The position numbers and the translations under genes were made by a program. The notes under the pieces are model-generated. The model was not told the DNA's origin and did not search any database. It saw nothing but the letters and a program-made list of their open reading frames with translations. A stretch of DNA of 64,000 nucleotides from a virus: IMG/VR virus record IMGVR_UViG_3300045999_011383; one strand, written 5' to 3'. Within the stretch, counting starts at the first letter, position 1, and each line of letters opens with the position of its first letter. Of this stretch, positions 1-64,000 are shown one piece after another.

Positions 1-215
1 CCTAAATTTTCTGTTAAAAATTCATCTATTTCTACATATTCAAATTGATTATCTATGGTCAGGGTTAAAGTTTGGGTTGCTGTAGTTTGATTAAGTTGAC
101 TCCTGTTTCCCCTCTCGTCAACCCCACCCTCGAAAATCCGAGAAATAAAACTAGATTCATACTGTACCGCATTATCCCACTTTAACTTTAAAGAACTTGG
201 TGCAACTGCATACAT
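1..215 (-). CDS. hypothetical protein, first 71 codons only (gene runs off the left edge)
   Basis: ATG at 215..213 opens a stop-free reverse frame down to position 1 (MYAVAPSSLKLKWDNAVQYESSF...). It is absent from the ORF track because no stop lies in the window. Confidence 0.35.
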   Translation of the reverse strand, partial: MYAVAPSSLKLKWDNAVQYESSFISRIFEGGVDERGNRSQLNQTTATQTLTLTIDNQFEYVEIDEFLTENL

Positions 216-229
216 ATTTTAATGATAAA

Positions 230-252
230 GCTGTTGGTTATTAGCCAACAGC
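230..252 (-). terminator. hairpin downstream of the 377..886 gene (terminator or 5' UTR structure)
   Basis: GCTGTTGG-7 nt-CCAACAGC stem. On the minus strand it is followed by TTTATCATT. Confidence 0.3.
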
Positions 253-376
253 ACCCTTAATTTATCAGAGTTTGACATCTACAATTATATCACAAAAATC
301 AAACTTTAGCTACAGTTACAACTTCTAATGTTGATATTTAATCATGCCCTCTTGAGACTTGTTCCAAATATCATTT

Positions 377-886
377 TTAATCATCTGTTTCCTGGATGTT
401 TGAAAAGATAACCATTTCTAATTTAAGCTTACCGTCATCATGAACTGTTTTAAATGTCACCTCTTTTTCTTTGGTTTTCCAGCTTCTTCTAACGTATCTT
501 CTAAGCGCTCCTGTGGGAGTAATCGTATCACCCACAGAATTTGTTTTTACCGGAGCATCTTTGTACTTTTTGGTTAAGTATTCCAAATGGGTGCTAACAT
601 CAGTAGACAATAATATTATTTCATTTAATTTATTGCTGTCAAAAATATAGCAAACAACGTAAACAGCGTTATAGCCAGTCCAGTAAGTATTGTAAACCTC
701 TCTGCCTAACTTAAAGTCTTCACCGCAAGTACCTTTCATGATCTCAAGCTTGTTTGGTGCAACTTTAGACACCTGCTCCAGGGTCATTCCCCATTTAGCA
801 CCACCCCATTGAGCTTTTGCCGGGGACGTAGCCATCAATAGTAATGATAATCCAATTCCTAGTGTTTTTAATAACATATTTGTCAC
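377..886 (-). CDS. secreted protein of unknown function
   Basis: 169-aa ORF. N-terminal signal-like segment MTNMLLKTLGIGLSLLLMATSPAKAQ. Confidence 0.6.
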   Translation of the reverse strand: MTNMLLKTLGIGLSLLLMATSPAKAQWGGAKWGMTLEQVSKVAPNKLEIMKGTCGEDFKLGREVYNTYWTGYNAVYVVCYIFDSNKLNEIILLSTDVSTHLEYLTKKYKDAPVKTNSVGDTITPTGALRRYVRRSWKTKEKEVTFKTVHDDGKLKLEMVIFSNIQETDD

Positions 887-946
887 CTGGTTATGTTTGT
901 GCTAAAATCAAAAAATGCCAGGAAAGCAGACCTGGCAAAAAGCGGG

Positions 947-1435
947 CTAAATCTGAAGAAACAAGTTTAATGTGGGAATAGGCACGGGGAGATGAGAGCA
1001 AAAGTCTACCCCGTTTTTCTTTGCCCATCTTCTTAGTGTCCGCACAGATACAGACTTACCTAGCTGTCTCTGTAGCCAGTTCGGTACATCCTTTCCTAGT
1101 ACACCATCAATGCGTACTCCATTTCCCAACGCTTGATCCAATGCTACTTTTGTTGCAGGTTGGTTTAGGCGTGTAATTATTTCTTTTAAACTAATACGGG
1201 ACTGCCAACCAGCAGGGTGTTTGTTCCCTCGCTTTTGCTCACACCGCATATACGCAAGCATGAATAATCGCTGGGCATAAGTCTTGTCAACCATTGGTTC
1301 AGTGCCTTTCGGGTTTTTGCGACCGTCCGGTACTCGACATATACGCTTGTATTTCCGCCAGGTGCGATCGCATATTGCACCATTATAGAGTTCTACACAA
1401 TTAGCCCGTACCCAACGCTCAGGGTATTCATTCAT
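947..1435 (-). CDS. hypothetical protein
   Basis: 162-aa ORF in a co-oriented, tightly packed minus-strand gene string. Basic, with a helix-like SVRTLRRWAKKNGV segment. Confidence 0.5.
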   Translation of the reverse strand: MNEYPERWVRANCVELYNGAICDRTWRKYKRICRVPDGRKNPKGTEPMVDKTYAQRLFMLAYMRCEQKRGNKHPAGWQSRISLKEIITRLNQPATKVALDQALGNGVRIDGVLGKDVPNWLQRQLGKSVSVRTLRRWAKKNGVDFCSHLPVPIPTLNLFLQI

Positions 1436-1661
1436 AAACTACAATTGCCTCCATTAGTTCTTGTAATGTAGTAAAACTGTGAGAATTGCTACGGTATTTC
1501 TCCGCAGTGTCTAGAATTTTCTCAGCTATATATTCGTTTTCGCAAATAATAACCAATGCTTCTAAAACCTTTCTTGCTTGATGATTCTTAAGATCATTGC
1601 ACTCACTATTCAGGTATTGCAACATAGTCAACAATGGAACTTTCCACATACTTACCTCCAC
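1428..1661 (-). CDS. hypothetical protein
   Basis: 77-aa ORF overlapping both neighbours by a few nt (operon packing). Confidence 0.45.
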   Translation of the reverse strand: MEVSMWKVPLLTMLQYLNSECNDLKNHQARKVLEALVIICENEYIAEKILDTAEKYRSNSHSFTTLQELMEAIVVYE

Positions 1662-2137
1662 TCATCAGCCCAAATAAAATCAATACCAGCAGACAAGGCG
1701 CATTGCTGATCATCTCTGTTTACACCTACCATTAAAGCATGGGTTAGTGGTAGGGATGTATAATCCTCAATAAATTGGTGAATCATACCAGGCGCGGGCT
1801 TGCGGTAATTACGCCCAAAAGGTAACTCAACCCAAGCAGTATCACGATGACACCTATAAGCCGTACTTCCATCAAAGGTTGTACAGAAATTAACAGAACT
1901 TAAATTGGGTAACAATTCCATTGTGTAGATTTGTTCCTGAATACAAGATGATAATGTCTTTCTGCGTCCTTGTATTCCCACTTGGTTCGTAATTCCAGTA
2001 ATATCCCAATCCGAGTATTTACTAATGATGTCTGTGACACCTGGTATTAATTCCTGGTCTCGTGGGTTGAGAATAATATTACTTCCTGACTTAGATTGCC
2101 TAATGGCATTTAGGGACAAAAATAATATTTTACTCAT
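1652..2137 (-). CDS. HAD-superfamily phosphatase-like protein, catalytic motifs apparently degenerate
   Basis: HAD-like layout (ITGITNQ, YRKPAPGMI, MVGVNRDD). The DxDxT position reads FLSLNAI and the GDxxxD position reads GVNRDD. Confidence 0.45.
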   Translation of the reverse strand: MSKILFLSLNAIRQSKSGSNIILNPRDQELIPGVTDIISKYSDWDITGITNQVGIQGRRKTLSSCIQEQIYTMELLPNLSSVNFCTTFDGSTAYRCHRDTAWVELPFGRNYRKPAPGMIHQFIEDYTSLPLTHALMVGVNRDDQQCALSAGIDFIWADEWR

Positions 2138-2498
2138 CTTCTTTAGATTTTGTGAAGTTTAATCTTTTTCGTCTGCTGACATTTTTGTAGTGACCAAAAG
2201 ATTTCATCTGGATATCTTGTACTGATACTCCAAACTCAGCAGCCTTCTCTTTTTCGTGAGACTCAACTACTTGCTGTTCCTGTCTCCATAAAGTCGCTAC
2301 GGCCATTTTGATTACGTCCGTTATGTCCATGCCATAGCACGCACCTATTCTTAACACCTTGCGCTTTAACGCACTAGAGATTTTAGCGCGAACTTCCCTG
2401 GGTTCGTCACTAACTACTTTTTTGCCGTTGATCAACCCCCGGTCAGGATGGGTGGCAATATCCTTCTCAATCTCTTCTCTTGTCCGTGGCTTAGTCAT
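2130..2498 (-). CDS. hypothetical protein, possible ribbon-helix-helix DNA binder
   Basis: 122-aa ORF. The segment AKISSALKRKVLRIGACYGMDITDVIKMAVATLW resembles an RHH fold. Confidence 0.45.
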   Translation of the reverse strand: MTKPRTREEIEKDIATHPDRGLINGKKVVSDEPREVRAKISSALKRKVLRIGACYGMDITDVIKMAVATLWRQEQQVVESHEKEKAAEFGVSVQDIQMKSFGHYKNVSRRKRLNFTKSKEDE

Positions 2499-2629
2499 AT
2501 AGAACCTAAAACTATTATTTTCACTAATAGCACACTAATAGAGGAATATGCTATTTTTAAAATTAAAATCCCTCTAATTGTTGAGAGCAATTAGAGGGAT
2601 ATGTCACCCCGCACAGGAGCTAACTAATT

Positions 2630-2875
2630 ATGGCACGAATGAAGCTAATTGAACCAGTTTTACCCCAAAAAGAGGCAAAAGCAGCCGGACTAAATCCCGG
2701 CGATCGCGGCTACCAAAAGTTTTGTATCAACTGGGTTGAGCAAAAAATATCTAAATATTATGAAGGAACTGGGCTACAACCACCTGTAACCGCAACCGTC
2801 CAGAAATGGTTCTACGCCGACGAATTACCGGACTGGGTGGCTGTTTTCCTGCTGAATCTAGCTAAAAATAACTAA
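2630..2875 (+). CDS. hypothetical protein
   Basis: 81-aa ORF opening a plus-strand gene string, divergent from 2130..2498. Confidence 0.45.
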   Translation: MARMKLIEPVLPQKEAKAAGLNPGDRGYQKFCINWVEQKISKYYEGTGLQPPVTATVQKWFYADELPDWVAVFLLNLAKNN

Positions 2876-2986
2876 TCCAAAACCCCTTTAATTGTCAGCA
2901 AATGTGGGAAATCCCACATATCTATTGACGCTCTATTAGAGGGGTTTTATAGTAAGTACATACCGGACATGACCCGGACATGAGAG

Positions 2987-3277
2987 ATGAATCTACCAAA
3001 GATCAGCCGAAAAGAGGCGGGAGTAACTTTAAGCGTAAGCCAAAGACAAATACAGCGATATATCCGGTTTGGATTTGAAGTTTTAGGGGTGTTTGAAAAC
3101 TTTTTTAACGCCCAATCAGAGGAACTAAATGGCTTTCCTCTAACAGAAAAAGAACTTGCCGAACTAACTAAGATACAGCAGTTAATACGTAAGTACAAAA
3201 ACGTAAGAAACAGTCATCAACAAATCAAAAAGGAGTTTGATAGTGAGCAATGCACAAGTGATAATTTTAATCCGTAA
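2987..3277 (+). CDS. small HTH-like DNA-binding protein
   Basis: 96-aa ORF. RKEAGVTLSVSQRQIQRYIRFG looks like a helix-turn-helix. Confidence 0.45.
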   Translation: MNLPKISRKEAGVTLSVSQRQIQRYIRFGFEVLGVFENFFNAQSEELNGFPLTEKELAELTKIQQLIRKYKNVRNSHQQIKKEFDSEQCTSDNFNP

Positions 3278-3378
3278 ACCAGAAGGAGACGGCTATATAG
3301 AGTGGAGAACAGATGCACCGTTAAGCATCTTTACAGCCAAGGCTAAAAAAGAAATCAAACAAAAACTAGGAGTCACCA

Positions 3379-3924
3379 ATGAGCGTATTTAATATTATCA
3401 GAACTTACTTAACTCAAAATATTTCTGATGAAGAATTAGAAGCAAGAGCCATAGCGATCGCTAATGAAGTCGAGTTAGATTTAACCAGTATTTACGACCC
3501 TGAATCTGAAACCTTTAATGAGCCAAACGTCAAATTTATTGCTGAGGAAATTGATAAACAATCCGGGTCAATAGCATTAATTCCTAACAGCAACTCAATT
3601 GATTTAGTGACTGAAAAACCAGGAAAGAAAGCCCGAAATACCAAGAATAAAAGCACCGGGCATAATCCTATTGAGGATTTAAAGCCAGTTATCATACAAT
3701 TAAATCAAACAATATCTTCACGGGCAACAAACATGAAAAATATTGTTGCCAGAAAAGTTGAAGAAAAAGAGAATTCAATTGTAGATGATTTAGTTGGGCT
3801 GACTAACAACATGGAGTCAAATATTGTAGGAAAGTTTACGGCAGAACTCAAGAAGAGGTCGGAAGAAAACAAAAACTTTCTCGAAGAATTTGAGTCAGCT
3901 TTTGACGAGGCATGGGGTAATTAG
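3379..3924 (+). CDS. hypothetical protein
   Basis: 181-aa ORF, acidic and coiled-coil-like. GGAG lies upstream of the ATG. Confidence 0.5.
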   Translation: MSVFNIIRTYLTQNISDEELEARAIAIANEVELDLTSIYDPESETFNEPNVKFIAEEIDKQSGSIALIPNSNSIDLVTEKPGKKARNTKNKSTGHNPIEDLKPVIIQLNQTISSRATNMKNIVARKVEEKENSIVDDLVGLTNNMESNIVGKFTAELKKRSEENKNFLEEFESAFDEAWGN

Positions 3925-4090
3925 TGGCATTATTAGCCCTTCCTATTGGCTGGTAGCGGCCATATTTGCTCAATTGTTCATAGCATCAGGAATAGTAATT
4001 TATGCAGTTTCCCAGCCATCTAGAGACACAGGAGGATATCCAACAACCCCAGAAGAACCCACTAGAACTTACCGTGAAGCCCGGTGGTGA
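3890..4090 (+). CDS. possible small membrane protein
   Basis: 66-aa ORF with one hydrophobic span (YWLVAAIFAQLFIASGIVIYAV). It overlaps 4002..4403 in another frame, so one of the two starts is probably wrong. Confidence 0.3.
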   Translation: MSQLLTRHGVISGIISPSYWLVAAIFAQLFIASGIVIYAVSQPSRDTGGYPTTPEEPTRTYREARW

Positions 4091-4403
4091 GTTTGCAGTC
4101 AAAGGTTCTATTCCTGAAGATATCCTTGACAGGATCATCACGTCATCTGACTATCACAAAGATAAACAGTATCGCGCTGAAGAGCAAAGTCGGCGCGACG
4201 CAAAGTACCACAAAGATCAGCAGTATCGCATTGAACAACAGATTCAGCGCGATGCAACCATAACTAATATTTTCACTATTAGTTTTTTGGGGTTGACCTT
4301 TCTTGTATTAATTCTCTGTGCATATTTAAGTATCAACAAATCAACCAACCAGGAACATCAAAATGTTAGACAACATATTCGGGGGACTTGCGTCCAGCAA
4401 TAA
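4002..4403 (+). CDS. C-terminally membrane-anchored protein with an internal repeat
   Basis: Duplicated YHKD(K/Q)QYR(A/I)E(E/Q)Q..RDA motif, followed by the TM span IFTISFLGLTFLVLILCAYL. Confidence 0.45.
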   Translation: MQFPSHLETQEDIQQPQKNPLELTVKPGGEFAVKGSIPEDILDRIITSSDYHKDKQYRAEEQSRRDAKYHKDQQYRIEQQIQRDATITNIFTISFLGLTFLVLILCAYLSINKSTNQEHQNVRQHIRGTCVQQ

Positions 4404-4803
4404 TAAAACTGATCTAAAAGGAATTGGAACTAATGTCACAAAAATTGGGGACATGGGTAGTTCTTTAGCAAGAATTAAAGAGAGAATGATCCTTCCAGAA
4501 TCAGTTTCCGCCCAACAGGTTTTAAACGAAGCTAAACACACTGGAGAAATAGAAGCCCAATTAGAATTAGCAAGAGACATAGTTACCAGTAGAAGTCAGC
4601 AAATGGATCAGCTACTAAGGCTTCATGAGTTGAATGTTCAGCACACTCAAAAAGTAATGCAAGTTGATGAACGTTTAAGAGGGATTGAAGCTAGTCACGG
4701 TAAAGTTGTATCTAGGTATCAACTAGGCGCAGCAGAAACTCAAGTTAACTTAAACGCCTACGAAACAGTCTATACGGTTCAAGCTACGGAGATATTTTCA
4801 TGA
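4363..4803 (+). CDS. hypothetical coiled-coil protein
   Basis: 146-aa ORF with a 4-nt overlap onto the next gene. Confidence 0.5.
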   Translation: MLDNIFGGLASSNNKTDLKGIGTNVTKIGDMGSSLARIKERMILPESVSAQQVLNEAKHTGEIEAQLELARDIVTSRSQQMDQLLRLHELNVQHTQKVMQVDERLRGIEASHGKVVSRYQLGAAETQVNLNAYETVYTVQATEIFS

Positions 4804-5282
4804 TATTCAAGAGGAATAGTGAAGCCGACGCTACTCTATTCCGATTCTTTAATAAAGTTGGCTGGGGTGTGCTTTTGTACAATGCTTACACCCTGTACCC
4901 ACACTTTTACAACTTATTAAAGAGTGCGGAATATTGGCAAAGAATCTTTGCAAGTGCAGTAACAGTTGCTTTGATTTTGGGGATTGAATTATCTGTAACC
5001 ACGGTTTTATTTGACCCCAAAATATTAGTTAAGATTTTAGAAAAACCTAGAGCAGATAAAGAGGTGAAGCAAATATTTGATGCAGTGTTTTTTGTTGGTA
5101 TAACAGCTTTTTTGCTAATAGCAGCCTACACTTTCTGGACTGATTATCAAATCAATTTAAAACAGTTAGGCAATCCTTCCTTGATGTTTTTAAAGGTTTT
5201 GTGTGGGGTATTTGTTGTTGGTAGTGAATTAGCTTTTGGTTGTGCAAATGTCTTTTATTTAGCAAGCAAAGAGGAAGACTAA
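4800..5282 (+). CDS. multi-pass membrane protein
   Basis: 160 aa with about four hydrophobic spans. Confidence 0.55.
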   Translation: MIFKRNSEADATLFRFFNKVGWGVLLYNAYTLYPHFYNLLKSAEYWQRIFASAVTVALILGIELSVTTVLFDPKILVKILEKPRADKEVKQIFDAVFFVGITAFLLIAAYTFWTDYQINLKQLGNPSLMFLKVLCGVFVVGSELAFGCANVFYLASKEED

Positions 5283-5283
5283 G

Positions 5284-5379
5284 ATGTTAATCCCAGACAT
5301 CACAGGTATAATTACAATACTATTAATTGCACTGTTCTTAGGCATGATTTTGTACTTGCAATATGACATGAGAAGGTAA
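5284..5379 (+). CDS. possible 31-aa single-pass membrane peptide
   Basis: Hand-translated MLIPDITGIITILLIALFLGMILYLQYDMRR. It exactly fills the gap between two membrane-protein genes. Confidence 0.35.
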   Translation: MLIPDITGIITILLIALFLGMILYLQYDMRR

Positions 5380-5382
5380 GTA

Positions 5383-5670
5383 ATGGATAAAGAATTTTAC
5401 GGGGGGTTACTATTCTGTGGTTACGCAACCTTTCAGCTTCTAAGCTTTTTGTTAAAAGCATTTCCTGTTACCACTGGAGGGGCGATCGCACTAATATTTT
5501 TAGGATTATTACTAATAATAATTAGTGGCATTAATAACTGGTTAGGTTTGTACTACAAACATCACGGAATTCTCAATAAAACACAAAACATAGTAGGTTT
5601 TGCACCTATTTACACACTAGGAAGTTTAGCTTTATTTGCAGTCATGGTAGGAATTTATGCAGCATCTTGA
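5383..5670 (+). CDS. membrane protein
   Basis: 95 aa with three hydrophobic spans. Confidence 0.55.
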   Translation: MDKEFYGGLLFCGYATFQLLSFLLKAFPVTTGGAIALIFLGLLLIIISGINNWLGLYYKHHGILNKTQNIVGFAPIYTLGSLALFAVMVGIYAAS

Positions 5671-6166
5671 GAGAATTTTAAAACGACTAGAAACTTTGGC
5701 TTTGGACAACCCTGAACACATTATACTTGATGATTCCTGGTTAGATAATCTATGCGGTAGTTTAGTAGCACAAAAACAAAACTCAAGTCAAAATCAGTAT
5801 CCTCAACTAATAGTAACCGGGGAATTTGGCATTGGTAAATCAAGTTTGATTAAGATGATTCAGGAAAGAACTGGTTTCCACAGAGACGACATTTTGGAAA
5901 GACAAAGCCCACTAATTGCAAAAATTGGACTTACCAAAAAACAGCGAGAAAACATCTCTTTTATTGCAATGGGTACTCGTGTGATGGGGTACTTACTAGG
6001 CAGTCTTAATTACTGGAATATTAATCCAGAATTAGGTGTGCTTTTTGAAGAAGTACGGGATTTACTTGACAACGAATACATTCCTTGTGCATTGGTAATT
6101 CCCACGAATAAAGACCCTTACATAACATTAGCACCTAACCTACCAAAACCTTATGCAGATTCGTGA
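5657..6166 (+). CDS. short P-loop protein, truncated paralogue of the next gene
   Basis: Walker A GEFGIGKSS. Its N- and C-terminal blocks (DDSWLDNLCGS, ALVIPTNKDPYITLAP) match DDFWVDELCES and ALVIPTRGNPFVALIP of the 516-aa protein. Confidence 0.55.
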   Translation: MQHLERILKRLETLALDNPEHIILDDSWLDNLCGSLVAQKQNSSQNQYPQLIVTGEFGIGKSSLIKMIQERTGFHRDDILERQSPLIAKIGLTKKQRENISFIAMGTRVMGYLLGSLNYWNINPELGVLFEEVRDLLDNEYIPCALVIPTNKDPYITLAPNLPKPYADS

Positions 6167-7703
6167 AACCCCTTTTACCAAGGATAGAGACAACTTTCTC
6201 CCATTAATGATGACAGAACGATTATTAATGGGAACGCTGGCAATTACAGCCATAGCAGGTACTTTTTCCCCTGTATTATTTTCCCATCAAAATAACTCGG
6301 TTAAGTTGGTTCAGCAAATATTTGGATTATTCTCAGGTATTTGTTTTACTGGAGAATCTTATCGCAGGAAGCAAAAAGAAAAATTCTACAACTCCATAGA
6401 ACAGGCAAATTTAGCTATTGTCAACAATCAGCTTAAAGGGTCTTTTGCCTTTGAACAGTGTCGAACTCAGATTGATTCTAAGCGGGAATTAGCTTCTTAT
6501 GTCAACTTATTGCCAGAAATAGAACGACCCCGATGGACACAAGAATTTGGGCTACATGGCTTAGTTGAGTTACCGCAGATACAGCAAGCAGTCCTTGAAC
6601 AGCCTAAGCAGTTGCCCGGTTCTCGTAGTATTCCTAACCCAGAGGTTGCCACCATTGACGAACAATCAGTACAAGCAATTATCAATCCTAGCGTAAGACA
6701 ACTACTGCAAGAATTAGCATCTCAGTATCCTGAATATGTGCGGATAGATGATTTCTGGGTTGATGAATTGTGTGAAAGTTCATCTAGACAAAACATGAGC
6801 GATCGCGCCAATCATCACTTTAGTTTTTGGGGAGAAACCCAATCAGGGAAATCAACTTTAGCAGGTGTTTTTATCAATAAGATTGCTGCTAATTCACAAA
6901 GGCCAGCTTATGTGTTTTGTTCAGATCCCAAGAATTACTTAACAGCTTGGTTGTGTAAATTTAGCCGCAAGTTTGATGGGTTTAAAACCAATTTAGATCA
7001 TTGGGTTACTTTTGCCACGAAAGTTATAGATGCACGTCAGGATGAGTTTAAAAACAACCGCAAGGGTGAAGGATTAAGTGAAATATTCTTGGTTCAAGAC
7101 GAGGTTAATGTTGTTTATGGTGAGGGCAAAGGACTACTTGGACAAGTACCAAAAGAAACGGCAATGAACCTTTGCGCTATGTGGAATTATATTATTAATT
7201 TCACCGCAGCCATGAAAATTCACGGCATCTTTATGGGACAAAATCCATTAAGTACCTACACTGGTTTTTCCCGTCCTGCACTTAAAAATATTTGCTTTTT
7301 GGCATTGGGGAAAGTGTCCAATTATGTACTTACTAGAATGCCAGAATTGTTAAATGTCAAAGCAGAAATATCTGATTTGTTTAGTCAAGTGTGTGAACTC
7401 TTAGACAGGGAACAGGTGAGATATGCCCTGGTAATTCCTACTCGTGGTAATCCATTTGTAGCCTTAATTCCGGTATTTGATATTGATGCAATGGAACAGG
7501 TCAACGAACCCCAAGAAACTGCTCCTAAGCAAGACGCAGTTAACTATTACGAAATACTGATTGAATGGATTAAAGAATTAGAGAGATTCCCCACCAACGA
7601 TGAACTAAAAGCAGCCTGGAAACACTTGACCGAACAGGAACTAAATGATAACGGGATTGAGTTACTAGCGTCCAAATTAAAAGAGGAATGGGAAAATGAG
7701 TAA
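6153..7703 (+). CDS. membrane-anchored P-loop NTPase (FtsK/HerA/coupling-protein-like)
   Basis: Two N-terminal hydrophobic spans, Walker A GETQSGKST and Walker-B-like IFLVQDEVN. Confidence 0.55.
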   Translation: MQIRETPFTKDRDNFLPLMMTERLLMGTLAITAIAGTFSPVLFSHQNNSVKLVQQIFGLFSGICFTGESYRRKQKEKFYNSIEQANLAIVNNQLKGSFAFEQCRTQIDSKRELASYVNLLPEIERPRWTQEFGLHGLVELPQIQQAVLEQPKQLPGSRSIPNPEVATIDEQSVQAIINPSVRQLLQELASQYPEYVRIDDFWVDELCESSSRQNMSDRANHHFSFWGETQSGKSTLAGVFINKIAANSQRPAYVFCSDPKNYLTAWLCKFSRKFDGFKTNLDHWVTFATKVIDARQDEFKNNRKGEGLSEIFLVQDEVNVVYGEGKGLLGQVPKETAMNLCAMWNYIINFTAAMKIHGIFMGQNPLSTYTGFSRPALKNICFLALGKVSNYVLTRMPELLNVKAEISDLFSQVCELLDREQVRYALVIPTRGNPFVALIPVFDIDAMEQVNEPQETAPKQDAVNYYEILIEWIKELERFPTNDELKAAWKHLTEQELNDNGIELLASKLKEEWENE

Positions 7704-7899
7704 GAAGTTAGAGGGCTTTATCTTAGGGTCAGAACAGGGATTAATCCATAAGAATACTGGACTTTATGACATTATTTTCACCACCAAAATAAGGGAAGCA
7801 AGACTGTTTAATTCAAGACGTGAAGTTGACACTTTTAAAACATTAAGAGGATTAGATTTGATGCCACTAACTTGTTATCAAATCTGTCAACAAACATAA
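7696..7899 (+). CDS. hypothetical protein
   Basis: 67-aa ORF overlapping the previous stop codon. Confidence 0.45.
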   Translation: MSKKLEGFILGSEQGLIHKNTGLYDIIFTTKIREARLFNSRREVDTFKTLRGLDLMPLTCYQICQQT

Positions 7900-7916
7900 T
7901 GAATACTTTGCTGGCA

Positions 7917-7948
7917 AAAGAGTATATGAGTAATTGTATACTCTTTTT
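7917..7948 (+). terminator. rho-independent terminator
   Basis: AAAGAGTATA-10 nt-TATACTCTTT stem followed by TT. It lies just after the 7899 stop. Confidence 0.5.
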
Positions 7949-8059
7949 AAGCATTAAAAATTATCGTTATTTATGTTTGATTACCTATGCTAATATATTG
8001 TTGTATAATAACAAAAGTTCACTAATTTATTTTTTTAATTTTGGTTTAGAGCGAAGATT

Positions 8060-8878
8060 ATGTTTAGCCCACAGCAAGTATTAGACTACATAAAAACGCG
8101 GGGTGGCGATGTTGAACTAAGGGATTTAAACCACTTTGGCAATAGTTTAATCAAAAGATTAGAAGCAGCAAGATGTATTAAGATAACTGGTAGGGTAGGG
8201 GAACTTAAAGTATCTCTAATTTGCAGTAATTTTGACAGCAAGCAACAGAAAAATATTGAACCCACTGAAACCATTGTTCAACCCCCAAAACACCCTGAGA
8301 AGGCAAAATTAAAAAAGCCTAAAACACCATATAAGCGACTTAAACCCAAAAAAGAAAAAGCCCCAGGGATAAAAACTAAGTGTAAATTGTTAAGAGAATC
8401 AATACTTAATGAAATCAAAAAGTCCAATAAACCCATGTCCACAGAAGACATAAGAACGGCACTAACTTTAAATATGAGTGCAAAAAGGGTTTACTATCAT
8501 TTAAAAAGTCTTGAAAAACAAAATTTAATCACCTCATTTGATTGGCATATTATCTTTTGGGTAAGTATAGAGAAAAAAGACTTATTGAACAAAGCTCCCG
8601 CAATGTATGTACCAAGAGACAGAAACAAAGCCCTTGTTTTAGAAGTTTTAAAAACCGCAGATAAAGCGTTGTCTGTAAAAGATGTTGTTGCATTGTTGTT
8701 CTTTAAATTGTCCGCATATACAGTCAGAAGAATATTGTCAATACTTATTCAGGACGGCATTGCTCAAAGCAATGTTGTTCCTAGTAACAAAGAATTTTAC
8801 TATGCTTGTAACGACAACACAAAAGCAATAATAAGTTTGCAAAAATTAAAAAAAACAAAGTTTTCTCCCCTGAATTAA
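8060..8878 (+). CDS. multi winged-helix DNA-binding protein
   Basis: 272 aa with three wHTH-like segments (for example STEDIRTALTLNMSAKRVYYHLKSLEKQNLITS) and a Lys/Pro-rich linker. Confidence 0.5.
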   Translation: MFSPQQVLDYIKTRGGDVELRDLNHFGNSLIKRLEAARCIKITGRVGELKVSLICSNFDSKQQKNIEPTETIVQPPKHPEKAKLKKPKTPYKRLKPKKEKAPGIKTKCKLLRESILNEIKKSNKPMSTEDIRTALTLNMSAKRVYYHLKSLEKQNLITSFDWHIIFWVSIEKKDLLNKAPAMYVPRDRNKALVLEVLKTADKALSVKDVVALLFFKLSAYTVRRILSILIQDGIAQSNVVPSNKEFYYACNDNTKAIISLQKLKKTKFSPLN

Positions 8879-8964
8879 GTTAAGATCAAAATAGTTTTTG
8901 AACCTACTACTCCCATGTCAAATCAACACTCAAGTGAGTATGTTTCCCACCAAAAAGATGAATT

Positions 8965-9321
8965 ATGCAGTTGGGAACTATGAAAAATACTCAATCAAAA
9001 ATAGACTACAGTAAGCGATACGGAAATCCTAGAAAGTATCGCCAACAATGCGCGATCGCTCACAAGTCAACCCATGGGCTATGCTGTTATTGCATTACTA
9101 GCAAATCAGATGAATTACATCATGCCTACTACGGCAAGGATGTCATAGGAGAATCGGTATTTCCTGTTTGCTTACGTTGTCATCAAACTATCTGTCATGA
9201 CCCCAAGAATTGGATTATAGACCACAAAAATCAATTGTGGAAAAATAGAAACACCACCAAGTTTTTAGAAAGACTAAAATTAGGTTACAGGCTATTATAT
9301 GAAGGCATAAACCTGATATAA
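8965..9321 (+). CDS. HNH/Zn-finger nuclease-like protein
   Basis: CCYC...DELHHAYY...CLRCHQTICHD arrangement of Cys and His residues. Confidence 0.45.
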   Translation: MQLGTMKNTQSKIDYSKRYGNPRKYRQQCAIAHKSTHGLCCYCITSKSDELHHAYYGKDVIGESVFPVCLRCHQTICHDPKNWIIDHKNQLWKNRNTTKFLERLKLGYRLLYEGINLI

Positions 9322-9344
9322 TGTCAATGTGTAATAAGACCCCA

Positions 9345-9376
9345 GGATGGGAAACTGCGCTCCCATCTTTTTTTTA
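9345..9376 (+). terminator. rho-independent terminator
   Basis: GGATGGGA-8 nt-TCCCATC stem followed by a run of 9 T. Confidence 0.6.
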
Positions 9377-9445
9377 TTGCACACATTAATAAAAATAAAT
9401 GGTATAATAAAAAAGTCTTTTGGCTGTTACCCTGTTGTATAACCA

Positions 9446-9470
9446 CTCGCGCCTCCTCCGCGAGTTTTTT
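9446..9470 (+). terminator. rho-independent terminator (ends a possible short transcript)
   Basis: CTCGCG-7 nt-CGCGAG stem followed by TTTTTT. Confidence 0.5.
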
Positions 9471-9500
9471 ATTTTTAAAGTCATCTGGTAGAGGTAATTT

Positions 9501-10307
9501 ATGAAAAAAAATAACTTATTAATACAGTTGATGGTTCTGTCGTTGGTGCTACAAACGGCAATACATTCTGAAACCGGAATTACTAAAAAGGCAATTGCAG
9601 TAAATGAGTCATCTTTGATTAAAGCTCAAGCACCTGTTCCTCAAAAAACAGAAGTCCAGAATAAAGAAGATTACTATGAACTTCGTGATGCACTAAGATC
9701 CCTTGATATCATCAAAGCCTTAATAATTTTTTCTGGATGTATTTTTACAGCCATTGTATCCATGATGGGTGAGGCTTTGGTTAAGCAAGTTATTGAGCAA
9801 ATCAAAAATATTGTTATTGAAGTTGTTGGTAATCAACAGATGTTTAACAACATATCCTCTTCAGAAATTACAGAAATCAATGCAATGATGGAAAGGATTA
9901 GGTATGACTTAAAAGCAGTCAGAATATCTTTGTTTAAATTCCATCTAGACAACCATTCTATATTTTTAGAAGTAGCATCTAGTGGCAAACACTCAATGGC
10001 TAGTCGCCCGCCAATTTCTAGGCATTTTTTTGATAGTGCCATTAAACCTATGATTGATAATAAAATTTCCTACTCTTGCTGCGGTAGTGAAGGTGAGGTT
10101 TGTTCTACTTGGTTAAGCAGTAGAGACACGGGACGTTATGCTATATATTTATTTTATTATAAAGAAAATTTCGCTGGATTTATATTAGTTGAATGGAGTA
10201 AATCTTTCTTTGAAAATTGGTTTTTTAATGAAGACATGGGAAAATGTGAACCACAATTAAAGATGCTATCTGCTATGATCAGTGAAGCAATAAAGGACAA
10301 AAATTAA
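9501..10307 (+). CDS. signal/TM-anchored protein, paralogue of 30082..30813
   Basis: N-terminal signal-like sequence plus a TM span. The C-terminal domain aligns by eye with the 243-aa protein (MERIRYDLKAVRISLFKFH versus MREIRDFTQFNRVSLYFLD). Confidence 0.55.
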   Translation: MKKNNLLIQLMVLSLVLQTAIHSETGITKKAIAVNESSLIKAQAPVPQKTEVQNKEDYYELRDALRSLDIIKALIIFSGCIFTAIVSMMGEALVKQVIEQIKNIVIEVVGNQQMFNNISSSEITEINAMMERIRYDLKAVRISLFKFHLDNHSIFLEVASSGKHSMASRPPISRHFFDSAIKPMIDNKISYSCCGSEGEVCSTWLSSRDTGRYAIYLFYYKENFAGFILVEWSKSFFENWFFNEDMGKCEPQLKMLSAMISEAIKDKN

Positions 10308-10374
10308 ACTGTTGTAAAACCCTGGCAATGCACAATAAATCAATAGTAGAGCGAGCAACTACCAGGGTAAATAT

Positions 10375-11511
10375 TTAATCTCTTATTTGCACAGGCATGG
10401 TTAAATATGTCATTTTTAATCCACTTAACGGAGTAAAAATAACTGGTTGCAACTGATGATTTAAGTGAATTTGAATCTCTGCGGAAGATAACTCTTTAAG
10501 TCCTTCCAAAAGATATTTAACATTAAACCCGACTTCGATATCAGTACCAGAAACTTGGGCTGGTATTGACTCTATAGCACTACCCACATCTTGAGTTTCG
10601 CAGGACAAAATTACTAGTTGATTGTCCCTATCTAAAGACAATTTGACAATATTGTTTTTCTGACTAGCTAACACAGAAATCCGTTCTAAGGTGCTAATAA
10701 ATTGTTTTCTGTCTATTGTTACTTCTCGCTCAAATTGCCTGGGAATTAATTGATTATAAGCAGGATAATGACCTTCTAATGTGCGACTGGTTAATCTTTG
10801 GTTTCCACGCACAAATACTACTTGTACCGGATCTATGTAAATTTCAACCTGTTCAGGAGCAGAACCCTGGCTTAACATTTTTTGCAATTCTCGTAACGCT
10901 TTAGCAGGAATTGTCACCTCTGATTCTTGATCCTCGTCTGACTCACGACTGGTTTCCACTACCGCTAATCTGTGTCCATCGGTAGAGGCAAATTCTATAC
11001 TATCTCGCTTTAAGAAAAAATGCACACCAGTGAGAACCTGTTTAGTCTCATCAGAGCTAGTAGCAAATAAAGTACGTTGCAGTCCCTCGCTAAGTGCCGA
11101 AGCAGAAACCTCAATTGGTTCTACCTCGTGAACTGTTGGCAACTCAGGAAACTCATCAGCATTCATAGCACGGACTTGATAGCGACCGCTTTTAGGTTTT
11201 AAAGTGACGGTAATACCACCGCTTTCTTCTTCAGTGCTACTGATTGTAATGTCACCCTGGGGTAATTTAGAAACAATATCTAAGAGTAGTTTAGAAGGTA
11301 TGGTAATTTCACCACCCTGTAACACCTGAGCATCAAAAGTAGTACAAATGCCTAAACTTAAATCAAAGGAAGTTAATTCCACTTGATCAGTGTCGCTGTT
11401 AGCCTTTAACAAAATATTAGCAAGTACCGGATGAGTTGGGCGTGAAGGAACAGCACGACTAGCCAAAGAAAGATTGGCGTTAAGTTCAGATTGAGAGCAA
11501 ATTAATTTCAT
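10375..11511 (-). CDS. dnaN: DNA polymerase III beta sliding clamp
   Basis: 378 aa. Canonical N-terminus MKLICSQSELNANLSLASRAVPSRPTHPVLANILLKA, and a three-domain length. Confidence 0.9.
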   Translation of the reverse strand: MKLICSQSELNANLSLASRAVPSRPTHPVLANILLKANSDTDQVELTSFDLSLGICTTFDAQVLQGGEITIPSKLLLDIVSKLPQGDITISSTEEESGGITVTLKPKSGRYQVRAMNADEFPELPTVHEVEPIEVSASALSEGLQRTLFATSSDETKQVLTGVHFFLKRDSIEFASTDGHRLAVVETSRESDEDQESEVTIPAKALRELQKMLSQGSAPEQVEIYIDPVQVVFVRGNQRLTSRTLEGHYPAYNQLIPRQFEREVTIDRKQFISTLERISVLASQKNNIVKLSLDRDNQLVILSCETQDVGSAIESIPAQVSGTDIEVGFNVKYLLEGLKELSSAEIQIHLNHQLQPVIFTPLSGLKMTYLTMPVQIRD

Positions 11512-11640
11512 GATCTGTGGGAATGTTACTCGTATTAATACTATATTTAATAATAATATTAATTGATTAGTTTGTCAATAATACTCTCATTTTATGGTAT
11601 TATTTTTATAGAAATTAATAATTAAAATCAGCAAAAAACC

Positions 11641-13086
11641 ATGACCGAAAAACCAGGGGAATATACAGCCAAGTACAAGCCAACTCAATTAATTCAAGGA
11701 ACTGGACAGACTGCATTGATAACAGGATGGACTATCAAAGAAGCAGTCCAAAAACATTTGAGTAACCATGAATATGCAGTTATTGGGCAACTATACTCAC
11801 CCACAAGAGGGATTAACTTAGTGGTTCGGAATCTGCTATTAAATCCTCATGTTAGGTACTTAGTAATTCTCAATGGAACTAAGGAAGACAAAAACGCAGG
11901 TGGCTGTCAATGTTTAGCTGACTTTTTTCGTTATGGTTTCAATAAAGGTATTAGTGATATTGGTAGAAAAACCTGGGTAATTTCTTCTTCTATTACTGGC
12001 TATATTGACATCGAGATTGATATGAATGTTTTAAAAAAATTGCGTGAGTCTGTAGAAATCAAGGAAGTACAATCAATAGCCCAAGCTGTTGAAGCGGTCA
12101 GAGATTATGCAACTAAAAAACCCGTTGCACCTTGGGGAACACCCTTAGAATTTCCCATGAGTACAATTGAATCAAATACCCTACCAGGACCCCTCTATGG
12201 TCACAGAATAGAGGGTAAAACCATTGCGGAAACCTGGGTAAAAATCATCCATAGAATTAAAACAACCGGGGTGATCCGACCCACTAGCCATGATGGAACG
12301 TGGCAGGAATTGATAGATTTAATGGCAATTATTACCAATGAGCCTGATGATTTTTACTTTCCTGAACCCAACTATTTGCCAGTAGATAGAAGTTTTTTAC
12401 AAGAATATATTTCTCAGATATTAGAGGACGCGCCTAGTCAAGAAGGGATAAAATACACCTATGGACAAAGGTTACGTTCCTGGTTTGGTAAAGACCAGGT
12501 TCGACAGGTAATTGAAAAGCTAACCCATGACATTAATTCCGCCAGGGCTGTAATGTCTCTGTGGGATATTAAAGAAGACAACGATGAATCTAATCCCCCC
12601 TGTTTAAATCATATTTGGGTAAGGGTAGTCAGCGGTGAACTGTCTTTAACCGCAACCTTTCGTAGTAATGATATGTTCTCAGCATGGCCAGCCAATGCCA
12701 TGGGTTTAAGGGCTTTACAGAAATATATTTATAGTGCTTTATTGAGTTCCCATCAATCCCTCAAATTAGGTCCATTGATTACCATTAGTCAGAGCGCTCA
12801 TATTTATGATGATTGTTTTGAGAATGTCAGCAAGGTAATCTCATCTCAGTATGGTAAGATTGCCAAAAACCAGGATTACTCTGATCCTGTGGGGAATTTT
12901 ATTATTAGTAATCAAGAGGGTAAAGTCGTGGTTGAGCATACCACCCCTGGTTCAGGAGAGGTGGTTAATTGTTATTCAAATAAGTCCGCTTATAAGGTGT
13001 CACAAGAAATAATGAGAGATTGTCCAGGGTTGCAAAACTCCCATGCTATGTATTTGGGATGGGAGTTGTGCAAGTTAAAGTATTAA
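11641..13086 (+). CDS. thymidylate synthase / dNMP hydroxymethylase family enzyme with about 250-aa N-terminal extension
   Basis: ThyA-type motifs are present: PPCLNHIWV (catalytic Cys), FRSNDMFSAWPANAMGL and SQSAHIYDD. The N-terminal half is unassigned. Confidence 0.7.
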   Translation: MTEKPGEYTAKYKPTQLIQGTGQTALITGWTIKEAVQKHLSNHEYAVIGQLYSPTRGINLVVRNLLLNPHVRYLVILNGTKEDKNAGGCQCLADFFRYGFNKGISDIGRKTWVISSSITGYIDIEIDMNVLKKLRESVEIKEVQSIAQAVEAVRDYATKKPVAPWGTPLEFPMSTIESNTLPGPLYGHRIEGKTIAETWVKIIHRIKTTGVIRPTSHDGTWQELIDLMAIITNEPDDFYFPEPNYLPVDRSFLQEYISQILEDAPSQEGIKYTYGQRLRSWFGKDQVRQVIEKLTHDINSARAVMSLWDIKEDNDESNPPCLNHIWVRVVSGELSLTATFRSNDMFSAWPANAMGLRALQKYIYSALLSSHQSLKLGPLITISQSAHIYDDCFENVSKVISSQYGKIAKNQDYSDPVGNFIISNQEGKVVVEHTTPGSGEVVNCYSNKSAYKVSQEIMRDCPGLQNSHAMYLGWELCKLKY

Positions 13087-13201
13087 ATTGTGCTTTAGCG
13101 TTCTTGTTCTTCTTTCTTTTGTTCTTCCTTGAATGTTCGCCAATCATCGAGAACTTTAAACCATTTTTTCTCCAAACACCAAAAATTTAACTCTCAAAAA
13201 A

Positions 13202-14224
13202 CTAGGAAACCTTGATTTCAGCGATCGCTTCTTCTAAATGTTCCTGAATCACTAATCCCTCTCGCTCTAAAATCGCTCGTTTAGCTGCATCTTGGGCAAC
13301 CCTCACAGCTTGAGCCGCAGAAAAATCTTTCATCTGTTCAATAATTCTTGGCCAGTTGATAGATCCCACTTCAATTGCAGATAGTGTTTCCCTCAGTATA
13401 AATTCTAGTTCTTTTTCTCCCGGTTTGGGTACTGCAATCAGATCATCAAATCTCCTCCATAGGGCAGTATCCAAAGATTTATTCAAATTCGTAGCGGCTA
13501 CCATAAGCCCAGAAGAAGGTTGATATTCATCCAAAATTTGCAAAAATGTATTTACTACTCGCTTAATTTCTCCCACTTCCTGAGAATCTTCTCGTGTCTT
13601 AGCAATTGAGTCACATTCATCTAAAAATAATAAACATGGATTTTTTGCAGCATCCTCAAATACCAGTCTTAAATTACTGGCTGTCTCCCCTAAAAAAGAC
13701 GACACCATTGCATCAAAACGTACTTTTAACAGTGGTAAACCTGTATTCCAGGCTAAACGTTCTGCTCCTAATGTCTTTCCACACCCAGGCGGTCCATAAA
13801 GGAGAATTTTTTGCCGATAACGCAGCCCATGATGAGCTAGTCTATCTCTTGCTGCATACTCGCGCTCAATTCTTTGAAAACGCTTTTCAATTTTTTCAGG
13901 CAATACCATGTAATGACGTAGTTTATCCCTTGGTATGGTCGTTACCAAGGGAAGGTTAAAACGCTTACTGGTTGGTAATTCGCTTAAACCCTGTAAGTTT
14001 TCTCCTGTTGTTTGTGTGGCATTTGCAAGAAAGGAAACAGGTTTGATAGGGTCGGGAGATTGATCTCTGGGTTTCTTTTTAGCAATATTCTCTAACTGGT
14101 CAGCAAGGAGGGTATGCCCTTTACTGCGCTCTTCTTCTATGACCAGATATGCAAGTTTGTCAATCGCTTCTTGGTCTGAACTAGCGATCGCTCTGAAAAA
14201 CCTTTTGAGAATCTCTCCCTTCAT
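13202..14224 (-). CDS. classic-clade AAA+ ATPase
   Basis: Walker A GPPGCGKT, Walker B LLFLDECD, sensor VAATN and the second-region-of-homology motif ALWRRFD. Confidence 0.8.
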   Translation of the reverse strand: MKGEILKRFFRAIASSDQEAIDKLAYLVIEEERSKGHTLLADQLENIAKKKPRDQSPDPIKPVSFLANATQTTGENLQGLSELPTSKRFNLPLVTTIPRDKLRHYMVLPEKIEKRFQRIEREYAARDRLAHHGLRYRQKILLYGPPGCGKTLGAERLAWNTGLPLLKVRFDAMVSSFLGETASNLRLVFEDAAKNPCLLFLDECDSIAKTREDSQEVGEIKRVVNTFLQILDEYQPSSGLMVAATNLNKSLDTALWRRFDDLIAVPKPGEKELEFILRETLSAIEVGSINWPRIIEQMKDFSAAQAVRVAQDAAKRAILEREGLVIQEHLEEAIAEIKVS

Positions 14225-14270
14225 ATTGCCTCTCTCTGCAAAAATAGAAGTTTCTTATGTATGTAGTACA

Positions 14271-14299
14271 ATTATACTCTATAACTCAGTGGATGACAA
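14271..14299 (-). promoter_or_regulatory. sigma70-type promoter for the AAA+ gene
   Basis: On the minus strand: TTGTCA, 17 nt, TATAAT. It lies about 45 nt upstream of the ATG at 14224. Confidence 0.5.
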
Positions 14300-14323
14300 A
14301 TTGTATCATGATCTTGCCTTGCA

Positions 14324-14406
14324 TTGCAACTGGGCTTTGACTTGCAATTAACCCAGTCCCTCAAGGTCGGCTTCTTGCAATTAACCCAGTTCCCCAAGTC
14401 CGGTTT
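14324..14406. repeat. decayed CRISPR repeat remnants
   Basis: TTGCAACTGGGCTT (14324..14337) is the exact reverse complement of repeat positions 22-35. Two 30-bp units CTTGCAATTAACCCAGT(C/T)CC(T/C)CAAG(G/T)(T/C)CGG lie at 14341 and 14374. Confidence 0.55.
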
Positions 14407-15543
14407 GCTTCAACTATCCTCAGTCCCTAAGCCCAGTTGCAAGTGTCAAGGGGTTTATTTTCGAAACCCTTATATTTCCTACGTCGTTTCAACTATCCTC
14501 AGTCCCTAAGCCCAGTTGCAAGTGAAGGACGTGATTCTAATGCAGCAAAGAACATCTGTTTCAACTATCCTCAGTCCCTAAGCCCAGTTGCAAGACACAT
14601 TCTTTATCTTTTAAATATAGCTTATACCATCTGTAGTTTCAACTATCCTCAGTCCCTAAGCCCAGTTGCAAGAACACCTTACCACCTTTAAGGTAAGACG
14701 GCACTTTAGGTTTCAACTATCCTCAGTCCCTAAGCCCAGTTGCAAGACAGAATTGAGAGAACTTTCAAGCCATAAGAGAGTAGCGTTTCAACTATCCTCA
14801 GTCCCTAAGCCCAGTTGCAAGATTTTCAAAAATTTAAAAATGAATCTGGACATGAAGATGTTTCAACTATCCTCAGTCCCTAAGCCCAGTTGCAAGAATG
14901 CACATTAACAAAAAAAAACCATGAAAAACCGTTTCAACTATCCTCAGTCCCTAAGCCCAGTTGCAAGAAAACTTATCAGATACTTAATAAGGCTATAGGT
15001 TAGTTTCAACTATCCTCAGTCCCTAAGCCCAGTTGCAAGCTCCCATTTATACAGCTTACTAGCAGCGCAAATAGTTTCAACTATCCTCAGTCCCTAAGCC
15101 CAGTTGCAAGTCAAAAATCAACAGGAATTGGCCACTACTATTGAAGGATGTTTCAACTATCCTCAGTCCCTAAGCCCAGTTGCAAGATAAAGCCGTCCGG
15201 GGAGGCATGACTAATGAGGATGGTTTCAACTATCCTCAGTCCCTAAGCCCAGTTGCAAGTTGAGACAGTTAAACCCAAGGTACTTTAACCTAGTTTCAAC
15301 TATCCTCAGTCCCTAAGCCCAGTTGCAAGAAAGTATTAAAGAAATGCTCAAACTACCGGCATGTTTCAACTATCCTCAGTCCCTAAGCCCAGTTGCAAGT
15401 TGCTACATTTACCATACTTATGGAAACTGTCAATGTTTCAACTATCCTCAGTCCCTAAGCCCAGTTGCAAGTTACTTTGTAAGACGTTATGTAAGACGGC
15501 GATGGAGTTTCAACTATCCTCAGTCCCTAAGCCCAGTTGCAAG
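14407..15543. CRISPR. CRISPR array with 16 repeats of 37 bp and 15 spacers
   Basis: Repeat GTTTCAACTATCCTCAGTCCCTAAGCCCAGTTGCAAG starts at 14407 (this copy begins GCTT), 14486, 14558, 14636, 14710, 14785, 14860, 14931, 15003, 15074, 15150, 15223, 15293, 15363, 15435 and 15507. The spacers are unique and 33-42 bp long. Confidence 0.95.
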
Positions 15544-15886
15544 TCCCGGCTTTCAAAAGCTTTATAAGTCAAGGGTTTCAAAGGCAATTCTGGCGGACCT
15601 GCTAAAAAATCTCATTTCAGCCGCTTAAATCAGCTTGGGTCTTTAAAAGAAACTGAGCGAAACTCTTGCAATGTCATGGTTCTGGACTTTTGGCGAATGT
15701 CCAGGGTTTTTACCCTAGCTTTGATATGCCAAAAAGATGAGATAGTTGCCAGCCATAGTTCCGGCTGGTCTTTGGGGGTTGTCGCCTTCCCCCTTACTTT
15801 TTAGGGTAAAACCCTTACAAGTCATAAGCTAACATTACATTAGCTACCCGTCCAAACTGCGGTAATTTAATATTAACCTAGTCCTA
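15544..15886 (-). ncRNA. candidate leader / tracrRNA-like structured region (hypothetical)
   Basis: 343 nt with no ORF between the nuclease stop and the array. Hairpins at 15682..15704, 15703..15716, 15749..15768 and 15774..15793. GAGATAGTTG at 15739..15748 resembles the repeat end. Confidence 0.3.
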
Positions 15887-17761
15887 TTACTTTGTCAAGC
15901 GTTTTTTCTTAAATCTTTTAGGCTTTTGATAAACCAGCCTAACATTATGGTATTTGACCTCTCCCAATTCAAAACCACCATTCTGTTTATGATTTCTAGC
16001 AGCATTGGTATCAGCTTGTTGGGCAACGTCAAATAATTTACAGTCAGGGTTTTTACAGACAAATTCATACTGCGATCGCCTTTCCCCTTTCTGTCCGCAA
16101 CAATGGCATATTTGAGAGCTATAATTAGCAGGTGGTTCATGGAAGTTGCCACCTCTATTTTCTATTTTTTGCTTGGTTTTAGCTTTCAAGTCACCTAAAC
16201 ATCTTTGTCTCATAATCCAGTTTAAACCACGTTTAGCAGATGCACCATTGTGAGCATATCCCACACCCTCTGGTAATGCTTTTGGATCTACTTGTTTAAG
16301 TAAGTTGGTAACTTGTGTATCCTCCCAAGATATATGTTCATAAGTGCGAGATAATCTTGTGGATAACTTGTGATTAAAGGCATTAGAGGAATTAGCCCCG
16401 CGTTCGTGTAGACGGCTGATTTTTTGTTGTAACTTAGATTCATTCTTTGTCTTGATTCTAGAGGTCTTGTTGCCTAAGCTTTTCCATTTTTTATCATTAA
16501 TTAATTCAGCGTTGTCTAGACGTGATTGTAATTCCTCAATGTGAATTGAGATCCGCTCCCTAGTAAGGTTAGGAAGGAATAAAGCCCCATGATCTGTAGA
16601 CACTACAGCCTGTACCCCAGGGTCAATACCCGCACTCAGATTTTTACCTTTTAAAACTGATGACTGCTTAATTTGTTGCTCAATGAATTTCAGTTTTGAC
16701 TTGATATCTTGGTACTCTTCACTGTCTTCACCAAACTCTTTTTTTACCTTGGGTAACTTATTTGTTAGTACAGACTTTTCCTCTTGCAATGGGTGAGCAA
16801 CTACAATATTAATGTAGTATCCTGACTGCTGTTTGGTAATCATGTATGTCCGTGGCAAAACCTGAGAAAGATTCAATCTTTTTACCCAGTTTTTGTCAGC
16901 AATAGTGATGGGAGTAAGTCCGGTGACAGTAACTATGTTTTTGTCAATGTCAATCCTGTTAGGCGCACATTGATTATTAGATAAAGTTGCAATCTTGTCT
17001 ACATCTTTTTTGAATTTTGGCTTTCTACTGTTTATCCTTTTAGGATCTAAAAATGCCTTCCAAGATTCCTTAAAAAATGCTAACAGCCCGCCAATATAGT
17101 GGGAAGAAACCTGCAAGTCTGGTAAATTTTGGAATGCTCTTAAAGTATTTAATCCAGTCACGTTGTCAAGTTTTTCCAAAGTAGTCAGTTCCCTACCCTC
17201 ATACTTTCCACTAGGGAATGTGCGGTATTTGTGAGGGACTATTTCTATCCGTTGCCAGGGCTTATCGCCTTTAACTAATTTGTACCCCTTGACGTAAATA
17301 ACGCCTTTTTTGGTATTAACTGGAATATTGATATTTTCATCTCTCTTCCAATAATTCCCGCCTGTGGCTATTTGACAGGATAATCCTTCATAAGCACTAT
17401 TTCCAAGCCTTAATGGCACAGGAATAATGCCTTCCAAGCTAAATGGACTCCATCTGGTAAATATCTCAAATTCTTTCTTGCTAACTAATTCCTGTTCTTT
17501 TTTAGACAGCTTAGGCTTATCCTTGGTGGAATAGTAATCTTTAACTAATTGTTGTTGCTCAGGTTTAAGTTTTTCCAGTTTTTCAGTAGCCTTGGTTAAA
17601 TCTGCACTGCGTTTAGCAGCCCAAGCATACCAATCTACGCAGTGATTGTGTAGTTGGTTGGAAAGTGCTAAATTCCACAGCCATGTTAATTCATCTAAGT
17701 AGCGATCGCACACAGCCGCCTGTTCTGATGAGAGTTTGATTTTAATCTTAATTGTCTTCAT
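15887..17761 (-). CDS. TnpB/Cas12-family RNA-guided-nuclease-like protein (candidate type V effector)
   Basis: 624 aa. RuvC-I AGIDPGV, RuvC-II ISWEDT, Zn finger CHCCG...CKNPDC, RuvC-III QADTNAARN. TnpB-like N-terminus IKIKLSSEQAAVCDRYLDELTWLWNLAL. Confidence 0.85.
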   Translation of the reverse strand: MKTIKIKIKLSSEQAAVCDRYLDELTWLWNLALSNQLHNHCVDWYAWAAKRSADLTKATEKLEKLKPEQQQLVKDYYSTKDKPKLSKKEQELVSKKEFEIFTRWSPFSLEGIIPVPLRLGNSAYEGLSCQIATGGNYWKRDENINIPVNTKKGVIYVKGYKLVKGDKPWQRIEIVPHKYRTFPSGKYEGRELTTLEKLDNVTGLNTLRAFQNLPDLQVSSHYIGGLLAFFKESWKAFLDPKRINSRKPKFKKDVDKIATLSNNQCAPNRIDIDKNIVTVTGLTPITIADKNWVKRLNLSQVLPRTYMITKQQSGYYINIVVAHPLQEEKSVLTNKLPKVKKEFGEDSEEYQDIKSKLKFIEQQIKQSSVLKGKNLSAGIDPGVQAVVSTDHGALFLPNLTRERISIHIEELQSRLDNAELINDKKWKSLGNKTSRIKTKNESKLQQKISRLHERGANSSNAFNHKLSTRLSRTYEHISWEDTQVTNLLKQVDPKALPEGVGYAHNGASAKRGLNWIMRQRCLGDLKAKTKQKIENRGGNFHEPPANYSSQICHCCGQKGERRSQYEFVCKNPDCKLFDVAQQADTNAARNHKQNGGFELGEVKYHNVRLVYQKPKRFKKKRLTK

Positions 17762-18499
17762 GTCCGTCGTCTTCCTGTTGTTTTTGTCAATTGGTGTTGA
17801 TGTAAATAGCTGTTTTGTGCTATATTGTTAGTTGCCGCTCCCCCAAACTAGCGGCTAAGTACCTGGTAATAGAAACGTCGTTATTGGTACTAACCGCGTT
17901 TTTTGGTATTTATTTAGGATAGCACAAATTTGGTAATTTAAAAATATTTTTTATATTAAAAATTAGACATTAACTGATAGTTGCATACACCCCAAATCTT
18001 TACCCCAGTCATGTTTTAACTAATTCCTGCTTTCTTTTGTAAGACAATAATGTCAGACAATGTAAACAATGTAGACAAATAATCTTGTTTGAAAACAGCC
18101 ACAGAACCCGTCATTTTAACCACTGGGTTCTTATTACTTATTGACAATTAGTAGATTAATAAATGTCTGCTGATTAGGCAGACGGTATTGCACAGGTGAC
18201 AACCGAGTTATTAGTATAGCATCATAGCAAGTTATTTATACAACAATTAAACAATTGCAAAATTCCGTATACTTTAGGGTTGGCACTGGAAAACTATAAG
18301 GATATTATAGGGATATAGAGTATCTAAGCGGAATGCCCTTCATAAGAGGATTTGAGAAAAGAACTAACACCACAGATATCTGTTGTTCCTGAGACAAAGG
18401 TGCGCCTGCTGCGCTTAAACACTATTACAGAAAAAACAAATAGACTTTGTTTCAGAATTTATAAAGCAATTTTAAAGCGTACTTATTGCATAAATAAAA

Positions 18500-18532
18500 A
18501 AATACCCACTAAAGCGTGTTAGTGGGTAGTGG
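18500..18532 (-). terminator. terminator hairpin, identical 33-bp copy at 28483..28515
   Basis: ACCCACTAA-6 nt-TTAGTGGGT stem with an A-run on the plus strand (a T-run on the minus strand), downstream of the 18562 gene. Confidence 0.55.
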
Positions 18533-18561
18533 AAATAAGCTACTTCACTGGAATACTTGCA

Positions 18562-18813
18562 TTAAATTAACTCCAGCAAAATTGTTAATGCGGACTGGAT
18601 ACTGTTAATAGCATCTTTGATTAATGCCCGCTTTTGGGTTGCGGGTTTGTTTGGACTAGAAACTAATAACTCATCATTAGCTATTAGTTTCATGAATTTG
18701 GAAATGTTGGGGTCTTCACCCCACAGGCAGCCAAACTCCAAAGCTTTATTCTCTAGCTTGGCTTTGTCTTCCATTGAGATAGAGAGCGTGATGCTCTCTT
18801 GTTTTCTACTCAT
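18562..18813 (-). CDS. hypothetical protein
   Basis: 83-aa ORF with a 4-nt overlap onto the upstream gene. Confidence 0.5.
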   Translation of the reverse strand: MSRKQESITLSISMEDKAKLENKALEFGCLWGEDPNISKFMKLIANDELLVSSPNKPATQKRALIKDAINSIQSALTILLELI

Positions 18814-19319
18814 AGAGAAATATTCCCTTTATTTTCAATCCACCATTTTGCGGACGTGGGAATTTTCTTATTGTTTTTTAGTGCGATCGCAACATCATCT
18901 ATTGCTCTAACTGCTATAGATTTAGCCCATTTAATCTGCTTTTCAGAGCCTTCAAACTTTAGCGACTCTACATAATTAAGAGCATCTTCTCTGTTGCTTT
19001 CTGAGACTGGATCTTCTTCCTCGATCTCATAATCGCACGGAATACTATCTAAATTCTTTAAAACAGCACTGAAAATTATTTCATTTATAGGTACAGAAGA
19101 GAGAATAAAACTCTCTTCTCTGATTACCTCTAGAACTAAATCTTCAGCAATAGATTGATAGGTTTCACCTGGCTCTAACTGGAACTCAGAATTGCTCACT
19201 AAATATTCCACTACCTTTCTAACGGCTTTCTGGCATTCTGGATTTCTAAAATCCACACGAATCATTTGAAGCCCAGAAGTGTCAAATTTATTTAAAAGCC
19301 TTCTTTGTTTGATAGCCAT
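18810..19319 (-). CDS. hypothetical acidic protein
   Basis: 169-aa ORF, divergent from the RAMP operon. Confidence 0.5.
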   Translation of the reverse strand: MAIKQRRLLNKFDTSGLQMIRVDFRNPECQKAVRKVVEYLVSNSEFQLEPGETYQSIAEDLVLEVIREESFILSSVPINEIIFSAVLKNLDSIPCDYEIEEEDPVSESNREDALNYVESLKFEGSEKQIKWAKSIAVRAIDDVAIALKNNKKIPTSAKWWIENKGNISL

Positions 19320-19477
19320 GATACAATACCTTTAAACGATGTTTTACTTAGAGGCTTGGGCTTGCTCCCCTTGCCTCTATATTTATATCATTACACAATA
19401 TTTTATCCTTGTCAATAGCAAAGTGTCCGTATTTTAAATATTTTGTACTGAACTTTTGAAGTTGTAAATTGTACAAC

Positions 19478-19579
19478 ATAAAAAGAAGTAAACGACGTAA
19501 CCGACATCAACTAAAACAGCAACTAAGAAAATTAGATGCGATCGCACTTAAACAAATCCATAGCAGCTTGGGGGGATAA
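19478..19579 (+). pseudogene. start-less fragment related to the N-terminus of the 30825..31118 protein
   Basis: Hand translation IKRSKRRNRHQLKQQLRKLDAIALKQIHSSLGG* versus MKTKRQARRHRHLLKKQLRELDAIAKKQINNNYNLAASSWGG. No ATG, and a stop lies just upstream. Confidence 0.35.
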
Positions 19580-19785
19580 ACCCGACATATCTAAGCTTTT
19601 AAGTAGATAGCCCAACGGGAAATACTGCTTTCTTGTTCTGATAAACCCACCAAAAAACAAAGTCCTTTAATTAAAGAAGCGATCGCGCTTATTCAAAAAG
19701 GATTGTCAATTTTAATAGAATTAATTTAGTTTTTAAAGCGCTCTTGACAGGGCGTTTTTTGTTGTTTAAAAACTTAATTTAATTG

Positions 19786-19815
19786 TTGATTAATTGTTAA
19801 TCAATGTGTTATACT
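19786..19815 (+). promoter_or_regulatory. possible promoter of the RAMP operon
   Basis: TTGATT, 18 nt, then TGT-TATACT (extended -10). It lies about 40 nt upstream of the GTG at 19853. Confidence 0.35.
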
Positions 19816-19852
19816 AAATCAAGATTAAATTACTTTAGTTTGGGAAAGTAAA

Positions 19853-20371
19853 GTGACAACCAATCATTACGGAATGCCACAGACACGAGACAAGTGTTAT
19901 GGCGTGGCTGCTTGTTTAAGTTATTGGGTTTTTAAATGCCGTGACAGGAAACGTAGTCCAGCCATGGGAACTAAAACCTGGACATATTTGGAATCTTCTA
20001 TCAAGAATTGTGCAGAAATATCCACAAATTTAGAAGATTATCTACAAAATCTTTGTGATAAATTGATATCGCAATTAAGACCTGTAGAGCTAACCAAAAT
20101 TATTCAACCAACTCAGAGAATACTGAGAATTAATGAAGATGCAACTGAAATCAAGGAACTACCAATAGATCGAAGTTTGGTTTTTATGGGGTGGCTTGAC
20201 TTGCTTGCCGATATTGAACCCCACGGATTTAGTGAGTGGGACGTAATGGAATTGTTAAGAACAAAAACAGGAGTTATTCAAGTAATTTGTCGTCTGCGAT
20301 TTGAAGAAGATAGAAGTGTGGGGCTTGATGAACCAGAAGAATTTATTGAGGTAGAGGTGACAAATGTTTGA
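19853..20371 (+). CDS. first gene of the RAMP operon, possible small-subunit (Cas11-like) protein
   Basis: 172 aa with a GTG start after GGGAAAG. The 8-nt overlap with the next gene and the size fit, but I saw no diagnostic motif. Confidence 0.3.
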   Translation: MTTNHYGMPQTRDKCYGVAACLSYWVFKCRDRKRSPAMGTKTWTYLESSIKNCAEISTNLEDYLQNLCDKLISQLRPVELTKIIQPTQRILRINEDATEIKELPIDRSLVFMGWLDLLADIEPHGFSEWDVMELLRTKTGVIQVICRLRFEEDRSVGLDEPEEFIEVEVTNV

Positions 20372-21497
20372 TAATTATAATATTTTTGACAGAGAGAAAT
20401 TAACCCTGCATTGCTTAATCACGCTACAGACACCATTGAGCCATATAGGCGAAGTGTCTGGCAATGTTAGCAATCTGAAAACTACTAAGTTATTGGACTT
20501 TGAAGGTAATCCTAGAAGTGTTTTTGTCTATTCTGGTAATGCAATCAGAAACGGTATTTTGCGCCGGGTAGGAGTGGCAGCAGCACTCACGGAATTAGGA
20601 ATTAAGGTAAATCCAGATACTCACCATACAATGTTTGCTGGCGGGCGAATTGATGGGGGGACAGCTTCGGATATGGAACTGGATAAAAAGATCCGGGTCT
20701 TTATGCCTTGGCTATCAGTATTGGGAACAGCCAAACCCATAGGTGTTTTTGGGACTAAAGAAGCCCAGATGGTAGCTGGTAGAAGTAATATTGGCAGTGG
20801 TTATTTAGTCTGCTATGAGTCAGCAGAATACGTTTACAACCAACTCCCAGCAGTTTTACCACCGGAAATACAGCCAACTATGGCCTTATTAATTGAAGCT
20901 AAAACCAGACTTTCTTCCGACCCTTTTGTATCCACAAAATCAGAAGACTTAACTAACTGGAATCAAGCAAAATCAGAATGTTTGCCACTGATCAAAAAAG
21001 CAATGAAAACATGGACTGAATACTTAACAATTGATCAGACAACTCGCAGAGATAGCACTTTAGATCCCAACTTACTCAAATTTCTACCATCAGAAGTACA
21101 AGCACAATTAACAGGTGATGGTAAAACTAAAGAAAAAACTAAATCAGATCAGATGATTGCGTCTGACAGGCTGATCATGCCCGGTGCTAAACTTTATTCT
21201 CGATGGGATCTAACTTGTACTCAAATAGAAGAGGGATGGATATTTGATACTTTACTCAAGTTTTCAGAATCACCTTATATTGGTGGTAAAGGCAATCGTG
21301 GCAATGGCAGGGTTCATCTTGATTTCTGGTTTCAGTCTGACCATGAACGGGGGTTATTGTGTTCTCTGAAAGATGGAATTATGGGAGATAGGTTTCTTAA
21401 TTCCCATCAAAAATATCGGGAATATATCAATCAGTATCAGCAGTTTTTAAGTGAAGCAAAAACATCCAAGGAATTAAGGAAGTTGTTAGGTGAATAA
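20364..21497 (+). CDS. RAMP protein, Cas7/Csf2-like backbone subunit
   Basis: 377 aa. N-terminal LHCLITLQTPLSHIG, then YSGNAIRNGILRR, and a C-terminal glycine-rich loop YIGGKGNRGNGRV typical of RAMPs. Confidence 0.6.
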   Translation: MFDNYNIFDREKLTLHCLITLQTPLSHIGEVSGNVSNLKTTKLLDFEGNPRSVFVYSGNAIRNGILRRVGVAAALTELGIKVNPDTHHTMFAGGRIDGGTASDMELDKKIRVFMPWLSVLGTAKPIGVFGTKEAQMVAGRSNIGSGYLVCYESAEYVYNQLPAVLPPEIQPTMALLIEAKTRLSSDPFVSTKSEDLTNWNQAKSECLPLIKKAMKTWTEYLTIDQTTRRDSTLDPNLLKFLPSEVQAQLTGDGKTKEKTKSDQMIASDRLIMPGAKLYSRWDLTCTQIEEGWIFDTLLKFSESPYIGGKGNRGNGRVHLDFWFQSDHERGLLCSLKDGIMGDRFLNSHQKYREYINQYQQFLSEAKTSKELRKLLGE

Positions 21498-22176
21498 TTT
21501 AAAAGTCACTGCATATTTGTCTACACCGATTGGTGTCTATGACAATTGGAGTCCTTCTTTGGAGGGACTTCTTACCTATAGATTACTAGAAGAAAATAAT
21601 CTATTGTCTCCCAATCCCACCGCAGAGCAAGTAGCAAAGGTTCAGAATTTTTTAGTAAATGAATTACCGCTTAAACAGAATACAATAATGAATGATAAGT
21701 ATTTCTGTGTAAGTTCACCTTGCTATGTGGTTCAAGGTGAGGCTACTGATAAATATCGGAAAAGATGGGACAATCACGAAAATAATCTGAACTGGGGAAA
21801 AAGAAAGCCTAAATTCTTGACGGGTGAAGGTGCAGAAAAGTCCTATGATTTACCGCTATACACTCGTTTAACAAATAGTATTAGTTGGTTTGTAACAGGC
21901 GACAGAACCAAGATTGACGCTCTATTGTCACCTGTTACCCATATTCAGAAAAAACGAAGTTATGGCAATGGTGAAGTTAAGCAATGGCAACTAGAAATAG
22001 TTTATGACGACTATCATTTGTGGCGAGATAATAAACTAATGCGTCCTATGCCCGTGAAGTTAATATCACAAAAAATAGATAATCCTCAAATGATTTGGGG
22101 ATGGAAAAGCCCGTCTTGGTTAGCAGAAAATAAAGAACTTTGTTATATGCCAAAGGACAATGTGATTTATGCTTAG
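21490..22176 (+). CDS. RAMP protein, Cas5/Csf3-like
   Basis: 228 aa. LKVTAYLSTPIGVYDNWSPSLEGLLTYRLL N-terminus and a KKRSYGNGEV glycine loop. Overlaps both neighbouring genes. Confidence 0.5.
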   Translation: MNNLKVTAYLSTPIGVYDNWSPSLEGLLTYRLLEENNLLSPNPTAEQVAKVQNFLVNELPLKQNTIMNDKYFCVSSPCYVVQGEATDKYRKRWDNHENNLNWGKRKPKFLTGEGAEKSYDLPLYTRLTNSISWFVTGDRTKIDALLSPVTHIQKKRSYGNGEVKQWQLEIVYDDYHLWRDNKLMRPMPVKLISQKIDNPQMIWGWKSPSWLAENKELCYMPKDNVIYA

Positions 22177-22915
22177 TAATGGCTCTGGGGTTCAATACCC
22201 TTGGTTGAAAAAGAAAATTACTAAAGCTATTAATTTCATTAATCAGTGGCTAGAACAATGCAACTATCAGGTTTATGCAAGTATTTCCGGTGGTAAAGAT
22301 AGCTTAGTAATGTCTCATTTGATCAGGAAAGTTTACCCTGATTGCCCGTTAGTTTGGGTAAATCAAGGGCTGTTAGCAGAATGGGATGATTGTATTGAAT
22401 TATTGGAATACTTGAAAACTCAAAACTGGAACATTATTGAGCTTTGTCCAGTTCGTGATTTATGGCATTTATACATAGATCACGGAGTTCCGTTAGAGGG
22501 TACGATGGATACAAAAGTAGATAAATTAATCAACCAAAAATTGATTTATGATCCATTGCAAGAATACCAAGAAATCAACAATATCAAAGGGTACGCATGG
22601 GGAATAAGGAAGCAAGAAAGCAAAAACAGAGCATTTTATCTTAACAAGTACGGTGAAGTTCATGAACTAAAAAATGGGTTAATTTGTTGCTCGCCTATTG
22701 CTCACTGGACTACAGAAGAAATATGGCAGTACATAGATATGTACTCACTCAAATACCCAGCAATTTATGACATTAACAAAATGACAGTCAGGAATGGTTG
22801 CCCGATTGGAACTACAGGAGCAAACTGGGGTAGATTAGCTGAATTAAAAAGATATTACCCCAATATTTACAACCAATTTGTTGATAAATTCCCACAAATA
22901 TCGAACTATGTCTAA
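22169..22915 (+). CDS. PAPS-reductase/CysH-like PP-loop protein
   Basis: PP-loop SISGGKDS and WGIRKQESKNR. I saw no C-terminal ECGLH motif (it reads RNGCPIG instead). Confidence 0.8.
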   Translation: MLSNGSGVQYPWLKKKITKAINFINQWLEQCNYQVYASISGGKDSLVMSHLIRKVYPDCPLVWVNQGLLAEWDDCIELLEYLKTQNWNIIELCPVRDLWHLYIDHGVPLEGTMDTKVDKLINQKLIYDPLQEYQEINNIKGYAWGIRKQESKNRAFYLNKYGEVHELKNGLICCSPIAHWTTEEIWQYIDMYSLKYPAIYDINKMTVRNGCPIGTTGANWGRLAELKRYYPNIYNQFVDKFPQISNYV

Positions 22916-23666
22916 TTGCTACCTTTGCGCTAAACCAGCATCAAATCCACTAGAATTATCCAATACTTTCACCATGCACTCATCGGCTAAGTGTCCAGAC
23001 TCTAAGCTGCTGTGCGATCGCTGCTATTCTACAATTTCTGGTAATCAAAAGCAGTTATGGTATTGGAATGAAGGTAAAAATAAGTGGTCAAAACTGTGGG
23101 GACGATCTTTGTCCAGGGTGTACCAAGGCGATACTTTAATAGCACCAATAATTAAAGGCACTCACACTGAAGGCAAAGATACTTTCAGTGTGGTTAGAAA
23201 CTTATTGACGCGGGTAGAAATCAGGGAATATTTATTAAATCCTCCTGAGCCACCGTTCACTATCGCTATAGCAGAATCAGGACAAAAACACATTATCCCA
23301 TGGGCATTAGAAGCGCGTAGCTGTAACTTTTTTCCAATTCAATTTGAGTTAGACACGGTTTATATTGACAACAGATTCAAGGAATCTTTGCAAGTATATG
23401 AACAACTAATGGGATTAGGGTTTAGTAAGTCTGAAATTGATTCAGGAAACTACAGAAGCGATAGATTGATGAAAGTGTTTGATAAATTTTGGGAACTTGA
23501 GGAATCCATAAAAGCCATTAGAGGGACTAGATTAATGGAATTAATAAATTACGTCGCTCAACTACAATCAAGTGCCGTCGTGGCGGAAATAAAGCCAATT
23601 CCTGTAATTCCTGTTTCTCCCACGAGTCCAGACAAATCAAATCCAGTTCAGTTATCGTTGTTTTAG
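22908..23666 (+). CDS. Zn-ribbon protein, Csf1-like large-subunit candidate, with C-terminal clamp-binding motif
   Basis: The ATG at 22908 overlaps the cysH-like stop (ATGTCTAA). N-terminal CYLC...CPDSKLLCDRC. The C-terminus is NPVQLSLF followed by the stop. Confidence 0.45.
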   Translation: MSNCYLCAKPASNPLELSNTFTMHSSAKCPDSKLLCDRCYSTISGNQKQLWYWNEGKNKWSKLWGRSLSRVYQGDTLIAPIIKGTHTEGKDTFSVVRNLLTRVEIREYLLNPPEPPFTIAIAESGQKHIIPWALEARSCNFFPIQFELDTVYIDNRFKESLQVYEQLMGLGFSKSEIDSGNYRSDRLMKVFDKFWELEESIKAIRGTRLMELINYVAQLQSSAVVAEIKPIPVIPVSPTSPDKSNPVQLSLF

Positions 23667-23699
23667 CAAAAACCCTTATAATTCCGATCCGTTAAAAAT

Positions 23700-23774
23700 A
23701 ACGCTGGAGTCTTTAAAATCAACGCTGGAGTCAGCAAAGATAACGCTGGAGTCCTTAAAATTAACATTGGAGTC
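23700..23774. repeat. four 21-bp-phased iterons AAC(G/A)(C/T)TGGAGTC
   Basis: Cores at 23700, 23721, 23742 and 23763. They are followed by the AT-rich tandem AACAATCTTAATT x2 (23805..23830). The same core occurs at 41848..41901. Confidence 0.7.
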
Positions 23775-23854
23775 GTTAATTTTAAGGTTTCATCTATATT
23801 ATTAAACAATCTTAATTAACAATCTTAATTAAGAGTCTCTAGTTTAAGTACAAA

Positions 23855-23886
23855 TAAAAATGCTCACCAAGGTGCATGGTGAGCAT
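23855..23886 (-). terminator. rho-independent terminator after the C5-methyltransferase operon
   Basis: ATGCTCACCA-7 nt-TGGTGAGCAT stem. On the minus strand it is followed by TTTTTATTT. Confidence 0.6.
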
Positions 23887-23930
23887 AATATGTTGAAACC
23901 TACTCAATGCAAGTATAGCAAATTTAACCC

Positions 23931-24920
23931 TTAAATTGCATTTTTAATAGCCTGACAAATTCGTTGCATAAGCAATGGGGGAATGGAATTTCCAATTCCC
24001 CTAACATCAACCGCAGACTTACCCGACCATTTATAAGAATCAGGAAAAGATTGTATTCGTGCTAACGCATGGGTGCTTAAACTCTTGCAAGTATCACCAC
24101 AGACAATATCAATTATTTTAGAGCGATTGCCATTGTGTCCATCGTCACCTAACACTGCACGAATAGTCCAACATGGTTCTAATGGTGTTTTGACCTTGGG
24201 TTTGCCACGGTATCCAATTCGTTCTACTAGTACCATTGAGTCGCCATAGGGTGCTACAGCGTCCTTCTGTCGGGGTGTTATCTGTGATTCAGTGAAGTGG
24301 GGAATCAGATCACAAATCGCTTCATGCCACCCAATCCAGTTTTTCCTAAATAGATTAATTTGCCCATTAATTGCTTTTCCATACTCAGGAATAATGCAAG
24401 GAAAGTCAAACCCATCAGATACGGCAATACTTAAAAACCGTTTTCGGGATTGAGGTACACCGTAATCAGCAGCATTGTAAATACCTTTGCCAATCCGATA
24501 TCCTTTGTCTATTAAAAATGCTTCAAAGTCCAGATAAACCTTTGATTTAGAATAACCGGGGACGTTTTCTAAAACTATAAATTCAGGTTCATATAAGCTG
24601 TAAAATTCATGGGTTGCACTCAATATATTAGCACGAACGCTATCTTTATTGGTAGCCACATTAACCACTGAAAAGTCTTGACAAGGTGGTGAAGTTTGGT
24701 GAACTAAAATATCGCCATTCCGGTCTTTTTTGGTGGGAATATTTAAATTCCTGAAGTTAACTTTGGCAATATCTTCTATTAATACATCCCCACAATTAGT
24801 TTGATAAAGTTCTGCTATTCTAGGATCAAACTCAATAGCAGATATTGGTTTTAATAAAGCAGACATTGCACCTATAGTTGAGCCACCGCATCCTGAAAAA
24901 TGAGTAGAGTAATAAATCAT
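23931..24920 (-). CDS. DNA (cytosine-5) methyltransferase
   Basis: Motif I FSGCGG, IV PPCQDFS, VI LENVPG, VIII QSRKRF, X GNSIPP. Confidence 0.9.
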   Translation of the reverse strand: MIYYSTHFSGCGGSTIGAMSALLKPISAIEFDPRIAELYQTNCGDVLIEDIAKVNFRNLNIPTKKDRNGDILVHQTSPPCQDFSVVNVATNKDSVRANILSATHEFYSLYEPEFIVLENVPGYSKSKVYLDFEAFLIDKGYRIGKGIYNAADYGVPQSRKRFLSIAVSDGFDFPCIIPEYGKAINGQINLFRKNWIGWHEAICDLIPHFTESQITPRQKDAVAPYGDSMVLVERIGYRGKPKVKTPLEPCWTIRAVLGDDGHNGNRSKIIDIVCGDTCKSLSTHALARIQSFPDSYKWSGKSAVDVRGIGNSIPPLLMQRICQAIKNAI

Positions 24921-25180
24921 TTATGTTTCACCTGTATTGCACCTTGAATTATCAAAAATCTCCAATCAATATTGTCCCTAATTCTGTTAGAATTACGCTT
25001 ACACATAAACCAACTTTGAGATAATGTTCCACGCCAAAATATTGTATCTAAAATCATAACAAAATACTCTATGCCCAGAAGTTTTAAATAAAACCCACCG
25101 GGCTTTAAGTTAACCACAAAGATGGTTTGTCCACCTTTTTCTATTACAAAACCTATGTCTTTAGTTCTTTGAATTTTCAT
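24917..25180 (-). CDS. hypothetical protein
   Basis: 87-aa ORF with a 4-nt overlap onto the methyltransferase gene. Confidence 0.45.
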   Translation of the reverse strand: MKIQRTKDIGFVIEKGGQTIFVVNLKPGGFYLKLLGIEYFVMILDTIFWRGTLSQSWFMCKRNSNRIRDNIDWRFLIIQGAIQVKHK

Positions 25181-25201
25181 GTTTTTAGATCAATAAGTAA
25201 G

Positions 25202-25447
25202 CTATAAAACATCATAACAAAATAAATTCCACATCCAAGTTTTGCCATTTTTAACAATTTCTTGGGGTCTATCAATTACTGTATCAAAATTTCTGCCACG
25301 ACAGTTTTTATTGCTTCTCCAGGTTTGCACCATTCTTTGTTCCGAACATTCTCTATCCAAGGATTTCATGCGTCCCCAGCAGCCATCAGCATCCTTAAAA
25401 TAGCTACCACAAATACCAAACATTCGCCCATTTTTTAATGTTATCAT
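25202..25447 (-). CDS. hypothetical Cys/Trp-rich protein
   Basis: 81-aa ORF in the same operon orientation. Confidence 0.4.
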   Translation of the reverse strand: MITLKNGRMFGICGSYFKDADGCWGRMKSLDRECSEQRMVQTWRSNKNCRGRNFDTVIDRPQEIVKNGKTWMWNLFCYDVL

Positions 25448-25548
25448 TTTGCCACTGTACTACTATTGTTAAAAACAACAAAACCGCTAGGTGAGCGGTA
25501 ATGTTGCGGCAGTTCTACGACGACCCCTAGACTGTGTCTATTTAGATT

Positions 25549-26712
25549 TTAGCACATACTTAGTTGGGTTTCATTGTTTGCAAGTGAAGCGCAAATATCG
25601 TACATCTCAGCCCATACGTAATCATCTTTTGCAATTGACGACAAAGGCTGTCCTGCGTATTTTGCTTGCATAGATATTTGAAAATATCTAGTTAACATTT
25701 TTTTGATCAAACTTATCTTGGTTTTCTCGCTTACTTGCAATCTGTAGTCCCCTGTTTCAGTTTTTTCTACAAAAACTCTAAAACCAGAAATTATCGGGAA
25801 AACCAAAGATTGCTGAGTTATCACACAGGTAAGTATTTCATGGTTAGGCAACTTGGTATATTTCCTAGCGTCGTTTCCACTTTTTGTAAACCTTGTTCCT
25901 GTAGCACTAGAATGATGCTGTTCTTCTAGCCTTTTGAATATTTTAGACTGAATATCTATAGCGTCGTGAACTAACGAAAAAAGTTTTTTTGGTACTAAGT
26001 CTCGACGTATAGAATTAGCGGCGTGTATTGAAAGCTTTGGATGCTTCTTTTTGCTGGTATTGGACGGAGAATAACTTGGATCTAGTGCCAAAATAAGACT
26101 GCAAATCCTGGCAATTGTACAGCACCCATCAACATTTGTTGTCTGCACTCCAAATTGTCCTTCGTGATAAATAATTCTGTACTTTTCAAGCTGCGGCTTC
26201 ATCCAGTCATAGTCACCGCTATAATTTGCTAAACTCATTTTTGAGACGGCTTTACTGGTATTTAATGCGATCGCCTTTTCTTTTAATTCAATTTCATCAA
26301 AACCTGAATAGATTATGATGTTTACAAAAACTTGAGAAATATCTATCTCTTTAAAATTAGCAGCCACGCAAAAAGCTAATAGCCGATGACCACCATCTAA
26401 CAATCCATCGGAATCTTTAAACGTCAATCTAATCAAACTTGCAGTAATTTTTGAGCAATCAGCAGCAAGATGAAGTGGTGAACTAATAACCGAAACACCC
26501 TTTTTTAAGGACTCAATTATTGACTCGGTAACAGAGTTTTTTGTCGGTCTTCTTACGTTGGCAGTTAGCGGGATTTTCCATAAAAGATGAGATTCGCTTT
26601 TACCGTTAGCTTCAACTAAATCCTTAAGAGTAGTTGATACATGATACTCTTTTCCCTGTTGAACTGGAAATTCATTTAACGACCGGATGTTTAAACTAAT
26701 AGCGTGTGCCAT
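25549..26712 (-). CDS. DGQHR/ParB-nuclease-fold (DndB/DUF262-like) protein
   Basis: 387 aa. SDGLLDGGHRLLAF resembles the DGQHR/DGQQR motif. The assignment is tentative. Confidence 0.45.
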   Translation of the reverse strand: MAHAISLNIRSLNEFPVQQGKEYHVSTTLKDLVEANGKSESHLLWKIPLTANVRRPTKNSVTESIIESLKKGVSVISSPLHLAADCSKITASLIRLTFKDSDGLLDGGHRLLAFCVAANFKEIDISQVFVNIIIYSGFDEIELKEKAIALNTSKAVSKMSLANYSGDYDWMKPQLEKYRIIYHEGQFGVQTTNVDGCCTIARICSLILALDPSYSPSNTSKKKHPKLSIHAANSIRRDLVPKKLFSLVHDAIDIQSKIFKRLEEQHHSSATGTRFTKSGNDARKYTKLPNHEILTCVITQQSLVFPIISGFRVFVEKTETGDYRLQVSEKTKISLIKKMLTRYFQISMQAKYAGQPLSSIAKDDYVWAEMYDICASLANNETQLSMC

Positions 26713-26821
26713 AATTGGATGGTGGTTTAATTGATTTCACATCAATAAAATATTTTATTGATGTGAATTTACTTATAATAATATCATAAATTAATTTATT
26801 TGTTAAAAAAATAAACGGTTT

Positions 26822-26853
26822 TTAAAATACCCACTAATACGCTTTAGTGGGTA
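26822..26853 (-). terminator. terminator hairpin, variant of the ACCCACTAA family
   Basis: TACCCACTAA-6 nt-TTAGTGGGTA stem with a T-run on the minus strand, after the 26867 stop. Confidence 0.5.
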
Positions 26854-26866
26854 CAAAAGATTCAAG

Positions 26867-27493
26867 CTAAATCTTTTTCAGTGCATCCCAAGGGTCAATC
26901 CCGCATTCCATATAGGTCGTTAATCGAGTTTGACAACGTTCTAATTTGTTTAACGTCTCAAAGTCCGTAAAGTCTCGCTGACCGTTCTCTAATCCAATTT
27001 TAGCTTGCATGAAGGAAACAAATCGGGCATATTCCCAAGGTTCTTTAAATCCGTATTGTTGAAGCTGATTAGTCAATGGGCGGAAATCATGCCTGGTGTT
27101 GAATCTTGCAGTCAACCAACGCTGTCTTTCTTCTGCTTCATGCTTGACCCCAAAGGCATCGCAAAACAACTGATAAAGCGACTGGTTCACCAATATCCGG
27201 GTCATGATCTGGGCTTTCTGATTCCCTTTAAAAGCCAACTCAGCAATCAAGTTTCCAAATACTTCTAGTGGAATAGCATTTATACCTTTAGGGTTAAGTG
27301 ATGTCTTGAGTTTGGCGAACTGGAAACTCTTGTCTAGTAAGCTTTTGATGTCTCTTGATGCTTGGTTTTTGTCGAACTGAAAACAGCTACTTAATTGAGG
27401 AACACCTACGTAATATTCCCCACTTTCGGACATTAATCCTTCAAGAGAAAGATTTTTGCCAAACTTGACTTCTGTTATAATTGCAGTTATCAT
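26867..27493 (-). CDS. hypothetical protein
   Basis: 208-aa ORF. I recognised no motif. Confidence 0.5.
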   Translation of the reverse strand: MITAIITEVKFGKNLSLEGLMSESGEYYVGVPQLSSCFQFDKNQASRDIKSLLDKSFQFAKLKTSLNPKGINAIPLEVFGNLIAELAFKGNQKAQIMTRILVNQSLYQLFCDAFGVKHEAEERQRWLTARFNTRHDFRPLTNQLQQYGFKEPWEYARFVSFMQAKIGLENGQRDFTDFETLNKLERCQTRLTTYMECGIDPWDALKKI

Positions 27494-27545
27494 GGTGATA
27501 TATCTTGATATGAAATACCATAAGCAGCGCTGAAACTTTGCTTAT

Positions 27546-27600
27546 GGTATTTTAATTATAACACTTAATCGCAAATATAACTACAGTTGTTGATATAATA
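27546..27600 (+). repeat. 55-bp promoter-containing direct repeat, copy 1
   Basis: GGTATTTTAATTATAACACTTAATCGCAAATATAACTACAGTTGTTGATATAATAA, containing TGATATAAT (extended -10). It matches 29346..29400 at 52 of 55 positions. Confidence 0.7.
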
Positions 27601-27627
27601 AAAGAATATTTTTATTAAGTACAGGGC

Positions 27628-28482
27628 ATGATTAATCAAGTAATTCATGGTGATTGTTTTGAAGTTTTGAAAACTATTCCTGATGGTTCTATTGACGCTG
27701 TAATCACAGATCCGCCTTACATGACAACTGATTTAAACTTTGATAAAACAGGCTTTGATGTTGACTTATTCTTAAAATTATTATTACCAAAACTTAAAAG
27801 TGATGGACAATTAGCTGCATTTGGGAGTATTGAATTACTTGCTAAGTTTAGCGGTATTTATCCTATTAGATGGTCAGGAATGTGGTTAAAACCGAGAGGA
27901 GTGATGAGAACTCATACAGCCAAGAAACCTATGAGCAAAAGCGAACCTTACTGTATATTTGCTCACCCAAAACATAAAGTATCAAACCTTGTTTATAACA
28001 AAATATTATTGCCAGGAGAGCCTTATGAAAAAAAACAAAAAAATACTGGCTATATTAGAGACGGCAAAAATCAAATAGATAGAGCAAATACTTCTGCATG
28101 GACTAAGGACGGGTATATCTCAAAAAACCTGGGTACAAGACAACAAACAGATGTTATTGAATCTCCGTTCAAAGGCTGCATGAAACATCATGAACGAACC
28201 ATTCACCCCACACAAAAGCCTGTAGCACTGATATCTACATTGGTTCAGTGGATAACCAACCCCGGCGATACAGTCCTTGACCCTTTTGCTGGTAGTGGTA
28301 CAACAGCACTAGCCTGTAAAGAACTCAACAGAAACTATATCTGCATTGAGAAGGAACGGGAATATATTGACATTATTCATCAACGCCTAAACACACCCAT
28401 AGCTGAAAGGGGATTAACTGTAGAGGAACAGGTAGAGATTGAGAAAACTAAGTCACCTTATCAACAGTTGTCATTGTTTTAG
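27628..28482 (+). CDS. beta-class N6A/N4C DNA methyltransferase with C-terminal clamp-binding motif
   Basis: DPPY (VITDPPYM) lies before FxGxG (DPFAGSGTT). The C-terminus is YQQLSLF followed by the stop. Confidence 0.85.
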   Translation: MINQVIHGDCFEVLKTIPDGSIDAVITDPPYMTTDLNFDKTGFDVDLFLKLLLPKLKSDGQLAAFGSIELLAKFSGIYPIRWSGMWLKPRGVMRTHTAKKPMSKSEPYCIFAHPKHKVSNLVYNKILLPGEPYEKKQKNTGYIRDGKNQIDRANTSAWTKDGYISKNLGTRQQTDVIESPFKGCMKHHERTIHPTQKPVALISTLVQWITNPGDTVLDPFAGSGTTALACKELNRNYICIEKEREYIDIIHQRLNTPIAERGLTVEEQVEIEKTKSPYQQLSLF

Positions 28483-28515
28483 AAATACCCACTAAAGCGT
28501 GTTAGTGGGTAGTGG
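28483..28515. terminator. terminator hairpin between convergent genes
   Basis: Identical over 33 bp to 18500..18532. Confidence 0.5.
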
Positions 28516-28526
28516 TAATTTACGGA

Positions 28527-29270
28527 CTATTCAAACACTCTATTAACCCTTCTTCCTGATTCAGAGCATATATTACGGCATTGATTAAAACCATTAGCTG
28601 CATTATCATCTATCTTTTCAGATGCGATCGCTTCTGCTAATCCCACAGCCATTAATTCAACCCTGGAAAGTCCATCTCTGAGTTTGGTAATCCCACGACT
28701 TTGCTTGACCTCTTTGGCTGTTCCCCCAAGCAAGGGTTTGTAAATCTCATTGGTGCAGATTGCATATTCGTGGGGTGCAGTAACACCATGTTCTTTCAGT
28801 GTGTCAGTAAATTGCACCCTGGTTTCTAGTCCTTCTATGCGCTGCTGAATCCACTCTTCAGTATGTCCTTGTTTTTGCCATCCCTTTTTAGCACGTTCCC
28901 TACCGCGCTTATATGCTAACTCTGGGTTTACCTCCTCTTCTATGCGCTCTTTAACCCAATCATAAAACTGAGATTTGAGAGAAGGGGACAAATATCCGGC
29001 ATAATCAATGGCCAATTTCCAGTGAGCTAGTGTTTTACCGTTGCGTCCTCTTGTAACTTTAAAAACATCTGATAATCTGATATTATCTTTTAGTCTTTTG
29101 CTGTCAAGGATTTGATTGATTAGCATATCCGTACTGGGAAGTAATCGCCACTTAGCAGGGGTTTGGCTTTCGGGTCTTCCTGCCATTTCCCATAACTTAG
29201 TAAGATTAATAAAATCCTGATCAATTTCTACAGAAATCCCATTGTGGATAAAAGCTGATATATTAGACAT
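28527..29270 (-). CDS. KilA-N domain protein
   Basis: FIHNGISVEIDQDFINLTKLWEMAGRPESQTPAKWRLLPST fits a KilA-N domain. I prefer the ATG at 29270 to the GTG at 29330 used in the ORF track. Confidence 0.55.
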   Translation of the reverse strand: MSNISAFIHNGISVEIDQDFINLTKLWEMAGRPESQTPAKWRLLPSTDMLINQILDSKRLKDNIRLSDVFKVTRGRNGKTLAHWKLAIDYAGYLSPSLKSQFYDWVKERIEEEVNPELAYKRGRERAKKGWQKQGHTEEWIQQRIEGLETRVQFTDTLKEHGVTAPHEYAICTNEIYKPLLGGTAKEVKQSRGITKLRDGLSRVELMAVGLAEAIASEKIDDNAANGFNQCRNICSESGRRVNRVFE

Positions 29271-29345
29271 GATTAGCCTACTTTGTCTAGGTTGGTTGCC
29301 AGTGATATCGCCGTTGGGAATGCTGACCACATTCTTAACGGTGCT

Positions 29346-29400
29346 GGTATTTTAATTATAACACTTAATCGCAAATATGACTACACTTATTGATATAATA
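29346..29400 (+). repeat. 55-bp direct repeat, copy 2
   Basis: Exactly 1800 bp from copy 1. It is followed by a degenerate copy of the methyltransferase 5' end (ATGGGTAATCAAAGG versus ATGATTAATCAAGTA). Confidence 0.7.
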
Positions 29401-29556
29401 ATCATGTACTTTTATTGATAGCCATGGGTAATCAAAGGACTACAATCCAGGCTGATTAATAACTGAAGATTTAGGTGGTTTTATTCCCCAGTAGATGCTT
29501 TTAAATAATTGACAAAAAAATTCTTCTGCATATTGTTAAGTGATTTTTGTGGCTAG

Positions 29557-29946
29557 TCAATCTTCAATAAATGATAGATAAAACTCGCCTGAGAACTTCC
29601 ATCCATCAATCCTGGAATAGGTATTGCCATAGGAAAAGATATCTTTTTTGAATATTTTAATAAAGCATTTACCATGTTTTTCCTCTTGGTAATCTTCAAT
29701 AAAAACACCATTTAAACCAGCAATTGAAGGGCAAAATCTGACATAAGGAGGAGACATGACAACTGCTAGTTTGGGAGTAGTCAGGGGAGGGCTGGCGCAT
29801 TTGTAAGTTATTACTCCATACTCAGCTAATATATTAATAGCTGTCTCACCCCCAATCAGCCCTACATCTTTTGCCTTTTGTAATGCGTAGTCCCAGTCAA
29901 TCAAAACAGCTACATTGGTGTTTTTGAATGGATTTAAAGTTTTCAT
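29557..29946 (-). CDS. hypothetical protein
   Basis: 129-aa ORF. Confidence 0.45.
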   Translation of the reverse strand: MKTLNPFKNTNVAVLIDWDYALQKAKDVGLIGGETAINILAEYGVITYKCASPPLTTPKLAVVMSPPYVRFCPSIAGLNGVFIEDYQEEKHGKCFIKIFKKDIFSYGNTYSRIDGWKFSGEFYLSFIED

Positions 29947-30081
29947 AGTTTTAGTTTTGGGAATGTTGATACCATTCCTGATGTGCGCTGGTTATCATTG
30001 TAGCACACAGATAGAAAATATGGCTAGATTCTGTTACAATAGATTTGGATGACTTGATTTAGTAGTTAGCGGTCAGGGTCG

Positions 30082-30813
30082 TTGGGAACAACTGGGATAT
30101 TCTTGACGACACTGATTTTATTAAGCAGGTTTTTTATGACAAAAGCCACTCAAGGTCAAGCACAAAGCATTTTTTATTCTACCAACACTCATATATTTGT
30201 TGGTAATTCACTGATGGTTGTGTTGACAGTTTTGTTGGTATACTTAATATATTTATGCCACAGTAAAATTATTCCATCGTTGCAATCGTTGGATAATAAA
30301 GCTTTTAGAAAAAATAATAACAGGCCACGATTATCCCCAGCAGAAGAAGCAAAGGTTAAGGGATACATGAGAGAGATAAGAGATTTTACACAATTTAATC
30401 GCGTATCTCTCTATTTCTTGGATTTACCTTATTTATCCGAAGAATCTGTACAAGCGGAATCTTACACTTTGTGGATAGAAGCATCTAAAAGTATTCCTAT
30501 GCGAAAAGATACTAAATTATCTTTTGCTTATATAAGTGAAGAGCTTAATCGTGCAATACCAGCAAGAGTTAAGTACAGATACTACCAGTACGCTAAAAAT
30601 GGCTTGGTGTGTCAGCAATGGTTAACAGATCGCAAAACAGCAAGTTATACATTCTATATAATTCACAAATTCTCGTTTTTGCTATTAGAAAGAACCTCTG
30701 GCAACATTTTGAATAATCTTTTAAGACACAAAGAAAAAGATGATTACCTTAATCTTTGTGAATCTATTGAGTCTATTATTGCTCCCAAACTCAATCCTAT
30801 TGGTAGGCTGTAG
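30082..30813 (+). CDS. TM-anchored protein, paralogue of 9501..10307
   Basis: TTG start (an internal ATG lies at 30136). It has hydrophobic N-terminal spans and a C-terminal domain similar to the 268-aa protein. Confidence 0.5.
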   Translation: MGTTGIFLTTLILLSRFFMTKATQGQAQSIFYSTNTHIFVGNSLMVVLTVLLVYLIYLCHSKIIPSLQSLDNKAFRKNNNRPRLSPAEEAKVKGYMREIRDFTQFNRVSLYFLDLPYLSEESVQAESYTLWIEASKSIPMRKDTKLSFAYISEELNRAIPARVKYRYYQYAKNGLVCQQWLTDRKTASYTFYIIHKFSFLLLERTSGNILNNLLRHKEKDDYLNLCESIESIIAPKLNPIGRL

Positions 30814-30824
30814 TCATCTGATAA

Positions 30825-31118
30825 TCAACACCAATTTCTTTCTCCTGGGCATTTCTTGACGTTTTTACAAGGTAGTTTATAACCTGATATATGCCCAGCC
30901 CATCTACTATTTTCATCTGCCCAAGTGCAACTAATATCAGCATTCAGCAGGTAGTGTGGTCTGATAGTTATACCACACCCTGGGCAACGATTTCCGCCCC
31001 AAGAACTAGCAGCAAGATTGTAGTTATTATTAATTTGTTTTTTAGCGATCGCGTCCAATTCCCTAAGCTGCTTTTTAAGTAAATGGCGATGTCTGCGGGC
31101 TTGTCTTTTTGTTTTCAT
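30825..31118 (-). CDS. basic, Cys-rich small protein
   Basis: The ATG at 31118 overlaps the upstream stop (TAATG). The protein starts MKTKRQARRHRH and has CPGCG and C-terminal Cys residues. Confidence 0.5.
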   Translation of the reverse strand: MKTKRQARRHRHLLKKQLRELDAIAKKQINNNYNLAASSWGGNRCPGCGITIRPHYLLNADISCTWADENSRWAGHISGYKLPCKNVKKCPGERNWC

Positions 31119-31429
31119 TACACATTGCGATCCAATGACATTACACAATTAAAGCTAGTAGTCAATGTTGCTTTAATGGATCTATCCAAAGATTTGAGAT
31201 AAGCATACATCAAGAAACAAGCAGCGTTAAAGTTCATTCTTGACTCACTAGGAATTGAATAAACAATTTGGCCATTAATTGTCACCAAGCCACGGTAAAC
31301 GTCGTTTGAGCCGCAAATCAGAACACAATGGCGTGCTGTTTGCAACGCAAAATTAACTTGATTGCCATCAACCTTAAAATTGTCCTGGGTGCAGACAAAG
31401 TACCTAGACGCTGTTTCTAACAAGTCCAT
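31118..31429 (-). CDS. hypothetical protein
   Basis: 103-aa ORF, translationally coupled to its neighbours. Confidence 0.5.
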   Translation of the reverse strand: MDLLETASRYFVCTQDNFKVDGNQVNFALQTARHCVLICGSNDVYRGLVTINGQIVYSIPSESRMNFNAACFLMYAYLKSLDRSIKATLTTSFNCVMSLDRNV

Positions 31430-31431
31430 GC

Positions 31432-31653
31432 TTATTCCTCTTGCTTAAATGGCTCATCAAACCCCCACTGATGAGCTAAAAGTTTTTCGTAGCTTAATCT
31501 TTGGATCTCGTGATGCCTAAACAGATTAATCAAAACCTGTTGAGTTTGTTCATGGGACATCTGCCTAACCTGTTGCTCAAATGCAACTATCTTAAATTGT
31601 GAAGCAAGTGGTAATTCTTCAAATTGGCTCATAATAAGATCCCAGACATACAT
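31432..31653 (-). CDS. hypothetical protein
   Basis: 73-aa ORF. Confidence 0.45.
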   Translation of the reverse strand: MYVWDLIMSQFEELPLASQFKIVAFEQQVRQMSHEQTQQVLINLFRHHEIQRLSYEKLLAHQWGFDEPFKQEE

Positions 31654-31882
31654 CTAAAACTTCACCCAACACTTCATCAAAAATTTCCTCTACAGTCGCA
31701 CCCTGTTGAAGTTTACAACCCCAATAATCAACGACAGAATCTAAGTCCTGTGGCGACCAAAGATCAAGGGACGCGAGCTTTTTTCTTAACAGATCCTTTT
31801 GCCAATTAAACCAAAAATTATCAATCATATTTAATTCCCAAACTATTAAACATATTATTACAAATTTCTGATAAAATAGCAA
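31619..31882 (-). CDS. hypothetical protein
   Basis: 87-aa ORF. The true start may be the internal Met at 31828 (MIDNFWFNWQ). Confidence 0.4.
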   Translation of the reverse strand: MLFYQKFVIICLIVWELNMIDNFWFNWQKDLLRKKLASLDLWSPQDLDSVVDYWGCKLQQGATVEEIFDEVLGEVLDVCLGSYYEPI

Positions 31883-31905
31883 GTGAATTTTACGCAGGTG
31901 TCATC

Positions 31906-32451
31906 ATGAAATACGTTAATCACATTAATGCAATCTCTAAAGAAATAAGGTTTAAGCCGTTAAATACGATTGAAATAAAGATAATTGAATCATTGTGTTT
32001 AGGCGGAACGTACCTGGAGATAGCTACGGAAATAAACTACGACCACGGGTACATCGGACAATTAGCCCGTCAGATTTACGGATTGATTGGACAAAAACAC
32101 AAGGTAAAAATCAAAAGAGATAACTTTGTAGCTGTATTAGATTCAGTCATGGGAGGGGAATTAGAGGATGATTTCTATGGCTGTCATGGGATTAATCCTA
32201 AAAGTATTTTTAATGCCAATGTTCTTGAATTTAAGCAAAGCGAGATATTAATTAACGTGACTACTTTTTGGAAATTTGACGCTAAAAATGAATGCTTAGT
32301 TTTAAAGACTAAACACCCAATAGTCTTAAAGTTAAGTGACTTAAAAACCAACCCATTTAACACGATTTTAAATGCAACTAGACAAGAGCAAATGTCAGGA
32401 GATGCGCTACTAGAATTGTTTAAAATCTTGGATAATTATTTCGATAAATAA
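31906..32451 (+). CDS. LuxR/GerE-type HTH protein
   Basis: LNTIEIKIIESLCLGGTYLEIATEINYDHGYIGQLARQIYGLIG. Confidence 0.5.
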   Translation: MKYVNHINAISKEIRFKPLNTIEIKIIESLCLGGTYLEIATEINYDHGYIGQLARQIYGLIGQKHKVKIKRDNFVAVLDSVMGGELEDDFYGCHGINPKSIFNANVLEFKQSEILINVTTFWKFDAKNECLVLKTKHPIVLKLSDLKTNPFNTILNATRQEQMSGDALLELFKILDNYFDK

Positions 32452-32506
32452 CCTATTTATTGATAAAATGATAATGTTTTAAAAAACCTACATCACGGCA
32501 TTTACT

Positions 32507-33058
32507 ATGAGGATAAGTGAGCTTCCAATAGAGACACTACAGATTATTTTGAAAGGGAGAACCTGCGATTTGGTTGATAGACTAAATCTCCCAAGACACA
32601 CAATTGATTACATCAGAAGAACAATTAAGAAGGGGATAGCAAGGGTAGATTATTCAAAGCTAGACATAAATGCTACCCCTCAAAAAATAACAAACAAGGT
32701 CATTGAGGCTCGACCTTGGAGCAGAGAATCAGATAATTTTCTGTTAGAAAAATCAGGCTTAAAAGACTTAAAACACATAGCTCATTTTCTGAGAAGAAGC
32801 CTGGAAGACGTAGAGGCGCGGATGCAATACTTAATAAAAATAGAACAGGAAAAGCATCCAATTGAACAAATACTTGCTAATCACCCCAACCTATTGCCAG
32901 GGCAGATTGAACAGGCTCGAAGCATATACAAGTACAGTCCAGCGGGCGTGGCGGAATATTGCAAGGTAGTGAGTGCTTATAAAAGTCGCCGGGCTGAACT
33001 AAATAAAACTTTTTCCAAGGAAAGTTGGGAACAATTACGAAAGAAATTACAAAGGTAG
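32507..33058 (+). CDS. hypothetical protein
   Basis: 183-aa ORF. Confidence 0.5.
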   Translation: MRISELPIETLQIILKGRTCDLVDRLNLPRHTIDYIRRTIKKGIARVDYSKLDINATPQKITNKVIEARPWSRESDNFLLEKSGLKDLKHIAHFLRRSLEDVEARMQYLIKIEQEKHPIEQILANHPNLLPGQIEQARSIYKYSPAGVAEYCKVVSAYKSRRAELNKTFSKESWEQLRKKLQR

Positions 33059-33290
33059 TGACGAGTCAAAAGCCTTATCCTGACTAGGTTTTAGCGGTAG
33101 TGACGGGAAATGCTAACCTACATCCCTATATATAGGATCATTTTCCTTCCTTGGGGTGTTGGTGGGGGGGGGACGGGAATGGGAAGGGATGTGACTCTAA
33201 AAATCCTTTCTTTTACGCAATAAGACCTTAGTTCTCCCGTCACTATCCTTAAAACCCTTACAGAGAAAGACTTTTGACCCGTCACCGCTT
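33054..33290. repeat. about 65-bp imperfect inverted repeat around a G-rich core
   Basis: The arms at 33054..33118 and 33225..33290 each carry two (T)AGTGACG(A/G)G sites 42 bp apart. The core contains GGGGTGTTGGTGGGGGGGGGACGGGAATGGGAAGGG. Confidence 0.55.
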
Positions 33291-33382
33291 CTAACATTTG
33301 ACCTGCCACAGTTGAGTGAAGGATGACTCAAAAATATTTTTAAGCAAGTTTAGTGTATATATAAAATTATTTATTTTCGGTG

Positions 33383-33411
33383 TTGACGGTTGTTTCTTTA
33401 TGCTTTATTAT
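33383..33411 (+). promoter_or_regulatory. sigma70-type promoter
   Basis: TTGACG, 17 nt, TATTAT. It lies 30 nt upstream of the ATG at 33441. Confidence 0.5.
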
Positions 33412-33440
33412 AGAAATACAACGCAACGGGTAAACACAAA

Positions 33441-33959
33441 ATGACTAAGCTAACATTTGGAAAACACAAAAATGAAGATATTGCTAACGTTCCCACAGAG
33501 TATCTAGAGTGGGGAAAGTCAAAGCTAGACTCTCCTAAGTGGAGAGAAGCTTTTGCTTCAGAGATCAAAAGAAGGCGGGATGAAGAAAAAGAGAAAAAAG
33601 CTTACATTAAGGCTAATATTAATACACAAGAGGTTTTAAACCTCTTATACGAAGAGGCGGAAAAAGAACTCTTCCTTGGCGATGATGAAGATGAAGTTAT
33701 GAGAATAACATCCAAGGATGTACAGCGTTTATTCACGGAAAAAGTTAACCGCGTAAAAGCGGAAATAGAACTGGAAAAATTAGATGCTCAGTTTTGCTCC
33801 AAATGGGGCATTACGGAAAAGCAGTTAAATCTAATACATGACTTATCCTTTCATGATGAGTTGACCCCCAACAGATTTTCTACCACTGAAAAATATGAGT
33901 CTGCTTGCGAGTATCTACAGGCACGGGAAGACCTGCTAGGAATTATGTGGAGTTTGTAA
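33441..33959 (+). CDS. hypothetical protein (DUF3820-like N-terminus)
   Basis: MTKLTFGKHKNEDIANVPTEYLEWG matches, from memory, the FGK(Y/H)KG..PxxYLxW pattern. Confidence 0.45.
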   Translation: MTKLTFGKHKNEDIANVPTEYLEWGKSKLDSPKWREAFASEIKRRRDEEKEKKAYIKANINTQEVLNLLYEEAEKELFLGDDEDEVMRITSKDVQRLFTEKVNRVKAEIELEKLDAQFCSKWGITEKQLNLIHDLSFHDELTPNRFSTTEKYESACEYLQAREDLLGIMWSL

Positions 33960-34048
33960 AAAGTTCCACATAATTTAATTACTAGCAAATAAGCCAGTTC
34001 CTAGCTGGTTTATGACACAGAAATCAGCTAAAAAATGGATAGACAACC

Positions 34049-34552
34049 GTGCAATTTAAGTCGTTAACATATAAAGCAGTTCATGCCTACACAAGTTACA
34101 ACAAGCTTTCAATTACAGAAGCAGATAGGATAGCTTCTGTAAATTTCAATGATATCCCTGATGTCATTGAGACAGACTTAGGCAATATCTATATTGCCGA
34201 TGATGTCTATATAATAGACGCTTGCGAAAACCCAGGAAAGACCTGGAATCACAACAAAAAAAGTGATTGGTACACGCACGTACCAACCGGGGTTAAAGTA
34301 AAAAAAGAGAGTAAAAAGTCCCCTAACTACAACAAACCCAACGGAGAAGGGGTTTGTGAGACAACCCTAACGGTCAAAATTCCGTTACCCTCCAAGAGAG
34401 GGCAGAACCCCAACTCTCATCATAATCGGACCAAGACGGGAAATATCTCCCGTAGCATCAGATTATCCGCAGAGGAATGGGAACTCCTGGGACTACTGGG
34501 AAATGGCAGTCACTCCCAGGGAATCAGAAACATCTTAAATTCCCGCAACTAA
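34049..34552 (+). CDS. hypothetical protein
   Basis: 167-aa ORF with a possible RHH-like C-terminus. Confidence 0.45.
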   Translation: MQFKSLTYKAVHAYTSYNKLSITEADRIASVNFNDIPDVIETDLGNIYIADDVYIIDACENPGKTWNHNKKSDWYTHVPTGVKVKKESKKSPNYNKPNGEGVCETTLTVKIPLPSKRGQNPNSHHNRTKTGNISRSIRLSAEEWELLGLLGNGSHSQGIRNILNSRN

Positions 34553-34559
34553 CTCAAAA

Positions 34560-34589
34560 CCCTGTAAGTCAATTACAGGGTTTTATTTT
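34560..34589 (+). terminator. rho-independent terminator
   Basis: CCCTGTAA-5 nt-TTACAGGG stem followed by TTTTATTTT. Confidence 0.65.
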
Positions 34590-34597
34590 GTCCTTAA

Positions 34598-34789
34598 TCA
34601 ATCGTGCCGTTGACAAGTTTTTAACGCAAATGCGTTGTTTCAGCCGCGTTTCTAGCAGTGTCAATCGTGCCGAATAATGATTCTACCATTATCAATCGTG
34701 CCGTTTGTTCCTGGGGATTTTAAGAAGGGTAGCGTGAACCTATTGCTGTACAAGGGTTTTAGCCAGTGACAAGTGAACGGCACGATTGA
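34598..34789. promoter_or_regulatory. cluster of four TCAATCGTGCCG 12-mers (3 direct, 1 inverted)
   Basis: Exact copies at 34598, 34661 and 34692 on the plus strand and 34778..34789 on the minus strand, within a non-coding stretch. Confidence 0.5.
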
Positions 34790-34841
34790 ATCATGAAATC
34801 AAAAGTGCCTGTTTTTGGGGTTTTTGAGTTCTTATTCCCAT

Positions 34842-34878
34842 AAAAAACGCGATCGCTCAACAGAAAAGCGATCGCGTT
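34842..34878 (-). terminator. rho-independent terminator built from two HIP1 sites
   Basis: AACGCGATCGCT-9 nt-AGCGATCGCGTT stem of 12 bp. On the minus strand it is followed by TTTTTT. It lies downstream of the 35021 stop. Confidence 0.65.
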
Positions 34879-35020
34879 AAAGGTGTTTTCAGAAGGTACT
34901 ACTAGTATAGCAAATTAGTTCAGTGGTTGCCCAGTCAGTTCTTTGTGGTATGCTATATATGAGGTGAACGCTGACTTCATGTCATGTGCTTAAACAACTT
35001 TTGTTTGTTTAAGCCTAGCC

Positions 35021-35686
35021 TCATGGCTTATGAATTAATGTTGACGCTGAACAATCTTTCCCTAATTTAATATCAAAGATAGCGTCGTAGCATTGCCGAC
35101 CGCTGTTCATGACTGGTTTTCCGTTCTTAAACTGCGGAACACCTTGGATTGTTTTTTGGCACTTACTCATAGGAATACCTTCCTTAAGGTAATCCACTCT
35201 ATCCGCGATCGGATAGATGTGACGAATATGTGCGTTCAAAGATTCCCAAGCTTTAGCTCTTCCTTGAGAGCAATTCCAATCCAGTGGCATTAGAAATAGT
35301 AGTCGGGAATTGGGGCTATTATTAAGTAGTTCCAAGGATTTAGCAACTGCTTCAACACACAGAGAAAAAGGCGGGTTAGTGATGATAAGGTCGCATCCCC
35401 ATATAGAGACATCCTTAAAAAAATCACCATTTACCCATGTAGCTGACTTGGCTTTTTCTTTCCCTTGCAAGAATCGGGAATACTTGATTTCTATACATTC
35501 TATTGAGCGATCGCTCGGTAGGTATTTAGCTATCTGCCCAGAACCAGCAAAGGGTTCTAGTATTTGTTTGTCCGTGGGTAAGACCAGTCTAGACATAGCG
35601 ACAGCAAGCCAGTCAGGTGTCTCATAGTCGTCGTTTGTGAAGTCACTCGTGGTGACTTGTTCTTGAAAAAGTGCTAATTGGTTCAT
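35021..35686 (-). CDS. N6-adenine DNA methyltransferase with N-terminal clamp-binding-like motif
   Basis: Motif I EPFAGSG lies before motif IV ITNPPFS. The protein starts MNQLALFQ. Confidence 0.8.
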   Translation of the reverse strand: MNQLALFQEQVTTSDFTNDDYETPDWLAVAMSRLVLPTDKQILEPFAGSGQIAKYLPSDRSIECIEIKYSRFLQGKEKAKSATWVNGDFFKDVSIWGCDLIITNPPFSLCVEAVAKSLELLNNSPNSRLLFLMPLDWNCSQGRAKAWESLNAHIRHIYPIADRVDYLKEGIPMSKCQKTIQGVPQFKNGKPVMNSGRQCYDAIFDIKLGKDCSASTLIHKP

Positions 35687-35825
35687 AGTAAAAAAAGCAG
35701 TTTAATGACGTGCTTAGGTCAAAAGTTATTTATTAAAGTCCACTCAAAAAACTCAATCTTGAGTGTTACAGGCTGCCTAAGCAGCTTGTATTCAAAGGCG
35801 GATCATGAGAGATCCGCGTTTTCAA

Positions 35826-36056
35826 CTAAAAAACATCAACTACAGGATTACCCCTGCCCCAGCGGGCTGACCAGGAAAGCCCCGACCAAGTAGTGACACG
35901 GGTAATTTTCCCGTTCTCTACTTTAATACTTGCTTGCTCTGTGGGTATTTCCCCAAAGTGAAATACGTCACTCTCAGGAAACTCAGTCCCTATCAAGGTA
36001 CGAAGTGCTTCAGCACTCTTCCAGTTAGCAATTATGAATTGTTTAATATCGTCCAT
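35826..36056 (-). CDS. hypothetical protein
   Basis: ATG at 36056 preceded by AGGAGA. The ORF-track GTG start at 36167 would translate through the intergenic repeat. Confidence 0.5.
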   Translation of the reverse strand: MDDIKQFIIANWKSAEALRTLIGTEFPESDVFHFGEIPTEQASIKVENGKITRVTTWSGLSWSARWGRGNPVVDVF

Positions 36057-36079
36057 GTCTGTCTCCTGTGGGGTGTAAT

Positions 36080-36149
36080 GTAAATTTGGCTTCCCACTAC
36101 TACCAAGGGGTAGTTTCGGACGGTAGCCAGCCGTCCTCGTCAGGTGGGG
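36080..36149 (-). repeat. 70-bp intergenic repeat, copy A
   Basis: GTAAATTTGGCTTCCCACTACTACCAAGGGGTAGTTTCGGACGGTAGCCAGCCGTCCTCGTCAGGTGGGG, about 90 percent identical to 36497..36567. Confidence 0.7.
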
Positions 36150-36150
36150 A

Positions 36151-36387
36151 TTAAAAGTGTTTAACACCCCTTCTTTTTCTGACTTTTTCTACATCGCTGT
36201 AGAAAGACTCTCTAGCATCAAAACTAACACGATTACTGCGGGCAAAAGCCGCAGCTTTTGCAGGACAGTTGAAGAAGTGAAAAGAACAACAGCGTTCCTT
36301 GTTTGCGTCAAGGTACTCAATTTGGATCTCCCAAAATTTTTGCTCTGGAGTTTTGTCCAAGTAGCTCGGTCTTTCTAATGCTTTCAT
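36151..36387 (-). CDS. hypothetical protein
   Basis: 78-aa ORF. Confidence 0.5.
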   Translation of the reverse strand: MKALERPSYLDKTPEQKFWEIQIEYLDANKERCCSFHFFNCPAKAAAFARSNRVSFDARESFYSDVEKVRKRRGVKHF

Positions 36388-36496
36388 GATTGTCTCCCTG
36401 TTGTTCTTTGATATTTCTATCTTATTCTATAAAGAAACAATTGTCAATACTGAAATTAGAATTATTTTATTTGACAAGTGTTTTTATTATAGTGGG

Positions 36497-36567
36497 GTAA
36501 ATTTGGCTTCCCACTACTACCAGGGTGGTAGTTTCGTCCGGTAGCCAGCCGTCCTCGTCAGGCGGGG
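36497..36567 (-). repeat. 70-bp intergenic repeat, copy B
   Basis: Lies immediately after the stop of the 409-aa gene. Confidence 0.7.
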
Positions 36568-37797
36568 TTAGGCTGTTTGCAGCCACTTCTCGAAAGACTT
36601 GATTGGGAAGCCTTTCTTCTGTTGAAGAATTTTGTACTCTTGATATTGCTCTTTTTGAGCAGCAAGCAGTTCACCTACTCGCTTGCGTTCAGCTAACAGG
36701 CTGTTTATGTGGTTCATGACTACATCCCGGTTTGAACCCAAAGATTTAGATTCGCGGGTACGTTCAGCCAACCCACGAGTACGGTCTTCGCATTGCTGCC
36801 ACGCTGTTCCGTCTTGGCTATCCCACCAGAAAGAGTAGATGTAATCATCGCCAACCCAGAAACGATTAACACTACCCTTGGAATCAACTTCTTTTTGAAA
36901 CCAATCAGGCATGGGTGTAGCCAGTTTAGCAGCTTCTTCAGCTGCTATTTTTGCCAGTCTATCCTGCTCCCAACGAGCGCGGATAGACTCTATCTTGAAT
37001 ACTAAGTCTGCAAAAGAAAGATTTTCGCGCTTACAATAGTCGCGCACATACCCTTGCATTGATGCAAGGATTTGTTCTTCAGTGTTAATCCGAAGAAGAT
37101 CAACCTTTTCTTCACACCACAGAGTACGCCCATCTGCATGGGCGTACTCCCAGACGGTATAGTAGGTTTTATCTGAGTAGATGTCCCCTGAAAAACTTAG
37201 GGACTGATTGTAAGTTGATTTAGTTTTTTCCTTTCCTGTGGGAACAAAGGTTTCCCCCCAGTATTTTCTGGGGAGGTTATGGCAGTAGATGTCTACTGCC
37301 GCTTCAAGTGACTTTTGATTAAACATAGCGCACGGTGCGGCGCTATGATGATACTTATGCCAGTCGTCTAAACAGGTCAAACCTGCTTGGATTTCTTTTA
37401 GCAGAGGATCAGTGGTTAGTGTTTCCTGGACTTCATCCCAGGAGACACATTGCCACAGTCTGTCAGAATCGCTATCAATATCGCCATAGATAGCGACTTC
37501 TAAGTCGTACCAATCCAAATCTTCTGGATTGGTGTCTACTTGAATAATGTCTATTAATCCAGAGGTGTTTAGAACTCCATTTAAGATTACAGCTAATTTT
37601 TTTTGAATTTCAGGATGAAGTTCTGTAACGTTAATTTTAAACATTTTTGTCTCCTCTTGTACCTGTTCCTGTTCCTCTAATTGAGCGTCAATACTGATTA
37701 ACTCATCTACCCAGCGGTAGATGTTTTGCTGACCTCTCCCGACGCGGGAGATCAAATTTACTAGCACTTCTCTTCTTTTTAGCAAGTCCATGTCCAT
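36568..37797 (-). CDS. hypothetical protein
   Basis: 409-aa ORF. GGAGGG lies upstream of the ATG. Confidence 0.55.
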   Translation of the reverse strand: MDMDLLKRREVLVNLISRVGRGQQNIYRWVDELISIDAQLEEQEQVQEETKMFKINVTELHPEIQKKLAVILNGVLNTSGLIDIIQVDTNPEDLDWYDLEVAIYGDIDSDSDRLWQCVSWDEVQETLTTDPLLKEIQAGLTCLDDWHKYHHSAAPCAMFNQKSLEAAVDIYCHNLPRKYWGETFVPTGKEKTKSTYNQSLSFSGDIYSDKTYYTVWEYAHADGRTLWCEEKVDLLRINTEEQILASMQGYVRDYCKRENLSFADLVFKIESIRARWEQDRLAKIAAEEAAKLATPMPDWFQKEVDSKGSVNRFWVGDDYIYSFWWDSQDGTAWQQCEDRTRGLAERTRESKSLGSNRDVVMNHINSLLAERKRVGELLAAQKEQYQEYKILQQKKGFPIKSFEKWLQTA

Positions 37798-37829
37798 AAC
37801 CCTCCCGCGTCGTCTGTTTCTATATTTCC

Positions 37830-37858
37830 ATTATGTATGGATAGAATTATTTTGTCAA
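37830..37858 (-). promoter_or_regulatory. near-consensus sigma70 promoter overlapping the stop codon of the upstream small gene
   Basis: On the minus strand: TTGACA, 17 nt, CATAAT. The TGA stop of 37855..38061 lies inside the -35 hexamer. Confidence 0.55.
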
Positions 37859-38061
37859 GTCTTTTCCAAAACTTTTTTTTCGCTTTCCAGAAAAGCAGCC
37901 ATACCCCTTGCTACGTCTGGGTTTCGGGCGAGCCTCTCAATTAGCTCACCAAAGGCTATACATAAATGGTCGGCATAGCATTGATATACACATTTAGCTG
38001 TCGGGGTAAGCCTAAGCGTAAGTTTTGCCTTGTTTTTAGCGTAGTCTGATTGTCGTGCCAT
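37855..38061 (-). CDS. small regulator-like protein, member of a 3-copy family
   Basis: 68 aa. ARNPDVARGMAAFLESEKKVLEKT aligns with the 44082 and 41056 proteins. Confidence 0.55.
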   Translation of the reverse strand: MARQSDYAKNKAKLTLRLTPTAKCVYQCYADHLCIAFGELIERLARNPDVARGMAAFLESEKKVLEKT

Positions 38062-38069
38062 AGTCTTCC

Positions 38070-38387
38070 TTAATTGTTGGTGTCCATCAATTCTATCATT
38101 ACATTATCTTGCTTACTGCTCAAATATTCAGCATACTTGGCAGTTGTTAAAGAGATTAAGCGTTGCTGCTCTATGAGTGGTAGTCCCAAGACCAAATATT
38201 GATCCAACTCAAAACCAGGACGGCAGCCCAAAGCCAAGCATAACTCTATGTATTTCTCTAATCCTGGAGATACCTTACCTGACTGCCATTCACTAAGCGT
38301 GCCTTGAGACACGCCGGATAACTTTGCGGCTTTATTTGTGCTTTGAGCGCGTTTGCATATACTAGTAATCAATGCGCCTAAGTTCAT
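38070..38387 (-). CDS. XRE/Cro-C1-type HTH regulator
   Basis: AAKLSGVSQGTLSEWQSGKVSPGLEKYIELCLALG. Confidence 0.7.
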   Translation of the reverse strand: MNLGALITSICKRAQSTNKAAKLSGVSQGTLSEWQSGKVSPGLEKYIELCLALGCRPGFELDQYLVLGLPLIEQQRLISLTTAKYAEYLSSKQDNVMIELMDTNN

Positions 38388-38995
38388 AACAACCTGATGT
38401 AGAAATCATCTCCACTGGCAATATCTATGAAGTTGTAGATATCCAGTACGCTACCAGTATTGTCCTCAAAGAGTTCAGTATCAGCGATCGCTTCTAAGGT
38501 ATTGAAACTAGGAATAACCCGACCACTTTCAATAGTCCAAATGGTTCTAGAAATCAAGGAAAAATCTTGAGAAGAACACATATCTGCTAATACTTGCTTA
38601 GTGATTCCCCTCTTTTCCCTAGTGGATTTAATCAATCCCCCTAGTCTGTACAACCCGTCCCTGACCCATCTTTTTCTTTGCTTGGGTACGGGAAAATCAG
38701 CGTAAGGTGTTTGGCTAATAATATCTATGCACTCATAAATGCCTAAGAGCCTACCTGAATCATCACGAAGTAAACCTGATGCTGCTATGGCTTCTATTAG
38801 GTTATACGCAGGACAAGTTTTCCCTTGTTCCATCTGCTTTAGCGCGGTGTAACTAACCGCAAAAAACTTGTCAGAACATATCTGCGAGAAGTACCGCAGA
38901 CTCATTTTTGCATCCTGGCGAGAACGTTTGACCATTGCTCCCAGTTTGGCCATTCCCTCTTTTGTCCATTTTTTTCTGTACCCTGTTCTGTTCAT
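38384..38995 (-). CDS. tandem double-HTH repressor-like protein
   Basis: Two XRE-like halves (SYTALKQMEQGKTCPAYNLIEAIAASGLL and ISRTIWTIESGRVIPSFNTLEAIADTELF). Confidence 0.6.
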   Translation of the reverse strand: MNRTGYRKKWTKEGMAKLGAMVKRSRQDAKMSLRYFSQICSDKFFAVSYTALKQMEQGKTCPAYNLIEAIAASGLLRDDSGRLLGIYECIDIISQTPYADFPVPKQRKRWVRDGLYRLGGLIKSTREKRGITKQVLADMCSSQDFSLISRTIWTIESGRVIPSFNTLEAIADTELFEDNTGSVLDIYNFIDIASGDDFYIRLL

Positions 38996-39052
38996 AATTT
39001 TTACCGTTCACATATTCACACAAAAATATCATAAATTTTTGTAATTCTCTTA

Positions 39053-39092
39053 TGTATCACAAGATATTATGGTATTATGATATCGTGATACA
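39053..39092. promoter_or_regulatory. operator-like inverted repeat in the divergent switch region
   Basis: TGTATCAC, 24 nt, GTGATACA. The spacer carries two TATTAT boxes. It lies 14 nt upstream of the ATG at 39106. Confidence 0.5.
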
Positions 39093-39105
39093 CGAATAAG
39101 GAGAA

Positions 39106-39297
39106 ATGAATTTAATAAAAATCAAAGCTAGAGACAAACGACAGATTAGGATTGACCCTAAGTTGCACCAAAGAATTAAGATTTTAGCCGCAGAACATCA
39201 CACTGAAATAGGTTTGTTGGCTGAAGAATTAATTCTTTTAGGCATAAAAAGTTTGAAAGATGAAAGTACAGGACATGATCAAAAATCATCGTGGTAG
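39106..39297 (+). CDS. ribbon-helix-helix (CopG/Arc-like) protein
   Basis: RQIRIDPKLHQRIKILAAEHHTEIGLLAEELILLGI. Confidence 0.5.
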   Translation: MNLIKIKARDKRQIRIDPKLHQRIKILAAEHHTEIGLLAEELILLGIKSLKDESTGHDQKSSW

Positions 39298-39637
39298 TGG
39301 TCGTTTAGAAGCTTACGCAATGGCTTTCTCAGAAGAGGTTAGTCAATGGTTTCAGGTTGGTTTAAAGTTCTTTGAAAGCGATCGCACTATAGCTAAGATT
39401 GAGTATCTTGATTCAGTAGTAGAGCCAACAATAGAGTTTGATTGTCAAGAGTTGCTTGAAGAATATCCATTGTCTGTTGCCAGCAATAACTACAACGGAA
39501 AAACCATTATTATTCAATTTCCGTATATATGGATTATAAAGCCAAGTGATTCAATTTTTTGGAGTAGTGAAATGGGAAAAAAAGATGCTCAATTCATATT
39601 AAGAAAAACAGGTCGCATTAAGTCAGTATCTAACTAA
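39260..39637 (+). CDS. hypothetical protein
   Basis: 125-aa ORF. The start is uncertain because it overlaps the previous gene. Confidence 0.4.
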   Translation: MKVQDMIKNHRGSGRLEAYAMAFSEEVSQWFQVGLKFFESDRTIAKIEYLDSVVEPTIEFDCQELLEEYPLSVASNNYNGKTIIIQFPYIWIIKPSDSIFWSSEMGKKDAQFILRKTGRIKSVSN

Positions 39638-39889
39638 ATGATACCACCATTAAGATTGCCACCAAAGGATTTTGCTGTACTACCGCGCCCAACTAATCCC
39701 CAACCTTGGGAACGGATATCAAAGCCAGCTTATTGGTTTGGAGACAGGCTAAGAACAAATCTAGGATGGGGGATATGTTCAGGGGTCAAGCGTATAAGTA
39801 CAGGGGATTGGCTTTACTACATTGATCTAGACGACACCTTTTGTCCACATCCGTTTGCAGAATCAGAAATTAAGGAGAAATTAAAATGA
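39638..39889 (+). CDS. hypothetical protein
   Basis: 83-aa ORF that abuts its neighbours. Confidence 0.45.
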   Translation: MIPPLRLPPKDFAVLPRPTNPQPWERISKPAYWFGDRLRTNLGWGICSGVKRISTGDWLYYIDLDDTFCPHPFAESEIKEKLK

Positions 39890-40410
39890 GACAAATTACC
39901 AAAATCAAAGCAAAAAGAAACGATGATACAGAAATGGTGGCAATTACTTACGCCATTTTTAATGAAGATGGTGAGGAGCAAAAAACCGTGACTGTACGTA
40001 GCAAAGAAGAAGCGTCGGACAGTTTTTATCAGGCACTAGACAGCCTAAGAAGCGTTTTGATAGATGCAGTGGGATTAGATGCTGATATTTGGAAAGAAGG
40101 ATTAGTTACTGATTTTGCAATCAAAGATAAAGAGGATTTGGTAAGTCTTGGCATTGGCGGAAAGTGTGAGATACAAGGCAGATTTGTCACTGTTTCCACT
40201 AAAGATGTATTGATTGAGAAATCTGCTTATGAACACAAGATTGTGTCTGCGGTACTAGTTGAAGCTTCTGAATATTTAGATGGTGAACGCAATGGCTGGA
40301 AACAGTCCTCTTTATTCACAATGGAAAACCCAGGCAATAGTGATGAAGACGAAGATGAAGGCGGTGAAGCAGAAGAAGAAAAAGTGGCGGAACTAGCTAT
40401 TGGTTTTTAA
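39886..40410 (+). CDS. hypothetical protein with a strongly acidic tail
   Basis: The C-terminus is WKQSSLFTMENPGNSDEDEDEGGEAEEEKVAELAIGF. Confidence 0.5.
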   Translation: MRQITKIKAKRNDDTEMVAITYAIFNEDGEEQKTVTVRSKEEASDSFYQALDSLRSVLIDAVGLDADIWKEGLVTDFAIKDKEDLVSLGIGGKCEIQGRFVTVSTKDVLIEKSAYEHKIVSAVLVEASEYLDGERNGWKQSSLFTMENPGNSDEDEDEGGEAEEEKVAELAIGF

Positions 40411-40494
40411 TTTCTGCATAAAAAAACTCCGTTGTTTAACGGAGTTTAACGGGATAAACAAAAGGTGCTTACACTTATTATCTTATCAAAAAAA

Positions 40495-40701
40495 ATGGAA
40501 CAAACAACAATCAAAGAAAGTGATTACAAAGTAGGGGATAAAGTTGAGTACAAACACCCTAGCAATGGGTGGCTGAAAGGTATTTTTATTGGTTTCCATA
40601 CCCCAGGATTAGCCCCTCCGGGGTGTAGATGGAGTTTTATAGAGATTCGTATCAACGGGAAAATACACAAGGCTTATTCTTTAAATCAGATTAGAAAATG
40701 A
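40495..40701 (+). CDS. hypothetical protein
   Basis: First ATG (MEQTTIKESDYKVGD) within the 40465 ORF. Confidence 0.45.
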   Translation: MEQTTIKESDYKVGDKVEYKHPSNGWLKGIFIGFHTPGLAPPGCRWSFIEIRINGKIHKAYSLNQIRK

Positions 40702-40925
40702 AAAGCTGTTTAAATTGTACCCTGTCAGGGTTTGTCATCGAGAAGCATGGCGAAATTTACACCTACGAAGGCGACTGCAACGATACTTATTTCCCTCTCA
40801 CGGAAATAATCAAAGTCCTAAAGTGTAAAAAAGATGATAAGCAAGAATTAAAAGATGAGCTAGAACCAATATTTGCAAAAGTCGGAAGCAAGTGCAGGTT
40901 TTACGATCCTGTATCCCAACAATAA
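40698..40925 (+). CDS. hypothetical Cys-containing protein
   Basis: 75-aa ORF with a 4-nt overlap. Confidence 0.45.
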   Translation: MKSCLNCTLSGFVIEKHGEIYTYEGDCNDTYFPLTEIIKVLKCKKDDKQELKDELEPIFAKVGSKCRFYDPVSQQ

Positions 40926-40933
40926 AAGCTAGT

Positions 40934-40960
40934 AGCCACCTAAGCAGGTGGCTTTTGTTT
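40934..40960 (+). terminator. rho-independent terminator
   Basis: AGCCACCT-4 nt-AGGTGGCT stem followed by TTTTGTTT. Confidence 0.65.
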
Positions 40961-41055
40961 GCTCATTTTTACTTAGTATATAAAAATCTTTTATGGTACT
41001 ATTCCCAAGTTACTAGCGATTAAGTTATTATAGTTTTGTTGAAACTCAAAAAATT

Positions 41056-41244
41056 ATGGCAAACAAAAACGCTGTGCCACCTAAATCGGCACAATTTAAA
41101 CCCGGATGGAAATCAGGTAAAACCAAAGCTATTAAAGTTCCAATAGCTTTGGAGAAGGAAATTAGAGCGATCGCTCTAATACTGGACGGAAACCCGGAAA
41201 GCTTCCAAAAAATACTAGAATTTGCCAAAACACTGGCAAAGTAG
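41056..41244 (+). CDS. small regulator-like protein, divergent member of the 3-copy family
   Basis: 62 aa. KVPIALEKEIRAIALILDGNPESFQKILEFAKT. Confidence 0.45.
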   Translation: MANKNAVPPKSAQFKPGWKSGKTKAIKVPIALEKEIRAIALILDGNPESFQKILEFAKTLAK

Positions 41245-41250
41245 TATAAT
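41222..41250 (+). promoter_or_regulatory. sigma70-type promoter overlapping the stop of 41056..41244
   Basis: TTGCCA, 17 nt, TATAAT. The TAG stop lies inside the spacer. Confidence 0.55.
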
Positions 41251-41330
41251 ATATAAAAAGCCACCGCACTGTTGTCAGCAGCACGATGGCAGCCCCTACT
41301 CACGTCTTTATAACTAGGAGCATCTTAATC

Positions 41331-41387
41331 ATGAATCATCTTTTGGTTTTTGTCAATAAACTGTTGCACGCCCGTGGAGGTGTGTAA
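41331..41387 (+). CDS. possible 18-codon leader ORF coupled to the initiator gene
   Basis: MNHLLVFVNKLLHARGGV. Its TAA overlaps the initiator ATG (TAATG), and AGGAG lies upstream. Confidence 0.3.
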   Translation: MNHLLVFVNKLLHARGGV

Positions 41388-42562
41388 TGGGAAAACACTT
41401 AATAAGACACTACGGACGGTATATTTATCGTCATGAAGATTATCAGGCGATTTGTCAAGGGGATGACTGCGCCGCACAAGTTCTTAGTTTATTTGAGTTC
41501 TGGACCAGTTGCCGAATAGAAGAGATTCGGCGTGTACAAAGCTACAACGATCAAAACAAGAAAAATACTTCTCTTGTTTTGCAAGTACCAACGATGTGGT
41601 TGTACGAAACCACTGAAGATATAAGCATAGGCATATTAAATGCCTATGGCGACTCGTCCATAAGGAAGTCAGTTAAAAAGCTTCTTGACTGGGGGTTTCT
41701 TGATTCAAGAAATTCTAAGCACAATTTTGATCGAACTAAAGAATACAGATTTAACACTGATGTGATTCAATCAGCACTAGATCAGTGGAACAATCAAAAT
41801 CAAGATGTAAACGCTGAAAGCATTGATAAATCCGATCCGTTAAAAACAACGTTGGAGTCGGTGAAAAAAACGTTGGAGTCGGTGAAAAAAACGTCGGAGT
41901 CGGTGATTTTAGAGGATGATCTATATTCTTCTAACATTCAAATTAAACAATCAGATTTAACAGCAGGGGTGAAAAGACCAGAAGTAGAAAATCAACTTGT
42001 GGATTTAAACCCAAACCACTCTAGAACTTTTGATTTAAAAGGAAGTCTTTCCCATAACCCGATAACCCCTCCAGAGGGTCAATTTGCGCCCGCCGCCCCG
42101 GCGCGTCTTGACAAAGCGAATATTACTGAACCATTTGGAAGGCCGCGCAAGACGGCTAAAGAAATAGCCTGGGAATGGCTACCAGATGGACCGTGGAAGA
42201 AAGAAGGGCAACTGGATAATGAGTTCTGGCAATGGCTCGCGTTGCAGTGGATGTCGCAGTTTGGCACTGATATCCATCAGGCGAGGGCTAACGTCTACAG
42301 CCACTTCAAAAAGGACACTAACAACCTAGAAATCCGATGGAAGGAATATTCCATCAAAACCAAAAAAGAGGTGGCTGTAACACCCCTTCCTGAAATTGTA
42401 TTAACGTGGCTGCCTATGCAGCATCAGGTCGTATGGGAACAGTACATCAACTGCAAGAGCCTAGAAGAATTTTATAGCAAGCGCAGTTGGAATCAAGCGT
42501 ATTTGGAGTACGCATTAATCAATCAAGCCAACTTTGATTGGTCTAAACATTTATCTGCATAA
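41387..42562 (+). CDS. replication initiator (lambda O-like logic: iterons inside the gene)
   Basis: 391 aa with a wHTH-like N-terminal half. It contains 3 phased iterons that encode TLESVKK repeats, and it lies directly upstream of dnaB. Confidence 0.55.
   Translation: MGKHLIRHYGRYIYRHEDYQAICQGDDCAAQVLSLFEFWTSCRIEEIRRVQSYNDQNKKNTSLVLQVPTMWLYETTEDISIGILNAYGDSSIRKSVKKLLDWGFLDSRNSKHNFDRTKEYRFNTDVIQSALDQWNNQNQDVNAESIDKSDPLKTTLESVKKTLESVKKTSESVILEDDLYSSNIQIKQSDLTAGVKRPEVENQLVDLNPNHSRTFDLKGSLSHNPITPPEGQFAPAAPARLDKANITEPFGRPRKTAKEIAWEWLPDGPWKKEGQLDNEFWQWLALQWMSQFGTDIHQARANVYSHFKKDTNNLEIRWKEYSIKTKKEVAVTPLPEIVLTWLPMQHQVVWEQYINCKSLEEFYSKRSWNQAYLEYALINQANFDWSKHLSA
41848..41901. repeat. three 21-bp-phased iterons AACG(T)(T/C)GGAGTC inside the initiator gene
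   Basis: Cores at 41848, 41869 and 41890. The flanking CCGATCCGTTAAAAA also precedes the 23700 cluster. Confidence 0.7.
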
Positions 42563-42582
42563 CAATACCCAGGTCAACTACC

Positions 42583-43920
42583 ATGTTTACTCAAGAAACT
42601 TTAGTACCGCCTCAAAGCATTGAGGCTGAAGAAGCTATTTTAGGCGGAATCTTACTAGATCCCGAAGCGATCGCGCGAGTATCTGATCTCTTACCCTCTG
42701 AAGGGTTCTATGTTGATGCACACGCAGTCATTTATAAGGCTGCTTTACACCTTCATGCTCAACACAAACCTACAGATTTATTGTCTATGGCTAATTACTT
42801 AGCCGATAATGAACAACTAACAAGAGTTGGCGGTAGAAATAAATTAGCCACTTTAATAGACCGTACCGTTTCGGCTGTTAATATTGACGCTTTAGCAGGG
42901 TTGGTTGTGGAAAAATACCAGCGACGACAGCTAATTAAGACCCTTAATGAGTCATTAAGAATAGCATGGGATGCTTCTTTGTCTGTCCATGAAGCCGTTG
43001 AAGAGTGTCAACGGAAGATTCTGGACATAAGCACTACCGAAGCAAAGTCAGAATTAGTCCATATCAGCAGTGCCGTTACTTCTTTGTACACAGAGAAGTA
43101 TGAAATCCAAAAAGGGGAACGACCCGCCCCTATCAAGACGGGATTTTATGATCTGGACAACCGATTAGGAGGGTTGCATAAAAAATTACTTTACATCTTG
43201 GCTGGGAGGCCAAGCATGGGTAAAACCGCTTGTGCTATGGCGATCGCCTGGCACGTTGCTAACTCTTTAAAGGAAAATGTTTTTGTATTTTCCCTGGAAA
43301 CATCTAAGGAAGATTTAGCGGTTAGGTTAGCCGCTAAGATCACCCGAACCTGTCTGAACCAGTTCGTAAAAAACCAACTCACTCAAAACGAGTGGAATGA
43401 GTTTTTCAATTTAACTCAGTCGCAAATATTGGCTGATTCAAGGCTGTTTGTTTGTGACAATTTCAGTATTTCTCCTATGGAAATGAGAAATACAATTAGG
43501 CAAAAAAGAGCCAGGACTGGGGACGTGGGACTGATTGTGGTTGATCACCTCACCCTGCTTGCTAGGAATGACAAGTCCAATGGCAGGGACTTTCGGATCA
43601 AAGTTGGCGACACCAGCCGAATGCTCAAGGAATTAGCGGGAGAACTTAATTGTCCGGTGCTGGCTTTGTCTCAATTGAATCGAGCCACTGAAAGCCGGAC
43701 AGACAAGAGGCCTACCATGGGTGACTTATCCGAAAGCGGGAACATTGAGCAAGATGCAGACGCTATCACGATGATCTATCGTGATGAATACTACAATAAA
43801 GAAACCACAGACGTAGGTGTAGCTGAATTGATTACCACAAAGGCACGTAACGCCGAAACGGGAACAGACAGGTTGCTGTTTGATGGCCAGTATTCAGAGT
43901 TTAAGAACTTAGCTTACTAG
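42583..43920 (+). CDS. dnaB: replicative DNA helicase
   Basis: N-terminal PPQSIEAEEAILGGILLDPEA, Walker A GRPSMGKT, Walker B IVVDHL, and LSQLNR. Confidence 0.9.
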   Translation: MFTQETLVPPQSIEAEEAILGGILLDPEAIARVSDLLPSEGFYVDAHAVIYKAALHLHAQHKPTDLLSMANYLADNEQLTRVGGRNKLATLIDRTVSAVNIDALAGLVVEKYQRRQLIKTLNESLRIAWDASLSVHEAVEECQRKILDISTTEAKSELVHISSAVTSLYTEKYEIQKGERPAPIKTGFYDLDNRLGGLHKKLLYILAGRPSMGKTACAMAIAWHVANSLKENVFVFSLETSKEDLAVRLAAKITRTCLNQFVKNQLTQNEWNEFFNLTQSQILADSRLFVCDNFSISPMEMRNTIRQKRARTGDVGLIVVDHLTLLARNDKSNGRDFRIKVGDTSRMLKELAGELNCPVLALSQLNRATESRTDKRPTMGDLSESGNIEQDADAITMIYRDEYYNKETTDVGVAELITTKARNAETGTDRLLFDGQYSEFKNLAY

Positions 43921-43948
43921 TACATCAATAAAAGTAAATAATTACCAA

Positions 43949-43980
43949 TTACCCACTTTGGTATAAGTGGGTAATTTTAT
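43949..43980 (+). terminator. rho-independent terminator
   Basis: TTACCCACTT-6 nt-AAGTGGGTAA stem followed by TTTTATTT. Confidence 0.65.
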
Positions 43981-44081
43981 TTGTACATCTATAAACATAT
44001 TTTTATTCCTATAGGCATTTAACATTTGATTTTATCATGCTAGATTGATTGTATCCATACACAATCACAAAGCGAGAATTT

Positions 44082-44288
44082 ATGAGCGGAAAGCCAAAAT
44101 ACGGTGAGGTCAAGATTCCTAAGCAAATCATGATTACTAATGACGCTAAACAAATCTATCGTGCTTATGCACGCTCTATAGGCACTAACAACAATGACTT
44201 AATTGAGCAAATGGCGCGAAACCCTGATGTATTAAGGGGTTTAGCCGATTTTGTGGAAAACAGAAAAAAGTTTTCCAAAACCACTTGA
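44082..44288 (+). CDS. small regulator-like protein, member of the 3-copy family
   Basis: The first ATG (MSGKPKYGE) gives 68 aa, the same length as 37855..38061. ARNPDVLRGLADFVENRKKFSKTT. Confidence 0.55.
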   Translation: MSGKPKYGEVKIPKQIMITNDAKQIYRAYARSIGTNNNDLIEQMARNPDVLRGLADFVENRKKFSKTT

Positions 44289-44313
44289 CACTTCCATCTT
44301 GTAATGATATTAT
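44285..44313 (+). promoter_or_regulatory. consensus-like sigma70 promoter overlapping the stop codon
   Basis: TTGACA, 17 nt, TATTAT. The TGA stop of 44082..44288 lies inside the -35 hexamer. Confidence 0.55.
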
Positions 44314-44396
44314 AGATATATAAACAAAAACGACCGCCCCTCCGACCAAGAAGTAAGCAGCCGTTTTGTTAGTCCCATACACAGGAATAACTTATC

Positions 44397-45203
44397 ATGA
44401 CACATCCAAAGTATTCTGTCAAGTTTTTACTCAAGAAAGGAATTAGCTACTGTAAGATGGTAGCTAAAGATTTAGGTGTCATCCCAGAGGGTGACAAAAG
44501 ACAATCGTTCACCTGGGCTGATGCCATAGTCAGTCACCAGGCTAATTTACAGCCTGAAAAAGTTGAAAAACAGCAGGTTGTTATTGAATACATCAAAGGT
44601 TTGACAACCTGCGACTTGGCAGCGTATGTCGTCAAAGATTTGGATGGAAACATCATAAGAGACGATTTCCGCACTTACGCAGCCGCAGAGCGATGGGCTG
44701 CTAGTAGATTTGAAGTCATAGACCGAGAGACTTTTGTCCAGCAAAAGATTATTGATCTTCTTGAAAATCAAATTCAAGAAACAAAAGAAAAGATAATAAT
44801 TCATGAAATAGACTTCGGTTACGCTGAAGTCCGCAGAGGACAAGACGTTGTGGCCACTATTAGCCATAACTTTGACAATGGTAGCTGGGAAGTCCAGTTA
44901 AAAGGGCGATTTGAAAGCTTTTTGACTTACGCAGAGGCGGAAGCCTTTGCAATTAATTACATAGATGAGCGGGGTAGTGGTAGGGTTATGCCGCTAAAAA
45001 AAGAACCAAATTATACCCTCGAAGATCAGCAGATCAGTGATCCGCTCGGTGAGCGCTACACCGTTCGCCTTAAAGGACATTTAGCCGGGAATATCTGGCT
45101 TGACATTAATAAGGGATGGACATTGGGTAGTAGTCACTACTACCCAGAGCCTTTGGCGGCTGCCAAAGCACTAGCAAAACTAACAAGAAAGGAATTAGTG
45201 TGA
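44397..45203 (+). CDS. hypothetical protein
   Basis: 268-aa ORF. Confidence 0.5.
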   Translation: MTHPKYSVKFLLKKGISYCKMVAKDLGVIPEGDKRQSFTWADAIVSHQANLQPEKVEKQQVVIEYIKGLTTCDLAAYVVKDLDGNIIRDDFRTYAAAERWAASRFEVIDRETFVQQKIIDLLENQIQETKEKIIIHEIDFGYAEVRRGQDVVATISHNFDNGSWEVQLKGRFESFLTYAEAEAFAINYIDERGSGRVMPLKKEPNYTLEDQQISDPLGERYTVRLKGHLAGNIWLDINKGWTLGSSHYYPEPLAAAKALAKLTRKELV

Positions 45204-45367
45204 TGATAACAAAAACGAGGGCTTATCAAGAAGCTCTGCAAAATGCAGGAATAAATGAAAATTTAGCCCGTAATGCAGCCGTCGTGCTACGCGTTGACGA
45301 GTTTGGAAAACCCCGTACAGAGAGGGGTCAAAGGGTTATAGACAAACTACACAACAGTGCTAAATGA
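45203..45367 (+). CDS. possible 54-aa protein
   Basis: Its ATG overlaps the upstream TGA (TGATG). Hand-translated MITKTRAYQEALQNAGINENLARNAAVVLRVDEFGKPRTERGQRVIDKLHNSAK. Confidence 0.4.
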   Translation: MITKTRAYQEALQNAGINENLARNAAVVLRVDEFGKPRTERGQRVIDKLHNSAK

Positions 45368-45594
45368 GATTATTCAACTTATGTGATGAGACTTTTGTTC
45401 TCATCATAAAAACAGTGAAACTACTGGGAATAGTGGTATACTATCCAGTAGTTCTAAGCTCCAAAGAACCCTTTCTTTACGAGCAATATCAGAGGACAAA
45501 AGACTCTGATTACCTTCCTTTTTAATCCGAAGGCTGGGTGCGATGCCTTTATATCCGCACACTTGAAACAATTAAAGGACTAATCAAGGAACAC

Positions 45595-46737
45595 ATGGCT
45601 ACACTATTGGAACAATTCAAAGATCACACTATTGCATCAACTCAAATACCTTATTGTCAAATAATTTCCCCGCCCAACCTGGTTGCGGGCAAACTCTCTA
45701 AATGGGAGAATTTAATAGGCGAAATAGGCTTTTTTATTAAAGCCACAGAAGCTGAAAAAGCTGGATTTATGCCAGATGATACTTGGCAGCCCTACGAAGC
45801 TTCCCTGGGGTCTGGGACTGAAGTTGGTTTTATCACGCAGTCTCCAAAGTTTGCCATTATTCATAAGTCAAACCGAGAAATTCAATATCGTCCATCAAAA
45901 GACGATAGATACACCTTCGTAGGTTTGGCCTGGGAAAATGGCGCAGAAACGCCATTACTAGCAACCGCCAAAGCAGACAAAAACCACTATAAAGTGGTTG
46001 TTAGGCATCTTGTGCTTTTTTTAGGCAAAGATGATAAACCTCTGCACACCAGTCCAATTCAATACACTGCAAAAGGGGCGTTTGCTGCGTCTTTATATGC
46101 AGAAACAAAAGACCTTTATGAAAAGGTAGGCAAAACTTATTTTGCCAGACTTAAAATGGCTGGTAAGCCTTGTTCAGGTGGATTACTGTCGCCTTTCGCC
46201 TTGGCTTTTGTTAAAATTAATATGGAAATCGGATTCCAGCGCAACCATGAAAAAGAATCTCCGTTTTGCATACCTGTAGGGATAAAAATCCCTACAGTAG
46301 AGAACATTGGGATCTCGACGGAGTTTTACCGGAAAGCCGGAAATAGAAAAATTGTGTTTACTGGAGTCCCATTAGAGGACGTACTGTTGTCAATGTCCTC
46401 TGAAGCAGGAAAAGTAATAGCTCAGTGGTATTCTGAGCATCAATCATTTTCCAAGCCACGCAAAGAAATTCAAGTTTTTGAAGGCTGTGTTGAGTTTTCT
46501 CAAATATTAAAAAACGACTCAACAGGGGTTTTAGCCCTTTCCAAAGAAAACAAAAAATTTAATATTCCTGAAAATCTAGCCCACATTGCCATGGGCGGAA
46601 AGTGGGAAGTTATGGGGACCGTTGATGGTGATACAGTTATCGTCAAAACCGCAGAAGCGTTTGACGATGGTTACAGCCCTTTTGTTAAATCAGAATTTGC
46701 TGATGAATCAACGGCAGAAGATGATTACGGATTTTAG
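45595..46737 (+). CDS. hypothetical protein
   Basis: The first ATG follows AAGGA (MATLLEQFKD). The ORF-track start at 45538 is non-ATG. Confidence 0.55.
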   Translation: MATLLEQFKDHTIASTQIPYCQIISPPNLVAGKLSKWENLIGEIGFFIKATEAEKAGFMPDDTWQPYEASLGSGTEVGFITQSPKFAIIHKSNREIQYRPSKDDRYTFVGLAWENGAETPLLATAKADKNHYKVVVRHLVLFLGKDDKPLHTSPIQYTAKGAFAASLYAETKDLYEKVGKTYFARLKMAGKPCSGGLLSPFALAFVKINMEIGFQRNHEKESPFCIPVGIKIPTVENIGISTEFYRKAGNRKIVFTGVPLEDVLLSMSSEAGKVIAQWYSEHQSFSKPRKEIQVFEGCVEFSQILKNDSTGVLALSKENKKFNIPENLAHIAMGGKWEVMGTVDGDTVIVKTAEAFDDGYSPFVKSEFADESTAEDDYGF

Positions 46738-46808
46738 TTAAATTTAAATCATGTGATTGCACCCCAACGCGATCGCATGATTGGTAAAAAATGCAAGAAA
46801 GGAACAAG

Positions 46809-47021
46809 ATGAAAATATACCGACTTGACGAAAGCGTACCCAAGCCCGATTGGTGGCGCGAAGAAGACAACCTGAATGGGAGTAACCCAAAGAAAAAGAT
46901 ATGGGTTGAAGAAGCCGTCATGATTTTCGGGCAAATAGTTTACACCGAAAAATATAAATTGATATCCCGAAAAGAATGGAAGCGAAATGAAAAACATCGC
47001 CAACATAAAAACAGGTATTGA
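46809..47021 (+). CDS. hypothetical basic protein
   Basis: The MKIYRLDE start follows AAGGA. The plus strand fits the surrounding operon. Two overlapping minus-strand ORFs are rejected. Confidence 0.4.
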   Translation: MKIYRLDESVPKPDWWREEDNLNGSNPKKKIWVEEAVMIFGQIVYTEKYKLISRKEWKRNEKHRQHKNRY

Positions 47022-47051
47022 ATAGGGAAACAAAGCTTAAATTAATCATGC

Positions 47052-47108
47052 GATCGCGTGATTGGTAAAGAGGGAAAAACAGTGATCGCTCTTTTGTTGG
47101 GCGATCGC
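47052..47108 (+). repeat. 57-bp HIP1-containing intergenic repeat, copy 1
   Basis: GATCGCGTGATTGGTAAAGAGGGAAAAACAGTGATCGCTCTTTTGTTGGGCGATCGC, matching 48214..48270 at 55 of 57 positions. Confidence 0.7.
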
Positions 47109-47128
47109 ACTACCAGGAGAAAGCAAAA

Positions 47129-47395
47129 ATGATTGACATTGAAGAATTAATTTCATTTGACAATTACAAAACAGTGGGATATTACACTAGATCCCATGCA
47201 GACAAAAACTTTTTCTTAGAAGCTTTACTGAAGGAAAATGATTTCAACAAAGAGCCGGAGGTAAGTGATGTCAAACATGAATACTGGAAAATTGATGAGG
47301 AAATAGACGATGATTTAAAAGAATATTATTCTTTATCAGAGGAAGAAGATCCTCACTCATTCCCAATCACTGTGATTTATTTAGATCACCACTAG
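47129..47395 (+). CDS. small, highly acidic protein
   Basis: 88 aa, rich in Asp and Glu (EIDDDLKEYYSLSEEEDPH). Confidence 0.5.
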   Translation: MIDIEELISFDNYKTVGYYTRSHADKNFFLEALLKENDFNKEPEVSDVKHEYWKIDEEIDDDLKEYYSLSEEEDPHSFPITVIYLDHH

Positions 47396-47468
47396 TAAAA
47401 CTGAAAAGCAGAGACAACTATGGCTAGTACAAAAACAGGTATTGAATGAACAGGATTGGAGATTGAAC

Positions 47469-47831
47469 ATGAACATTGACTTAATAGAGCAAACCATTAA
47501 ATCGAGTCTGAGTTTTTACAGCACGGTCTTGAGTCCTGAGTTCGCCTCAAATAGCCAAGACCCTAATCATTCAATAAAGTTAAACTTGGTTAGAGAAGCT
47601 TTAGCCCTAAAAGCTGAAGCTGAATCTGAAAATATTGCTTGGGAAACAGCAGTGTTGATGATGGATGTTTACAAGGCAAGAAAGACTTATTCCAGAAGCG
47701 ATGAAGACGATTTTTTATTCAGTCTTCTGATGCTGAAGATGGGAAACGAACTGGGAATAAGTGTGGTATTAAGTTTTGCCCCTAACGTTATTTCGATTGC
47801 CAAACTATACAATAATAAGGAGTTGTACTAA
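47469..47831 (+). CDS. hypothetical protein
   Basis: First ATG (MNIDLIEQ) after GGAG. The ORF track starts at a TTG at 47442. Confidence 0.45.
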   Translation: MNIDLIEQTIKSSLSFYSTVLSPEFASNSQDPNHSIKLNLVREALALKAEAESENIAWETAVLMMDVYKARKTYSRSDEDDFLFSLLMLKMGNELGISVVLSFAPNVISIAKLYNNKELY

Positions 47832-48175
47832 TGTACAATTTACAGGACATTCCGCATTACGAACGCTCAGTGCTTTATCATATCATTAAAATAAGTTTAA
47901 ATGAGCAAATAGTATTAATGGATAAAGAGGCAACTTCAGAAAGATGGAATTTCATAAAACTCCATTATCAAGTTTTGGAGAAATTAACTGACATCACCTC
48001 TCCGTTAATGGTTGTTCAAGAGGAACTGGATTTCATGGTATTTATCGGGCGAATACTGGTGAACACTAGCTCACCAGTATTAGAGCAAAATAGACGATTA
48101 GTGTCTATGTTTGTTACGAAATGGACTTCTCGTGACTGGCTTCAAAGCCAAGCGAAAAAAGCATTTAGTGTATAA
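47831..48175 (+). CDS. hypothetical protein
   Basis: 114-aa ORF. Its ATG overlaps the previous stop (TAATG). Confidence 0.5.
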   Translation: MYNLQDIPHYERSVLYHIIKISLNEQIVLMDKEATSERWNFIKLHYQVLEKLTDITSPLMVVQEELDFMVFIGRILVNTSSPVLEQNRRLVSMFVTKWTSRDWLQSQAKKAFSV

Positions 48176-48213
48176 GAGACAAAACTTAAAATGATTATGC
48201 GATCGCACAACGT

Positions 48214-48270
48214 GATCGCGTGATTAGTAAAGAGGAAAAAACAGTGATCGCTCTTTTGTTGGGCGATCGC
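48214..48270 (+). repeat. 57-bp HIP1-containing intergenic repeat, copy 2
   Basis: See copy 1. A partial third copy (GCGATCGCATGATTGGTAAA) lies at about 46762..46785. Confidence 0.7.
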
Positions 48271-48292
48271 GCTCACAGCAACCAAGGAAAGA

Positions 48293-48487
48293 ATGCAGTA
48301 TATTGGATACCTTTTGATTGGCGATGAAAAAATAAAAGTTGTTGTTAAGCAAGGGAAGGCGTATCGCTCTTTAAAAATTAGACAATCTGGAGCAGACGGT
48401 GATTTTTTAGCTAATGAAAGTGATCAGTTTTCTAATTATCCCTCTCTGATCAGGGAGCTAAAAATGGGAAGGCAGATTTCAGTTTAA
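48293..48487 (+). CDS. hypothetical protein
   Basis: 64-aa ORF. Confidence 0.4.
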   Translation: MQYIGYLLIGDEKIKVVVKQGKAYRSLKIRQSGADGDFLANESDQFSNYPSLIRELKMGRQISV

Positions 48488-48508
48488 AAATAAGTTAACA
48501 GAGGTAAT

Positions 48509-49267
48509 ATGGCTAGTGTAAATACAGGCATTGAATGGACAGATAAAACCTGGAATCCTACCACAGGTTGCGACAAAGTTAGCCCAGGTTGCTTACATTG
48601 TTACGCAGAGACTTTAACTAACCGATTCCCCAAATCTTTTCCTTATGGATTTGATTTAACGCTATATCCAGAAAGACTGAAAGAGCCTTTAAAATGGCGT
48701 ACTCCCAGTAGAATCTTTGTTAATAGCATGAGTGACTTATTCCACAAAAAAGTACCCTTAGATTTTATTCAAGAGGTCTTTAAAGTCATTCAGGCTACCC
48801 CTCACCATGTCTATCAAATATTAACAAAAAGACCGGAGCGATTAGTTGAATTATCACCACATCTAGAGTTTCATAAAAATATCTGGTTAGGTGTATCAGT
48901 GGAAAATCAAAGTTATGTTTCTCGTATTGACTTACTGCGTCAAGTACCAGCAAATGTGCGGTTTCTGTCTTGTGAGCCATTGCTAGGTTCATTAAACCTT
49001 GACCTCACAGGCATTGATTGGGTCATTGTTGGTGGGGAATCTGGACAAAAACACCGTCCGATGAAAATTGAATGGGCTGAAAGTATCCGTGATCAATGTC
49101 AAAAAGCAAAAGTAGCATTTTTCTTTAAACAAGTTGGTGGTAAAACTCCTAAGTCTGGAGGTAGTCTTTTAAGCGGACAATTGTTACAGCAAATGCCCGC
49201 TGCTTGGGAAAAACACCAAGCTACTGCTTGGCTTAAACAGCCTAAGCAAGTTGCTTTGTTTAACTAG
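48509..49267 (+). CDS. phage Gp37/Gp68-family (DUF5131-like) protein
   Basis: Signature N-terminus GIEWTDKTWNPTTGCDKVSPGCLHCYAE. The C-terminus is KQVALFN. Confidence 0.75.
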   Translation: MASVNTGIEWTDKTWNPTTGCDKVSPGCLHCYAETLTNRFPKSFPYGFDLTLYPERLKEPLKWRTPSRIFVNSMSDLFHKKVPLDFIQEVFKVIQATPHHVYQILTKRPERLVELSPHLEFHKNIWLGVSVENQSYVSRIDLLRQVPANVRFLSCEPLLGSLNLDLTGIDWVIVGGESGQKHRPMKIEWAESIRDQCQKAKVAFFFKQVGGKTPKSGGSLLSGQLLQQMPAAWEKHQATAWLKQPKQVALFN

Positions 49268-49325
49268 TTCAAAAGGGTAGGTAGCCGCCAAGCAAAACCT
49301 ACCCTATATCACACAGGAAGTGACC

Positions 49326-49454
49326 ATGAAAAAATACCAAATTCTATTGCTGTTAATAGCAACTTTAACAATTTTTAACATTGCCAGTCCTGTACCGGCA
49401 GCCCGTGACGATCAGACGGGTGAGTGCATTAAAAAAGGTAAGTGTAAAGACTAA
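49326..49454 (+). CDS. 42-aa secreted peptide candidate
   Basis: AGGAAG lies 7 nt upstream. MKKYQILLLLIATLTIFNIASPVPAARDDQTGECIKKGKCKD, followed by a strong terminator. Confidence 0.5.
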   Translation: MKKYQILLLLIATLTIFNIASPVPAARDDQTGECIKKGKCKD

Positions 49455-49460
49455 TACAAA

Positions 49461-49486
49461 ACCCGCTAGTAGTAGCGGGTTTTTTT
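49461..49486. terminator. bidirectional rho-independent terminator
   Basis: ACCCGCTA-4 nt-TAGCGGGT stem followed by TTTTTT, with an A-rich stretch upstream. It lies between convergent genes. Confidence 0.75.
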
Positions 49487-49495
49487 AATGATTAA

Positions 49496-49990
49496 TTACG
49501 GATTAGCGATCGCACTAATTTGATGTATGCGTTTTACTAGTAGTCCGTTGTCTATTTCCGCTTGCTGTTTTTCCAGTTCTAATGCGTTTAGTTGCTCGCT
49601 CAATTGTTTTAGCTGTAGTAGGGATTGTCCATACTTGTCCTGAGTTTCAAGTAAGTCTGTCTGTAATTTTTCCTTCTCAGATTGCAGTTCATTAATCTGC
49701 GTTTGTAGTTGCAGATTGTGTTTGAAGCTGATGATTCCCCTTACTTCATCTAAGCTGCAATCATAATTAGGGACTACCCAAGATTCAATAGGAAGAAAAG
49801 CACCATCACGAGATAAAGAGTAGTCCACCAAAAATACCCTGTCTTGAGGTGTGGGTGGCAATTCAATGGTAATTTGCCCTTCATTAATTTCATAGGTATT
49901 AATGCCCGCCGTTACCCCAAGAAATGGAATATTTGGCTTGAGTCTAACAAAGCCTCGCTGAATATCTAATGACCCTGATATTTTGACCAT
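49496..49990 (-). CDS. tail-module protein with a C-terminal coiled coil
   Basis: 164-aa ORF, last gene of the minus-strand structural string. Confidence 0.5.
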   Translation of the reverse strand: MVKISGSLDIQRGFVRLKPNIPFLGVTAGINTYEINEGQITIELPPTPQDRVFLVDYSLSRDGAFLPIESWVVPNYDCSLDEVRGIISFKHNLQLQTQINELQSEKEKLQTDLLETQDKYGQSLLQLKQLSEQLNALELEKQQAEIDNGLLVKRIHQISAIANP

Positions 49991-49991
49991 C

Positions 49992-50624
49992 TTAACCTCT
50001 TATCCTTGCAACTGCGGGGAAACCACCAAATTTAAGTGTGTGTCCATGATACTGCTTACACATCTCTAAATCCTTGCGACAGGCTCTTTTGTCCGGTGTC
50101 GTTGTTTGTCCAAAGATATCAAAATGTACATTAGTGGGTGCTTGGCAATCACCATCACTCAAAGTGTACTGACATCTTTTAGAGTAAGTCCGGGCTGGTA
50201 GCTTTTTCCTTTCTAGGGAATAGGGAGAAAGGGCAAAGCTGAATTGATTTTGATACTCACCTGTATACTGAGATATCTCTAGTAGGAGCGGAAAAAACTG
50301 ACTACTATCTGCTGTGGGTTGTCCGTCTAAAAACATTGGTAATGTTTGTTTAACAATGACTTCAGCCTTAATAACTTCGTGAGCATCAATAATGTCGCCT
50401 ACTAATCCAGAAATATCGGATACAATCAAGGAAGTACGCGCCTCAACGCTTTCCCCACTTCTACCAAAGCTCCCTAGTTGACAGGGGTAGCCTTGGTAGA
50501 AAACACCGCCAAAGGATACCGAGCCATAATTGCAGATTTTAATATCAAAGTCATTGGTTTTGATTTGAATTAAATCAATTAAAACCTCAGAATCTAATGA
50601 TTGGTTGGCTGCTATTAATGTCAT
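49992..50624 (-). CDS. minor tail protein L-like
   Basis: 210 aa with a C-terminal four-Cys cluster (CQYTLSDGDC...CRKDLEMC) and an FGGFP ending, as I recall for lambda gpL-type proteins. Confidence 0.5.
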   Translation of the reverse strand: MTLIAANQSLDSEVLIDLIQIKTNDFDIKICNYGSVSFGGVFYQGYPCQLGSFGRSGESVEARTSLIVSDISGLVGDIIDAHEVIKAEVIVKQTLPMFLDGQPTADSSQFFPLLLEISQYTGEYQNQFSFALSPYSLERKKLPARTYSKRCQYTLSDGDCQAPTNVHFDIFGQTTTPDKRACRKDLEMCKQYHGHTLKFGGFPAVARIRG

Positions 50625-51061
50625 GATTGCGATTTTAAATCCTCAATCTCGTGGACATAAACAACATCAAAACCTGCTAATTCTACGTCACTTGTTTCTA
50701 TAAAAGGTTGATAATTTGGGTCGGGTTCAGTGCGTTGCAATAAGGCAAAAATAGCATTAAAAGTTTCTTCTGAAATTAACTCACCTTCTTTCAAGATCGC
50801 AAGATTTGTTAATGCAAAATCAATTGATCTACTTTGGATTGATTCTACAAATCTTTCGTAGGTTTTTGTTTCTACAACTTTTATTGTATTCTCGTCAATC
50901 CCAATTTTAATTATGTCTTCCAGTGTGGGAACTATTGGTATTTGCTCCTGTGGTTTAGGGTTGGGAATTAACTTTTTTTCATTCAATTTTCCAGTTAGTT
51001 CCCTGGCGGATAATTCAGGAAATTGTGCAATTTGAGAAAGTAGCCATTGTTGTTTTGTCAT
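50621..51061 (-). CDS. hypothetical tail-module protein
   Basis: 146-aa ORF with a 4-nt overlap. Confidence 0.45.
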   Translation of the reverse strand: MTKQQWLLSQIAQFPELSARELTGKLNEKKLIPNPKPQEQIPIVPTLEDIIKIGIDENTIKVVETKTYERFVESIQSRSIDFALTNLAILKEGELISEETFNAIFALLQRTEPDPNYQPFIETSDVELAGFDVVYVHEIEDLKSQS

Positions 51062-51073
51062 AGTTTTAAATTT

Positions 51074-51826
51074 TTAAATATATGGGGGTGAGAATTTAAA
51101 AGGATGGTTGTTTGCTAAGTTGTCGGCTGTACCCCACCTCCAAGCGAAGTAGCCCTCAATCTGCTGGCGGCTTGCAGTGGAGAGGGCAGACCTGATTAGC
51201 AAAAGTTCCGAAATGTTTGCGTCAAGAAATTGGGGGAACCAAGACCTCCTCCCAATTTCTATTGTGCTGTCAATATTAGTGTTTATGATGTTTGGAGTCG
51301 CCGTTGTTTGCTGCAACAAAGTCCCATTTCTGTGTGCTTGTCTAATTCCAGCATCAAAAGTGTAGTTCTGTATATCCGCGCTGGAAGTATAAGGGATATT
51401 AACTGGAGCAGTATTATTGATCCAAAAGGCTCCGCCCGACTCGATGCTAAATTGTGAACCGTTGTTACCGGCGGTATTGATTAGAGTCCCGGAAGTACCT
51501 CTTATGACGGTTGATACTGTCAAACCACTCAGTCCAGAAATTAAACCGCTCCACCCCGAAGAAGACAAAAAATCATCCAAACCATCAAACGATAGGGATG
51601 GCTTTCCGTTTAGTCCATCAGGTGTGTATGTCGGCTGATTTGCTTTGGTTGCTTGTGTTGCGTGCCTGTTATTTCCTGATATATCGCTCCACTGAGAAGC
51701 CGTTGTACCATCAAGAATTACGCTACCTGACTCCATTGTGCTAAACCATGCAGCAATATTAATTCCTGGTATTTTGTCAGGAGTCAATAGCCTTCTCGTT
51801 ATCACAATCAATTTACTATTTCTCAT
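51074..51826 (-). CDS. LamG/concanavalin-like domain tail fibre-associated protein
   Basis: WSDISGNNRHATQATKANQPTY...GKPSLSFDGLDDFL. The ATG at 51826 lies 1 nt after the upstream stop. Confidence 0.5.
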   Translation of the reverse strand: MRNSKLIVITRRLLTPDKIPGINIAAWFSTMESGSVILDGTTASQWSDISGNNRHATQATKANQPTYTPDGLNGKPSLSFDGLDDFLSSSGWSGLISGLSGLTVSTVIRGTSGTLINTAGNNGSQFSIESGGAFWINNTAPVNIPYTSSADIQNYTFDAGIRQAHRNGTLLQQTTATPNIINTNIDSTIEIGRRSWFPQFLDANISELLLIRSALSTASRQQIEGYFAWRWGTADNLANNHPFKFSPPYI

Positions 51827-51827
51827 A

Positions 51828-52682
51828 TTATGCCAAGAAAGAATTGATAGTGATTGTACCTGTTTCTGCACTGCTTGTGGGTGTAAATGCGTTTGGAGTT
51901 ACTGCGTATGCCCACAAAGAAGTGCTATTTGCGGCTAATTTAACCTGCCTGTTGATGTTTGATGCCATAGCAAAAAAGCTACCACCACCTCTCATCGTTG
52001 CAATTGATAAGGTAATTCCATCTTCAGTTAAGTGAAAGTCTCTATCAGCAGATGCACCATTAAAAACAAGATTGTCAGCGATCGCGGATGGAGGTGAAGC
52101 ACTGTATAAATAAATTACAAGGCTAGTCATCCCGCTGGGAGGCGTGGAAGTATTGAACATTATTTTTATATTATTAATAAAAATATTACCCCCACTAGAA
52201 CCAACATTTGACAGTTCGATTATTGAGCCATATACGTCATTAGCTGTATAAGCAGTTGCTCCCGATGGTCTTTGAATAGTTGCGGTACTAGCAAATCCAG
52301 TTCCGTTGCTTAATGCCCTAGAGATAGCAGACAGCCATCCCAGGATACCTCCCCCACCCGCGGGCATGGTTGCATCAGTGATTTGAGTACCAAAACTAAT
52401 TTGATTCGTTACGTCTACTGGTAATCTGTTATTTATCGGTGAAGGTAATCTGTCGGTAATTGTTTTCCAAATAGCTGATACCCACCCCAGGATACCTCCC
52501 CCACCCGCGGGCATGGTTGCATCGGTGATTTGAGTACCAAAGTCTACAGTAGTAGTACCACCTCCCCCTGTACCACCACCCTCTACTTGAACGATGGGAA
52601 TATAAGGAGAATCAGGCGTACCTTCTCCTGTGGCCTTGACATATTCCGCCGTTCCTCTTACTCCTAAAATAGGCTGATTCAT
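51828..52682 (-). CDS. tail fibre/receptor-binding candidate with an internal 49-codon duplication
   Basis: FGTQITDATMPAGGGGILGW occurs twice (DNA copies at 52339..52394 and 52486..52541, 55 of 56 identical). The N- and C-termini are paralogous to 54192..54779. Confidence 0.55.
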   Translation of the reverse strand: MNQPILGVRGTAEYVKATGEGTPDSPYIPIVQVEGGGTGGGGTTTVDFGTQITDATMPAGGGGILGWVSAIWKTITDRLPSPINNRLPVDVTNQISFGTQITDATMPAGGGGILGWLSAISRALSNGTGFASTATIQRPSGATAYTANDVYGSIIELSNVGSSGGNIFINNIKIMFNTSTPPSGMTSLVIYLYSASPPSAIADNLVFNGASADRDFHLTEDGITLSIATMRGGGSFFAMASNINRQVKLAANSTSLWAYAVTPNAFTPTSSAETGTITINSFLA

Positions 52683-52729
52683 TGCTTTATTTTACAAGAA
52701 TATTGGTTCAATGTTAGCACAAAATCATA

Positions 52730-53656
52730 TTAATTTGCTACTCTCATTAATATGTAATCTCCTGTTAGATCCTGTGCATTAGTGTTACCTAATCTACCAA
52801 CTACAACACAATGAATTACGCCATGGTTTTTGTATGCTGATGTGGCATTAGCCATATTTAAAGATACAATATCCCCTAATTGAGGGGCTGGTTCAGTGCC
52901 GTCAACTTTCCATTTAAAAACATTAGGAATATAGCCTAGCGGGACTGTATTTAAAGTTGGTCGCCTAAGATATAATTCAACCTCGCTTTGGGTGGCTGTA
53001 CCGTTAATTTTTGTGTGAGCATAATTAGCGATCGCCCCTGTAGTTGCCACCAAAAGATTGTCTACTAAAGTTCCTGCTGAACACTGATTTTGGAGTAACG
53101 AATTAGAAAATCCCTCAGATGCTCTGCCAGTATAAAAACAATAGGAATTAAGTGGAAAAGCAAAATCTGAATTACTCAAAACTCCATTACTAAAAAAGTA
53201 ATAATTAAGTGCATTTTTAAATATAAAAATGCTAAAAGATGAATTGTTTGCAACCATCCAACAAATTATTTGAGAATTTGTTGACGGGTTCATCAGAGCC
53301 GTACTACCATAAACCCTGGTTAAATTTTCGTGAAATATAACAGATGCTGCATCCGGCGGATCAAAGCCTATCGAACGCATAAGAAAAATAAATCTAGTTG
53401 TATTTGGGTTAACAATACCAGGCCAAGAATTGAAGCCAGGTGTGGTTATAGTTCCAGCAAGGGTTTCTTGAGTAATATTTGGCCTCCAATCAATTCTAAA
53501 AAAGAAGTTAGAAGCATCAAAAAAAGTCCCATTAGCTCTATCATTAGAACCCAGTGCTTGCCTGATACAAGTTAATATTTCAGCCCAGTTAATAGGCGTA
53601 GTCCCAAATTTACTACCTATATAATAATTTCCAAAGGCATCATTAAAAATAGTCAT
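52730..53656 (-). CDS. hypothetical tail-module protein
   Basis: 308-aa ORF. Confidence 0.5.
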   Translation of the reverse strand: MTIFNDAFGNYYIGSKFGTTPINWAEILTCIRQALGSNDRANGTFFDASNFFFRIDWRPNITQETLAGTITTPGFNSWPGIVNPNTTRFIFLMRSIGFDPPDAASVIFHENLTRVYGSTALMNPSTNSQIICWMVANNSSFSIFIFKNALNYYFFSNGVLSNSDFAFPLNSYCFYTGRASEGFSNSLLQNQCSAGTLVDNLLVATTGAIANYAHTKINGTATQSEVELYLRRPTLNTVPLGYIPNVFKWKVDGTEPAPQLGDIVSLNMANATSAYKNHGVIHCVVVGRLGNTNAQDLTGDYILMRVAN

Positions 53657-54186
53657 GATAAAGCCCCTTTGCTTTGCTCTTCAAAGCTTAATGATTGTAT
53701 TAAGGTAAGTGTATTTTTGTTTTGTTCTTCAAAATTTAGTAAACTAACTTGCTGGGATATAAATATTTTTTGTTCTGTAAAGGTTGCGGTTATTTCCCAT
53801 AAGTTAGCTCCTTGATTTGTGGCACTCCATTTATCACAGATAAAATCTTTATACCCAAAAGCATCACTAGGTCGCCATTGAAATCTAGCAAAACCCCCGT
53901 ACTGTTTGAATGTAGATACAATCTCATCTTTTAAGATTGTACTTAAATCGGGAATTGCTATTTCATAAGTTGCTCTCACAGAATCAGGGTTAATTACTGT
54001 TTGGCTGTAATTGTCTCCTAATTTAGTAGTCTGCTGAAATATTGTTTTGCTACCAGAATAACTCCATTTTATAGGTGGTAAACTCAAGATAGGTGCATTG
54101 GAACTGGGTGGCGGAAAAAATGTTGTACCACTTATTGCACCCTTGCTTTGTTGCTCAAACTCTAGCGCGGCTATTGGATTAATCAT
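53653..54186 (-). CDS. minor tail protein M-like
   Basis: LGDNYSQTV...TYEIAIPDLS...FKQYGGFARFQWRP...FICDKWS...WEITATFTEQ parallels lambda gpM (FGDGYSQ...HGGWKSFLWTP...CAKWS...EFEQ, from memory). Confidence 0.6.
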   Translation of the reverse strand: MINPIAALEFEQQSKGAISGTTFFPPPSSNAPILSLPPIKWSYSGSKTIFQQTTKLGDNYSQTVINPDSVRATYEIAIPDLSTILKDEIVSTFKQYGGFARFQWRPSDAFGYKDFICDKWSATNQGANLWEITATFTEQKIFISQQVSLLNFEEQNKNTLTLIQSLSFEEQSKGALS

Positions 54187-54191
54187 GTTGA

Positions 54192-54779
54192 CTACTTAGC
54201 GTATAATCGAACTATAAAACTACTACTAGCATTATGACTAAAGGCAGATAAACTTACCAAGTATCCCCATAGAGACGTACTGGCATTGGACAACTTAAAC
54301 ATTGAATTAATCAAGATTGTTTCAGTTACAACTGTTCCCCCGCCCCTGGCTAAGTTTGCAGTTAAGGCAATTCCATTTAATGTTAACAAGGATGCTCTGT
54401 TGTTGGTAGGAACACTAAATAATTCATTGTTAGCAAATGTGGTTGCAGGACTAGAATTGAATAAGTACAGCGCAAAATCGCTCATACCAGTGGGTAGGGT
54501 TGCTAAGTCAAAGACAATGCTCACACTAGTTAATTCAATGATCCCCCCACTATTTCCAATATTAGGAATTTGGAATAAGTTGCCATAAACTTTGTTAATA
54601 TCATAAGCTGTTGTTGTGGCTGGTTTAGTGACAGTAACCTCAGAAAAATATTTAGGATTACTGACAACTAAGTTATTAGCAACTGTAAATGCTGGTATGT
54701 AAGGCGTGGCTAAACTGCCATCGCCATCTGCCTCTCTGTACTGTGTGTTTCCATTTGGACCAATATAAGGCTGTGCCAT
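54192..54779 (-). CDS. tail fibre/receptor-binding paralogue
   Basis: 195 aa that aligns by eye with both ends of the 284-aa protein (SLWGYLVSLSAF versus SLWAYAVTPNAF). Confidence 0.5.
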   Translation of the reverse strand: MAQPYIGPNGNTQYREADGDGSLATPYIPAFTVANNLVVSNPKYFSEVTVTKPATTTAYDINKVYGNLFQIPNIGNSGGIIELTSVSIVFDLATLPTGMSDFALYLFNSSPATTFANNELFSVPTNNRASLLTLNGIALTANLARGGGTVVTETILINSMFKLSNASTSLWGYLVSLSAFSHNASSSFIVRLYAK

Positions 54780-57265
54780 TAAAATTCTCCTGCAAAGAAT
54801 GAGTTGTTTTTGTTATTAAAAGAAGAGACTAACTTAGCACCAAGATTATTAGCTTGAATAAAGATACTAACCTTGTTATTTGTGGTTACAGCCGCTATTC
54901 TGACAATATAATCGCCAATGGTTAAATTGTCCCATCTAGCTGAAAGTTCCGCTGTTTCTAATATGCTATTCCATTCAGATCCTTCACTTTTTTTGTATTG
55001 TATTCTGTAGTTTTTGATGTAAGGTTCTTCTATCAATCTTACACTATTAATACTTCCTGTGACTGGACTTGGTGCGGAATTTGAAACAGTAAAACTAAAT
55101 TGAGTATTACTGATCTTTGTAATAATAAATCTGCTGTTGTAAGCTGATTGATCCGCTCCACTAATTTGAATTAAATCATTGGTTTGATAGTTGTGATTGG
55201 CTGTTGTGGTCGCGATCGCACTACCATTAAAAACAGTCAGACTGGAAACACTAAGCTTAGTTCCAAAATCTTCCCTATAAGGTCGTTGCCATGAAGCTAG
55301 TAAAGAATAAGTATCAATATTATTGATGCTAATTTTTATTAGCTCTACAGAAAAATTATTAGGTGGTGCAACTTCTGTCGGTAGTGGGTTTTGATTGATA
55401 TCTTTGGGTATCTTGATTCCTGTTTCTACTTGGGTAAAAAAATCTTCACTGTAGGTTTTTGCGGTTACTTCAAACAAGGATCTATTTTCAGAATCAGGTG
55501 CTACATCTGTGATCCTATATAGCTTTACCCTGCTAATTTCATCTACTATCTGCCATGGTGAGTGAACAATCGGTAATGTGGTCAATGGTGTACTGAGATT
55601 AATTTCCGTGAAAGTTCCTGCGGGGTTAGCGATCGCTCTCTCAATTACGGATTCATCAGGAAGGGTTAAATAAATCTTTTTTCCTGTATTTGCAGTCAGT
55701 GTGATAGGTGCGTCTAAAGTAATTTTATTGGCTGTGACCGCAGACACCAATCCCCCAACTCTGACTTTGTTCCTAGCGGTATCAGATACTTGAATCACAT
55801 CACCGGGTTGAAAAAACATAGCCCGCGCCCTAATCTTGCAGGTCAAGGTAATGACGTTAGGTAAAGAGCTTAAAATAGTCCTGCGTCCTGATCTAATAGC
55901 AGCGGCTCGCCTAGTTTCTCCTAATAGTGCATATTCTTCCGTTTGATATCCATACCTATCAATAGAAGCTGGTTCTTCAACAATCTCTGGGACTAACTCC
56001 CAGTCCTCAATAGTTGACTGATAAGATACCTTGGCTACAGTAGTTACAGTATTGAGTTCCCTGGTTTGATAAACAAATTTTCCTTCCTCTACATCTGCGT
56101 TAGTCAGTATTTTTGGTAAGGCACTCATTGGGCGCTCCTGCCAAAAGCTGATTTGTGAGCCATTCCAATAAGGCTTTGCGTACATTGTGGAACAAACAGC
56201 CCGCACCATTTCTAACACCGATTCCTGCCCGCCAGAACCCAGGATGGTGTTAAATAAAAACCTTCTTTCCGTTCCTCCGCCGCCGTCAGAAACAAATTGG
56301 TTGTTGTACACACTGCATTGATAGAGTGCAAATTTATCAATGTAAGATTCCGGTATACCTAATCTAAATCTGGGGTTAGTCAGTAAATAGTAAACAATCC
56401 AGGCGGGATCTGCGGTTGCTTTAGTGGGTGTGTACAGCGTTCCATTCCAGCCGCCATTAAAGTCTGTCCCCCTGTCGGTTGCGTTGATGGTTGCATTGCT
56501 GGGTATTTTGCAATCCTTGATGCCTTTAACCTTTACCCAAACTTCTGGAGTTGACTGGAAGGTTTTAGCGGGGAATCCCAGTGCCAGTAGCGCAGTATTT
56601 GAGTATAAAACCTGGTCTTCAGTTATTTCCGTGTAATCAGCCCATTTTACAACTACGGTTTCTTTATCTTCTCTGTCATCAGGGTTAGGCGGCTCTACTG
56701 GACCAGTTTTTTTGACTCTAACTTCAAAATAATCCTTGCTAGAATCAACAGGAAATATAAATTCAAAGGTCACAAAATCTGGATAGCGGACAATCATGCA
56801 CTTAGAAATTCGGTCAACAAAAACACCGTTAACTCCTTCCTTAATGGCAACGCTAAAACAAATATCTGTTTTTAATCTGTCACCACTTTTGTTAACAAAT
56901 TCCGCTAAAAAACTAAGTCTAATTTTGATTTTGTTAATGTCAGCATTTGTAATGCTTCTGGTTATTCCAACTCCATCATTTTTGACGACTAAATTAACTG
57001 GGTTGACATTGTACGTGCCACTAAAGTTAAAACTTCCATTCATTGAAGACATCCACGGCAGCACCGGATTTTTCCCCCCGTTGCTACTGTCTATGTTTAC
57101 ATCCTTAAAATTGGGACTGCCGTTATTGTTAATATAGGGGGTTTTATCAAAATAGACATCCTTAGCTGATTCAATGCCTTCTATTTCACCTTCACAAATT
57201 CCTAACAATAACTTAACAGTATCATCAGTAGTTCCGGTAATAGGATCAATAATTGGTTTAGACAT
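54779..57265 (-). CDS. host-specificity / central tail fibre protein J-like
   Basis: 828 aa, positioned after the K and I homologues. The size and layout are typical of gpJ-type tip proteins. Confidence 0.7.
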   Translation of the reverse strand: MSKPIIDPITGTTDDTVKLLLGICEGEIEGIESAKDVYFDKTPYINNNGSPNFKDVNIDSSNGGKNPVLPWMSSMNGSFNFSGTYNVNPVNLVVKNDGVGITRSITNADINKIKIRLSFLAEFVNKSGDRLKTDICFSVAIKEGVNGVFVDRISKCMIVRYPDFVTFEFIFPVDSSKDYFEVRVKKTGPVEPPNPDDREDKETVVVKWADYTEITEDQVLYSNTALLALGFPAKTFQSTPEVWVKVKGIKDCKIPSNATINATDRGTDFNGGWNGTLYTPTKATADPAWIVYYLLTNPRFRLGIPESYIDKFALYQCSVYNNQFVSDGGGGTERRFLFNTILGSGGQESVLEMVRAVCSTMYAKPYWNGSQISFWQERPMSALPKILTNADVEEGKFVYQTRELNTVTTVAKVSYQSTIEDWELVPEIVEEPASIDRYGYQTEEYALLGETRRAAAIRSGRRTILSSLPNVITLTCKIRARAMFFQPGDVIQVSDTARNKVRVGGLVSAVTANKITLDAPITLTANTGKKIYLTLPDESVIERAIANPAGTFTEINLSTPLTTLPIVHSPWQIVDEISRVKLYRITDVAPDSENRSLFEVTAKTYSEDFFTQVETGIKIPKDINQNPLPTEVAPPNNFSVELIKISINNIDTYSLLASWQRPYREDFGTKLSVSSLTVFNGSAIATTTANHNYQTNDLIQISGADQSAYNSRFIITKISNTQFSFTVSNSAPSPVTGSINSVRLIEEPYIKNYRIQYKKSEGSEWNSILETAELSARWDNLTIGDYIVRIAAVTTNNKVSIFIQANNLGAKLVSSFNNKNNSFFAGEF

Positions 57266-57270
57266 AATAT

Positions 57271-58242
57271 TTATGGATAAACTTGAGATTGTACCAAAAT
57301 CGTTAGCTGCTTATAGTGCATTTTAGCTAGACTGATGAAATTTGAGTAATAATCTAATTCCTCTTCACTATAGCCATCTGGATTGCAATATAGCTTTGTA
57401 TCACCAATATTAAATGGACTCGTTGTAACAAATTTTGTGGGAAAATTTATGCCATCTTCCTGATAAGGATCATAGTAAGAAATAAATGGTTTGTTACCAG
57501 AAAACCGCACTAGTTGTAATATTTCTCCAGTCGGAATAGTGGATTTTAACGTTGTAGTTTTCACAGTAAAGGTAACTACATGGCTTGGATCTGGATAATT
57601 TGTGCTATCTTCCTCATAATCTTCTATCAGCAAAACTGGACATTTGGCATAATCCGCGTAGTCCTGTTCTTTGGTTGCTGGATCGGAAAACGGAAAAGTT
57701 GGTGAACTAATTTCCTGTGACAATACTTGAAAGTTTTTTACCAGTACGTCACCAAAAACCAGTGGTATAGGTGTTCCTTCTTTGGTATTGTAGCCTGATG
57801 CTTGAAAGAAGGTTGATCTAGCTTCTTCATTTTTCTTAGGATTGCCGTTAATCAAAGAACTAAGCAGCGATGTAGCACCGCTTAATATCAAAGATATGCC
57901 TAGCCCGGTTGCTGCTCCTGTAGCTACCAGTGCAATACCAATACCAATCATGGCGATACTGGTTAAGGTGCGTCCTGAACTTTCAATTACTGGGGTAATT
58001 TCTACTACGCATCCGGTAACAGGCAGTACAACAGATGGGGAATCTTCTATGATATAGCGTTCCCAATTGTTGCCCTTCACTACCATTGTGTAGTGCCACT
58101 CAGATCCTAATACGTAGTGCCTAAAGTCAGGGAAATTACAGCACAGAAAATTAACAACCTCTTGGGGTGTATTTAGTTCCCCTTTTATTTCCGGTGCAAA
58201 TTCAACACCTAAGATCCCATTTAACTTTATTGTTGTTAGCAT
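57271..58242 (-). CDS. tail assembly protein I-like
   Basis: 323 aa, between the K-like and J-like genes, with a central Gly/Ala-rich hydrophobic segment. Confidence 0.5.
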   Translation of the reverse strand: MLTTIKLNGILGVEFAPEIKGELNTPQEVVNFLCCNFPDFRHYVLGSEWHYTMVVKGNNWERYIIEDSPSVVLPVTGCVVEITPVIESSGRTLTSIAMIGIGIALVATGAATGLGISLILSGATSLLSSLINGNPKKNEEARSTFFQASGYNTKEGTPIPLVFGDVLVKNFQVLSQEISSPTFPFSDPATKEQDYADYAKCPVLLIEDYEEDSTNYPDPSHVVTFTVKTTTLKSTIPTGEILQLVRFSGNKPFISYYDPYQEDGINFPTKFVTTSPFNIGDTKLYCNPDGYSEEELDYYSNFISLAKMHYKQLTILVQSQVYP

Positions 58243-59012
58243 AAGCGTTTTAATCGGTAGTGAGCCACAGTTCTTTGCCTTAGATATCTTCCATAAGGTT
58301 CAATCTTGCTACAGGATTGTGGAGACATTGAGTGTAAGATTAGATTCTGTTCTGCATCAACTAATACTGCGGCGTGATTTGGTTCTGTTCCATCTCTAAG
58401 CGCGATCGCAAAGATGTCATGTTGCTTAATTTTCATGCCTGGTGGCATAAGCATTAATTCTCTATTAACATCAAGTGGACACTTATAGTTTTTACTGGGA
58501 AAATTGTCAGTATTAGTTCGAGTAAATTCCCCAAGGTCAACCCCAAGTACGCCTAAGCAATACCTTCTGACTATTGAGAAACAATCAGAACGTCCCCACT
58601 GAAAGGGTATGTTTTGATAAAATTCTGTTTGTTTAGGATTAAGTTGTGTATATTTAAGCGGAAACGGGTTAGGGTTGTTAGGTTCGTAGTAGTCCCAAGC
58701 GTCTGAGTGTGGATGATACAAGATGATAGGTTTTTGAGTTTGGTGACTCATCTCAATATCAGTATGGGTGAAGTGATTGGGATGGGAATCTAAGTGAGTA
58801 TGCCAAAATGCCTTGACATTATCATAGCTAAATTTTGACAAGTCCCTATGATCTATCCTGCTATTATTTACCGGATCTGGATGCACGTTTTTCAGTGCAA
58901 CAACACTGGTTTTTAGCAAGCCACCTAGCACCAATCCACAGGACTCAATTTGAATATCAGCCTGGGAATTAAGGATATTTTTAATTTGTTCTTTGATTAA
59001 ATTATTAATCAT
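58236..59012 (-). CDS. tail tip protein K-like (JAB/MPN plus NlpC/P60)
   Basis: JAMM-like HTHLDSHPNHFTHTD, then the NlpC/P60-like GRSDCFSIVRRY with downstream His residues. Confidence 0.7.
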   Translation of the reverse strand: MINNLIKEQIKNILNSQADIQIESCGLVLGGLLKTSVVALKNVHPDPVNNSRIDHRDLSKFSYDNVKAFWHTHLDSHPNHFTHTDIEMSHQTQKPIILYHPHSDAWDYYEPNNPNPFPLKYTQLNPKQTEFYQNIPFQWGRSDCFSIVRRYCLGVLGVDLGEFTRTNTDNFPSKNYKCPLDVNRELMLMPPGMKIKQHDIFAIALRDGTEPNHAAVLVDAEQNLILHSMSPQSCSKIEPYGRYLRQRTVAHYRLKRLC

Positions 59013-59083
59013 CTTTGATCGGAAAAAGTCGGATTTTACTTATTAGATATGATAGCATATCTAATATTAATTAATAAAAAAAT

Positions 59084-60994
59084 ATGCTAAACACAACATT
59101 ATTATCACCCGCAGTTCAGGCACTTGTTTCCACTTGGATTGGGGTAATTAGACAATCTGATCAGAACCCAGTAGATAAATATGCAGAAATGCTTAAAGAG
59201 TCCCCTGTGGCTTCAGCAGCTAACGATCTGCGGACACTTTTGGGTGTTTCAATGATGGGAAAGTATCAGCACTTTGATGAGAATATTCAGGAATTTGTAT
59301 TAACTTCCATCAACAGAATGGATGGGAGTTGGTCAAACGTGATTGCTGAAATCCTAACCTTTGTTCCCTTTGGTAGGTCGTTCTCAGAAGTCAGTTATGC
59401 CATTAAAAAACGCAAAGCTTATTTGGATAAAATCAGAACCATTGACCCTCGCTACTATTGGTTTGAAGGCTATTCTGGCAACATCAAGCAAGTCCACTAT
59501 TTAAAAAATGTTGATATTTATATTCCCTATGAGAATGGCATTCATTTAATTAATCAGCCATACCTAGCATTGGGTGGCGATCCCTATGGAGTAGCAACCT
59601 GTCGTAAAGCTTACCCCTTCTGGCAATTAACTAAAATCATCAATGCCTGTTTAGCAATCATTAGTGAAACCCAGGGTAAGATGCTGGTTGGTAAAACAGA
59701 CACAGCAAATAATTCGGCGGTTATGATTAACCCGGATACAGGTTCACCCTACTTAGATCCTGTGACGGGAGAGCCTAAGCTGTATAACCAAGGTTACGTA
59801 ATGTCTAAAAATCTTGCTGAAAGCAGGACTAATGCTTTTGCAGTAATTGATATTGCCGATGAGATATTTGCGGTTGCCAACGAAACCAATGGTGATTTTT
59901 GGATTAATATACTTAGTTACTTAGAGTCCATGATTATGCTATCGTGGCTAGTGCCTAAAACTGTTACAGGTATGGGCATGAGTGGTAGTGGTGACAGTAA
60001 TCTCAACTCTGGTCACAGAAATATCTTAGAACTGGTAATCAAGTCACAGATGGAATTAGTGGGAGACACCTTAATTGAAAAGGTGATCCGTCCCATGATT
60101 GAATTTAACTTTGGTGAGCAAAAAGACTACGGTATTTTCCCCGTCAAAACTCAAGACAATGAAGACGCGATCGCTCTTTTAAGTGTTGTCAATAATTGCG
60201 TGACCAGTGGTACTTTCAGCGGCGAGGATTTAGCAGTAGTTAACCGGATGAGGGAACTAGCAGGAATTGTTCCTTTAGAGTCACTAGAAACCAGTGTAGA
60301 CACAGAGGAGAACGTAGCTGAAAAAAAGTATAGTTCCTGGGCAACTAAGTCTGCCCAGGAATCAAACAGCTTTTACTGGAATGCTAATAGCCAACAATAC
60401 CACTATGCAAACGGCAATAAGAAAGGGCAATTTGTCAGAGAGAAGGATGTAGTCAGAATTACAAAGAAAGCCATAGAATACGAATTACAGGCAGGCAACA
60501 AAATCACTAAAGATTTGCTATCAGGTAAAATTAATGTCAGTACGTGGGAACAGAAGACAGCCCAATCCATCAGGAATTTAGCCATCTACCAATACTCATT
60601 AGGTATAGGTGGCATCAAACAAATGGATTGGCGAGACCATGCCGAAATAAGTGGTAAGGTAAACTTGCAATACCAATATCTGCGTGGTTTTTCCCGTGAC
60701 ATCATCCAGGGTAATCTGTCAGAAGCGCAGATACTAGCTAGGGTGCAGATGTACTACAACAAAACCAGACACTTCTATGAAGATGGCAGGCTAGAAGGTC
60801 ACGCAAGAAATGGGTTCTTGTGGGAAAGAAGGGTTTTAGCAGCTTTCCATAGTTGCGATGATTGTGTGCGTTATAGTGGTGTAGGTTGGGTAAAGATTGG
60901 AACGTTGCCCAACCCAGGAGAAAATTGTCAATGTCGGGCAAATTGCAAATGCGTCAAATACTACTCAAAATCACCAATTTTACCCAGTCTCTAG
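59084..60994 (+). CDS. portal-like protein fused to a MuF/SPP1-gp7-like head-morphogenesis domain
   Basis: 636 aa. The N-terminal ~400 aa look portal-like by general appearance only. The C-terminus, CDDCVRYSG...ENCQCRANCKC, resembles the MuF HxNCRC ending. Confidence 0.45.
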   Translation: MLNTTLLSPAVQALVSTWIGVIRQSDQNPVDKYAEMLKESPVASAANDLRTLLGVSMMGKYQHFDENIQEFVLTSINRMDGSWSNVIAEILTFVPFGRSFSEVSYAIKKRKAYLDKIRTIDPRYYWFEGYSGNIKQVHYLKNVDIYIPYENGIHLINQPYLALGGDPYGVATCRKAYPFWQLTKIINACLAIISETQGKMLVGKTDTANNSAVMINPDTGSPYLDPVTGEPKLYNQGYVMSKNLAESRTNAFAVIDIADEIFAVANETNGDFWINILSYLESMIMLSWLVPKTVTGMGMSGSGDSNLNSGHRNILELVIKSQMELVGDTLIEKVIRPMIEFNFGEQKDYGIFPVKTQDNEDAIALLSVVNNCVTSGTFSGEDLAVVNRMRELAGIVPLESLETSVDTEENVAEKKYSSWATKSAQESNSFYWNANSQQYHYANGNKKGQFVREKDVVRITKKAIEYELQAGNKITKDLLSGKINVSTWEQKTAQSIRNLAIYQYSLGIGGIKQMDWRDHAEISGKVNLQYQYLRGFSRDIIQGNLSEAQILARVQMYYNKTRHFYEDGRLEGHARNGFLWERRVLAAFHSCDDCVRYSGVGWVKIGTLPNPGENCQCRANCKCVKYYSKSPILPSL

Positions 60995-60996
60995 AT

Positions 60997-61176
60997 ATGA
61001 AAGAAGATTTAATACCATTAACACTAGGCTTATTCAGTGCATTGATTGTAGTTACGGTTCTTGTGACACCAAACACAAACGACAGTAAAGTCAACGGTGC
61101 ATACAACGTGGCACTGGCATTAGGATCAGGAGCAGCAGGGATGGCAGCCCCCAGAGGAGGTAAGAAAAGTGACTAA
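60997..61176 (+). CDS. small membrane protein
   Basis: The ATG lies 3 nt after the portal stop (MKEDLIPLTLGLFSALIVVTVLV). Confidence 0.4.
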   Translation: MKEDLIPLTLGLFSALIVVTVLVTPNTNDSKVNGAYNVALALGSGAAGMAAPRGGKKSD

Positions 61177-61324
61177 CTTTAAACCTAATTTTGAAGAATT
61201 GCCACCTTTAGAGGAGCTAATAGAAACACTCAAGATTAATGAGAGCGTAGTTCAGGAAGTAATTACAGAGTTTGTTCAGAACCCCCCGATTCCTGAATTA
61301 GCAAATCTACCCTTAGCGGAATAA
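61169..61324 (+). CDS. possible 51-aa protein
   Basis: A GTG overlaps the previous stop. Hand-translated VTNFKPNFEELPPLEELIETLKINESVVQEVITEFVQNPPIPELANLPLAE. Confidence 0.3.
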   Translation: MTNFKPNFEELPPLEELIETLKINESVVQEVITEFVQNPPIPELANLPLAE

Positions 61325-61330
61325 ACACAG

Positions 61331-61352
61331 AAGCGGGATTTACCCGCTTTTT
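61331..61352. terminator. bidirectional terminator between convergent genes
   Basis: AAGCGGG-5 nt-CCCGCTT stem followed by TTTTT. Confidence 0.7.
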
Positions 61353-61353
61353 A

Positions 61354-64000
61354 TTACCGCTTATAAGGATTACCTCTACTGATAGAACCACCGGGTCTTA
61401 ATTCCCTGCGAATACCATCGCTCACAAGTGCCTGTACAGTCTGTGACAACCTGTTAGAATCAACCTCTGAATCATTGCCACTTACGGATACACTGACAGG
61501 GACATTAACGGTAGTAGTATTGCCAATCCTTGAGGCCATCTCACCTTTACCACCACCGACTATACCACCATCAGCAAAACCAGTAATACCAGATTGCAAT
61601 CTATTCCAAACAGCCGTTTCCCTGTGATTAAGAATACGCTCACCTTCAGAAGCTACTATCAAGTGGGGTGTCTTACCAGTGAGAGAGCGTTCTTTGTTCA
61701 TTGCTCCCACAATCCCCCCGTTAGCAAAATTCTGGATTTTACCCAGGGTATCTTTATCAATCATGCCACCCTTAGCAAATCCTGATAGAGTGGCTGTACC
61801 AAAATCACTGGCCACAAAAGTAGAAGGATCTACAAAATCCATGCCAGTGGGAACAAAAGAGTTAATACCTCCTAAGTTCATTAGCCCAAAAGACATATCA
61901 CCTCCCATGCCGGCAAAATCAGAAATATCAGACGTATTCCCCTTGTCCTTACCTTCCCCGCCTTCCTTCTGTCTAGCGGTGTTTGCTGCATCTTGAAGTG
62001 CGTAGGCAGCTTTTTCTAATTCGTGAGCAGATTTAGACAATAGTTGAACAGACACGGCTGCTTGTTGTAGTTGCAATGCTGCTGCGCTTAACCCCTGGGT
62101 TGGTGGTTGTATCCAACTAAAGAGCGCATTAGTCATGTACTTGGATGCAATTTCAGCTAAACTATCAAGGATACTATTAGCTATTCCTTTCCAAAGCTTA
62201 TCCAGTGAATCAGCCCAACTATCTCCTTCTTTGTTCCAAATAAATTCTTTAAAGGCACTCTTAAAGCCACCTGTGAAAGACTTGAGAACTTGGCTAAACT
62301 CTGAATATTGAATCTTAATAGCTTCTGATTTTAATGCCATTTCCGCATCTAAATTTTCTCTAAGCGCGATCGCATTTTCATTGCTGATTTTCATATTTTC
62401 AACATCTTGTTCTAGTTGCATCTTCTTCTGTGCGTACTCATGGCTTAAATTAATTTGGGCTATCTGCTTATCAATTCTTTCCCCAGCCAGGTCAAGTCCT
62501 AGTGCCTTAGCAATATTACCTTTACTCTCTAATACAGTTTTAGCGGAATCAGATACTTTGATCCTAGTATCTAATTCTGTTTTTTGATTTTGTAGTTCAC
62601 CCTTGCGAGTATCGCGCTCAGATTGTTTTCTAATTGCACCTAACTCAAGTCCACTGTTTACTTTGAGAGCATCTATGCGTTGTTGCCTTTGTTCTGCGGT
62701 GAGTTTAGTATTGTTTTGGGTGTCAAGGATTTCTCTATTAAGTCTGTTTAATGCACTTTCCTGTTCCAGGGTAGCCCGCTTAGAAATATTAGCAACATCT
62801 ACCATGCCATCTGCGGCTGTGGCTGCAAACATCTTTGCCTGTAAATCTAAGTTTTTAATACCAACATCCTCAATCAAGATTTTGACATCTAAAGCATTTA
62901 TTTCTCGTTCAATTTGTTTGGCTAAATTGTCAGTATTGTACTGCATATCAACTTTTTCCATCCCTAATTTATAGGTTGTTTCAATCGCCTTTCTTCTGCG
63001 CTCAAAGTCCTCTTTAGTCATTGATCCCCGCTTAGTTCTCTGTTGCTCTAGTAATTCATTCTCAGATTTTAGTTTTTGATTTTGTAAACTAGCGATCGCT
63101 ACTACCCGCTCCATTGATGGTATCTGCAATATATCTTTATTTAATGGGAACGATTTTTCTTTTTGTTTAAGCAACTCTAATTGACTTTGCAGTACGCCTA
63201 TATCAATACCAAGATTGTCAGACATACGAGTGTTTTGTGATATTTTTTGCCTAAAAATAAAATCATCTTTAAGCCGTTGTAGGATCATAGGCTTGTTTTT
63301 TATCAGGGCATTTAATTGGTTTTGGGCTGACTGGGCTTCTTTGGTATTGGAACTTTGCAAAGCACTATAGAGTTTTTGCAGTTCTTTCCCGTCCGTTTTT
63401 ATGCCAAGTGATTGAAGTCGCTTAACCAAAGTGTTAATTTCTTCTCCAGACAGATTGGGCATTCGAGATGCGCGAACAATCTTTCTGAGACTATTACTTT
63501 CTTCATCTATCCTGAGTGATTCCTCTGCGTATGCTAAATCAAATTTTTTCTGTTCAGTAGCAGCAGGGTCACTATCAAGAAGTATCTTCCTAGTAGTTAG
63601 TTCACGTCGTCGTCTACGTAGGTCTGTATCATCTTTTTTGTTTTCAGTCTCTATTCTTAATTTTCTCAGATCCGTTAGTGCTTTGATTATGGCAGCCCTC
63701 TCCTGTTCCTTTGAGAGTCTAATTTGTTCCTTTGTTAACTGTGTCTTTGTCTGTGCATTAGCAGTGGGTGCTTGAGGGATAAGTTGTTGTTGTGTTTTGG
63801 AATCAAGTTTTTCCCCTCTTATCTGTTTTTCTGTTAGTTTTCTAGCAGTGTCTTGAGGGGTTTCTGTTGGTTTTTCTTCTCTCTTTCGTGCTTCTTCTCT
63901 CTTTCGTGCTTCTTCTCTCTTTCGTGCTTCTTCTCTCTTTCGTGCTTCTTCTCTCTTTCGTGCTTCTTCTCTCTTTCGTGCTTCTTCTCTCTTTCGTGCT
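61354..64000 (-). CDS. tail tape measure protein, 5' end outside the window
   Basis: I translated 63463..64000 by hand in the frame of the 702-aa ORF and found no stop and no Met, so the gene is at least 882 codons. It has long coiled-coil content, a Gly-rich C-terminal part, and sits before the tail-tip genes. Confidence 0.7.
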   Translation of the reverse strand, partial: ARKREEARKREEARKREEARKREEARKREEARKREEARKREEKPTETPQDTARKLTEKQIRGEKLDSKTQQQLIPQAPTANAQTKTQLTKEQIRLSKEQERAAIIKALTDLRKLRIETENKKDDTDLRRRRRELTTRKILLDSDPAATEQKKFDLAYAEESLRIDEESNSLRKIVRASRMPNLSGEEINTLVKRLQSLGIKTDGKELQKLYSALQSSNTKEAQSAQNQLNALIKNKPMILQRLKDDFIFRQKISQNTRMSDNLGIDIGVLQSQLELLKQKEKSFPLNKDILQIPSMERVVAIASLQNQKLKSENELLEQQRTKRGSMTKEDFERRRKAIETTYKLGMEKVDMQYNTDNLAKQIEREINALDVKILIEDVGIKNLDLQAKMFAATAADGMVDVANISKRATLEQESALNRLNREILDTQNNTKLTAEQRQQRIDALKVNSGLELGAIRKQSERDTRKGELQNQKTELDTRIKVSDSAKTVLESKGNIAKALGLDLAGERIDKQIAQINLSHEYAQKKMQLEQDVENMKISNENAIALRENLDAEMALKSEAIKIQYSEFSQVLKSFTGGFKSAFKEFIWNKEGDSWADSLDKLWKGIANSILDSLAEIASKYMTNALFSWIQPPTQGLSAAALQLQQAAVSVQLLSKSAHELEKAAYALQDAANTARQKEGGEGKDKGNTSDISDFAGMGGDMSFGLMNLGGINSFVPTGMDFVDPSTFVASDFGTATLSGFAKGGMIDKDTLGKIQNFANGGIVGAMNKERSLTGKTPHLIVASEGERILNHRETAVWNRLQSGITGFADGGIVGGGKGEMASRIGNTTTVNVPVSVSVSGNDSEVDSNRLSQTVQALVSDGIRRELRPGGSISRGNPYKR
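63873..64000 (-). repeat. perfect 18-bp tandem repeat, at least 7 copies, encoding (ARKREE)n in the tape measure gene
   Basis: CTTCTTCTCTCTTTCGTG units start at 63873 (1 mismatch), 63891, 63909, 63927, 63945, 63963 and 63981, and continue to the window edge. Confidence 0.9.

Follow-up and report, generated by a model that had tools for sequence, protein, structure and literature searches.

The sliding clamp of phage T4, gp45, is a mobile platform for the late-transcription proteins gp33 and gp55, which use it through short terminal peptides. In eukaryotes, the maintenance methyltransferase DNMT1 is recruited to PCNA by a PIP box. In bacteria, the clamp-binding motif (CBM) follows the consensus QL[S/D]LF or its looser form QxxLF; its critical positions are 1, 4 and 5, and the C-terminal CBM of B. 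subtilis PolC is QLSLF (PMC12309361). MuC of phage Mu is a non-replicative phage protein that uses a CBM, and clamp titration is harmful (10.1101/2025.01.04.631326, PMC12867686). IS transposases and Tn7 TnsE interact with the beta clamp (PMC3971601, PMC4549789). A 2024 beta-clamp review (PMC11139829) names no methyltransferase, DUF5131 protein, PAPS-reductase-like protein or CRISPR-type subunit as a client; the words methyltransferase and CRISPR have 0 occurrences in it. Type IV-B CRISPR-Cas function is listed as unknown (PMC11127173), and reviews of type IV systems contain 0 mentions of the clamp (PMC8175902, PMC7937560).

The window studied here, a whole stretch of 64,000 nt (IMG/VR record IMGVR_UViG_3300045999_011383), comes from a lambda-like siphophage of Nostocales cyanobacteria. 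A megablast search with 21 kb of it against 50,697 GenBank phages gave no match. The main reading, with a probability of roughly 0.7, is that terminal peptides on several of its proteins (Table 1) are canonical CBMs through which DNA-modifying enzymes are recruited to whatever beta clamp is loaded, the phage dnaN being an extra clamp supply.

Table 1. Clamp gene, candidate clamp clients and type IV-B-like module of the window
Feature	Coordinates	Strand	Match or structure	Motif (codon positions)
dnaN, beta sliding clamp (378 aa)	10375..11511	minus	three Pfam beta-clamp domains	
172-aa ORF, candidate Cas11	19853-20371	plus	position where cas11 is expected	
Csf2/Cas7	20364-21497	plus	NCBIfam cas7_csf2, E 5e-7, below cutoff	
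Csf3/Cas5	21490-22176	plus	NCBIfam cas5_csf3, E 3e-9, below cutoff	
CysH-like PAPS-reductase-fold protein	22169-22915	plus	Pfam PAPS_reduct, E 6e-18	
Csf1-like large subunit	22908..23666	plus	folded 1-221, disordered Pro-rich linker	terminal QLSLF: ...NPVQLSLF-stop (23649-23663)
C5 cytosine DNA methyltransferase	23931..24920	minus	Pfam DNA_methylase, E 1.5e-37	internal QINLF (24348-24362)
Beta-class N6/N4 DNA methyltransferase	27628..28482	plus	Pfam N6_N4_Mtase, E 3e-31; acidic linker	terminal QLSLF: ...PYQQLSLF-stop (28465-28479)
221-aa DNA methyltransferase, NPPF motif	35021..35686	minus	PHROG 799 'DNA methyltransferase', E 6e-26	N-terminal MNQLALF (35680-35666, minus)
174-aa replication-module protein	39886..40410	plus	folded part and acidic tail	QSSLF between the two (40303-40317)
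DUF5131 (Gp37/Gp68 family, radical-SAM-related)	48509..49267	plus	Pfam DUF5131, E 8e-96; ~20-aa extension	QVALF-N: ...KQVALFN-stop (49247-49261)

Bacterial clamp clients (Pol III alpha, PolC, Pol II/IV/V, MutS/MutL, and Hda with an N-terminal motif) share the consensus and critical positions with the window proteins, have the motif at the very end of the chain (C- or N-terminal) or within an extended segment as they do, and bind a conserved cleft. The window and viral candidates differ in what they are: methyltransferases, DUF5131 and PAPS-reductase-like proteins, and a CRISPR-type large subunit. MuC, too, is encoded by a phage, has no part in the replication machinery, carries a CBM and relies on the host beta clamp, but it is a late transcription activator of a phage without its own clamp, whereas the window phage tags several DNA-modifying enzymes and adds a host-like dnaN. 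T4 gp45 is also a phage-encoded sliding clamp serving non-polymerase proteins; it is, however, trimeric and PCNA-like with its own loader and motif, and the window has a host-derived DnaN and motifs of the bacterial consensus. IS transposases and TnsE are mobile-element proteins that find replicating DNA by a CBM, yet they catalyse transposition, and the tagged proteins of the window modify or survey DNA. The PCNA-DNMT1 analogy drawn in the sequence-only reading holds as functional logic (a methyltransferase coupled to a clamp on newly replicated DNA) and fails as homology, the clamp being a bacterial DnaN rather than PCNA and the motif a bacterial QLxLF CBM rather than a PIP box. The purpose would differ too: maintenance methylation for DNMT1, anti-restriction or epigenetic marking of the phage genome here.

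The clamp gene itself is secure, as the sequence-only reading had held. Its three domains match DNA_pol3_beta, _2 and _3 (PF00712, PF02767, PF02768; E 4e-35, 5e-28 and 2e-25), and the closest solved structure is clamp 7ybd (E 6e-54). The reading frame runs on the minus strand; plus-strand translation of 10375-11511 gives many stops. Phage DnaN is 66-69% identical to the chromosomal DnaN of the Nostocales Dolichospermum, Aphanizomenon and Anabaena, and by this similarity it is a copy derived from the host. Ten core pocket residues (L155, T172, G174, H175, R176, L177, P242, Y323, M362 and P363, E. coli numbering) are the same in E. coli beta. Against the Nostocales host clamp, 22/24 peptide-pocket positions are identical, the differences being A361T and L366I only (E. 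coli numbering). Judged by these residues, the three-domain clamp has an intact peptide-binding cleft, whose subsite I comprises T177, G179-L182, P250, L255, L370 and M372 in phage numbering. An AAA ATPase at 13202-14224 has weak PHROG similarity to clamp loaders; it is a classical PF00004 AAA protein and was rejected as a loader. The dnaN gene lies in a ~20-kb variable island that also holds the Csf1-like and C5 methyltransferase genes, with the beta-class methyltransferase nearby. The distance from dnaN to the Csf1-like gene is 11.4 kb, outside the +/-10 kb locus span.

The four terminal motifs named in the sequence-only reading are all present, every coordinate being confirmed by translation, and its view that such hits are very unlikely by chance now has figures behind it. 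Among 97 non-overlapping ORFs of the window (19,024 aa), Q[LV].LF occurs four times, in each case no more than 2 residues from a terminus, and 0 times internally. Across 5,000 per-protein shuffles of the window ORFs the mean is 0.013 terminal and 0.51 total occurrences, and the Poisson probability of at least four terminal ones is ~1e-9. The 92 shadow ORFs of the window contain none, and in unrelated phage loci used as control (152 kaa in 810 genes) the motif occurs 7 times internally and 0 times at a terminus. A chance origin is rejected by the shuffles and the control loci. A repeated DNA element is rejected as the source as well, because each gene spells the motif in codons of its own (CAG TTA TCG TTG TTT; CAG TTG TCA TTG TTT; CAA GTT GCT TTG TTT; CAA TTA GCA CTT TTT). 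By these measures, together with the conserved ends behind variable linkers and the disordered Csf1 tail described below, the terminal pentapeptides are under selection at the protein level.

All the motifs of the window (QLSLF twice, QLALF and QVALF) fit the CBM pentapeptide, and 4/4 sit where one is expected, at a chain end or in an exposed, flexible stretch. In the Csf1 and methyltransferase families, constraint is strongest at positions 1, 4 and 5, independent of the flanks. This pattern (consensus QL[S/A]LF, extreme terminus, disordered variable linker, conserved positions 1, 4 and 5) supports the view that the pentapeptides show every sequence-level hallmark of CBMs. DUF5131 QVALF-N and QAALF-N in locus L019 are off consensus at position 2 and not strictly terminal. 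The candidate clamp-binding peptides of the clients are SPDKSNPVQLSLF, KSPYQQLSLF, MNQLALFQEQV, LKQPKQVALFN and GWKQSSLFTMEN.

Conservation of the tag varies with the family. Among homologues of the beta-class methyltransferase, 70/120 end in Q[LM]x[LI][FWL] no more than 3 residues from the C-terminus, including methyltransferases with different central regions. The MNQL[A/T]LF start of the 221-aa methyltransferase is kept in 9 viral loci (83-93% identity), where the residues after the motif vary; relatives at 55-59% identity have MNQLSLS, without Phe, and two more distant relatives are without the motif. DUF5131 proteins usually end in ...EFPxx. The extension KQPKQ[V/A]ALF[N/K] occurs only in a clade of 84-100% identity, and family members outside this clade are without the tag.

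The Csf1-like gene forms one operon with the csf2, csf3 and cysH-like genes; all NCBIfam scores of the three csf genes are far below curated cutoffs (Csf1-like against cas8u_csf1: E 4e-8, score under cutoff). The set of csf1, csf2, csf3 and cysH-like genes, their order, the PAPS-reductase-fold partner and the Csf1 fold are shared with type IV-B CRISPR-Cas (Csf1-Cas11-Csf2-Csf3 plus a CysH-like protein); the window module differs in being phage-borne, in its distant sub-cutoff profile matches and in the CBM-like tail of Csf1. Further type IV-B features compared were a cas11-like small subunit and a locus without a CRISPR array and without cas6. For the candidate Cas11, profile searches found no family match. 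A 16-repeat CRISPR array lies ~4.3 kb upstream, adjoining a C2c8/TnpB-like gene. Matching gene order is found in loci L066, L068 and L069, where Csf3 and Csf1 had precomputed Pfam labels, and the related module of L069 includes a Cas6 gene.

The most likely start of the Csf1-like protein is ATG 22908 (MSNCYLCAKP..., as in all homologues), not TTG 22878. In its AF2 model, pLDDT is 81-97 over residues 1-221 and drops to 32-44 over residues 222-252, so that the tail is disordered as modelled. The best Foldseek matches of the model are type IV-A Csf complexes (7xg1_A, 8rc3_G), with probability 1.0 and TM 0.52 against the type IV-A Csf1 chain. tblastn of the Csf1-like protein against 50,697 GenBank phages gave no match, and a literature search found no paper describing a CBM-like tail on Csf1.

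Close homologues of the Csf1-like protein comprise 78 short and 41 long forms. The strict motif ends 37/41 of the long forms, a loose one 3/41, and QLAFF the last (1/41). Among the strict motifs, 33/37 have Leu at position 2 and 36/37 have S, A or T at position 3, preferences that were not dictated by the search pattern. The linker has a pairwise identity of ~0.1; a hypervariable linker followed by a conserved Q-L-(S/A/T)-L-F end is common to the Csf1-like and beta-class methyltransferase homologues. A wider search with a tail-free profile against 1.84e9 representative proteins gave 68 long-form representatives, 29 with the strict motif and 18 with a loose QxxLF tail; some of the tailed members are GC-rich, in contrast to the low-GC cyanophage sequences. 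About 1/3 of the wider family representatives carry a CBM-like C-terminal tail. Csf1 proteins can do without the tag, since short forms that lack it make up most of the homologues, and the actinobacterial examples encountered are tail-less. In L069, whose Csf1 is a short form, a 4-aa insertion in a Csf2 loop creates EGQLSLFG. A general shift of the motif to this loop in short-form modules was rejected, since it is absent from L066, L075, L077 and the other loci examined, and the L069 case is anecdotal. The sequence-only reading had made conservation of the termini in orthologues a check on its proposal. This is borne out by the long Csf1 forms and the beta-class methyltransferases, but for the N-terminally tagged methyltransferase and DUF5131 it extends to close relatives only.

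Weaker candidates from the same reading had mixed outcomes. QSSLF in the 174-aa protein gains weight, as orthologues retain Q[S/P/Q]SLF over a range of 94% to 38% identity, followed by a variable 0 to 30 residues; the L014 orthologue ends in ...AQQSLF. By this conservation, the acidic protein is probably a fifth clamp client. QINLF in the C5 methyltransferase is present as described but ambiguous, for it sits within a 13-aa clade-specific insertion found only in relatives at 93-98% identity and missing from the 24-28% identical methyltransferases of related loci. QVLSLF in the 391-aa initiator-like protein also exists, but it was rejected because the whole 30-residue block around it is conserved and probably folded; relatives at 40% identity have QILSLFEFW in this block. 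The 387-aa protein does end in TQLSMC, as had been noted, and its 'DGQHR' label found no confirmation in Pfam, NCBIfam or PHROGs.

Tags of this kind are not confined to the window. Other DnaN-encoding viral loci carry 10 terminal tags in 1,945 genes against ~0.3 expected. In an independent DnaN-encoding viral contig, a Dam-like methyltransferase ends in ...GQLGLF-stop. The DUF5131 protein of L095, also independent, ends in ...MQLNLF-stop and adjoins a PAPS_reduct protein starting MRQLSLF, and three more PAPS_reduct-like proteins on DnaN-encoding contigs start (M)YQLNLFD, MQLSLFD and MATQLDLF. These cases support, at the level of sequence, a clamp-tag theme that recurs in independent DnaN-encoding viral contigs, and the overall distribution supports a preference of the tags for DNA-modifying or DNA-acting proteins. 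A TnpB in L103 ends in TQLKLF. In the cultured DnaN-encoding Nodularia phage vB_NpeS-2AV2, the methyltransferases are untagged.

Hydrophobic C-terminal ends can act as degrons, which leaves room for QLxLF as a short linear motif for a partner other than the clamp (a degron, a virion-packaging signal or another phage hub). This is quite improbable given where the motif occurs: at C-termini, at N-termini (MNQLALF, MATQLDLF, MQLSLFD) and near ends (QLSLFG, QLSLFDEI), a spread that fits a docking peptide and not an end-dependent degron. In addition, the preferences for Q at position 1, an aliphatic residue at 2, a small or acidic one at 3, L at 4 and F or W at 5 reproduce the experimental CBM, the tagged families are all DNA-acting, and a large share of the wider Csf1-family representatives bears the tag.

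Whether the tags serve the phage clamp in particular is a separate question. The sequence-only reading had made that clamp the hub, and in its strong form this means tags evolved for phage DnaN as a private tool-belt on phage DNA. The sharing of the ~20-kb island by dnaN and two or three tagged genes favours such a hub, as does the excess of tags in DnaN-encoding viral loci. It is nevertheless very unlikely. The clamp is close to that of the host, its pocket equals the host pocket except at the two substituted positions, and the motifs are the universal bacterial consensus. In the relative IMGVR_UViG_3300037541_000741 (43.1 kb assembled), tblastn at E<=10 found no dnaN, and the syntenic slot measures 1.4 kb against the ~20-kb island in the window; this relative keeps a 93%-identical methyltransferase ending in QQLSLF and an acidic protein with QQSLF. 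Retention of tagged proteins without dnaN argues against a need for the phage clamp. Scans with Nostocales-type DnaN patterns did not bring up the other clade-2 contigs.

Another idea is clamp poisoning or takeover, in which all or some of the tagged proteins fill the clefts of the host clamp, slowing host replication or displacing host polymerases and repair factors, and phage DnaN sustains the phage's own replication. Overexpressed MuC, a CBM-bearing phage protein, does disturb host replication control via the clamp, and several motifs of the high-affinity type (QLSLF twice) accompany an extra dnaN in one island. With a pocket this close to that of the host, however, the phage clamp would be poisoned equally. 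The tagged proteins are enzymes with DNA-directed activities of their own, and these tags are also found in related phages that lack dnaN and on numerous Csf1 proteins of metagenomic contigs from unassigned sources. Poisoning is therefore an unlikely account.

Under the preferred reading, recruitment of enzymes to any loaded clamp, each client would combine a folded domain, catalytic or scaffolding, with a linker that is flexible and evolves fast and a pentapeptide at the chain end. The proposed clients are two DNA methyltransferases, the DUF5131 radical-SAM-like protein, the Csf1 large subunit and probably the 174-aa acidic protein. The pentapeptide would dock in the hydrophobic cleft that each DnaN protomer has between its domains II and III, and since the phage cleft is nearly identical to that of the host, the peptides should bind either clamp. 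Clamps loaded at primer ends during phage DNA replication would stay on the new duplex, and clients would therefore be concentrated on fresh, still unmodified DNA and act co-replicationally; for example, phage DNA could be methylated before many host restriction systems cut it. The phage dnaN, lying in a variable island with extra CBM clients, most likely enlarges the clamp pool, so that clients would not starve the replicative polymerase, as this one island and analogy suggest. From these features we infer that the peptides bind physically, that the clients act co-replicationally and that dnaN has a supply role.

A wider reading, more tentative and with the odds somewhat against it, would make type IV-B-like Csf complexes replisome-coupled machines by virtue of the Csf1 CBM, and cyanophages users of the beta clamp as a general tool-belt. 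The Csf1 motif might then anchor the Csf2/Csf3/Cas11 ribonucleoprotein to beta clamps, along with its CysH-like partner of the ATP-pyrophosphatase fold, and there the complex could mark or modify newly replicated DNA or hinder the replication of competing elements. The tagged methyltransferases, DUF5131 and PAPS-reductase-like proteins would be a counterpart of PCNA-coupled epigenetic maintenance.

The known CBM clients comprise polymerases, proteins of repair and of replication control, a small number of transposases and a single phage transcription factor. The candidates described here would extend this list by classes of DNA-modifying enzymes and a type IV-B-like large subunit. If the tails bind the clamp, they would provide a prokaryotic parallel to PCNA-coupled DNA methylation and explain how nascent DNA of a phage with many methyltransferases is protected in restriction-rich hosts. 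The findings also suggest a rationale for phage-borne dnaN, which may keep the phage's own clients from depleting the clamp pool. For type IV-B systems, clamp binding by the Csf1 tail would be the first mechanistic lead that is concrete and cheap to test.

Four proteins of the window carry at a terminus a pentapeptide that fits the beta-clamp-binding motif (CBM; consensus QL[S/D]LF or QxxLF): the Csf1-like protein and the beta-class methyltransferase (both QLSLF), a 221-aa methyltransferase (N-terminal QLALF) and a DUF5131 protein (QVALF-N). The sequence-only reading had placed these, and its four weaker candidates, correctly. Q[LV].LF occurs four times in 97 non-overlapping ORFs, every time no more than two residues from a terminus; after shuffling, the mean is 0.013 terminal motifs (P ~1e-9), which upholds the claim of an excess beyond chance. 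Shadow ORFs of the window contain no Q[LV].LF, and 810 control genes from unrelated phage loci contain 0 terminal and 7 internal examples. A DNA repeat is ruled out, since motif codons differ from gene to gene. The terminal-motif observation is thus confirmed.

The window (64 kb, G+C 38.6%) encodes a portal, lambda-like tail genes (minor tail and tail-assembly proteins, central tail fiber J), a DnaB-type helicase and a DnaD-like initiator or loader. Its proteins are 93-100% identical to those of several IMG/VR viral contigs, and homologous proteins carry source names that indicate hosts among Dolichospermum, Aphanizomenon and other Nostocales. No similar cultured phage was found among 50,697 GenBank phages, either by megablast of 21 kb or by tblastn of the Csf1-like protein. 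Phage-borne DnaN is already known from 97 GenBank phage records, Nodularia phages among them. The window DnaN shares 66-69% identity with its chromosomal counterparts in Dolichospermum, Aphanizomenon, Anabaena and Sphaerospermopsis and therefore looks like a host-derived copy. Aligned with E. coli beta, its cleft core is unchanged (L155, T172, G174, H175, R176, L177, P242, Y323, M362, P363; E. coli numbering), with conservative substitutions V247L, V360L and R152K; host clamps match it at 22 of 24 pocket positions.

The sequence-only reading made this DnaN a hub tethering DNA-modifying enzymes to replicating DNA. Clamp binding by the terminal motifs is very plausible from their sequence, and the DNA-modification theme among tagged proteins is real; the part that falls is the phage clamp as the specific hub, given its host-like pocket and a tagged relative without dnaN. 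This relative, IMGVR_UViG_3300037541_000741 (43.1 kb, assembled from three loci), is syntenic with the window, with a 1.4-kb gap between flanking homologues in place of a ~20-kb island. This island comprises dnaN, the genes for a ThyA-like protein, an AAA ATPase, the C5 methyltransferase and the 387-aa protein that ends TQLSMC, the type IV-B module, and a CRISPR array accompanied by a C2c8-like gene. The relative contains no DnaN (tblastn, E<=10), and the other contigs of its clade did not come up in scans for Nostocales-type DnaN. It retains the QQSLF acidic protein and a methyltransferase of 93% identity that ends QQLSLF, so the tags persist where the host clamp is the only one to bind. Beta clamps in general, and not the phage clamp in particular, would accordingly be the hub. 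Since dnaN shares its island with further putative clients, an extra clamp supply is its favoured, inferred role, by analogy with the harmful clamp titration by MuC (10.1101/2025.01.04.631326).

Retention among orthologues, a check proposed with the original claim, is clear for the beta-class methyltransferase, where 70/120 homologues end in the motif behind variable acidic linkers. Tagged homologues include 305-aa and 452-aa methyltransferases having only their ends in common with the query; many untagged ones stop shortly past the catalytic domain, including that of Rhodoferax (P0165), the sole named non-cyanobacterial source. Retention is partial for the 221-aa methyltransferase (PHROG 799, E 6e-26): nine loci at 83-93% identity keep MNQL[A/T]LF while the next residues vary, relatives at 55-59% start MNQLSLS, and two more distant ones lack the motif. 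The DUF5131 family usually ends ...EFPxx, and an added tail ending Q[V/A]ALF[N/K] is confined to the 84-100% clade, which taken alone is weak evidence for a client. Among the weaker candidates, QSSLF of the 174-aa acidic protein gains in standing: Q[S/P/Q]SLF is retained down to 38% identity while the downstream stretch shrinks from 30 to 0 residues. QINLF of the C5 methyltransferase stays ambiguous because its 13-residue insertion occurs only in close relatives, and QVLSLF of the initiator-like protein is rejected because the whole surrounding block is conserved. Pfam, NCBIfam and PHROGs did not confirm the 'DGQHR' label of the protein ending TQLSMC.

Tags also occur elsewhere. In 77 other DnaN-encoding viral loci, 10 terminal motifs are found in 1,945 genes vs roughly 0.3 expected (scaled from the window shuffles), on a D12 Dam-like methyltransferase, DUF5131, PAPS-reductase-like proteins, TnpB and uncharacterised proteins. 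On one such contig, L095, unrelated to the window, a DUF5131 protein ending ...MQLNLF adjoins a PAPS_reduct protein beginning MRQLSLF; this adjacency suggests a clamp-tethered two-enzyme DNA-modification pair. The tailed TnpB may represent an RNA-guided nuclease that binds the clamp through its C-terminus. A cultured Nodularia phage, vB_NpeS-2AV2 (NC_048637.1), encodes DnaN, PolA and a clamp loader of its own and three tagged proteins; its methyltransferases are untagged. Experiments on phage clamp clients could be set up in this phage. Of the small tagged proteins in related cyanophage contigs, one has 183 aa and is Gly/Ser/Cys-rich; another has 152 aa. The ThyA-like fusion beside dnaN is a candidate modified-base synthase, for instance a pyrimidine hydroxymethylase, as might be expected of a phage whose DNA is heavily modified.

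Features of the window and of the viral loci compared with it
Feature	Source	Position	Strand	Remarks
Central tail fiber J	window			phrog_31, E 1e-115
DnaB-type helicase	window			E 2e-100
Variable island	window	~7700-31000		
dnaN, complete ORF	window	10375-11511	minus	all three Pfam clamp domains; solved clamp structures, E 6e-54
ThyA-like + pterin-binding DUF4346 fusion	window	11641-13086	plus	481 aa; directly beside dnaN
CRISPR array with C2c8-like gene	window	14341-15567; 15887-17761	minus (second interval)	16 identical 37-nt repeats GTTTCAACTATCCTCAGTCCCTAAGCCCAGTTGCAAG; spacers ~33-42 nt; two degenerate 33-nt repeats ahead; adjoining gene 624-aa C2c8 / type V-U TnpB-like (NCBIfam V_cas_c2c8, E 4e-55, below cutoff)
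PAPS-reductase-like proteins	L073; L095 (DnaN-encoding viral contigs)	10389-13645; 148-1937		N-terminal QLNLF or QLSLF; some also C-terminal QxxLF; one with intein
TnpB (OrfB_IS605 + Cas12f-like TNB domain)	L103 (DnaN-encoding viral contig)	1028-2029	minus	ends ...TQLKLF
Type IV-B-like module, related	L069 (Csf1-anchored locus)	6856-8013; 8715-9266; 11796-12683		includes Cas6; Csf1 short, untagged; 4-aa insertion in Csf2 creates EGQLSLFG within variable Lys/Glu loop; second PAPS-reductase-like protein nearby, N-terminal QLDLF (MATQLDLFGN)
AcrVA2-like (precomputed Pfam label)	L066 (74-kb phage-like contig)	10654-11463		directly downstream of short-form Csf1
Small protein ending QLSLF/QLSLFK	L024	6946-7497	minus	
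Small protein ending QLSLF/QLSLFK	L010	3388-3846		
Small protein ending QLSLF/QLSLFK	L012	10899-11357		
gp051, hypothetical	vB_NpeS-2AV2	42482-42916	plus	C-terminal QIKLF
gp072, hypothetical	vB_NpeS-2AV2	55085-55675	minus	C-terminal KQLDLF
gp139, helicase	vB_NpeS-2AV2	94966-96393	minus	C-terminal KQLNIF

Close homologues of the Csf1-like protein number 120 and come in two forms. The short form stops just past ...RGTRLLQLISYVA; the long form adds a Pro/Lys/Glu-rich linker of 25-30 residues, unconserved in sequence (pairwise identity ~0.1), and then ends in QLSLF, QLALF, QLTLF, QMALF or QLSLW. The strict motif is kept in 37/41 long forms, a loose one in 3/41 and QLAFF in 1/41, so conservation among orthologues holds here as well. 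The search pattern did not require the Leu at position 2 or the Ser/Ala/Thr at position 3; both match the published consensus (PMC12309361), whose critical positions are 1, 4 and 5. The AlphaFold model, computed from the homologue alignment, shows a domain predicted with confidence (residues 1-221, pLDDT 81-97) followed by a disordered tail (222-252, pLDDT 32-44); its only significant PDB matches are 7xg1_A and 8rc3_G, both presumed to be the Csf1 chains of type IV-A Csf effector complexes.

A domain profile lacking the tail columns, searched against 1.84e9 representative proteins, yields 851 relatives at E<=1e-3. The best 150 of these include 68 long forms, 29 with a strict and 18 with a loose terminal motif. 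GC-rich examples end ...VAQLSLFADEHRDAGSE, ...HQLDLFADGH and ...RQLSLFD, and one GC-rich tailed relative carries the JGI name Csf1. Among genome hits, one example from Prochlorotrichaceae and one from Saccharibacteria are tailed, and examples from Corynebacterium and Nocardia are tail-less. Full-text searches, covering subscription journals in part, found no paper that connects the beta clamp with Csf1, with type IV-B or with DNA methyltransferases of phages or bacteria. Two type IV papers make no mention of the clamp (PMC8175902, PMC7937560), methyltransferases and CRISPR are both absent from a 2024 beta-clamp review (PMC11139829), and a 2024 CRISPR review gives IV-B targets and mechanism as unknown (PMC11127173). 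Of all outcomes of the analysis, the most interesting is the extension of the motif to type IV-B Csf1, where a CBM-like tail appears from the sequences to be facultative and family-wide.

What the first reader, a model, noticed from the sequence alone, without database searches (positions are those of the whole stretch)
13202..23666. One array, two unrelated effector-type modules, and no adaptation or Cas6 genes
Within 10.5 kb there is a single CRISPR array, a class 2 TnpB/Cas12-like nuclease and a class 1 type IV-B-like module. I found no cas1, cas2, cas4, cas6 or csf5 anywhere in the 64-kb window. Several questions follow:
- Which module uses the crRNAs?
- Who processes the crRNAs (host Cas6, RNase III with a tracrRNA, or the nuclease itself)?
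- Do spacers come from host adaptation machinery acting on a repeat that mimics a host array?

A classic-clade AAA+ ATPase gene lies directly at the array end, co-oriented with the nuclease gene, and could be an accessory factor. A phage-borne hybrid arrangement of this kind would be unusual.
Basis: inference. Interest (0 to 1): 0.8.

Follow-up and report, generated by a model that had tools for sequence, protein, structure and literature searches.

The report
Cyanophage Cas12p locus beside type IV-B
A cyanophage carries three separate pieces side by side: a complete, already described Cas12p CRISPR unit with its own tracrRNA and array, an array-less type IV-B module, and an ATPase gene copied from the host, so this is a defence-gene island and not a hybrid system sharing one array.

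Summary
There is a 16-repeat CRISPR array, a Cas12-like gene and a five-gene type IV-B module. No ORF of 80 aa or more in the window hits Cas1, Cas2, Cas4 or Cas6.

The "hybrid" reading does not hold.

- **Nuclease.** It is Cas12p ("Cas12 hacker", type V-P), 88% identical to the cryo-EM-solved protein. In that homologue, tracrRNA use, a GTN PAM and thioredoxin-activated DNA cleavage were shown experimentally.
- **tracrRNA.** I located a promoter-preceded tracrRNA between the gene and the array. Its anti-repeat changes together with the repeat across relatives. Every relative with downstream DNA keeps the order cas12p, tracrRNA, leader, array.
- **Type IV-B module.** It is cas11-csf2-csf3-cysH-like-csf1 and occurs in 30 viral contigs, down to 27% identity. 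Most of these have no array or Cas12p nearby, including one with a 94-99% identical module. Cas12p also occurs without the module.
- **AAA+ ATPase.** It is an orphan ietA copied with its promoter from a host ietAS operon, and no relative has it.
- **Spacers.** They probably come from host type I-D adaptation acting in trans. This is inferred. The repeat itself was found only next to cas12p.

The verdict is new members of known kinds. The modest new points are a likely Nostocales host for Cas12p phages and a widespread phage-borne type IV-B lineage.

The parts
15887..17761 (-). cas12p ("Cas12 hacker", type V-P effector), 624 aa
   Evidence: It is 88% identical over residues 1-615 to PDB 9JFS/9JG3 "Cas12p" (E = 0). 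It also hits NCBIfam C2c8/V-U2 and the TnpB family and PADLOC Cas12u2 at 2.9e-56. RuvC residues D380, E480 and D584, the CxxC...CxxxxC zinc finger and the TrxA-pocket residues W104, F107, L109, I112, I113, V115, L117, C129 and I131 are conserved. These were read from the alignment against residues named in bioRxiv 10.1101/2025.01.20.633832.
15870..15898 (-). sigma-70-like promoter of the tracrRNA (TTGACA, 17 nt, TAATAT), overlapping the cas12p stop codon
   Evidence: It matches 10 of 12 consensus positions and places the transcription start at about 15863, the first base of the invariant tracrRNA 5' motif. The hexamers are conserved in relatives (alignment A1).
15660..15863 (-). tracrRNA, about 200 nt; the 3' end is approximate
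   Evidence: The 5' motif ACCGCAGTTTGG is invariant in 12 Cas12p loci, including chromosomal relatives at 50% protein identity. Its GUUU can pair with the AAAC at the repeat 3' end, the pseudoknot described for Cas12p. In the scaffold, 17 of 30 predicted pairs keep pairing through changes on both sides. The anti-repeat has three parts: 15749-15738 pairs with repeat nt 23-34, 15689-15682 with nt 8-15, and 15672-15666 with nt 1-7. The duplex energy is -28.5 kcal/mol, and the anti-repeat covaries with the repeat in relatives, reaching -44.5 kcal/mol for a contiguous 33-nt duplex in L019.
15544..15659 (-). array leader
   Evidence: It lies between the tracrRNA and the first repeat. It has conserved blocks in relatives, such as AAGCGGCTGAAATG...TTTTT (A1). 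The degenerate repeat lies at the opposite end of the array, which fits a leader on this side.
14407..15543 (-). Cas12p CRISPR array: 16 repeats of 37 nt and 15 spacers
   Evidence: In crRNA sense the repeat reads CTTGCAACTGGGCTTAGGGACTGAGGATAGTTGAAAC. Every relative with downstream DNA has an array starting 285-343 nt after the cas12p stop codon on the same strand. Spacer 14 (14523-14557) matches the CL131-type V-U2 effector gene of other cyanophages.
14341..14406 (+). two spacerless 33-nt relic repeats of a second, CL131-type V-U2 array
   Evidence: They share 32 of 33 bases with the repeat of the second array in L011 and of the mini-array in L030 (CTTGCAATTAAC.CAGTTCCCCAAG..CGGTTTCAC). In those relatives the repeat sits next to an effector 79% identical to CL131 gp061.
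14324..14337 (+). 14-nt inverted copy of the 5' part of the Cas12p repeat, at the trailer end
   Evidence: It is 100% complementary to every repeat. No equivalent was found in the relatives checked. Its function is unknown and it is probably a recombination scar.
13149..14310 (-). host-derived insertion carrying an orphan ietA (AAA+ ATPase gene at 13202-14224) with its own promoter at 14299-14271
   Evidence: PADLOC IetA 2.5e-79 and NCBIfam IteA 6e-67. The segment is 90.7% identical in DNA to the host-like contigs L180 and L181, and the similarity ends about 16 nt into ietS. There the 96%-identical ietA is followed by an 870-aa Peptidase_S8 protein, IetS. No ietS is present in the window. The promoter-like site matches 11 of 12 positions. 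The gene is absent from all Cas12p and Csf loci.
18562..19319 (-). two small ORFs of 83 aa and 169 aa between the two modules; function unknown
   Evidence: No family hit in Pfam, NCBIfam or PADLOC. The 83-aa ORF is 94-96% conserved upstream of the Csf module in L011-L013. The 169-aa ORF has no homologue in any fetched locus.
19853..20371 (+). type IV cas11 (small subunit), 172 aa
   Evidence: PADLOC typeIV_Cas11 2.5e-6. It is always the first gene of the conserved module in relatives.
20364..21497 (+). csf2 (type IV Cas7), 377 aa
   Evidence: PADLOC Csf2_0_IV 9e-35 and NCBIfam cas7_csf2 4.5e-7. It has more than 300 homologous clusters.
21490..22176 (+). csf3 (type IV Cas5), 228 aa
   Evidence: PADLOC Csf3_0_IV 2.5e-40 and NCBIfam cas5_csf3 2.7e-9. 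The homologue in L002 carries Pfam Csf3.
22169..22915 (+). cysH-like gene (PAPS-reductase / PP-loop ATP pyrophosphatase fold), 248 aa
   Evidence: Pfam PAPS_reduct 6e-18. The SGGKDS PP-loop is at residues 39-44. This is the signature accessory gene of type IV-B (PMC7937560, PMC8175902).
22878..23666 (+). csf1 (type IV Cas8-like large subunit), 262 aa
   Evidence: PADLOC Csf1_0_IV 1.6e-21 and NCBIfam cas8u_csf1 4.4e-8.

Best explanation
The region is an accessory island of an uncultivated cyanophage, probably one infecting Nostocales. It holds three independent cargo units.

**1. A self-contained type V-P CRISPR unit on the minus strand.** The order is cas12p, then a tracrRNA with its own promoter, then a leader, then a 16-repeat array.
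- The tracrRNA pairs with each repeat through a three-part anti-repeat and through a GUUU:AAAC pseudoknot.
- The Cas12p-tracrRNA-crRNA complex, activated by host thioredoxin, cuts double-stranded DNA next to a GTN PAM. The likely targets are competing phages.
- DNA cleavage, tracrRNA use, the PAM and thioredoxin dependence were shown for an 88%-identical homologue and are inferred here.
- Trimming of the crRNA at the repeat:anti-repeat duplex, by host RNase III or another host nuclease, is inferred.
- New spacers are most likely added in trans by a host type I-D Cas1-Cas2-Cas4 machinery. The grounds are the same GTN PAM, 37-nt repeats with the cyanobacterial CTTGCAA...TTGAAAC ends and spacers of 33-42 nt. 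This step is inferred only.

**2. An array-less type IV-B module (cas11-csf2-csf3-cysH-like-csf1).** It works independently of the phage array. My best guess is that its Csf filament loads RNAs that are not phage crRNAs and acts with the CysH-like ATP pyrophosphatase in counter-defence or competition between mobile elements. This mechanism is unproven for any type IV-B system.

**3. An orphan ietA AAA+ ATPase.** It was copied with its promoter from a host ietAS defence operon. It is not a CRISPR accessory and may act as a decoy against host IetAS, which is speculative.
For: **Identity of the nuclease**
- It is 88% identical along its full length to Cas12p in PDB 9JFS.
- The catalytic, zinc-finger and TrxA-pocket residues are conserved.

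**The array belongs to Cas12p**
- Every relative with downstream DNA has an array 285-343 nt after the cas12p stop codon, on the same strand.
- The sequence between gene and array is more conserved than the repeats themselves.
- A promoter sits exactly upstream of the invariant tracrRNA 5' end.
- 17 of 30 scaffold pairs show compensatory changes.
- The anti-repeat changes together with very different repeat middles in L001, L002, L007, L016, L019 and the window.

**The modules are independent**
- The Csf-CysH module is present in 30 IMG/VR loci at 27-97% identity. Cas12p or arrays occur only in the closest subclade.
- L030 has a module that is 94-99% identical but no Cas12p.
- L001, L007, L023 and L024 have Cas12p, tracrRNA and array but no Csf genes within the flanks.
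- The distance and orientation between the two modules vary from 0.9 to about 11 kb in the same direction, and they diverge in the window.

**ietA**
- The gene is absent from all relatives.

**Targets**
- Spacer 14 matches the V-U2 effector gene of other cyanophages, and the L030 copy has a GTA flank.

**Adaptation in trans**
- Hsieh and Peters (bioRxiv 10.1101/2021.02.06.429022) argue this for cyanobacterial V-K and V-U2 arrays.
Against: - No expression or processing data exist for this phage.
- The PAM is not confirmed here. The three protospacer variants of spacer 14 have 2-4 mismatches and flanks GTA, GCA and TCA.
- Only 1 of 15 spacers has any identifiable target. Spacers 1, 2 and 5 have no exact match in IMG/VR.
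- The type IV-B module does sit within 10 kb of cas12p in most Cas12p phage contigs, so a functional interplay in that clade is not excluded.
- Only 10 kb on each side of each relative locus was examined, so arrays or cas genes further away would have been missed.
- Nothing here tests the function I propose for the type IV-B module or for the orphan IetA.
- The host type I-D machinery was not identified in any specific host.
Confidence: 0.8

Rival explanations
1. The locus is a true hybrid. [quoted passage not shown] One array would then feed both a class 1 and a class 2 effector.
For: - The Csf module is within 10 kb of cas12p in about 9 of 11 Cas12p viral contigs, despite rearrangements.
- In some relatives (L007, L019) the repeat has a Cas6-style hairpin followed by an 8-nt ATTGAAAC tag.
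- Some relatives have a second array just downstream of csf1 (L002, L004, L016, L040).
- A type IV-B system with a mini-array has been reported in archaeal viruses (PMC10848311).
Against: - The module is conserved in many phage contigs with no array or Cas12p within 10 kb. These include L030, whose module is 94-99% identical to the window's.
- Cas12p arrays occur without Csf genes.
- The window repeat has no strong Cas6-type hairpin.
- There is no cas6 or csf5 in the window.
- The one purified type IV-B complex bound non-CRISPR RNAs (PMC7937560).
Confidence: 0.1
2. The AAA+ ATPase at the array end is an accessory factor of the Cas12-like system, for example a remodeller or a TnsC-like partner.
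For: It is adjacent to the array end and co-oriented with cas12p. Cas12k, which has similar repeats and a similar PAM, works with the AAA+ protein TnsC; this rests on my own knowledge.
Against: - It is absent from all 20 or more Cas12p loci examined.
- It is classified as IetA.
- It lies in a 1.16-kb segment that is 90.7% identical in DNA to a host ietAS locus and carries its own promoter.
- Neither TnsB nor TniQ is present in the window.
- Cas12p was active in E. coli with only thioredoxin as a cofactor.
Confidence: 0.03
3. The Cas12p array is a decaying, non-functional remnant, and the phage keeps only the genes.
For: The trailer end shows rearrangement scars: relic repeats and an inverted partial repeat. 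Only one old spacer has a recognisable, imperfect target.
Against: - 15 of 16 repeats are identical.
- The tracrRNA, its promoter and the anti-repeat are intact.
- The catalytic residues are intact.
- Spacer content differs between close relatives: 109 unique spacers among 219, which points to ongoing turnover.
Confidence: 0.05

Closest known systems
Type V-P CRISPR-Cas12p ("Cas12 hacker"; Wang et al., bioRxiv 10.1101/2025.01.20.633832; PDB 9JFS and 9JG3)
   Same: - The effector is 88% identical, with the same RuvC, zinc-finger and thioredoxin-binding residues.
- The locus is built the same way: a tracrRNA between the gene and the array, and a 37-nt repeat ending in AAAC that pairs with GUUU near the tracrRNA 5' end.
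- It is phage-borne and has no adaptation genes.
   Different: - The repeat middle and the matching anti-repeat differ here, and the anti-repeat is split into three parts by an insertion of about 48 nt.
- The paper left the hosts undetermined. Here the context points to cyanophages of Nostocales.
- The paper does not mention a neighbouring type IV-B module.
Type V-U2 (C2c8) CRISPR-Cas of cyanobacteria and of Aphanizomenon phage vB_AphaS-CL131 (PMC6293099)
   Same: - It is a small TnpB-derived effector next to an array in a cyanophage, with no adaptation genes.
- The NCBIfam and PADLOC V-U2 models hit the C-terminal half of the protein.
- The repeats have the same cyanobacterial ends.
   Different: - It is only about 29% identical to the CL131 effector.
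- The CL131 authors detected no tracrRNA.
- The window keeps only two relic repeats of a CL131-type array and carries a spacer against that effector gene.
Type IV-B CRISPR-Cas (for example Mycobacterium sp. JS623, PMC7937560; Fuxiviridae archaeal viruses, PMC10848311)
   Same: The gene set is csf1, cas11, csf2 and csf3 plus a cysH-like gene. There is no DinG, no Cas6/Csf5 and no adaptation genes. In most relatives there is no array.
   Different: - It is carried by tailed cyanophages, not plasmids.
- The gene order is cas11-csf2-csf3-cysH-csf1.
- The sequences are very divergent, far below the NCBIfam cut-offs.
- It sits next to a type V locus, although type IV-B was reported to co-occur negatively with other CRISPR systems.
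Type V-K (Cas12k) CRISPR-associated transposons of cyanobacteria
   Same: The effector is of similar size. The tracrRNA lies between the gene and the array. The PAM is GTN, the repeats are 37 nt with similar ends, and adaptation by type I-D in trans has been proposed.
   Different: Cas12p keeps an active RuvC site. No tnsB, tnsC or tniQ is present. The AAA+ protein here is IetA, not TnsC.
IetAS anti-phage system (Gao et al. 2020, from my own knowledge; PADLOC and NCBIfam models)
   Same: The ATPase matches the IetA models. A 96%-identical copy sits in a canonical ietA-ietS pair on host-like contigs.
   Different: Only ietA was captured. The IetS protease partner is missing, so the complete system is not present.

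Membership tests
Type V-P (Cas12p / Cas12 hacker) | Effector homologous along its full length to Cas12p | tested here: met
   It is 88% identical over residues 1-615 to chain 9JFS_A (E = 0, 1268 bits).
Type V-P (Cas12p / Cas12 hacker) | Intact RuvC D-E-D site and zinc finger | tested here: met
   D380, E480, D584 and C552/C555/C569/C574 align with D378, E478, D582 and the zinc finger of Cas12p.
Type V-P (Cas12p / Cas12 hacker) | Thioredoxin-binding (TB) domain with its hydrophobic pocket | tested here: met
   W44, Y45, W47, W104, F107, L109, I112, I113, V115, L117, C129 and I131 are conserved, and only L51 is changed, to R. Binding itself cannot be tested here.
Type V-P (Cas12p / Cas12 hacker) | tracrRNA between cas12p and the array, with a GUUU:AAAC pseudoknot and an anti-repeat | tested here: met
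   The tracrRNA runs from 15863 to about 15660. It has an invariant 5' motif, a covarying scaffold and a covarying anti-repeat.
Type V-P (Cas12p / Cas12 hacker) | GTN PAM | tested here: inconclusive
   Only spacer 14 has matches. The flanks are GTA (L030, 3 mismatches), GCA (L011, 2 mismatches) and TCA (CL131, 4 mismatches).
Type V-P (Cas12p / Cas12 hacker) | Thioredoxin-dependent cleavage of double-stranded DNA | not testable with these tools
   This needs biochemistry with cyanobacterial TrxA.
Type IV-B CRISPR-Cas | Core genes csf1, csf2 and csf3 plus a cas11-like small subunit | tested here: met
   PADLOC gives Csf1 1.6e-21, Csf2 9e-35, Csf3 2.5e-40 and type IV Cas11 2.5e-6. The NCBIfam hits are weak and below the curated cut-offs.
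Type IV-B CRISPR-Cas | Associated cysH-like gene | tested here: met
   Pfam PAPS_reduct 6e-18, with an SGGKDS PP-loop. The gene lies inside the operon, between csf3 and csf1.
Type IV-B CRISPR-Cas | No DinG, no Cas10-like HD protein, no Cas6/Csf5 and no adaptation genes | tested here: met
   No such family appears in any window ORF of 80 aa or more.
Type IV-B CRISPR-Cas | No CRISPR array of its own | tested here: met
   The only working array in the window is tied to cas12p. Nineteen Csf loci, from L030 to L056, have no array of three or more repeats within 10 kb, although L030 has a 2-repeat V-U2 mini-array. Some relatives (L002, L004, L016, L040) do have an extra array near csf1, and its owner is unresolved.
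IetAS defence system | IetA AAA+ ATPase | tested here: met
   PADLOC IetA 2.5e-79 and NCBIfam IteA 6e-67, which is below the cut-off.
IetAS defence system | Adjacent IetS serine protease | tested here: not met
   IetS (870 aa, Peptidase_S8) follows ietA in L180 and L181. A tblastn search of IetS against the window finds nothing, and the DNA similarity ends about 16 nt into ietS.
Type V-K CRISPR-associated transposon | tnsB, tnsC and tniQ next to a RuvC-dead Cas12k | tested here: not met
   No transposase or TniQ family is present in the window. The AAA+ protein is IetA. The RuvC site is intact.

The most novel reading that the evidence does not exclude
In this cyanophage clade the type IV-B Csf-CysH module and the Cas12p system might cooperate. 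One version is that the Csf complex loads crRNAs from the phage arrays or from the host. Another is that both draw on host thioredoxin, since PAPS reductases are classic thioredoxin clients and Cas12p needs thioredoxin. Either would make this a natural class 1 / class 2 partnership and would give the first functional handle on type IV-B. My evidence argues against an obligate link, but it does not exclude a link that arose only in this clade.
Probability: 0.07. Interest if true: 0.8.

Novelty: new member of a known kind. Interest (0 to 1): 0.35.

Why it matters
The headline puzzle dissolves. The array has a clear owner, a published effector type with a known mechanism. What remains useful is more modest.

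- **Likely host for Cas12p phages.** The Cas12p paper left the hosts undetermined. The ietA gene is 88-96% identical to Nostoc, Anabaena and Dolichospermum-type genes. A relative carries NblA. Csf2 homologues are binned with Dolichospermum. One spacer matches an Aphanizomenon phage. Together these point to cyanophages of bloom-forming Nostocales, so cyanobacterial thioredoxin is the natural cofactor to test.
- **A phage lineage with type IV-B.** A large group of uncultivated phages conserves an array-less type IV-B module with a cysH-like gene. This could be a tractable system for the still unknown function of type IV-B.
- **A CRISPR island.** These phages accumulate up to three CRISPR-type modules in one island and carry spacers against each other's effector genes. 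That is direct evidence of CRISPR conflict between phages.
- **An orphan ietA.** A phage copy of one half of a host two-gene defence system is a candidate anti-defence decoy.

Tried and rejected
- **Near-identical records.** Megablast of 12000-25000 against plasmid and phage collections found nothing. No cultured relative exists, and the portal is at most 25% identical to any GenBank phage.
- **The repeat in hosts.**
  - The exact repeat was absent from GTDB representative genomes and IMG/VR.
  - Its 21-nt 3' core was absent from GTDB genomes.
  - The repeat of relative L019 was also absent.
  - In JGI metagenomes the core occurs only on two further Cas12p phage contigs.
  - The idea that the repeat mimics a specific host array therefore found no support.
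- **A wasted scan.** A degenerate pattern of repeat ends only (15 specified bases) returned just single chance hits in unrelated genomes.
- **Spacer targets.** Spacers 1, 2 and 5 had no exact match in IMG/VR. A search of the whole array against GenBank phages found only the spacer 14 match.
- **PAM from related arrays.** A BLAST search of 109 unique spacers from related arrays against all loci gave mainly self-matches and too few targets to derive a PAM.
- **Rfam.** No known RNA family is present in the window.
- **Solved structures for the Csf proteins.** Sequence searches gave only marginal hits, such as Csf2 at E = 0.84 and Csf3 at E = 0.11. The PADLOC models were decisive instead.
- **CAST (type V-K) reading.** I considered it because of the repeat ends and the AAA+ gene, and rejected it. 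There is no tnsB or tniQ, the RuvC site is active, and the ATPase is IetA.
- **The array trailer.** I first read 14341-14406 as degenerate Cas12p repeats. It is in fact a relic of a different, CL131-type array.
- **Not used.** I ran no structure predictions, because a solved structure at 88% identity made them unnecessary.

Full report

Yes. The window has a CRISPR array of 16 copies of a 37-nt repeat at 14407-15543, with 15 spacers of 33-42 nt. Fifteen repeats are identical and the one at 14407 has a single mismatch. Shuffled sequence gives no such matches.

Four further features are as described:
- A 624-aa ORF at 15887-17761 on the minus strand hits the Cas12f1-like TNB and OrfB_IS605 domains, NCBIfam C2c8 (type V-U2) and the TnpB family.
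- Five overlapping genes at 19853-23666 on the + strand hit type IV models.
- A 340-aa AAA+ gene at 13202-14224 on the minus strand lies just past the array.
- Pfam scans of essentially every ORF of 80 aa or more found no Cas1, Cas2, Cas4, Cas6 or Csf5.

The window is phage DNA. It encodes a J-like tail tip protein, tail proteins L and M, a Mu-type portal, DnaB, a beta clamp, KilA-N and DNA methylases. It has no close cultured relative.

**2. What the nuclease is**

A search of solved structures shows the protein is 88% identical over its whole length to "Cas12p" in PDB 9JFS and 9JG3. This is the "Cas12 hacker" of Wang et al. (bioRxiv 10.1101/2025.01.20.633832). The paper describes a phage-encoded miniature type V-P effector with these properties:
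- a tracrRNA of about 185 nt and a 37-nt repeat;
- a GTN PAM;
- cutting of both DNA strands only when bound by host thioredoxin.

Reading the alignment against the residues named in the paper, several features are conserved here:
- the RuvC triad (D380, E480, D584 in window numbering);
- the zinc finger;
- the hydrophobic thioredoxin pocket.

The older "V-U2" label for cyanophage systems (vB_AphaS-CL131, PMC6293099) refers to a cousin that is only about 29% identical.

**3. Who owns the array?**

I fetched 20 or more loci encoding relatives at 63-100% identity, plus two chromosomal cyanobacterial relatives at 50%. In every one with downstream DNA, an array starts 285-343 nt after the cas12p stop codon on the same strand.

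The repeats always begin CTTGCA and end TGAAAC, but their middles differ widely. The stretch between gene and array is, by contrast, strongly conserved. Four results identify that stretch as a tracrRNA:
- It starts with an invariant ACCGCAGTTTGG, found 11-44 nt after the stop codon in all 12 Cas12p loci tested, including the 50% relatives. The motif is absent from the array-less relatives Cr-LKS4, L025 and L026.
- In the window a TTGACA-17-TAATAT promoter at 15898-15870 places the transcription start exactly at that motif, at 15863.
- The GUUU of the motif can pair with the AAAC at the repeat 3' end. This is the pseudoknot seen in the Cas12p structure.
- The next 115 nt or so fold into helices in which 17 of 30 pairs keep pairing through changes on both sides.

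Downstream comes an anti-repeat that changes together with the repeat. It is a contiguous 33-nt duplex in L019 (-44.5 kcal/mol). In the window it is split into three parts, at 15749-15738, 15689-15682 and 15672-15666, with a duplex energy of -28.5 kcal/mol.

So the unit is cas12p, tracrRNA, leader, array. It is complete, and it answers both "which module uses the crRNAs" and "tracrRNA or Cas6". Which nuclease trims the duplex is not shown; host RNase III is the usual expectation.

**4. The type IV module**

PADLOC models classify the five genes as follows:

| Gene | Coordinates | Best model hit |
|---|---|---|
| cas11 | 19853-20371 | type IV Cas11, 2.5e-6 |
| csf2 | 20364-21497 | 9e-35 |
| csf3 | 21490-22176 | 2.5e-40 |
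| cysH-like | 22169-22915 | Pfam PAPS_reduct, 6e-18 |
| csf1 | 22878-23666 | 1.6e-21 |

The cysH-like protein has the PAPS-reductase fold and an SGGKDS PP-loop. This gene set, with no DinG, no Cas6 and no adaptation genes, is the definition of type IV-B (PMC7937560, PMC8175902, PMC11656645).

The function of type IV-B is unknown. The one purified complex bound heterogeneous non-CRISPR RNA. Virus-borne type IV-B has been reported in archaeal viruses (PMC10848311). I found no homologue of this Csf2 in GenBank phages.

**5. Are the two modules linked?**

They are co-conserved in part. The module lies within 10 kb of cas12p in L002, L004, L011-L013 and L016-L021. The spacing ranges from 0.9 to about 11 kb, usually in the same direction, whereas the two diverge in the window.

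The wider picture argues for independence:
- Csf2 has more than 300 homologous clusters, against 56 for Cas12p.
- A profile-based scan of IMG/VR gave 30 loci with the same five-gene module at 27-97% identity. Only the closest subclade has Cas12p or arrays.
- L030 has a module 94-99% identical to the window's but no Cas12p. It has a CL131-type effector and a two-repeat mini-array instead.
- L001, L007/L008 and the chromosomal L023 and L024 have Cas12p, tracrRNA and array but no Csf genes in the flanks.

This is the pattern of two separate cargo units that share a variable island in one phage clade. A link that arose only in that clade cannot be excluded. I put it at about 7-10%.

**6. The AAA+ ATPase**

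It matches IetA, the ATPase of the two-gene IetAS defence system (PADLOC 2.5e-79; NCBIfam 6e-67). Its homologues are chromosomal genes of Nostoc, Anabaena and many other cyanobacteria at 73-97% identity.

On the host-like contigs L180 and L181, next to rpsU, a 96%-identical ietA is followed by an 870-aa Peptidase_S8 protein, IetS. Window 13149-14310 is 90.7% identical in DNA to those contigs. The similarity starts about 89 nt upstream of ietA and stops about 16 nt into ietS, and IetS is not encoded anywhere in the window.

A strong promoter-like site at 14299-14271 precedes the gene. None of the Cas12p or Csf loci has the gene. It is therefore a recent capture from the host, not a CRISPR accessory.

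**7. Where spacers come from, and what they hit**

No adaptation genes are present. The repeat, and its 21-nt core, occur only next to cas12p in GTDB representative genomes, IMG/VR and JGI metagenomes. Copying of a specific host array is therefore not supported.

The properties of the array match what Hsieh and Peters describe for cyanobacterial V-K, V-U2, III and I-D arrays, which they propose are served by type I-D Cas1-Cas2-Cas4 in trans:
- 37-nt repeats;
- conserved repeat ends;
- spacers of 33-42 nt;
- the GTN PAM of Cas12p.

I adopt that as the most likely route. It is inference.

One spacer has a target. Spacer 14 (14523-14557) matches the 3' part of the CL131-type V-U2 effector gene:

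| Target | Matching bases | 5' flank |
|---|---|---|
| L011 / L028 | 33 of 35 | GCA |
| L030 | 32 of 35 | GTA |
| CL131 | 31 of 35 | TCA |

The L011 effector is 79% identical to CL131 gp061. The phage thus carries a guide against a rival phage's CRISPR effector gene. The imperfect matches and mixed flanks mean the PAM is not confirmed here.

**8. Scars at the array end**

The two spacerless 33-nt repeats at 14341-14406 share 32 of 33 bases with the repeat of that CL131-type system in L011 and L030. Next to them is a 14-nt inverted copy of the Cas12p repeat, at 14324-14337. Immediately beyond lies the boundary of the ietA insertion, at 14310.

The window's ancestor probably carried a second type V system here. 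It was lost, and ietA now sits at that spot.

**9. Verdict**

The locus consists of new members of known kinds: type V-P Cas12p, type IV-B and an orphan IetA. It is not a hybrid.

The modestly new points are these:
- a likely Nostocales cyanophage home for Cas12p;
- a large phage-borne type IV-B lineage;
- an island stacking several CRISPR-type modules;
- a spacer aimed at a rival phage's effector gene;
- a captured half of a host defence system.

Interest is 0.35.

Noticed in passing
window 13149-14310: A host-derived segment carries ietA and its promoter but stops about 16 nt into ietS. It is 90.7% identical in DNA to host-like contigs that hold the full ietA-ietS pair. A phage copy of only one half of a two-gene defence system could act as a decoy against host IetAS.
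   Followed up: partly
window 14341-14406 and 14324-14337: Two spacerless relic repeats of a CL131-type V-U2 array lie here, in inverted orientation compared with L011. Beside them is a 14-nt inverted copy of the Cas12p repeat. Together they look like scars of a lost second type V system at the array trailer.
   Followed up: partly
window 14523-14557 (spacer 14); L011:15324-15358; L030:13626-13660; CL131 63137-63170: The second-oldest spacer matches the effector gene of the CL131-type V-U2 system in other cyanophages. The 5' flanks are GCA, GTA and TCA. This fits CRISPR conflict between phages, with possible PAM or seed escape in the targets.
   Followed up: partly
L013, L029, L002, L004, L016, L040 (cysH position in the Csf module): In modules whose Csf2, Csf3 and Csf1 are 70-95% identical to the window's, the cysH-like gene is only 28-30% identical. 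A different allele appears to have replaced it within an otherwise conserved operon. L002 and L004 also have an extra acetyltransferase and other genes inserted.
   Followed up: no
L002:12295-12330 versus L002:11025-11060 and the same site in other loci: A spacer in the L002-type Cas12p array matches the cas12p gene itself. It has 1 mismatch to its own copy and 0 to L016, with a TTG flank that is not GTN. This could be self-regulation or a guide against rival cas12p genes.
   Followed up: no
L002:6947-7670, L004:6882-7672, L016:5797-6246, L040:16631-17080: Some relatives carry a second array just downstream of csf1. Its repeat, CTTGCTAAGGGGCGAAAGGATTGGGGTGGGAGGAAAC in reverse complement, is about 70% similar to that phage's Cas12p repeat and lies on the opposite strand. 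Which effector uses it is unresolved.
   Followed up: no
L011:12930-16662 (also L028, L183): Close relatives carry three CRISPR-type modules in one island: type IV-B, Cas12p with its array, and a convergent CL131-type V-U2 effector (587 aa, 79% identical to CL131 gp061) with its own long array.
   Followed up: partly
L006 (Cylindrospermopsis phage Cr-LKS4) 8001-10007 and 13308-13961: This isolated phage has a 45%-identical Cas12p-like gene annotated as a transposase. It has no array and lacks the tracrRNA 5' motif. A Csf3-like gene (32% identity, E = 6e-31), annotated as hypothetical, lies 3.3 kb away.
   Followed up: no
L007 / L008 8833-9825: A gene with the Pfam AcrVA2-like domain sits directly upstream of cas12p in one phage backbone that lacks the Csf module.
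   Followed up: no
L055:10001-10419: In one relative csf2 is reduced to its first 50 codons and is joined to the 3' part of csf1, so the type IV-B module has decayed there.
   Followed up: no
window 23692-23832 and 41843-41962: There are two similar sets of iteron-like repeats. Each has 21-nt units containing AACG(C/T)TGGAGTC, four and three copies respectively, followed by 13-nt repeats (AACAATCTTAATT and TAACAATCAAATT). One set lies just after csf1. The other is inside or upstream of the ORF that precedes dnaB. They could be origin or partition sites.
   Followed up: no
window 63874-64000: A perfect 18-nt tandem repeat (TTCTTCTCTCTTTCGTGC, 7 copies) runs into the end of the window.
   Followed up: no
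window 11641-13086: A 481-aa protein combines a thymidylate-synthase-like domain with a C-terminal PterinBD-DUF4346 domain. It sits next to a phage-encoded DNA polymerase III beta clamp gene (10375-11511).
   Followed up: no

Follow-up and report, generated by a model that had tools for sequence, protein, structure and literature searches.

Several described systems resemble the locus analyzed here. The closest is Cas12p (PDB 9JFS, 9JG3; Wang et al., bioRxiv 10.1101/2025.01.20.633832), which is phage-borne, has an intact RuvC domain and uses a 37-nt repeat. Its tracrRNA is encoded between the gene and the array and forms a multi-stem scaffold with an AAAC:GUUU pseudoknot, in which tracrRNA nt 7-10 (GUUU) pair with AAAC of the crRNA. 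Adaptation genes are not nearby. Guided by tracrRNA and crRNA, Cas12p cuts dsDNA beside a GTN PAM, and cutting is strongly boosted by host thioredoxin. When reprogrammed, Cas12p cuts DNA and protects against the phages T4 and T7. The same paper noted that Cas12p has a PI-domain layout in common with type V-K and a similar guide RNA architecture; it left the hosts and natural targets undetermined and did not mention type IV systems.

Type V-K (Cas12k CAST) has the gene-tracrRNA-array order, a 37-bp repeat with GTTTCAAC...GTTGAAA(G/C)-type ends, a GTN PAM and no adaptation genes of its own; adaptation by host type I-D proteins has been proposed (10.1101/2021.02.06.429022). The length and ends of these 37-bp repeats are common to cyanobacterial I-D, III, V-K and V-U2 arrays (10.1101/2021.02.06.429022). 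Type V-U2 (C2c8) is found in cyanophage vB_AphaS-CL131, a siphovirus of Nostocales of ~100 kb (PMC6293099). It consists of an effector and an array without adaptation genes, with repeats of 36-37 bp and the array downstream of the effector. Phage-carried arrays are also known from Nostoc cyanophage N-1, which has no cas gene, and Vibrio phage ICP1, which has a complete I-F class 1 system with adaptation genes. Both are thought to act against host elements or rivals. Type IV-B systems comprise Csf1, Cas11, Csf2, Csf3 and a CysH-like protein, and virus-borne IV-B has precedent (PMC10848311). We found no link between IV-B and type V in the papers on type IV-B that we consulted.

We analyzed a CRISPR array in a 64-kb stretch of DNA (the window). 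This array very probably stores the guides of a CRISPR-Cas12p system (type V-P, "Cas12 hacker") encoded by a phage. On the minus strand, the order is cas12p, a promoter-like site, a predicted tracrRNA of about 185-260 nt that ends in an anti-repeat, and the array. The features of this region are:

15887..17761, minus strand: cas12p, 624 aa, with RuvC residues D380/E480/D584 and zinc-finger cysteines C552, C555, C569 and C574
15870..15898, minus strand: promoter-like site for the tracrRNA (TTGACA, 17 nt, TAATAT), overlapping the end of cas12p
15746..15872, minus strand: structured tracrRNA scaffold, matched by covariance model R1 at 137.7 bits
15604..15863, minus strand: predicted tracrRNA gene, with its 5' end inferred at 15863 (ACCGCAGUUUGG...)
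15739..15749, minus strand: anti-repeat half 1 (GCAACUAUCUC), pairing with repeat positions about 25-33 (GGAUAGUUG)
15664..15673, minus strand: anti-repeat half 2 (CAUUGCAAGA), pairing with CUUGCAA at the repeat's 5' end
15544..15603, minus strand: leader, from the T-run to the first repeat, from the gap alignment
14407..15543, minus strand: CRISPR array with 15 spacers between 16 copies of a 37-bp repeat, which as RNA reads CUUGCAACUGGGCUUAGGGACUGAGGAUAGUUGAAAC
14523..14557, minus strand: spacer 2, guide AGAUGUUCUUUGCUGCAUUAGAAUCACGUCCUUCA, matching the RuvC-III coding region of the c2c8 (type V-U2) effector gene in sibling phages
14407-14443: terminal repeat with one mismatch; the leader-proximal end of the array is at 15543
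14341..14406, plus strand: two degenerate, spacerless V-U2 (C2c8) 'B'-type repeats, CTTGCAATTAACCCAGTCCCTCAAGGTCGGCTT and CTTGCAATTAACCCAGTTCCCCAAGTCCGGTTT
14322..14336, plus strand: 14 nt of the array repeat in inverted orientation (TTGCAACTGGGCTT)

The window has in common with the published Cas12p system each property of repeat, carrier, RuvC, tracrRNA and missing neighboring adaptation genes given above. It differs in belonging to another phage, in its 15 other spacers, in the middle of the repeat and in a K332 to N change. The likeness to CL131 extends to homologous repeats, the effector-array arrangement and the ~100 kb Nostocales phage as carrier, and V-U2 cassettes of the CL131 kind occupy the window's array site in two related phages, L197 and L198. 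However, the window effector is only 29% identical to V-U2 over 60% of its length, and V-U2 arrays have no R1 tracrRNA scaffold alongside and have repeats ending ...UUG(G)CAAG. Unlike V-K, in which the RuvC of Cas12k is dead and the protein works with the Tn7 proteins TnsB, TnsC and TniQ, the window has an intact RuvC, a long array with 15 spacers and a phage as carrier; no transposase or TniQ families were among the Pfam matches of the 81 window ORFs. In contrast to N-1 and ICP1, it combines a single-protein effector with a tracrRNA, and we found no adaptation module. A cyanophage-borne CRISPR and the Cas12p effector family have already been published, and the novelty is lower than the original prediction assumed. 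As a member of a published system, the array is ordinary and opens no new category. Its value is in context that is missing from the Cas12p paper: a Nostocales host lineage, an adjacent IV-B operon, a V-U2 swap and a candidate natural target.

The window protein is 88.0% identical to Cas12p (PDB 9JFS). Its residues 1-615 align with chain residues 129-741 at 1268 bits, that is, over the full length, and the profile of the effector family matched 9jfs 'Cas12p' at 1004 bits. The PDB sequence is itself the effector of a related locus, L008 (613/613 identical), and that locus contains IV-B and a convergent C2c8 array. The RuvC D/E/D triad and the four cysteines were invariant among 25 homologues. 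Three of the four PAM-contact residues of the solved protein are kept (D197, N261 and Q262 are D199, N263 and Q264 in the window protein), and the fourth, K332, is N334. The region with the TB domain aligns to solved Cas12p without large gaps. A phage thioredoxin motif was not found within the 64-kb window. We also considered the effector as a V-U2 protein like that of CL131. This was rejected because it matched the curated C2c8 model NF038192 at 187.6 bits and only over model positions 253-454 (the C-terminal half), below the cutoff of 350 bits; the positive controls CL131 and L197 scored 451 and 472 bits. The order and spacing of gene, tracrRNA and array were kept in all 12 relatives examined that have an array downstream, even at 37% protein identity; the spacing was 254-396 nt in most of them and 522 in L020. 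The claim that effector-type genes accompany the array is supported: the 'nuclease gene' is cas12p, and a full type IV-B set is also present.

The array was described accurately apart from its strand. The 37-bp repeat, GTTTCAACTATCCTCAGTCCCTAAGCCCAGTTGCAAG as read on the plus strand, occurs in 16 copies from 14407 to 15543. Fifteen are exact, and the copy at 14407 is a one-base variant (GCTTCAAC...). In 100 dinucleotide-preserving shuffles there were 0 matches, and no copies are expected by chance. The spacers are all distinct and measure, in order, 42, 35, 41, 37, 38, 38, 34, 35, 34, 39, 36, 33, 33, 35 and 35 bp. Direct reading of the sequence, the shuffle control and this listing thus upheld the predicted 16 repeats, single deviating copy and 15 unique spacers of 33-42 bp. 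The repeat had been taken in the plus-strand orientation, and we correct this: the RNA would be made from the minus strand, reading CUUGCAAC...GUUGAAAC. The exact 37-mer had 0 matches in IMG/VR, and a 21-mer of the repeat had 0 matches in GTDB (185,579 species-representative genomes). In JGI metagenomes, the 21-mer was found in two contigs only, of the L008 and L010 types.

The predicted functional strand of the array is the minus strand. This orientation is based on the strand of the tracrRNA and on the anti-repeat, both of which match the published guide RNA, and on degenerate repeats, which in both the window and L003 lie at the end away from the effector. With the minus strand as the functional strand, the variant copy at 14407 would be the terminal, leader-distal repeat. 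We rejected a plus-strand reading in which AT-rich DNA at 14225-14340 would be the leader and the inverted repeat fragment (14322-14336) would serve as the anti-repeat. The reasons are that 14225-14340 holds the promoter-like site of an AAA gene, that the minus strand carries the scaffold with its G.U pairs, and that the PAM flanks fit the minus-strand reading only.

We located the tracrRNA and the anti-repeat independently of the published guide RNA, and both match it, pseudoknot included. The conserved scaffold element directly follows the cas12p stop codon. Compensatory changes were seen at 19 of the 31 pairs in its structure, and 95.5% of cells were paired. In contrast, 0 of 500 shuffles were as good, and slid partners were 27-52% paired. 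A G.U pair conserved in 10/11 scaffold sequences points to the effector strand. Model R1 matched beside every array of the family, and phages of the L004 type have a second R1 copy beside a second, inverted array. There was no match in an Rfam scan at gathering thresholds, and a tRNA scan found none. The predicted 3' end of the tracrRNA is between about 15679 (the paper's 185 nt) and the T-run at 15604-15609. The leader is kept in most relatives and is missing from L008 and L015. The promoter-like site is visibly conserved in L004, L013 and L007, and its second hexamer is TATAAT in the phage Cr-LKS4. An RNA started from this site would begin ACCGCAGUUUGG, with GUUU at nt 7-10 as published, and could form the AAAC:GUUU pairing with the repeat end GUUGAAAC. 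In Cr-LKS4, the pseudoknot pair co-changes to GUUC:GAAC.

The energy of the anti-repeat:repeat duplex averaged -31.4 kcal/mol for anti-repeats and repeats of the same locus, compared to -23.8 across loci. Near full-length complements of the repeat were found in L015 (-44.5), L028 (-40) and L014 (-34). In the window, an insertion of about 60 nt separates the two halves of the anti-repeat, and some cross-locus duplexes are as stable as that of the window (-28.5) or more so. By these comparisons, the anti-repeat is locus-specific and covaries with the repeat across loci.

Phage gene content, the ends of a sibling genome and the lack of an integrase among the 81 window ORFs (Pfam) agree with the original prediction that the array is phage-borne. 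The window contains tail and head genes (J-like, L-like, I/K-like, minor tail proteins and a Mu-type portal) and other genes of phage type (DnaB, a DnaD-like loader, orphan methylases and NblA). The AAA+ gene, previously counted among replication genes, encodes an IetA-like ATPase with no clear role in replication. A sibling contig of 100,083 bp is ~97% identical in nucleotide sequence over window positions 1631-14291; other common blocks are mostly 95-99% identical, with two at 90-92%. The ends of this contig overlap inside the window, at 52085-52198, indicating a circular or terminally redundant genome of ~100 kb without host flanks. The window, cut at both ends, is about two thirds of the genome. 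Both flanks of the Cas12p locus are syntenic with the sibling phage at 96-98%, and an independent assembly of 3,015 bp is 100% identical through the first repeat, leader, tracrRNA, cas12p and upstream DNA. We found the same architecture in >10 IMG/VR viral contigs, and full-length homologues with arrays in cellular assemblies (Scytonema L007, Anabaena L022 and several MAGs). Phage and plasmid records had no megablast match to the 13-24 kb part of the window. The carrier is probably a ~100 kb phage of filamentous cyanobacteria of the Nostocales lineage. NblA, the presence of homologues in Cylindrospermopsis phage isolates and that of relatives in Anabaena/Sphaerospermopsis assemblies suggest a bloom-forming filamentous host, and this lineage points experimenters to the native thioredoxin and host adaptation machinery as partners.

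One of the 15 spacers had an identifiable target, and there was no perfect match with a GTN PAM. Spacer 2 matches c2c8 of L197 with 1 mismatch (5' flank GCA), of L198 with 2 mismatches (5' flank GTA) and of L008 with 2 mismatches (flank GCA), and it matches 31 nt of CL131 with 2 mismatches and a one-codon indel. The original prediction looked to a BLAST search of the spacers; run with the whole array against phage and plasmid collections, this search connected spacer 2 to CL131, and the other spacers had no credible target. A match of the array to E. coli phage TH47 (E=0.3) was treated as chance. In the minus-strand reading, the flanks GTA (spacer 2 in L198) and GTT (an L003 spacer in L022) fit the published GTN PAM, and reading these protospacers on the opposite strand gives CAC and GGC. 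Flanks of GCA (L197 and L008) and TTG (cas12p genes) were also seen, the latter, which is not GTN, beside matches of an L004-type spacer. A T-rich PAM (TTTG), hinted at by one protospacer, was dropped for the published GTN. We found no further targets for 244 pooled spacers of the family in 1.3 Mb of tail and replication regions from related phages. Spacers 4 and 15, which have GTAAGACGG in common, had 0 matches in exact scans of viral and genome collections, and the window spacers do not match the window itself. A sibling phage's gene for a CRISPR nuclease is the candidate natural target, and PAM and seed differences in some siblings could reflect escape.

A type IV-B operon (19853..23666, plus strand) is 2 kb from cas12p. 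It contains:

19853-20371, plus strand: cas11-like gene (PADLOC Cas11, 2.5e-6)
20364-21497, plus strand: csf2 (cas7; PADLOC Csf2, 9.1e-35)
21490-22176, plus strand: csf3 (cas5; PADLOC Csf3, 2.5e-40)
22169-22915, plus strand: cysH-like gene between csf3 and csf1 (Pfam PAPS_reduct, 6e-18)
22878-23666, plus strand: csf1 (cas8-like; PADLOC Csf1, 1.6e-21)

All five IV-B components are present. NCBIfam matches were weak but concordant; Csf2 and the Cas11-like protein are identified by their PADLOC profiles, PDB sequence searches being uninformative. The 81 window ORFs matched 26 Pfam families, and neither Cas6 nor DinG was among the 25 of these that were listed. The operon has no array of its own, and the sole nearby array is tied to Cas12p. 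It differs from described IV-B systems in that its carrier is a cyanophage and its neighbor a type V (class 2) array. Among close phage loci with enough flanking DNA, IV-B was 1-8 kb from cas12p in 11/12, representing about 5-6 distinct lineages, and a Csf3-like gene is near the 45%-identical homologue in Cr-LKS4. In both the window and L008, the two cassettes are present with conserved DNA between them; L197 and L198, without cas12p, have only a 3' remnant of csf1. L003 and the cellular relatives have Cas12p arrays and no IV-B within 10 kb.

IV-B is linked context, and a function in common with the array may be considered as a candidate only. The co-presence in the window and L008, set against the csf1 remnant in L197 and L198, is the basis for suggesting that the Csf/CysH-like module and the Cas12p array are one functional unit on these cyanophages, which we regard as rather unlikely. 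In such a unit, RNAs made from the Cas12p array or the tracrRNA locus might, for example, be taken up by the Csf complex, which has no array of its own. Alternatively, IV-B and Cas12p might both need the thioredoxin of the host; enzymes of the classical CysH type are clients of thioredoxin. If there is such a unit, this phage lineage, with its cultured relative Cr-LKS4, would be a natural system for finding the role of IV-B, and the recurrent IV-B neighbor could make that function testable.

It is unlikely that the array, alone or additionally, feeds crRNAs to the IV-B Csf complex through a host Cas6 or the Cas12p pathway. Such a supply would fit the complete IV-B set without array or Cas6 so close to cas12p, the linkage in 11/12 loci and the parallel presence and loss of the two cassettes. 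Many repeats of the family end in a hairpin and AUUGAAAC, the format of class 1 Cas6, and reviews have proposed that IV-B scavenges crRNAs (PMC8175902). However, the window repeat has no Cas6-type hairpin, Cas6 was not found in the window, and the solved IV-B complex bound heterogeneous non-CRISPR RNA (PMC8175902). The covariation of anti-repeat and repeat ties the array to the tracrRNA and Cas12p, and L003 and the cellular relatives keep Cas12p arrays without nearby IV-B. That covariation also bears on whether the array is a captured host class 1 array that uses host I-D/III effectors, with the Cas12-like gene an unrelated TnpB transposon passenger. The 37-bp repeat has GTTTCAAC/GTTGAAAC-type ends like those of cyanobacterial class 1 arrays, the cas-less array of N-1 is a precedent for which host effectors were proposed, and TnpB genes are common in cyanophages. 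Nonetheless, we consider capture extremely unlikely. It is already contradicted by the anti-repeat, the R1 model and the PDB match. The orthologue is an experimentally proven crRNA-guided nuclease, the layout is constant in 12/12 relatives, and the repeat 21-mer is absent from all of the species-representative genomes.

There is also hardly any chance that the window is a cyanobacterial chromosomal island, a degraded prophage or a chimeric assembly of a host array and phage DNA. The homologues with arrays in cellular assemblies and the cut ends of the window would allow this. In contrast, the sibling genome is circularly permuted, with its ends overlapping inside the window, the flanks are syntenic with it, and the independent assembly joins the first repeat to the DNA upstream of cas12p. 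The architecture recurs in viral contigs, and neither an integrase nor a tRNA was found in the window. Finally, the system might be mainly regulatory, with guides that bind the phage's own DNA or that of the host without cutting and with phage-versus-phage interference secondary or absent. An L004-type array has a match to its own cas12p gene, with 1 mismatch and a flank other than GTN, the V-U2 array of L198 perfectly matches its own genome, and the authors of the CL131 study suggested regulation for V-U2. We judge this very unlikely, since the window spacers have no match within the window, the RuvC triad does not vary and the orthologue cleaves DNA and, once reprogrammed, gives protection from T4 and T7.

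For an array that stores guides for a phage-encoded Cas12p, we suggest the following. A host RNase would process the long duplex of repeat and anti-repeat, as happens in other systems with a tracrRNA. Fresh spacers might be supplied in trans by host type I-D Cas1-Cas2-Cas4. This idea comes from the lack of adaptation genes in the window, the 37-bp repeat length and the GTN PAM that is also used in I-D, in Cas4-dependent spacer selection (PMC5896167). No Cas1, Cas2, Cas4 or Cas6 was detected among the 81 ORFs of the 64-kb window (Pfam, E<=1e-5); the ~36 kb of the genome outside the window could hold adaptation genes. The biological role would be conflict with rival phages, as the sole identifiable target is a sibling c2c8 nuclease gene at the same genomic site.

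At that site, a sibling phage that is ~97% identical has a type V-U2 (C2c8) cassette where the Cas12p cassette would be. The DNA beside the window array appears to record such a swap. The two 33-bp units at 14341-14406, not reported in the original prediction, abut the array, and their repeat type differs from that of the array. L197 has 19 such 'B'-type repeats at the same site, beside the same AAA gene, and by this comparison the two units are a remnant of an alternative V-U2 cassette. V-P and V-U2 cassettes appear to exchange at a single hot spot. The inverted repeat fragment at 14322-14336, also new here, is probably a rearrangement scar.

We found that the repeat GTTTCAACTATCCTCAGTCCCTAAGCCCAGTTGCAAG is present 16 times at 14407-15543. 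The original prediction was of 16 repeats, of which only the copy at 14407 deviates, and 15 spacers of 33-42 bp. This was confirmed by direct count and by shuffled sequence, in which the repeat had no matches. Apart from a single mismatch in the copy at 14407, the copies are exact (15 of 16). No two spacers are alike, and the rest of the window gave no significant match to any of the 15.

Features of the locus and its surroundings (positions in the window)
left of the array: dnaN, a fusion gene of ThyA-like type, and the AAA ATPase gene of the next line
13202-14224, minus: AAA+ gene, IetA-like ATPase (PADLOC 2.8e-79; NCBIfam IteA, below its cutoff)
14322-14336: inverted fragment of the repeat, probably left by a rearrangement of the locus
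14341-14406: two degenerate, spacerless 33-bp units adjoining the array, B-type (V-U2) repeats not included in the original prediction
15749-15739 and 15673-15664, minus: anti-repeat, in two parts
15746-15872, minus: tracrRNA scaffold, single copy in the window (covariance model match)
15898-15870, minus: promoter-like site, TTGACA-N17-TAATAT
15887-17761, minus: TnpB/Cas12-like gene (cas12p, 624 aa), right of the array
19853-23666: complete type IV-B operon (cas11-like, csf2, csf3, cysH-like, csf1), 2 kb from cas12p
31435-31653, minus: NblA-like phycobilisome-degradation gene (Pfam 5e-10)

The effector has 56 homologue clusters, many from viral contigs of 50-100 kb. Across the family, the RuvC residues D380, E480 and D584 do not vary, nor do four cysteines of the zinc finger. 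The family profile matched PDB 9JFS/9JG3 (Cas12p) with 1004 bits. Residues 1-615 of the window protein align to Cas12p with 88.0% identity, and the PDB sequence is the effector of one of the relatives (L008, 613/613 identical). The PAM-contact residues D197, N261 and Q262 are kept, whereas K332 is N here; the predicted pseudoknot (GUUU/AAAC) is the same. We rejected assignment to type V-U2 (C2c8), a type reported on a Nostocales cyanophage in 2018 (PMC6293099). The window effector scored 187.6 bits against a cutoff of 350, its match being confined to the C-terminal half of the model, whereas ORF061 of cyanophage CL131 and a sibling-phage effector scored 451 and 472 bits.

Cas12p, or "Cas12 hacker" (type V-P), was described as phage-associated, with no host assigned (Wang et al., bioRxiv 10.1101/2025.01.20.633832). 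According to that report, the proteins are 500-700 aa and use a 37-nt repeat and a 185-nt tracrRNA; the guide RNA folds into six stems plus a pseudoknot in which AAAC of the crRNA pairs with tracrRNA nt 7-10; and the enzyme recognizes a GTN PAM (GTA being the best), cuts dsDNA, has trans-cleavage activity and is strongly activated by host thioredoxin. Judged by sequence, the locus is an added member (88% identity) of this already described system. What it may add is context: a probable host lineage, a possible phage-phage conflict over CRISPR cassettes and a possible link to type IV-B are useful leads.

The gene and array have a conserved arrangement. In 12 of 12 examined relatives with a downstream array, the array is on the same strand as the effector gene and 254-522 nt from it (254-396 nt in all but L020). 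Read in the effector orientation, the family repeat is CTTGCA...(A/G/C)TGAAAC, and its middle is free to vary, even among effectors that are 77-89% identical. A separate form was seen in a Leptolyngbyaceae MAG, in which four homologues (40-43% identical) are on separate contigs of one genome, each with a scaffold and short array upstream on the opposite strand. Here the family could have taken a mobile or multi-replicon form.

The interval between gene and array opens with a strongly conserved element with a predicted structure of 31 pairs. In the alignment, 95.5% of cells were paired, compared to 27-52% with partners slid; compensatory changes were present at 19 pairs, a result not equaled by any of 500 shuffles. 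One G.U pair is kept in 10 of 11 sequences, which favors the effector strand. Directly after this scaffold is a stretch complementary to the repeat of its own locus (mean duplex energy -31.4 kcal/mol, versus -23.8 across loci), and L015, L028 and L014 have nearly full-length repeat complements. A covariance model found a scaffold copy beside every family array. The promoter-like site, visibly conserved in L004, L013 and L007, would give an RNA starting ACCGCAGUUUGG at 15863. Together, scaffold, anti-repeat, covariance model and promoter site show, at the level of sequence, a tracrRNA-dependent type V system read from the minus strand. Our structure model was derived independently of the published guide RNA and agrees with it in detail: the predicted tracrRNA has GUUU at nt 7-10 and the repeat ends in AAAC.

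Some relatives have additional scaffolds. In L004 and four other relatives (L005, L006, L011 and L013), another array, inverted, lies 2.3 kb upstream of cas12p, with a diverged repeat and its own scaffold copy, also detected by the model (in L004, array 6959-7669 and scaffold 7780-7904), so that two tracrRNA-array modules serve a single effector. The isolated, array-less phage Cr-LKS4 has a Cas12p homologue (45% identical) and three stand-alone scaffold copies (8960-9500 and 16047-16300). A clear promoter, TTGACA-N17-TATAAT, precedes at least the two that are upstream of the gene. In two copies the scaffold continues into ...UGGGAAC and then unique sequence, with the pseudoknot partner changed to GUUC; they look like natural single-guide RNAs. 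One guide is identical in phage RM-2018a and the other 97% identical, and one matches a second place in the Cr-LKS4 record.

The site appears to have a history of cassette exchange. The 12.7 kb that end at window position 14291 are shared with the sibling phage L197 at 97.4% nt identity. In L197, a B array of 19 repeats (CTTGCAATTAACCCAGTCCCTCAAGTCCGGTTTCGCC) and a C2c8 effector of 587 aa take the place of the window's array, tracrRNA and cas12p. The units at 14341-14406 have the position and orientation of the L197 repeats and are thus a remnant of a V-U2 cassette. In the published L008 locus, both systems are present and convergent.

In the minus-strand reading, spacer 2 matches c2c8 within the part that codes for RuvC-III. 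The targets are in L197 (one mismatch, guide position 2; 5' flank GCA), the sibling phage L198 (two mismatches; GTA), L008 (two mismatches; GCA) and, more distantly, CL131 (31 nt, two mismatches and a codon indel; TCA). Escape could account for the GCA variants and for the mismatch at position 2. Two other natural protospacers were found, one for an L003 spacer in L022 (flank GTT) and one for a small-array spacer of the L004 type (L004 12295-12330) in cas12p genes (locus position 11025-11060; flank TTG, not GTN). The latter is perfect in L013 and has one mismatch, at guide position 6, in L004 itself. None of the identified targets combined a perfect match with a GTN PAM, and 14 of the 15 window spacers had no identifiable target in the collections searched. 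Spacers 4 (14673-14709) and 15 (15472-15506) share GTAAGACGG, and GTAAGACG occurs twice within spacer 15. This suggests a common target containing repeats; neither had a match in any collection searched. A V-U2 array spacer of L198 (sites 12783-12819 and 156-192) matches its own genome perfectly, which could be self-targeting or regulation; it also matches window 1516-1552, inside a small ORF (1428-1661, minus), with one mismatch.

Arrays with near-identical repeats (window, L010, L008-A) have no spacers in common, a pattern consistent with active acquisition. No family of Cas1, Cas2, Cas4 or Cas6 was found among the 81 ORFs of the window (about two thirds of the genome), so acquisition would have to be in trans. 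The Cas4-dependent adaptation of host type I-D systems selects GTN (PMC5896167), and cyanobacterial I-D, III, V-K and V-U2 arrays have common 37-bp repeats with conserved ends (10.1101/2021.02.06.429022). We infer that this host machinery may supply new spacers.

The array was predicted to be phage-borne, and a sibling IMG/VR contig of 100,083 bp supports this, as do the phage genes. Most blocks shared by contig and window are 95-99% identical (two are 90-92%), and the ends of the contig overlap inside the window at 52085-52198, indicating a circular or terminally redundant genome of ~100 kb without host flanks; ~36 kb of such a genome is outside the window. A separate assembly of 3,015 bp agrees at 100% identity with the stretch made up of the first repeat, the leader, the tracrRNA, cas12p and the DNA upstream of it. 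The window also encodes lambda-type tail proteins (J, L, I/K, minor tail), a Mu-type portal, DnaB, a DnaD-like loader, orphan methylases, KilA-N and NblA. Genes for NblA-like phycobilisome-degradation proteins are a hallmark of cyanophages. Hosts in the Nostocales are suggested by NblA and by the identity of the relatives, among them isolated Cylindrospermopsis phages (Cr-LKS4, RM-2018a) and assemblies of Anabaena, Sphaerospermopsis, Nostocaceae and Scytonema.

The IV-B operon is 1-8 kb from cas12p in 11 of 12 close phage loci with enough flank; L197 and L198, without cas12p, retain only the 3' end of csf1. Together, cas12p and this operon bear out the expectation of effector-type genes. Type IV is not mentioned in the Cas12p paper (10.1101/2025.01.20.633832), and IV-B on viruses has precedent (PMC10848311).

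No IetS-like protease partner was seen near the AAA+ gene, and the window had no tRNAs or Rfam matches; no integrase family was found among its 81 ORFs. Tandem repeats of 21 bp with the core (C/T)TGGAGTC form two sets, at 23692-23779 and at 41843-41906; the latter set falls in the 5' portion of the gene for the DnaD-like loader. They may be iterons or a replication origin. In addition, TTCTTCTCTCTTTCGTGC, a perfect 18-bp tandem repeat, is present in seven copies at 63874-64000, running off the window end.
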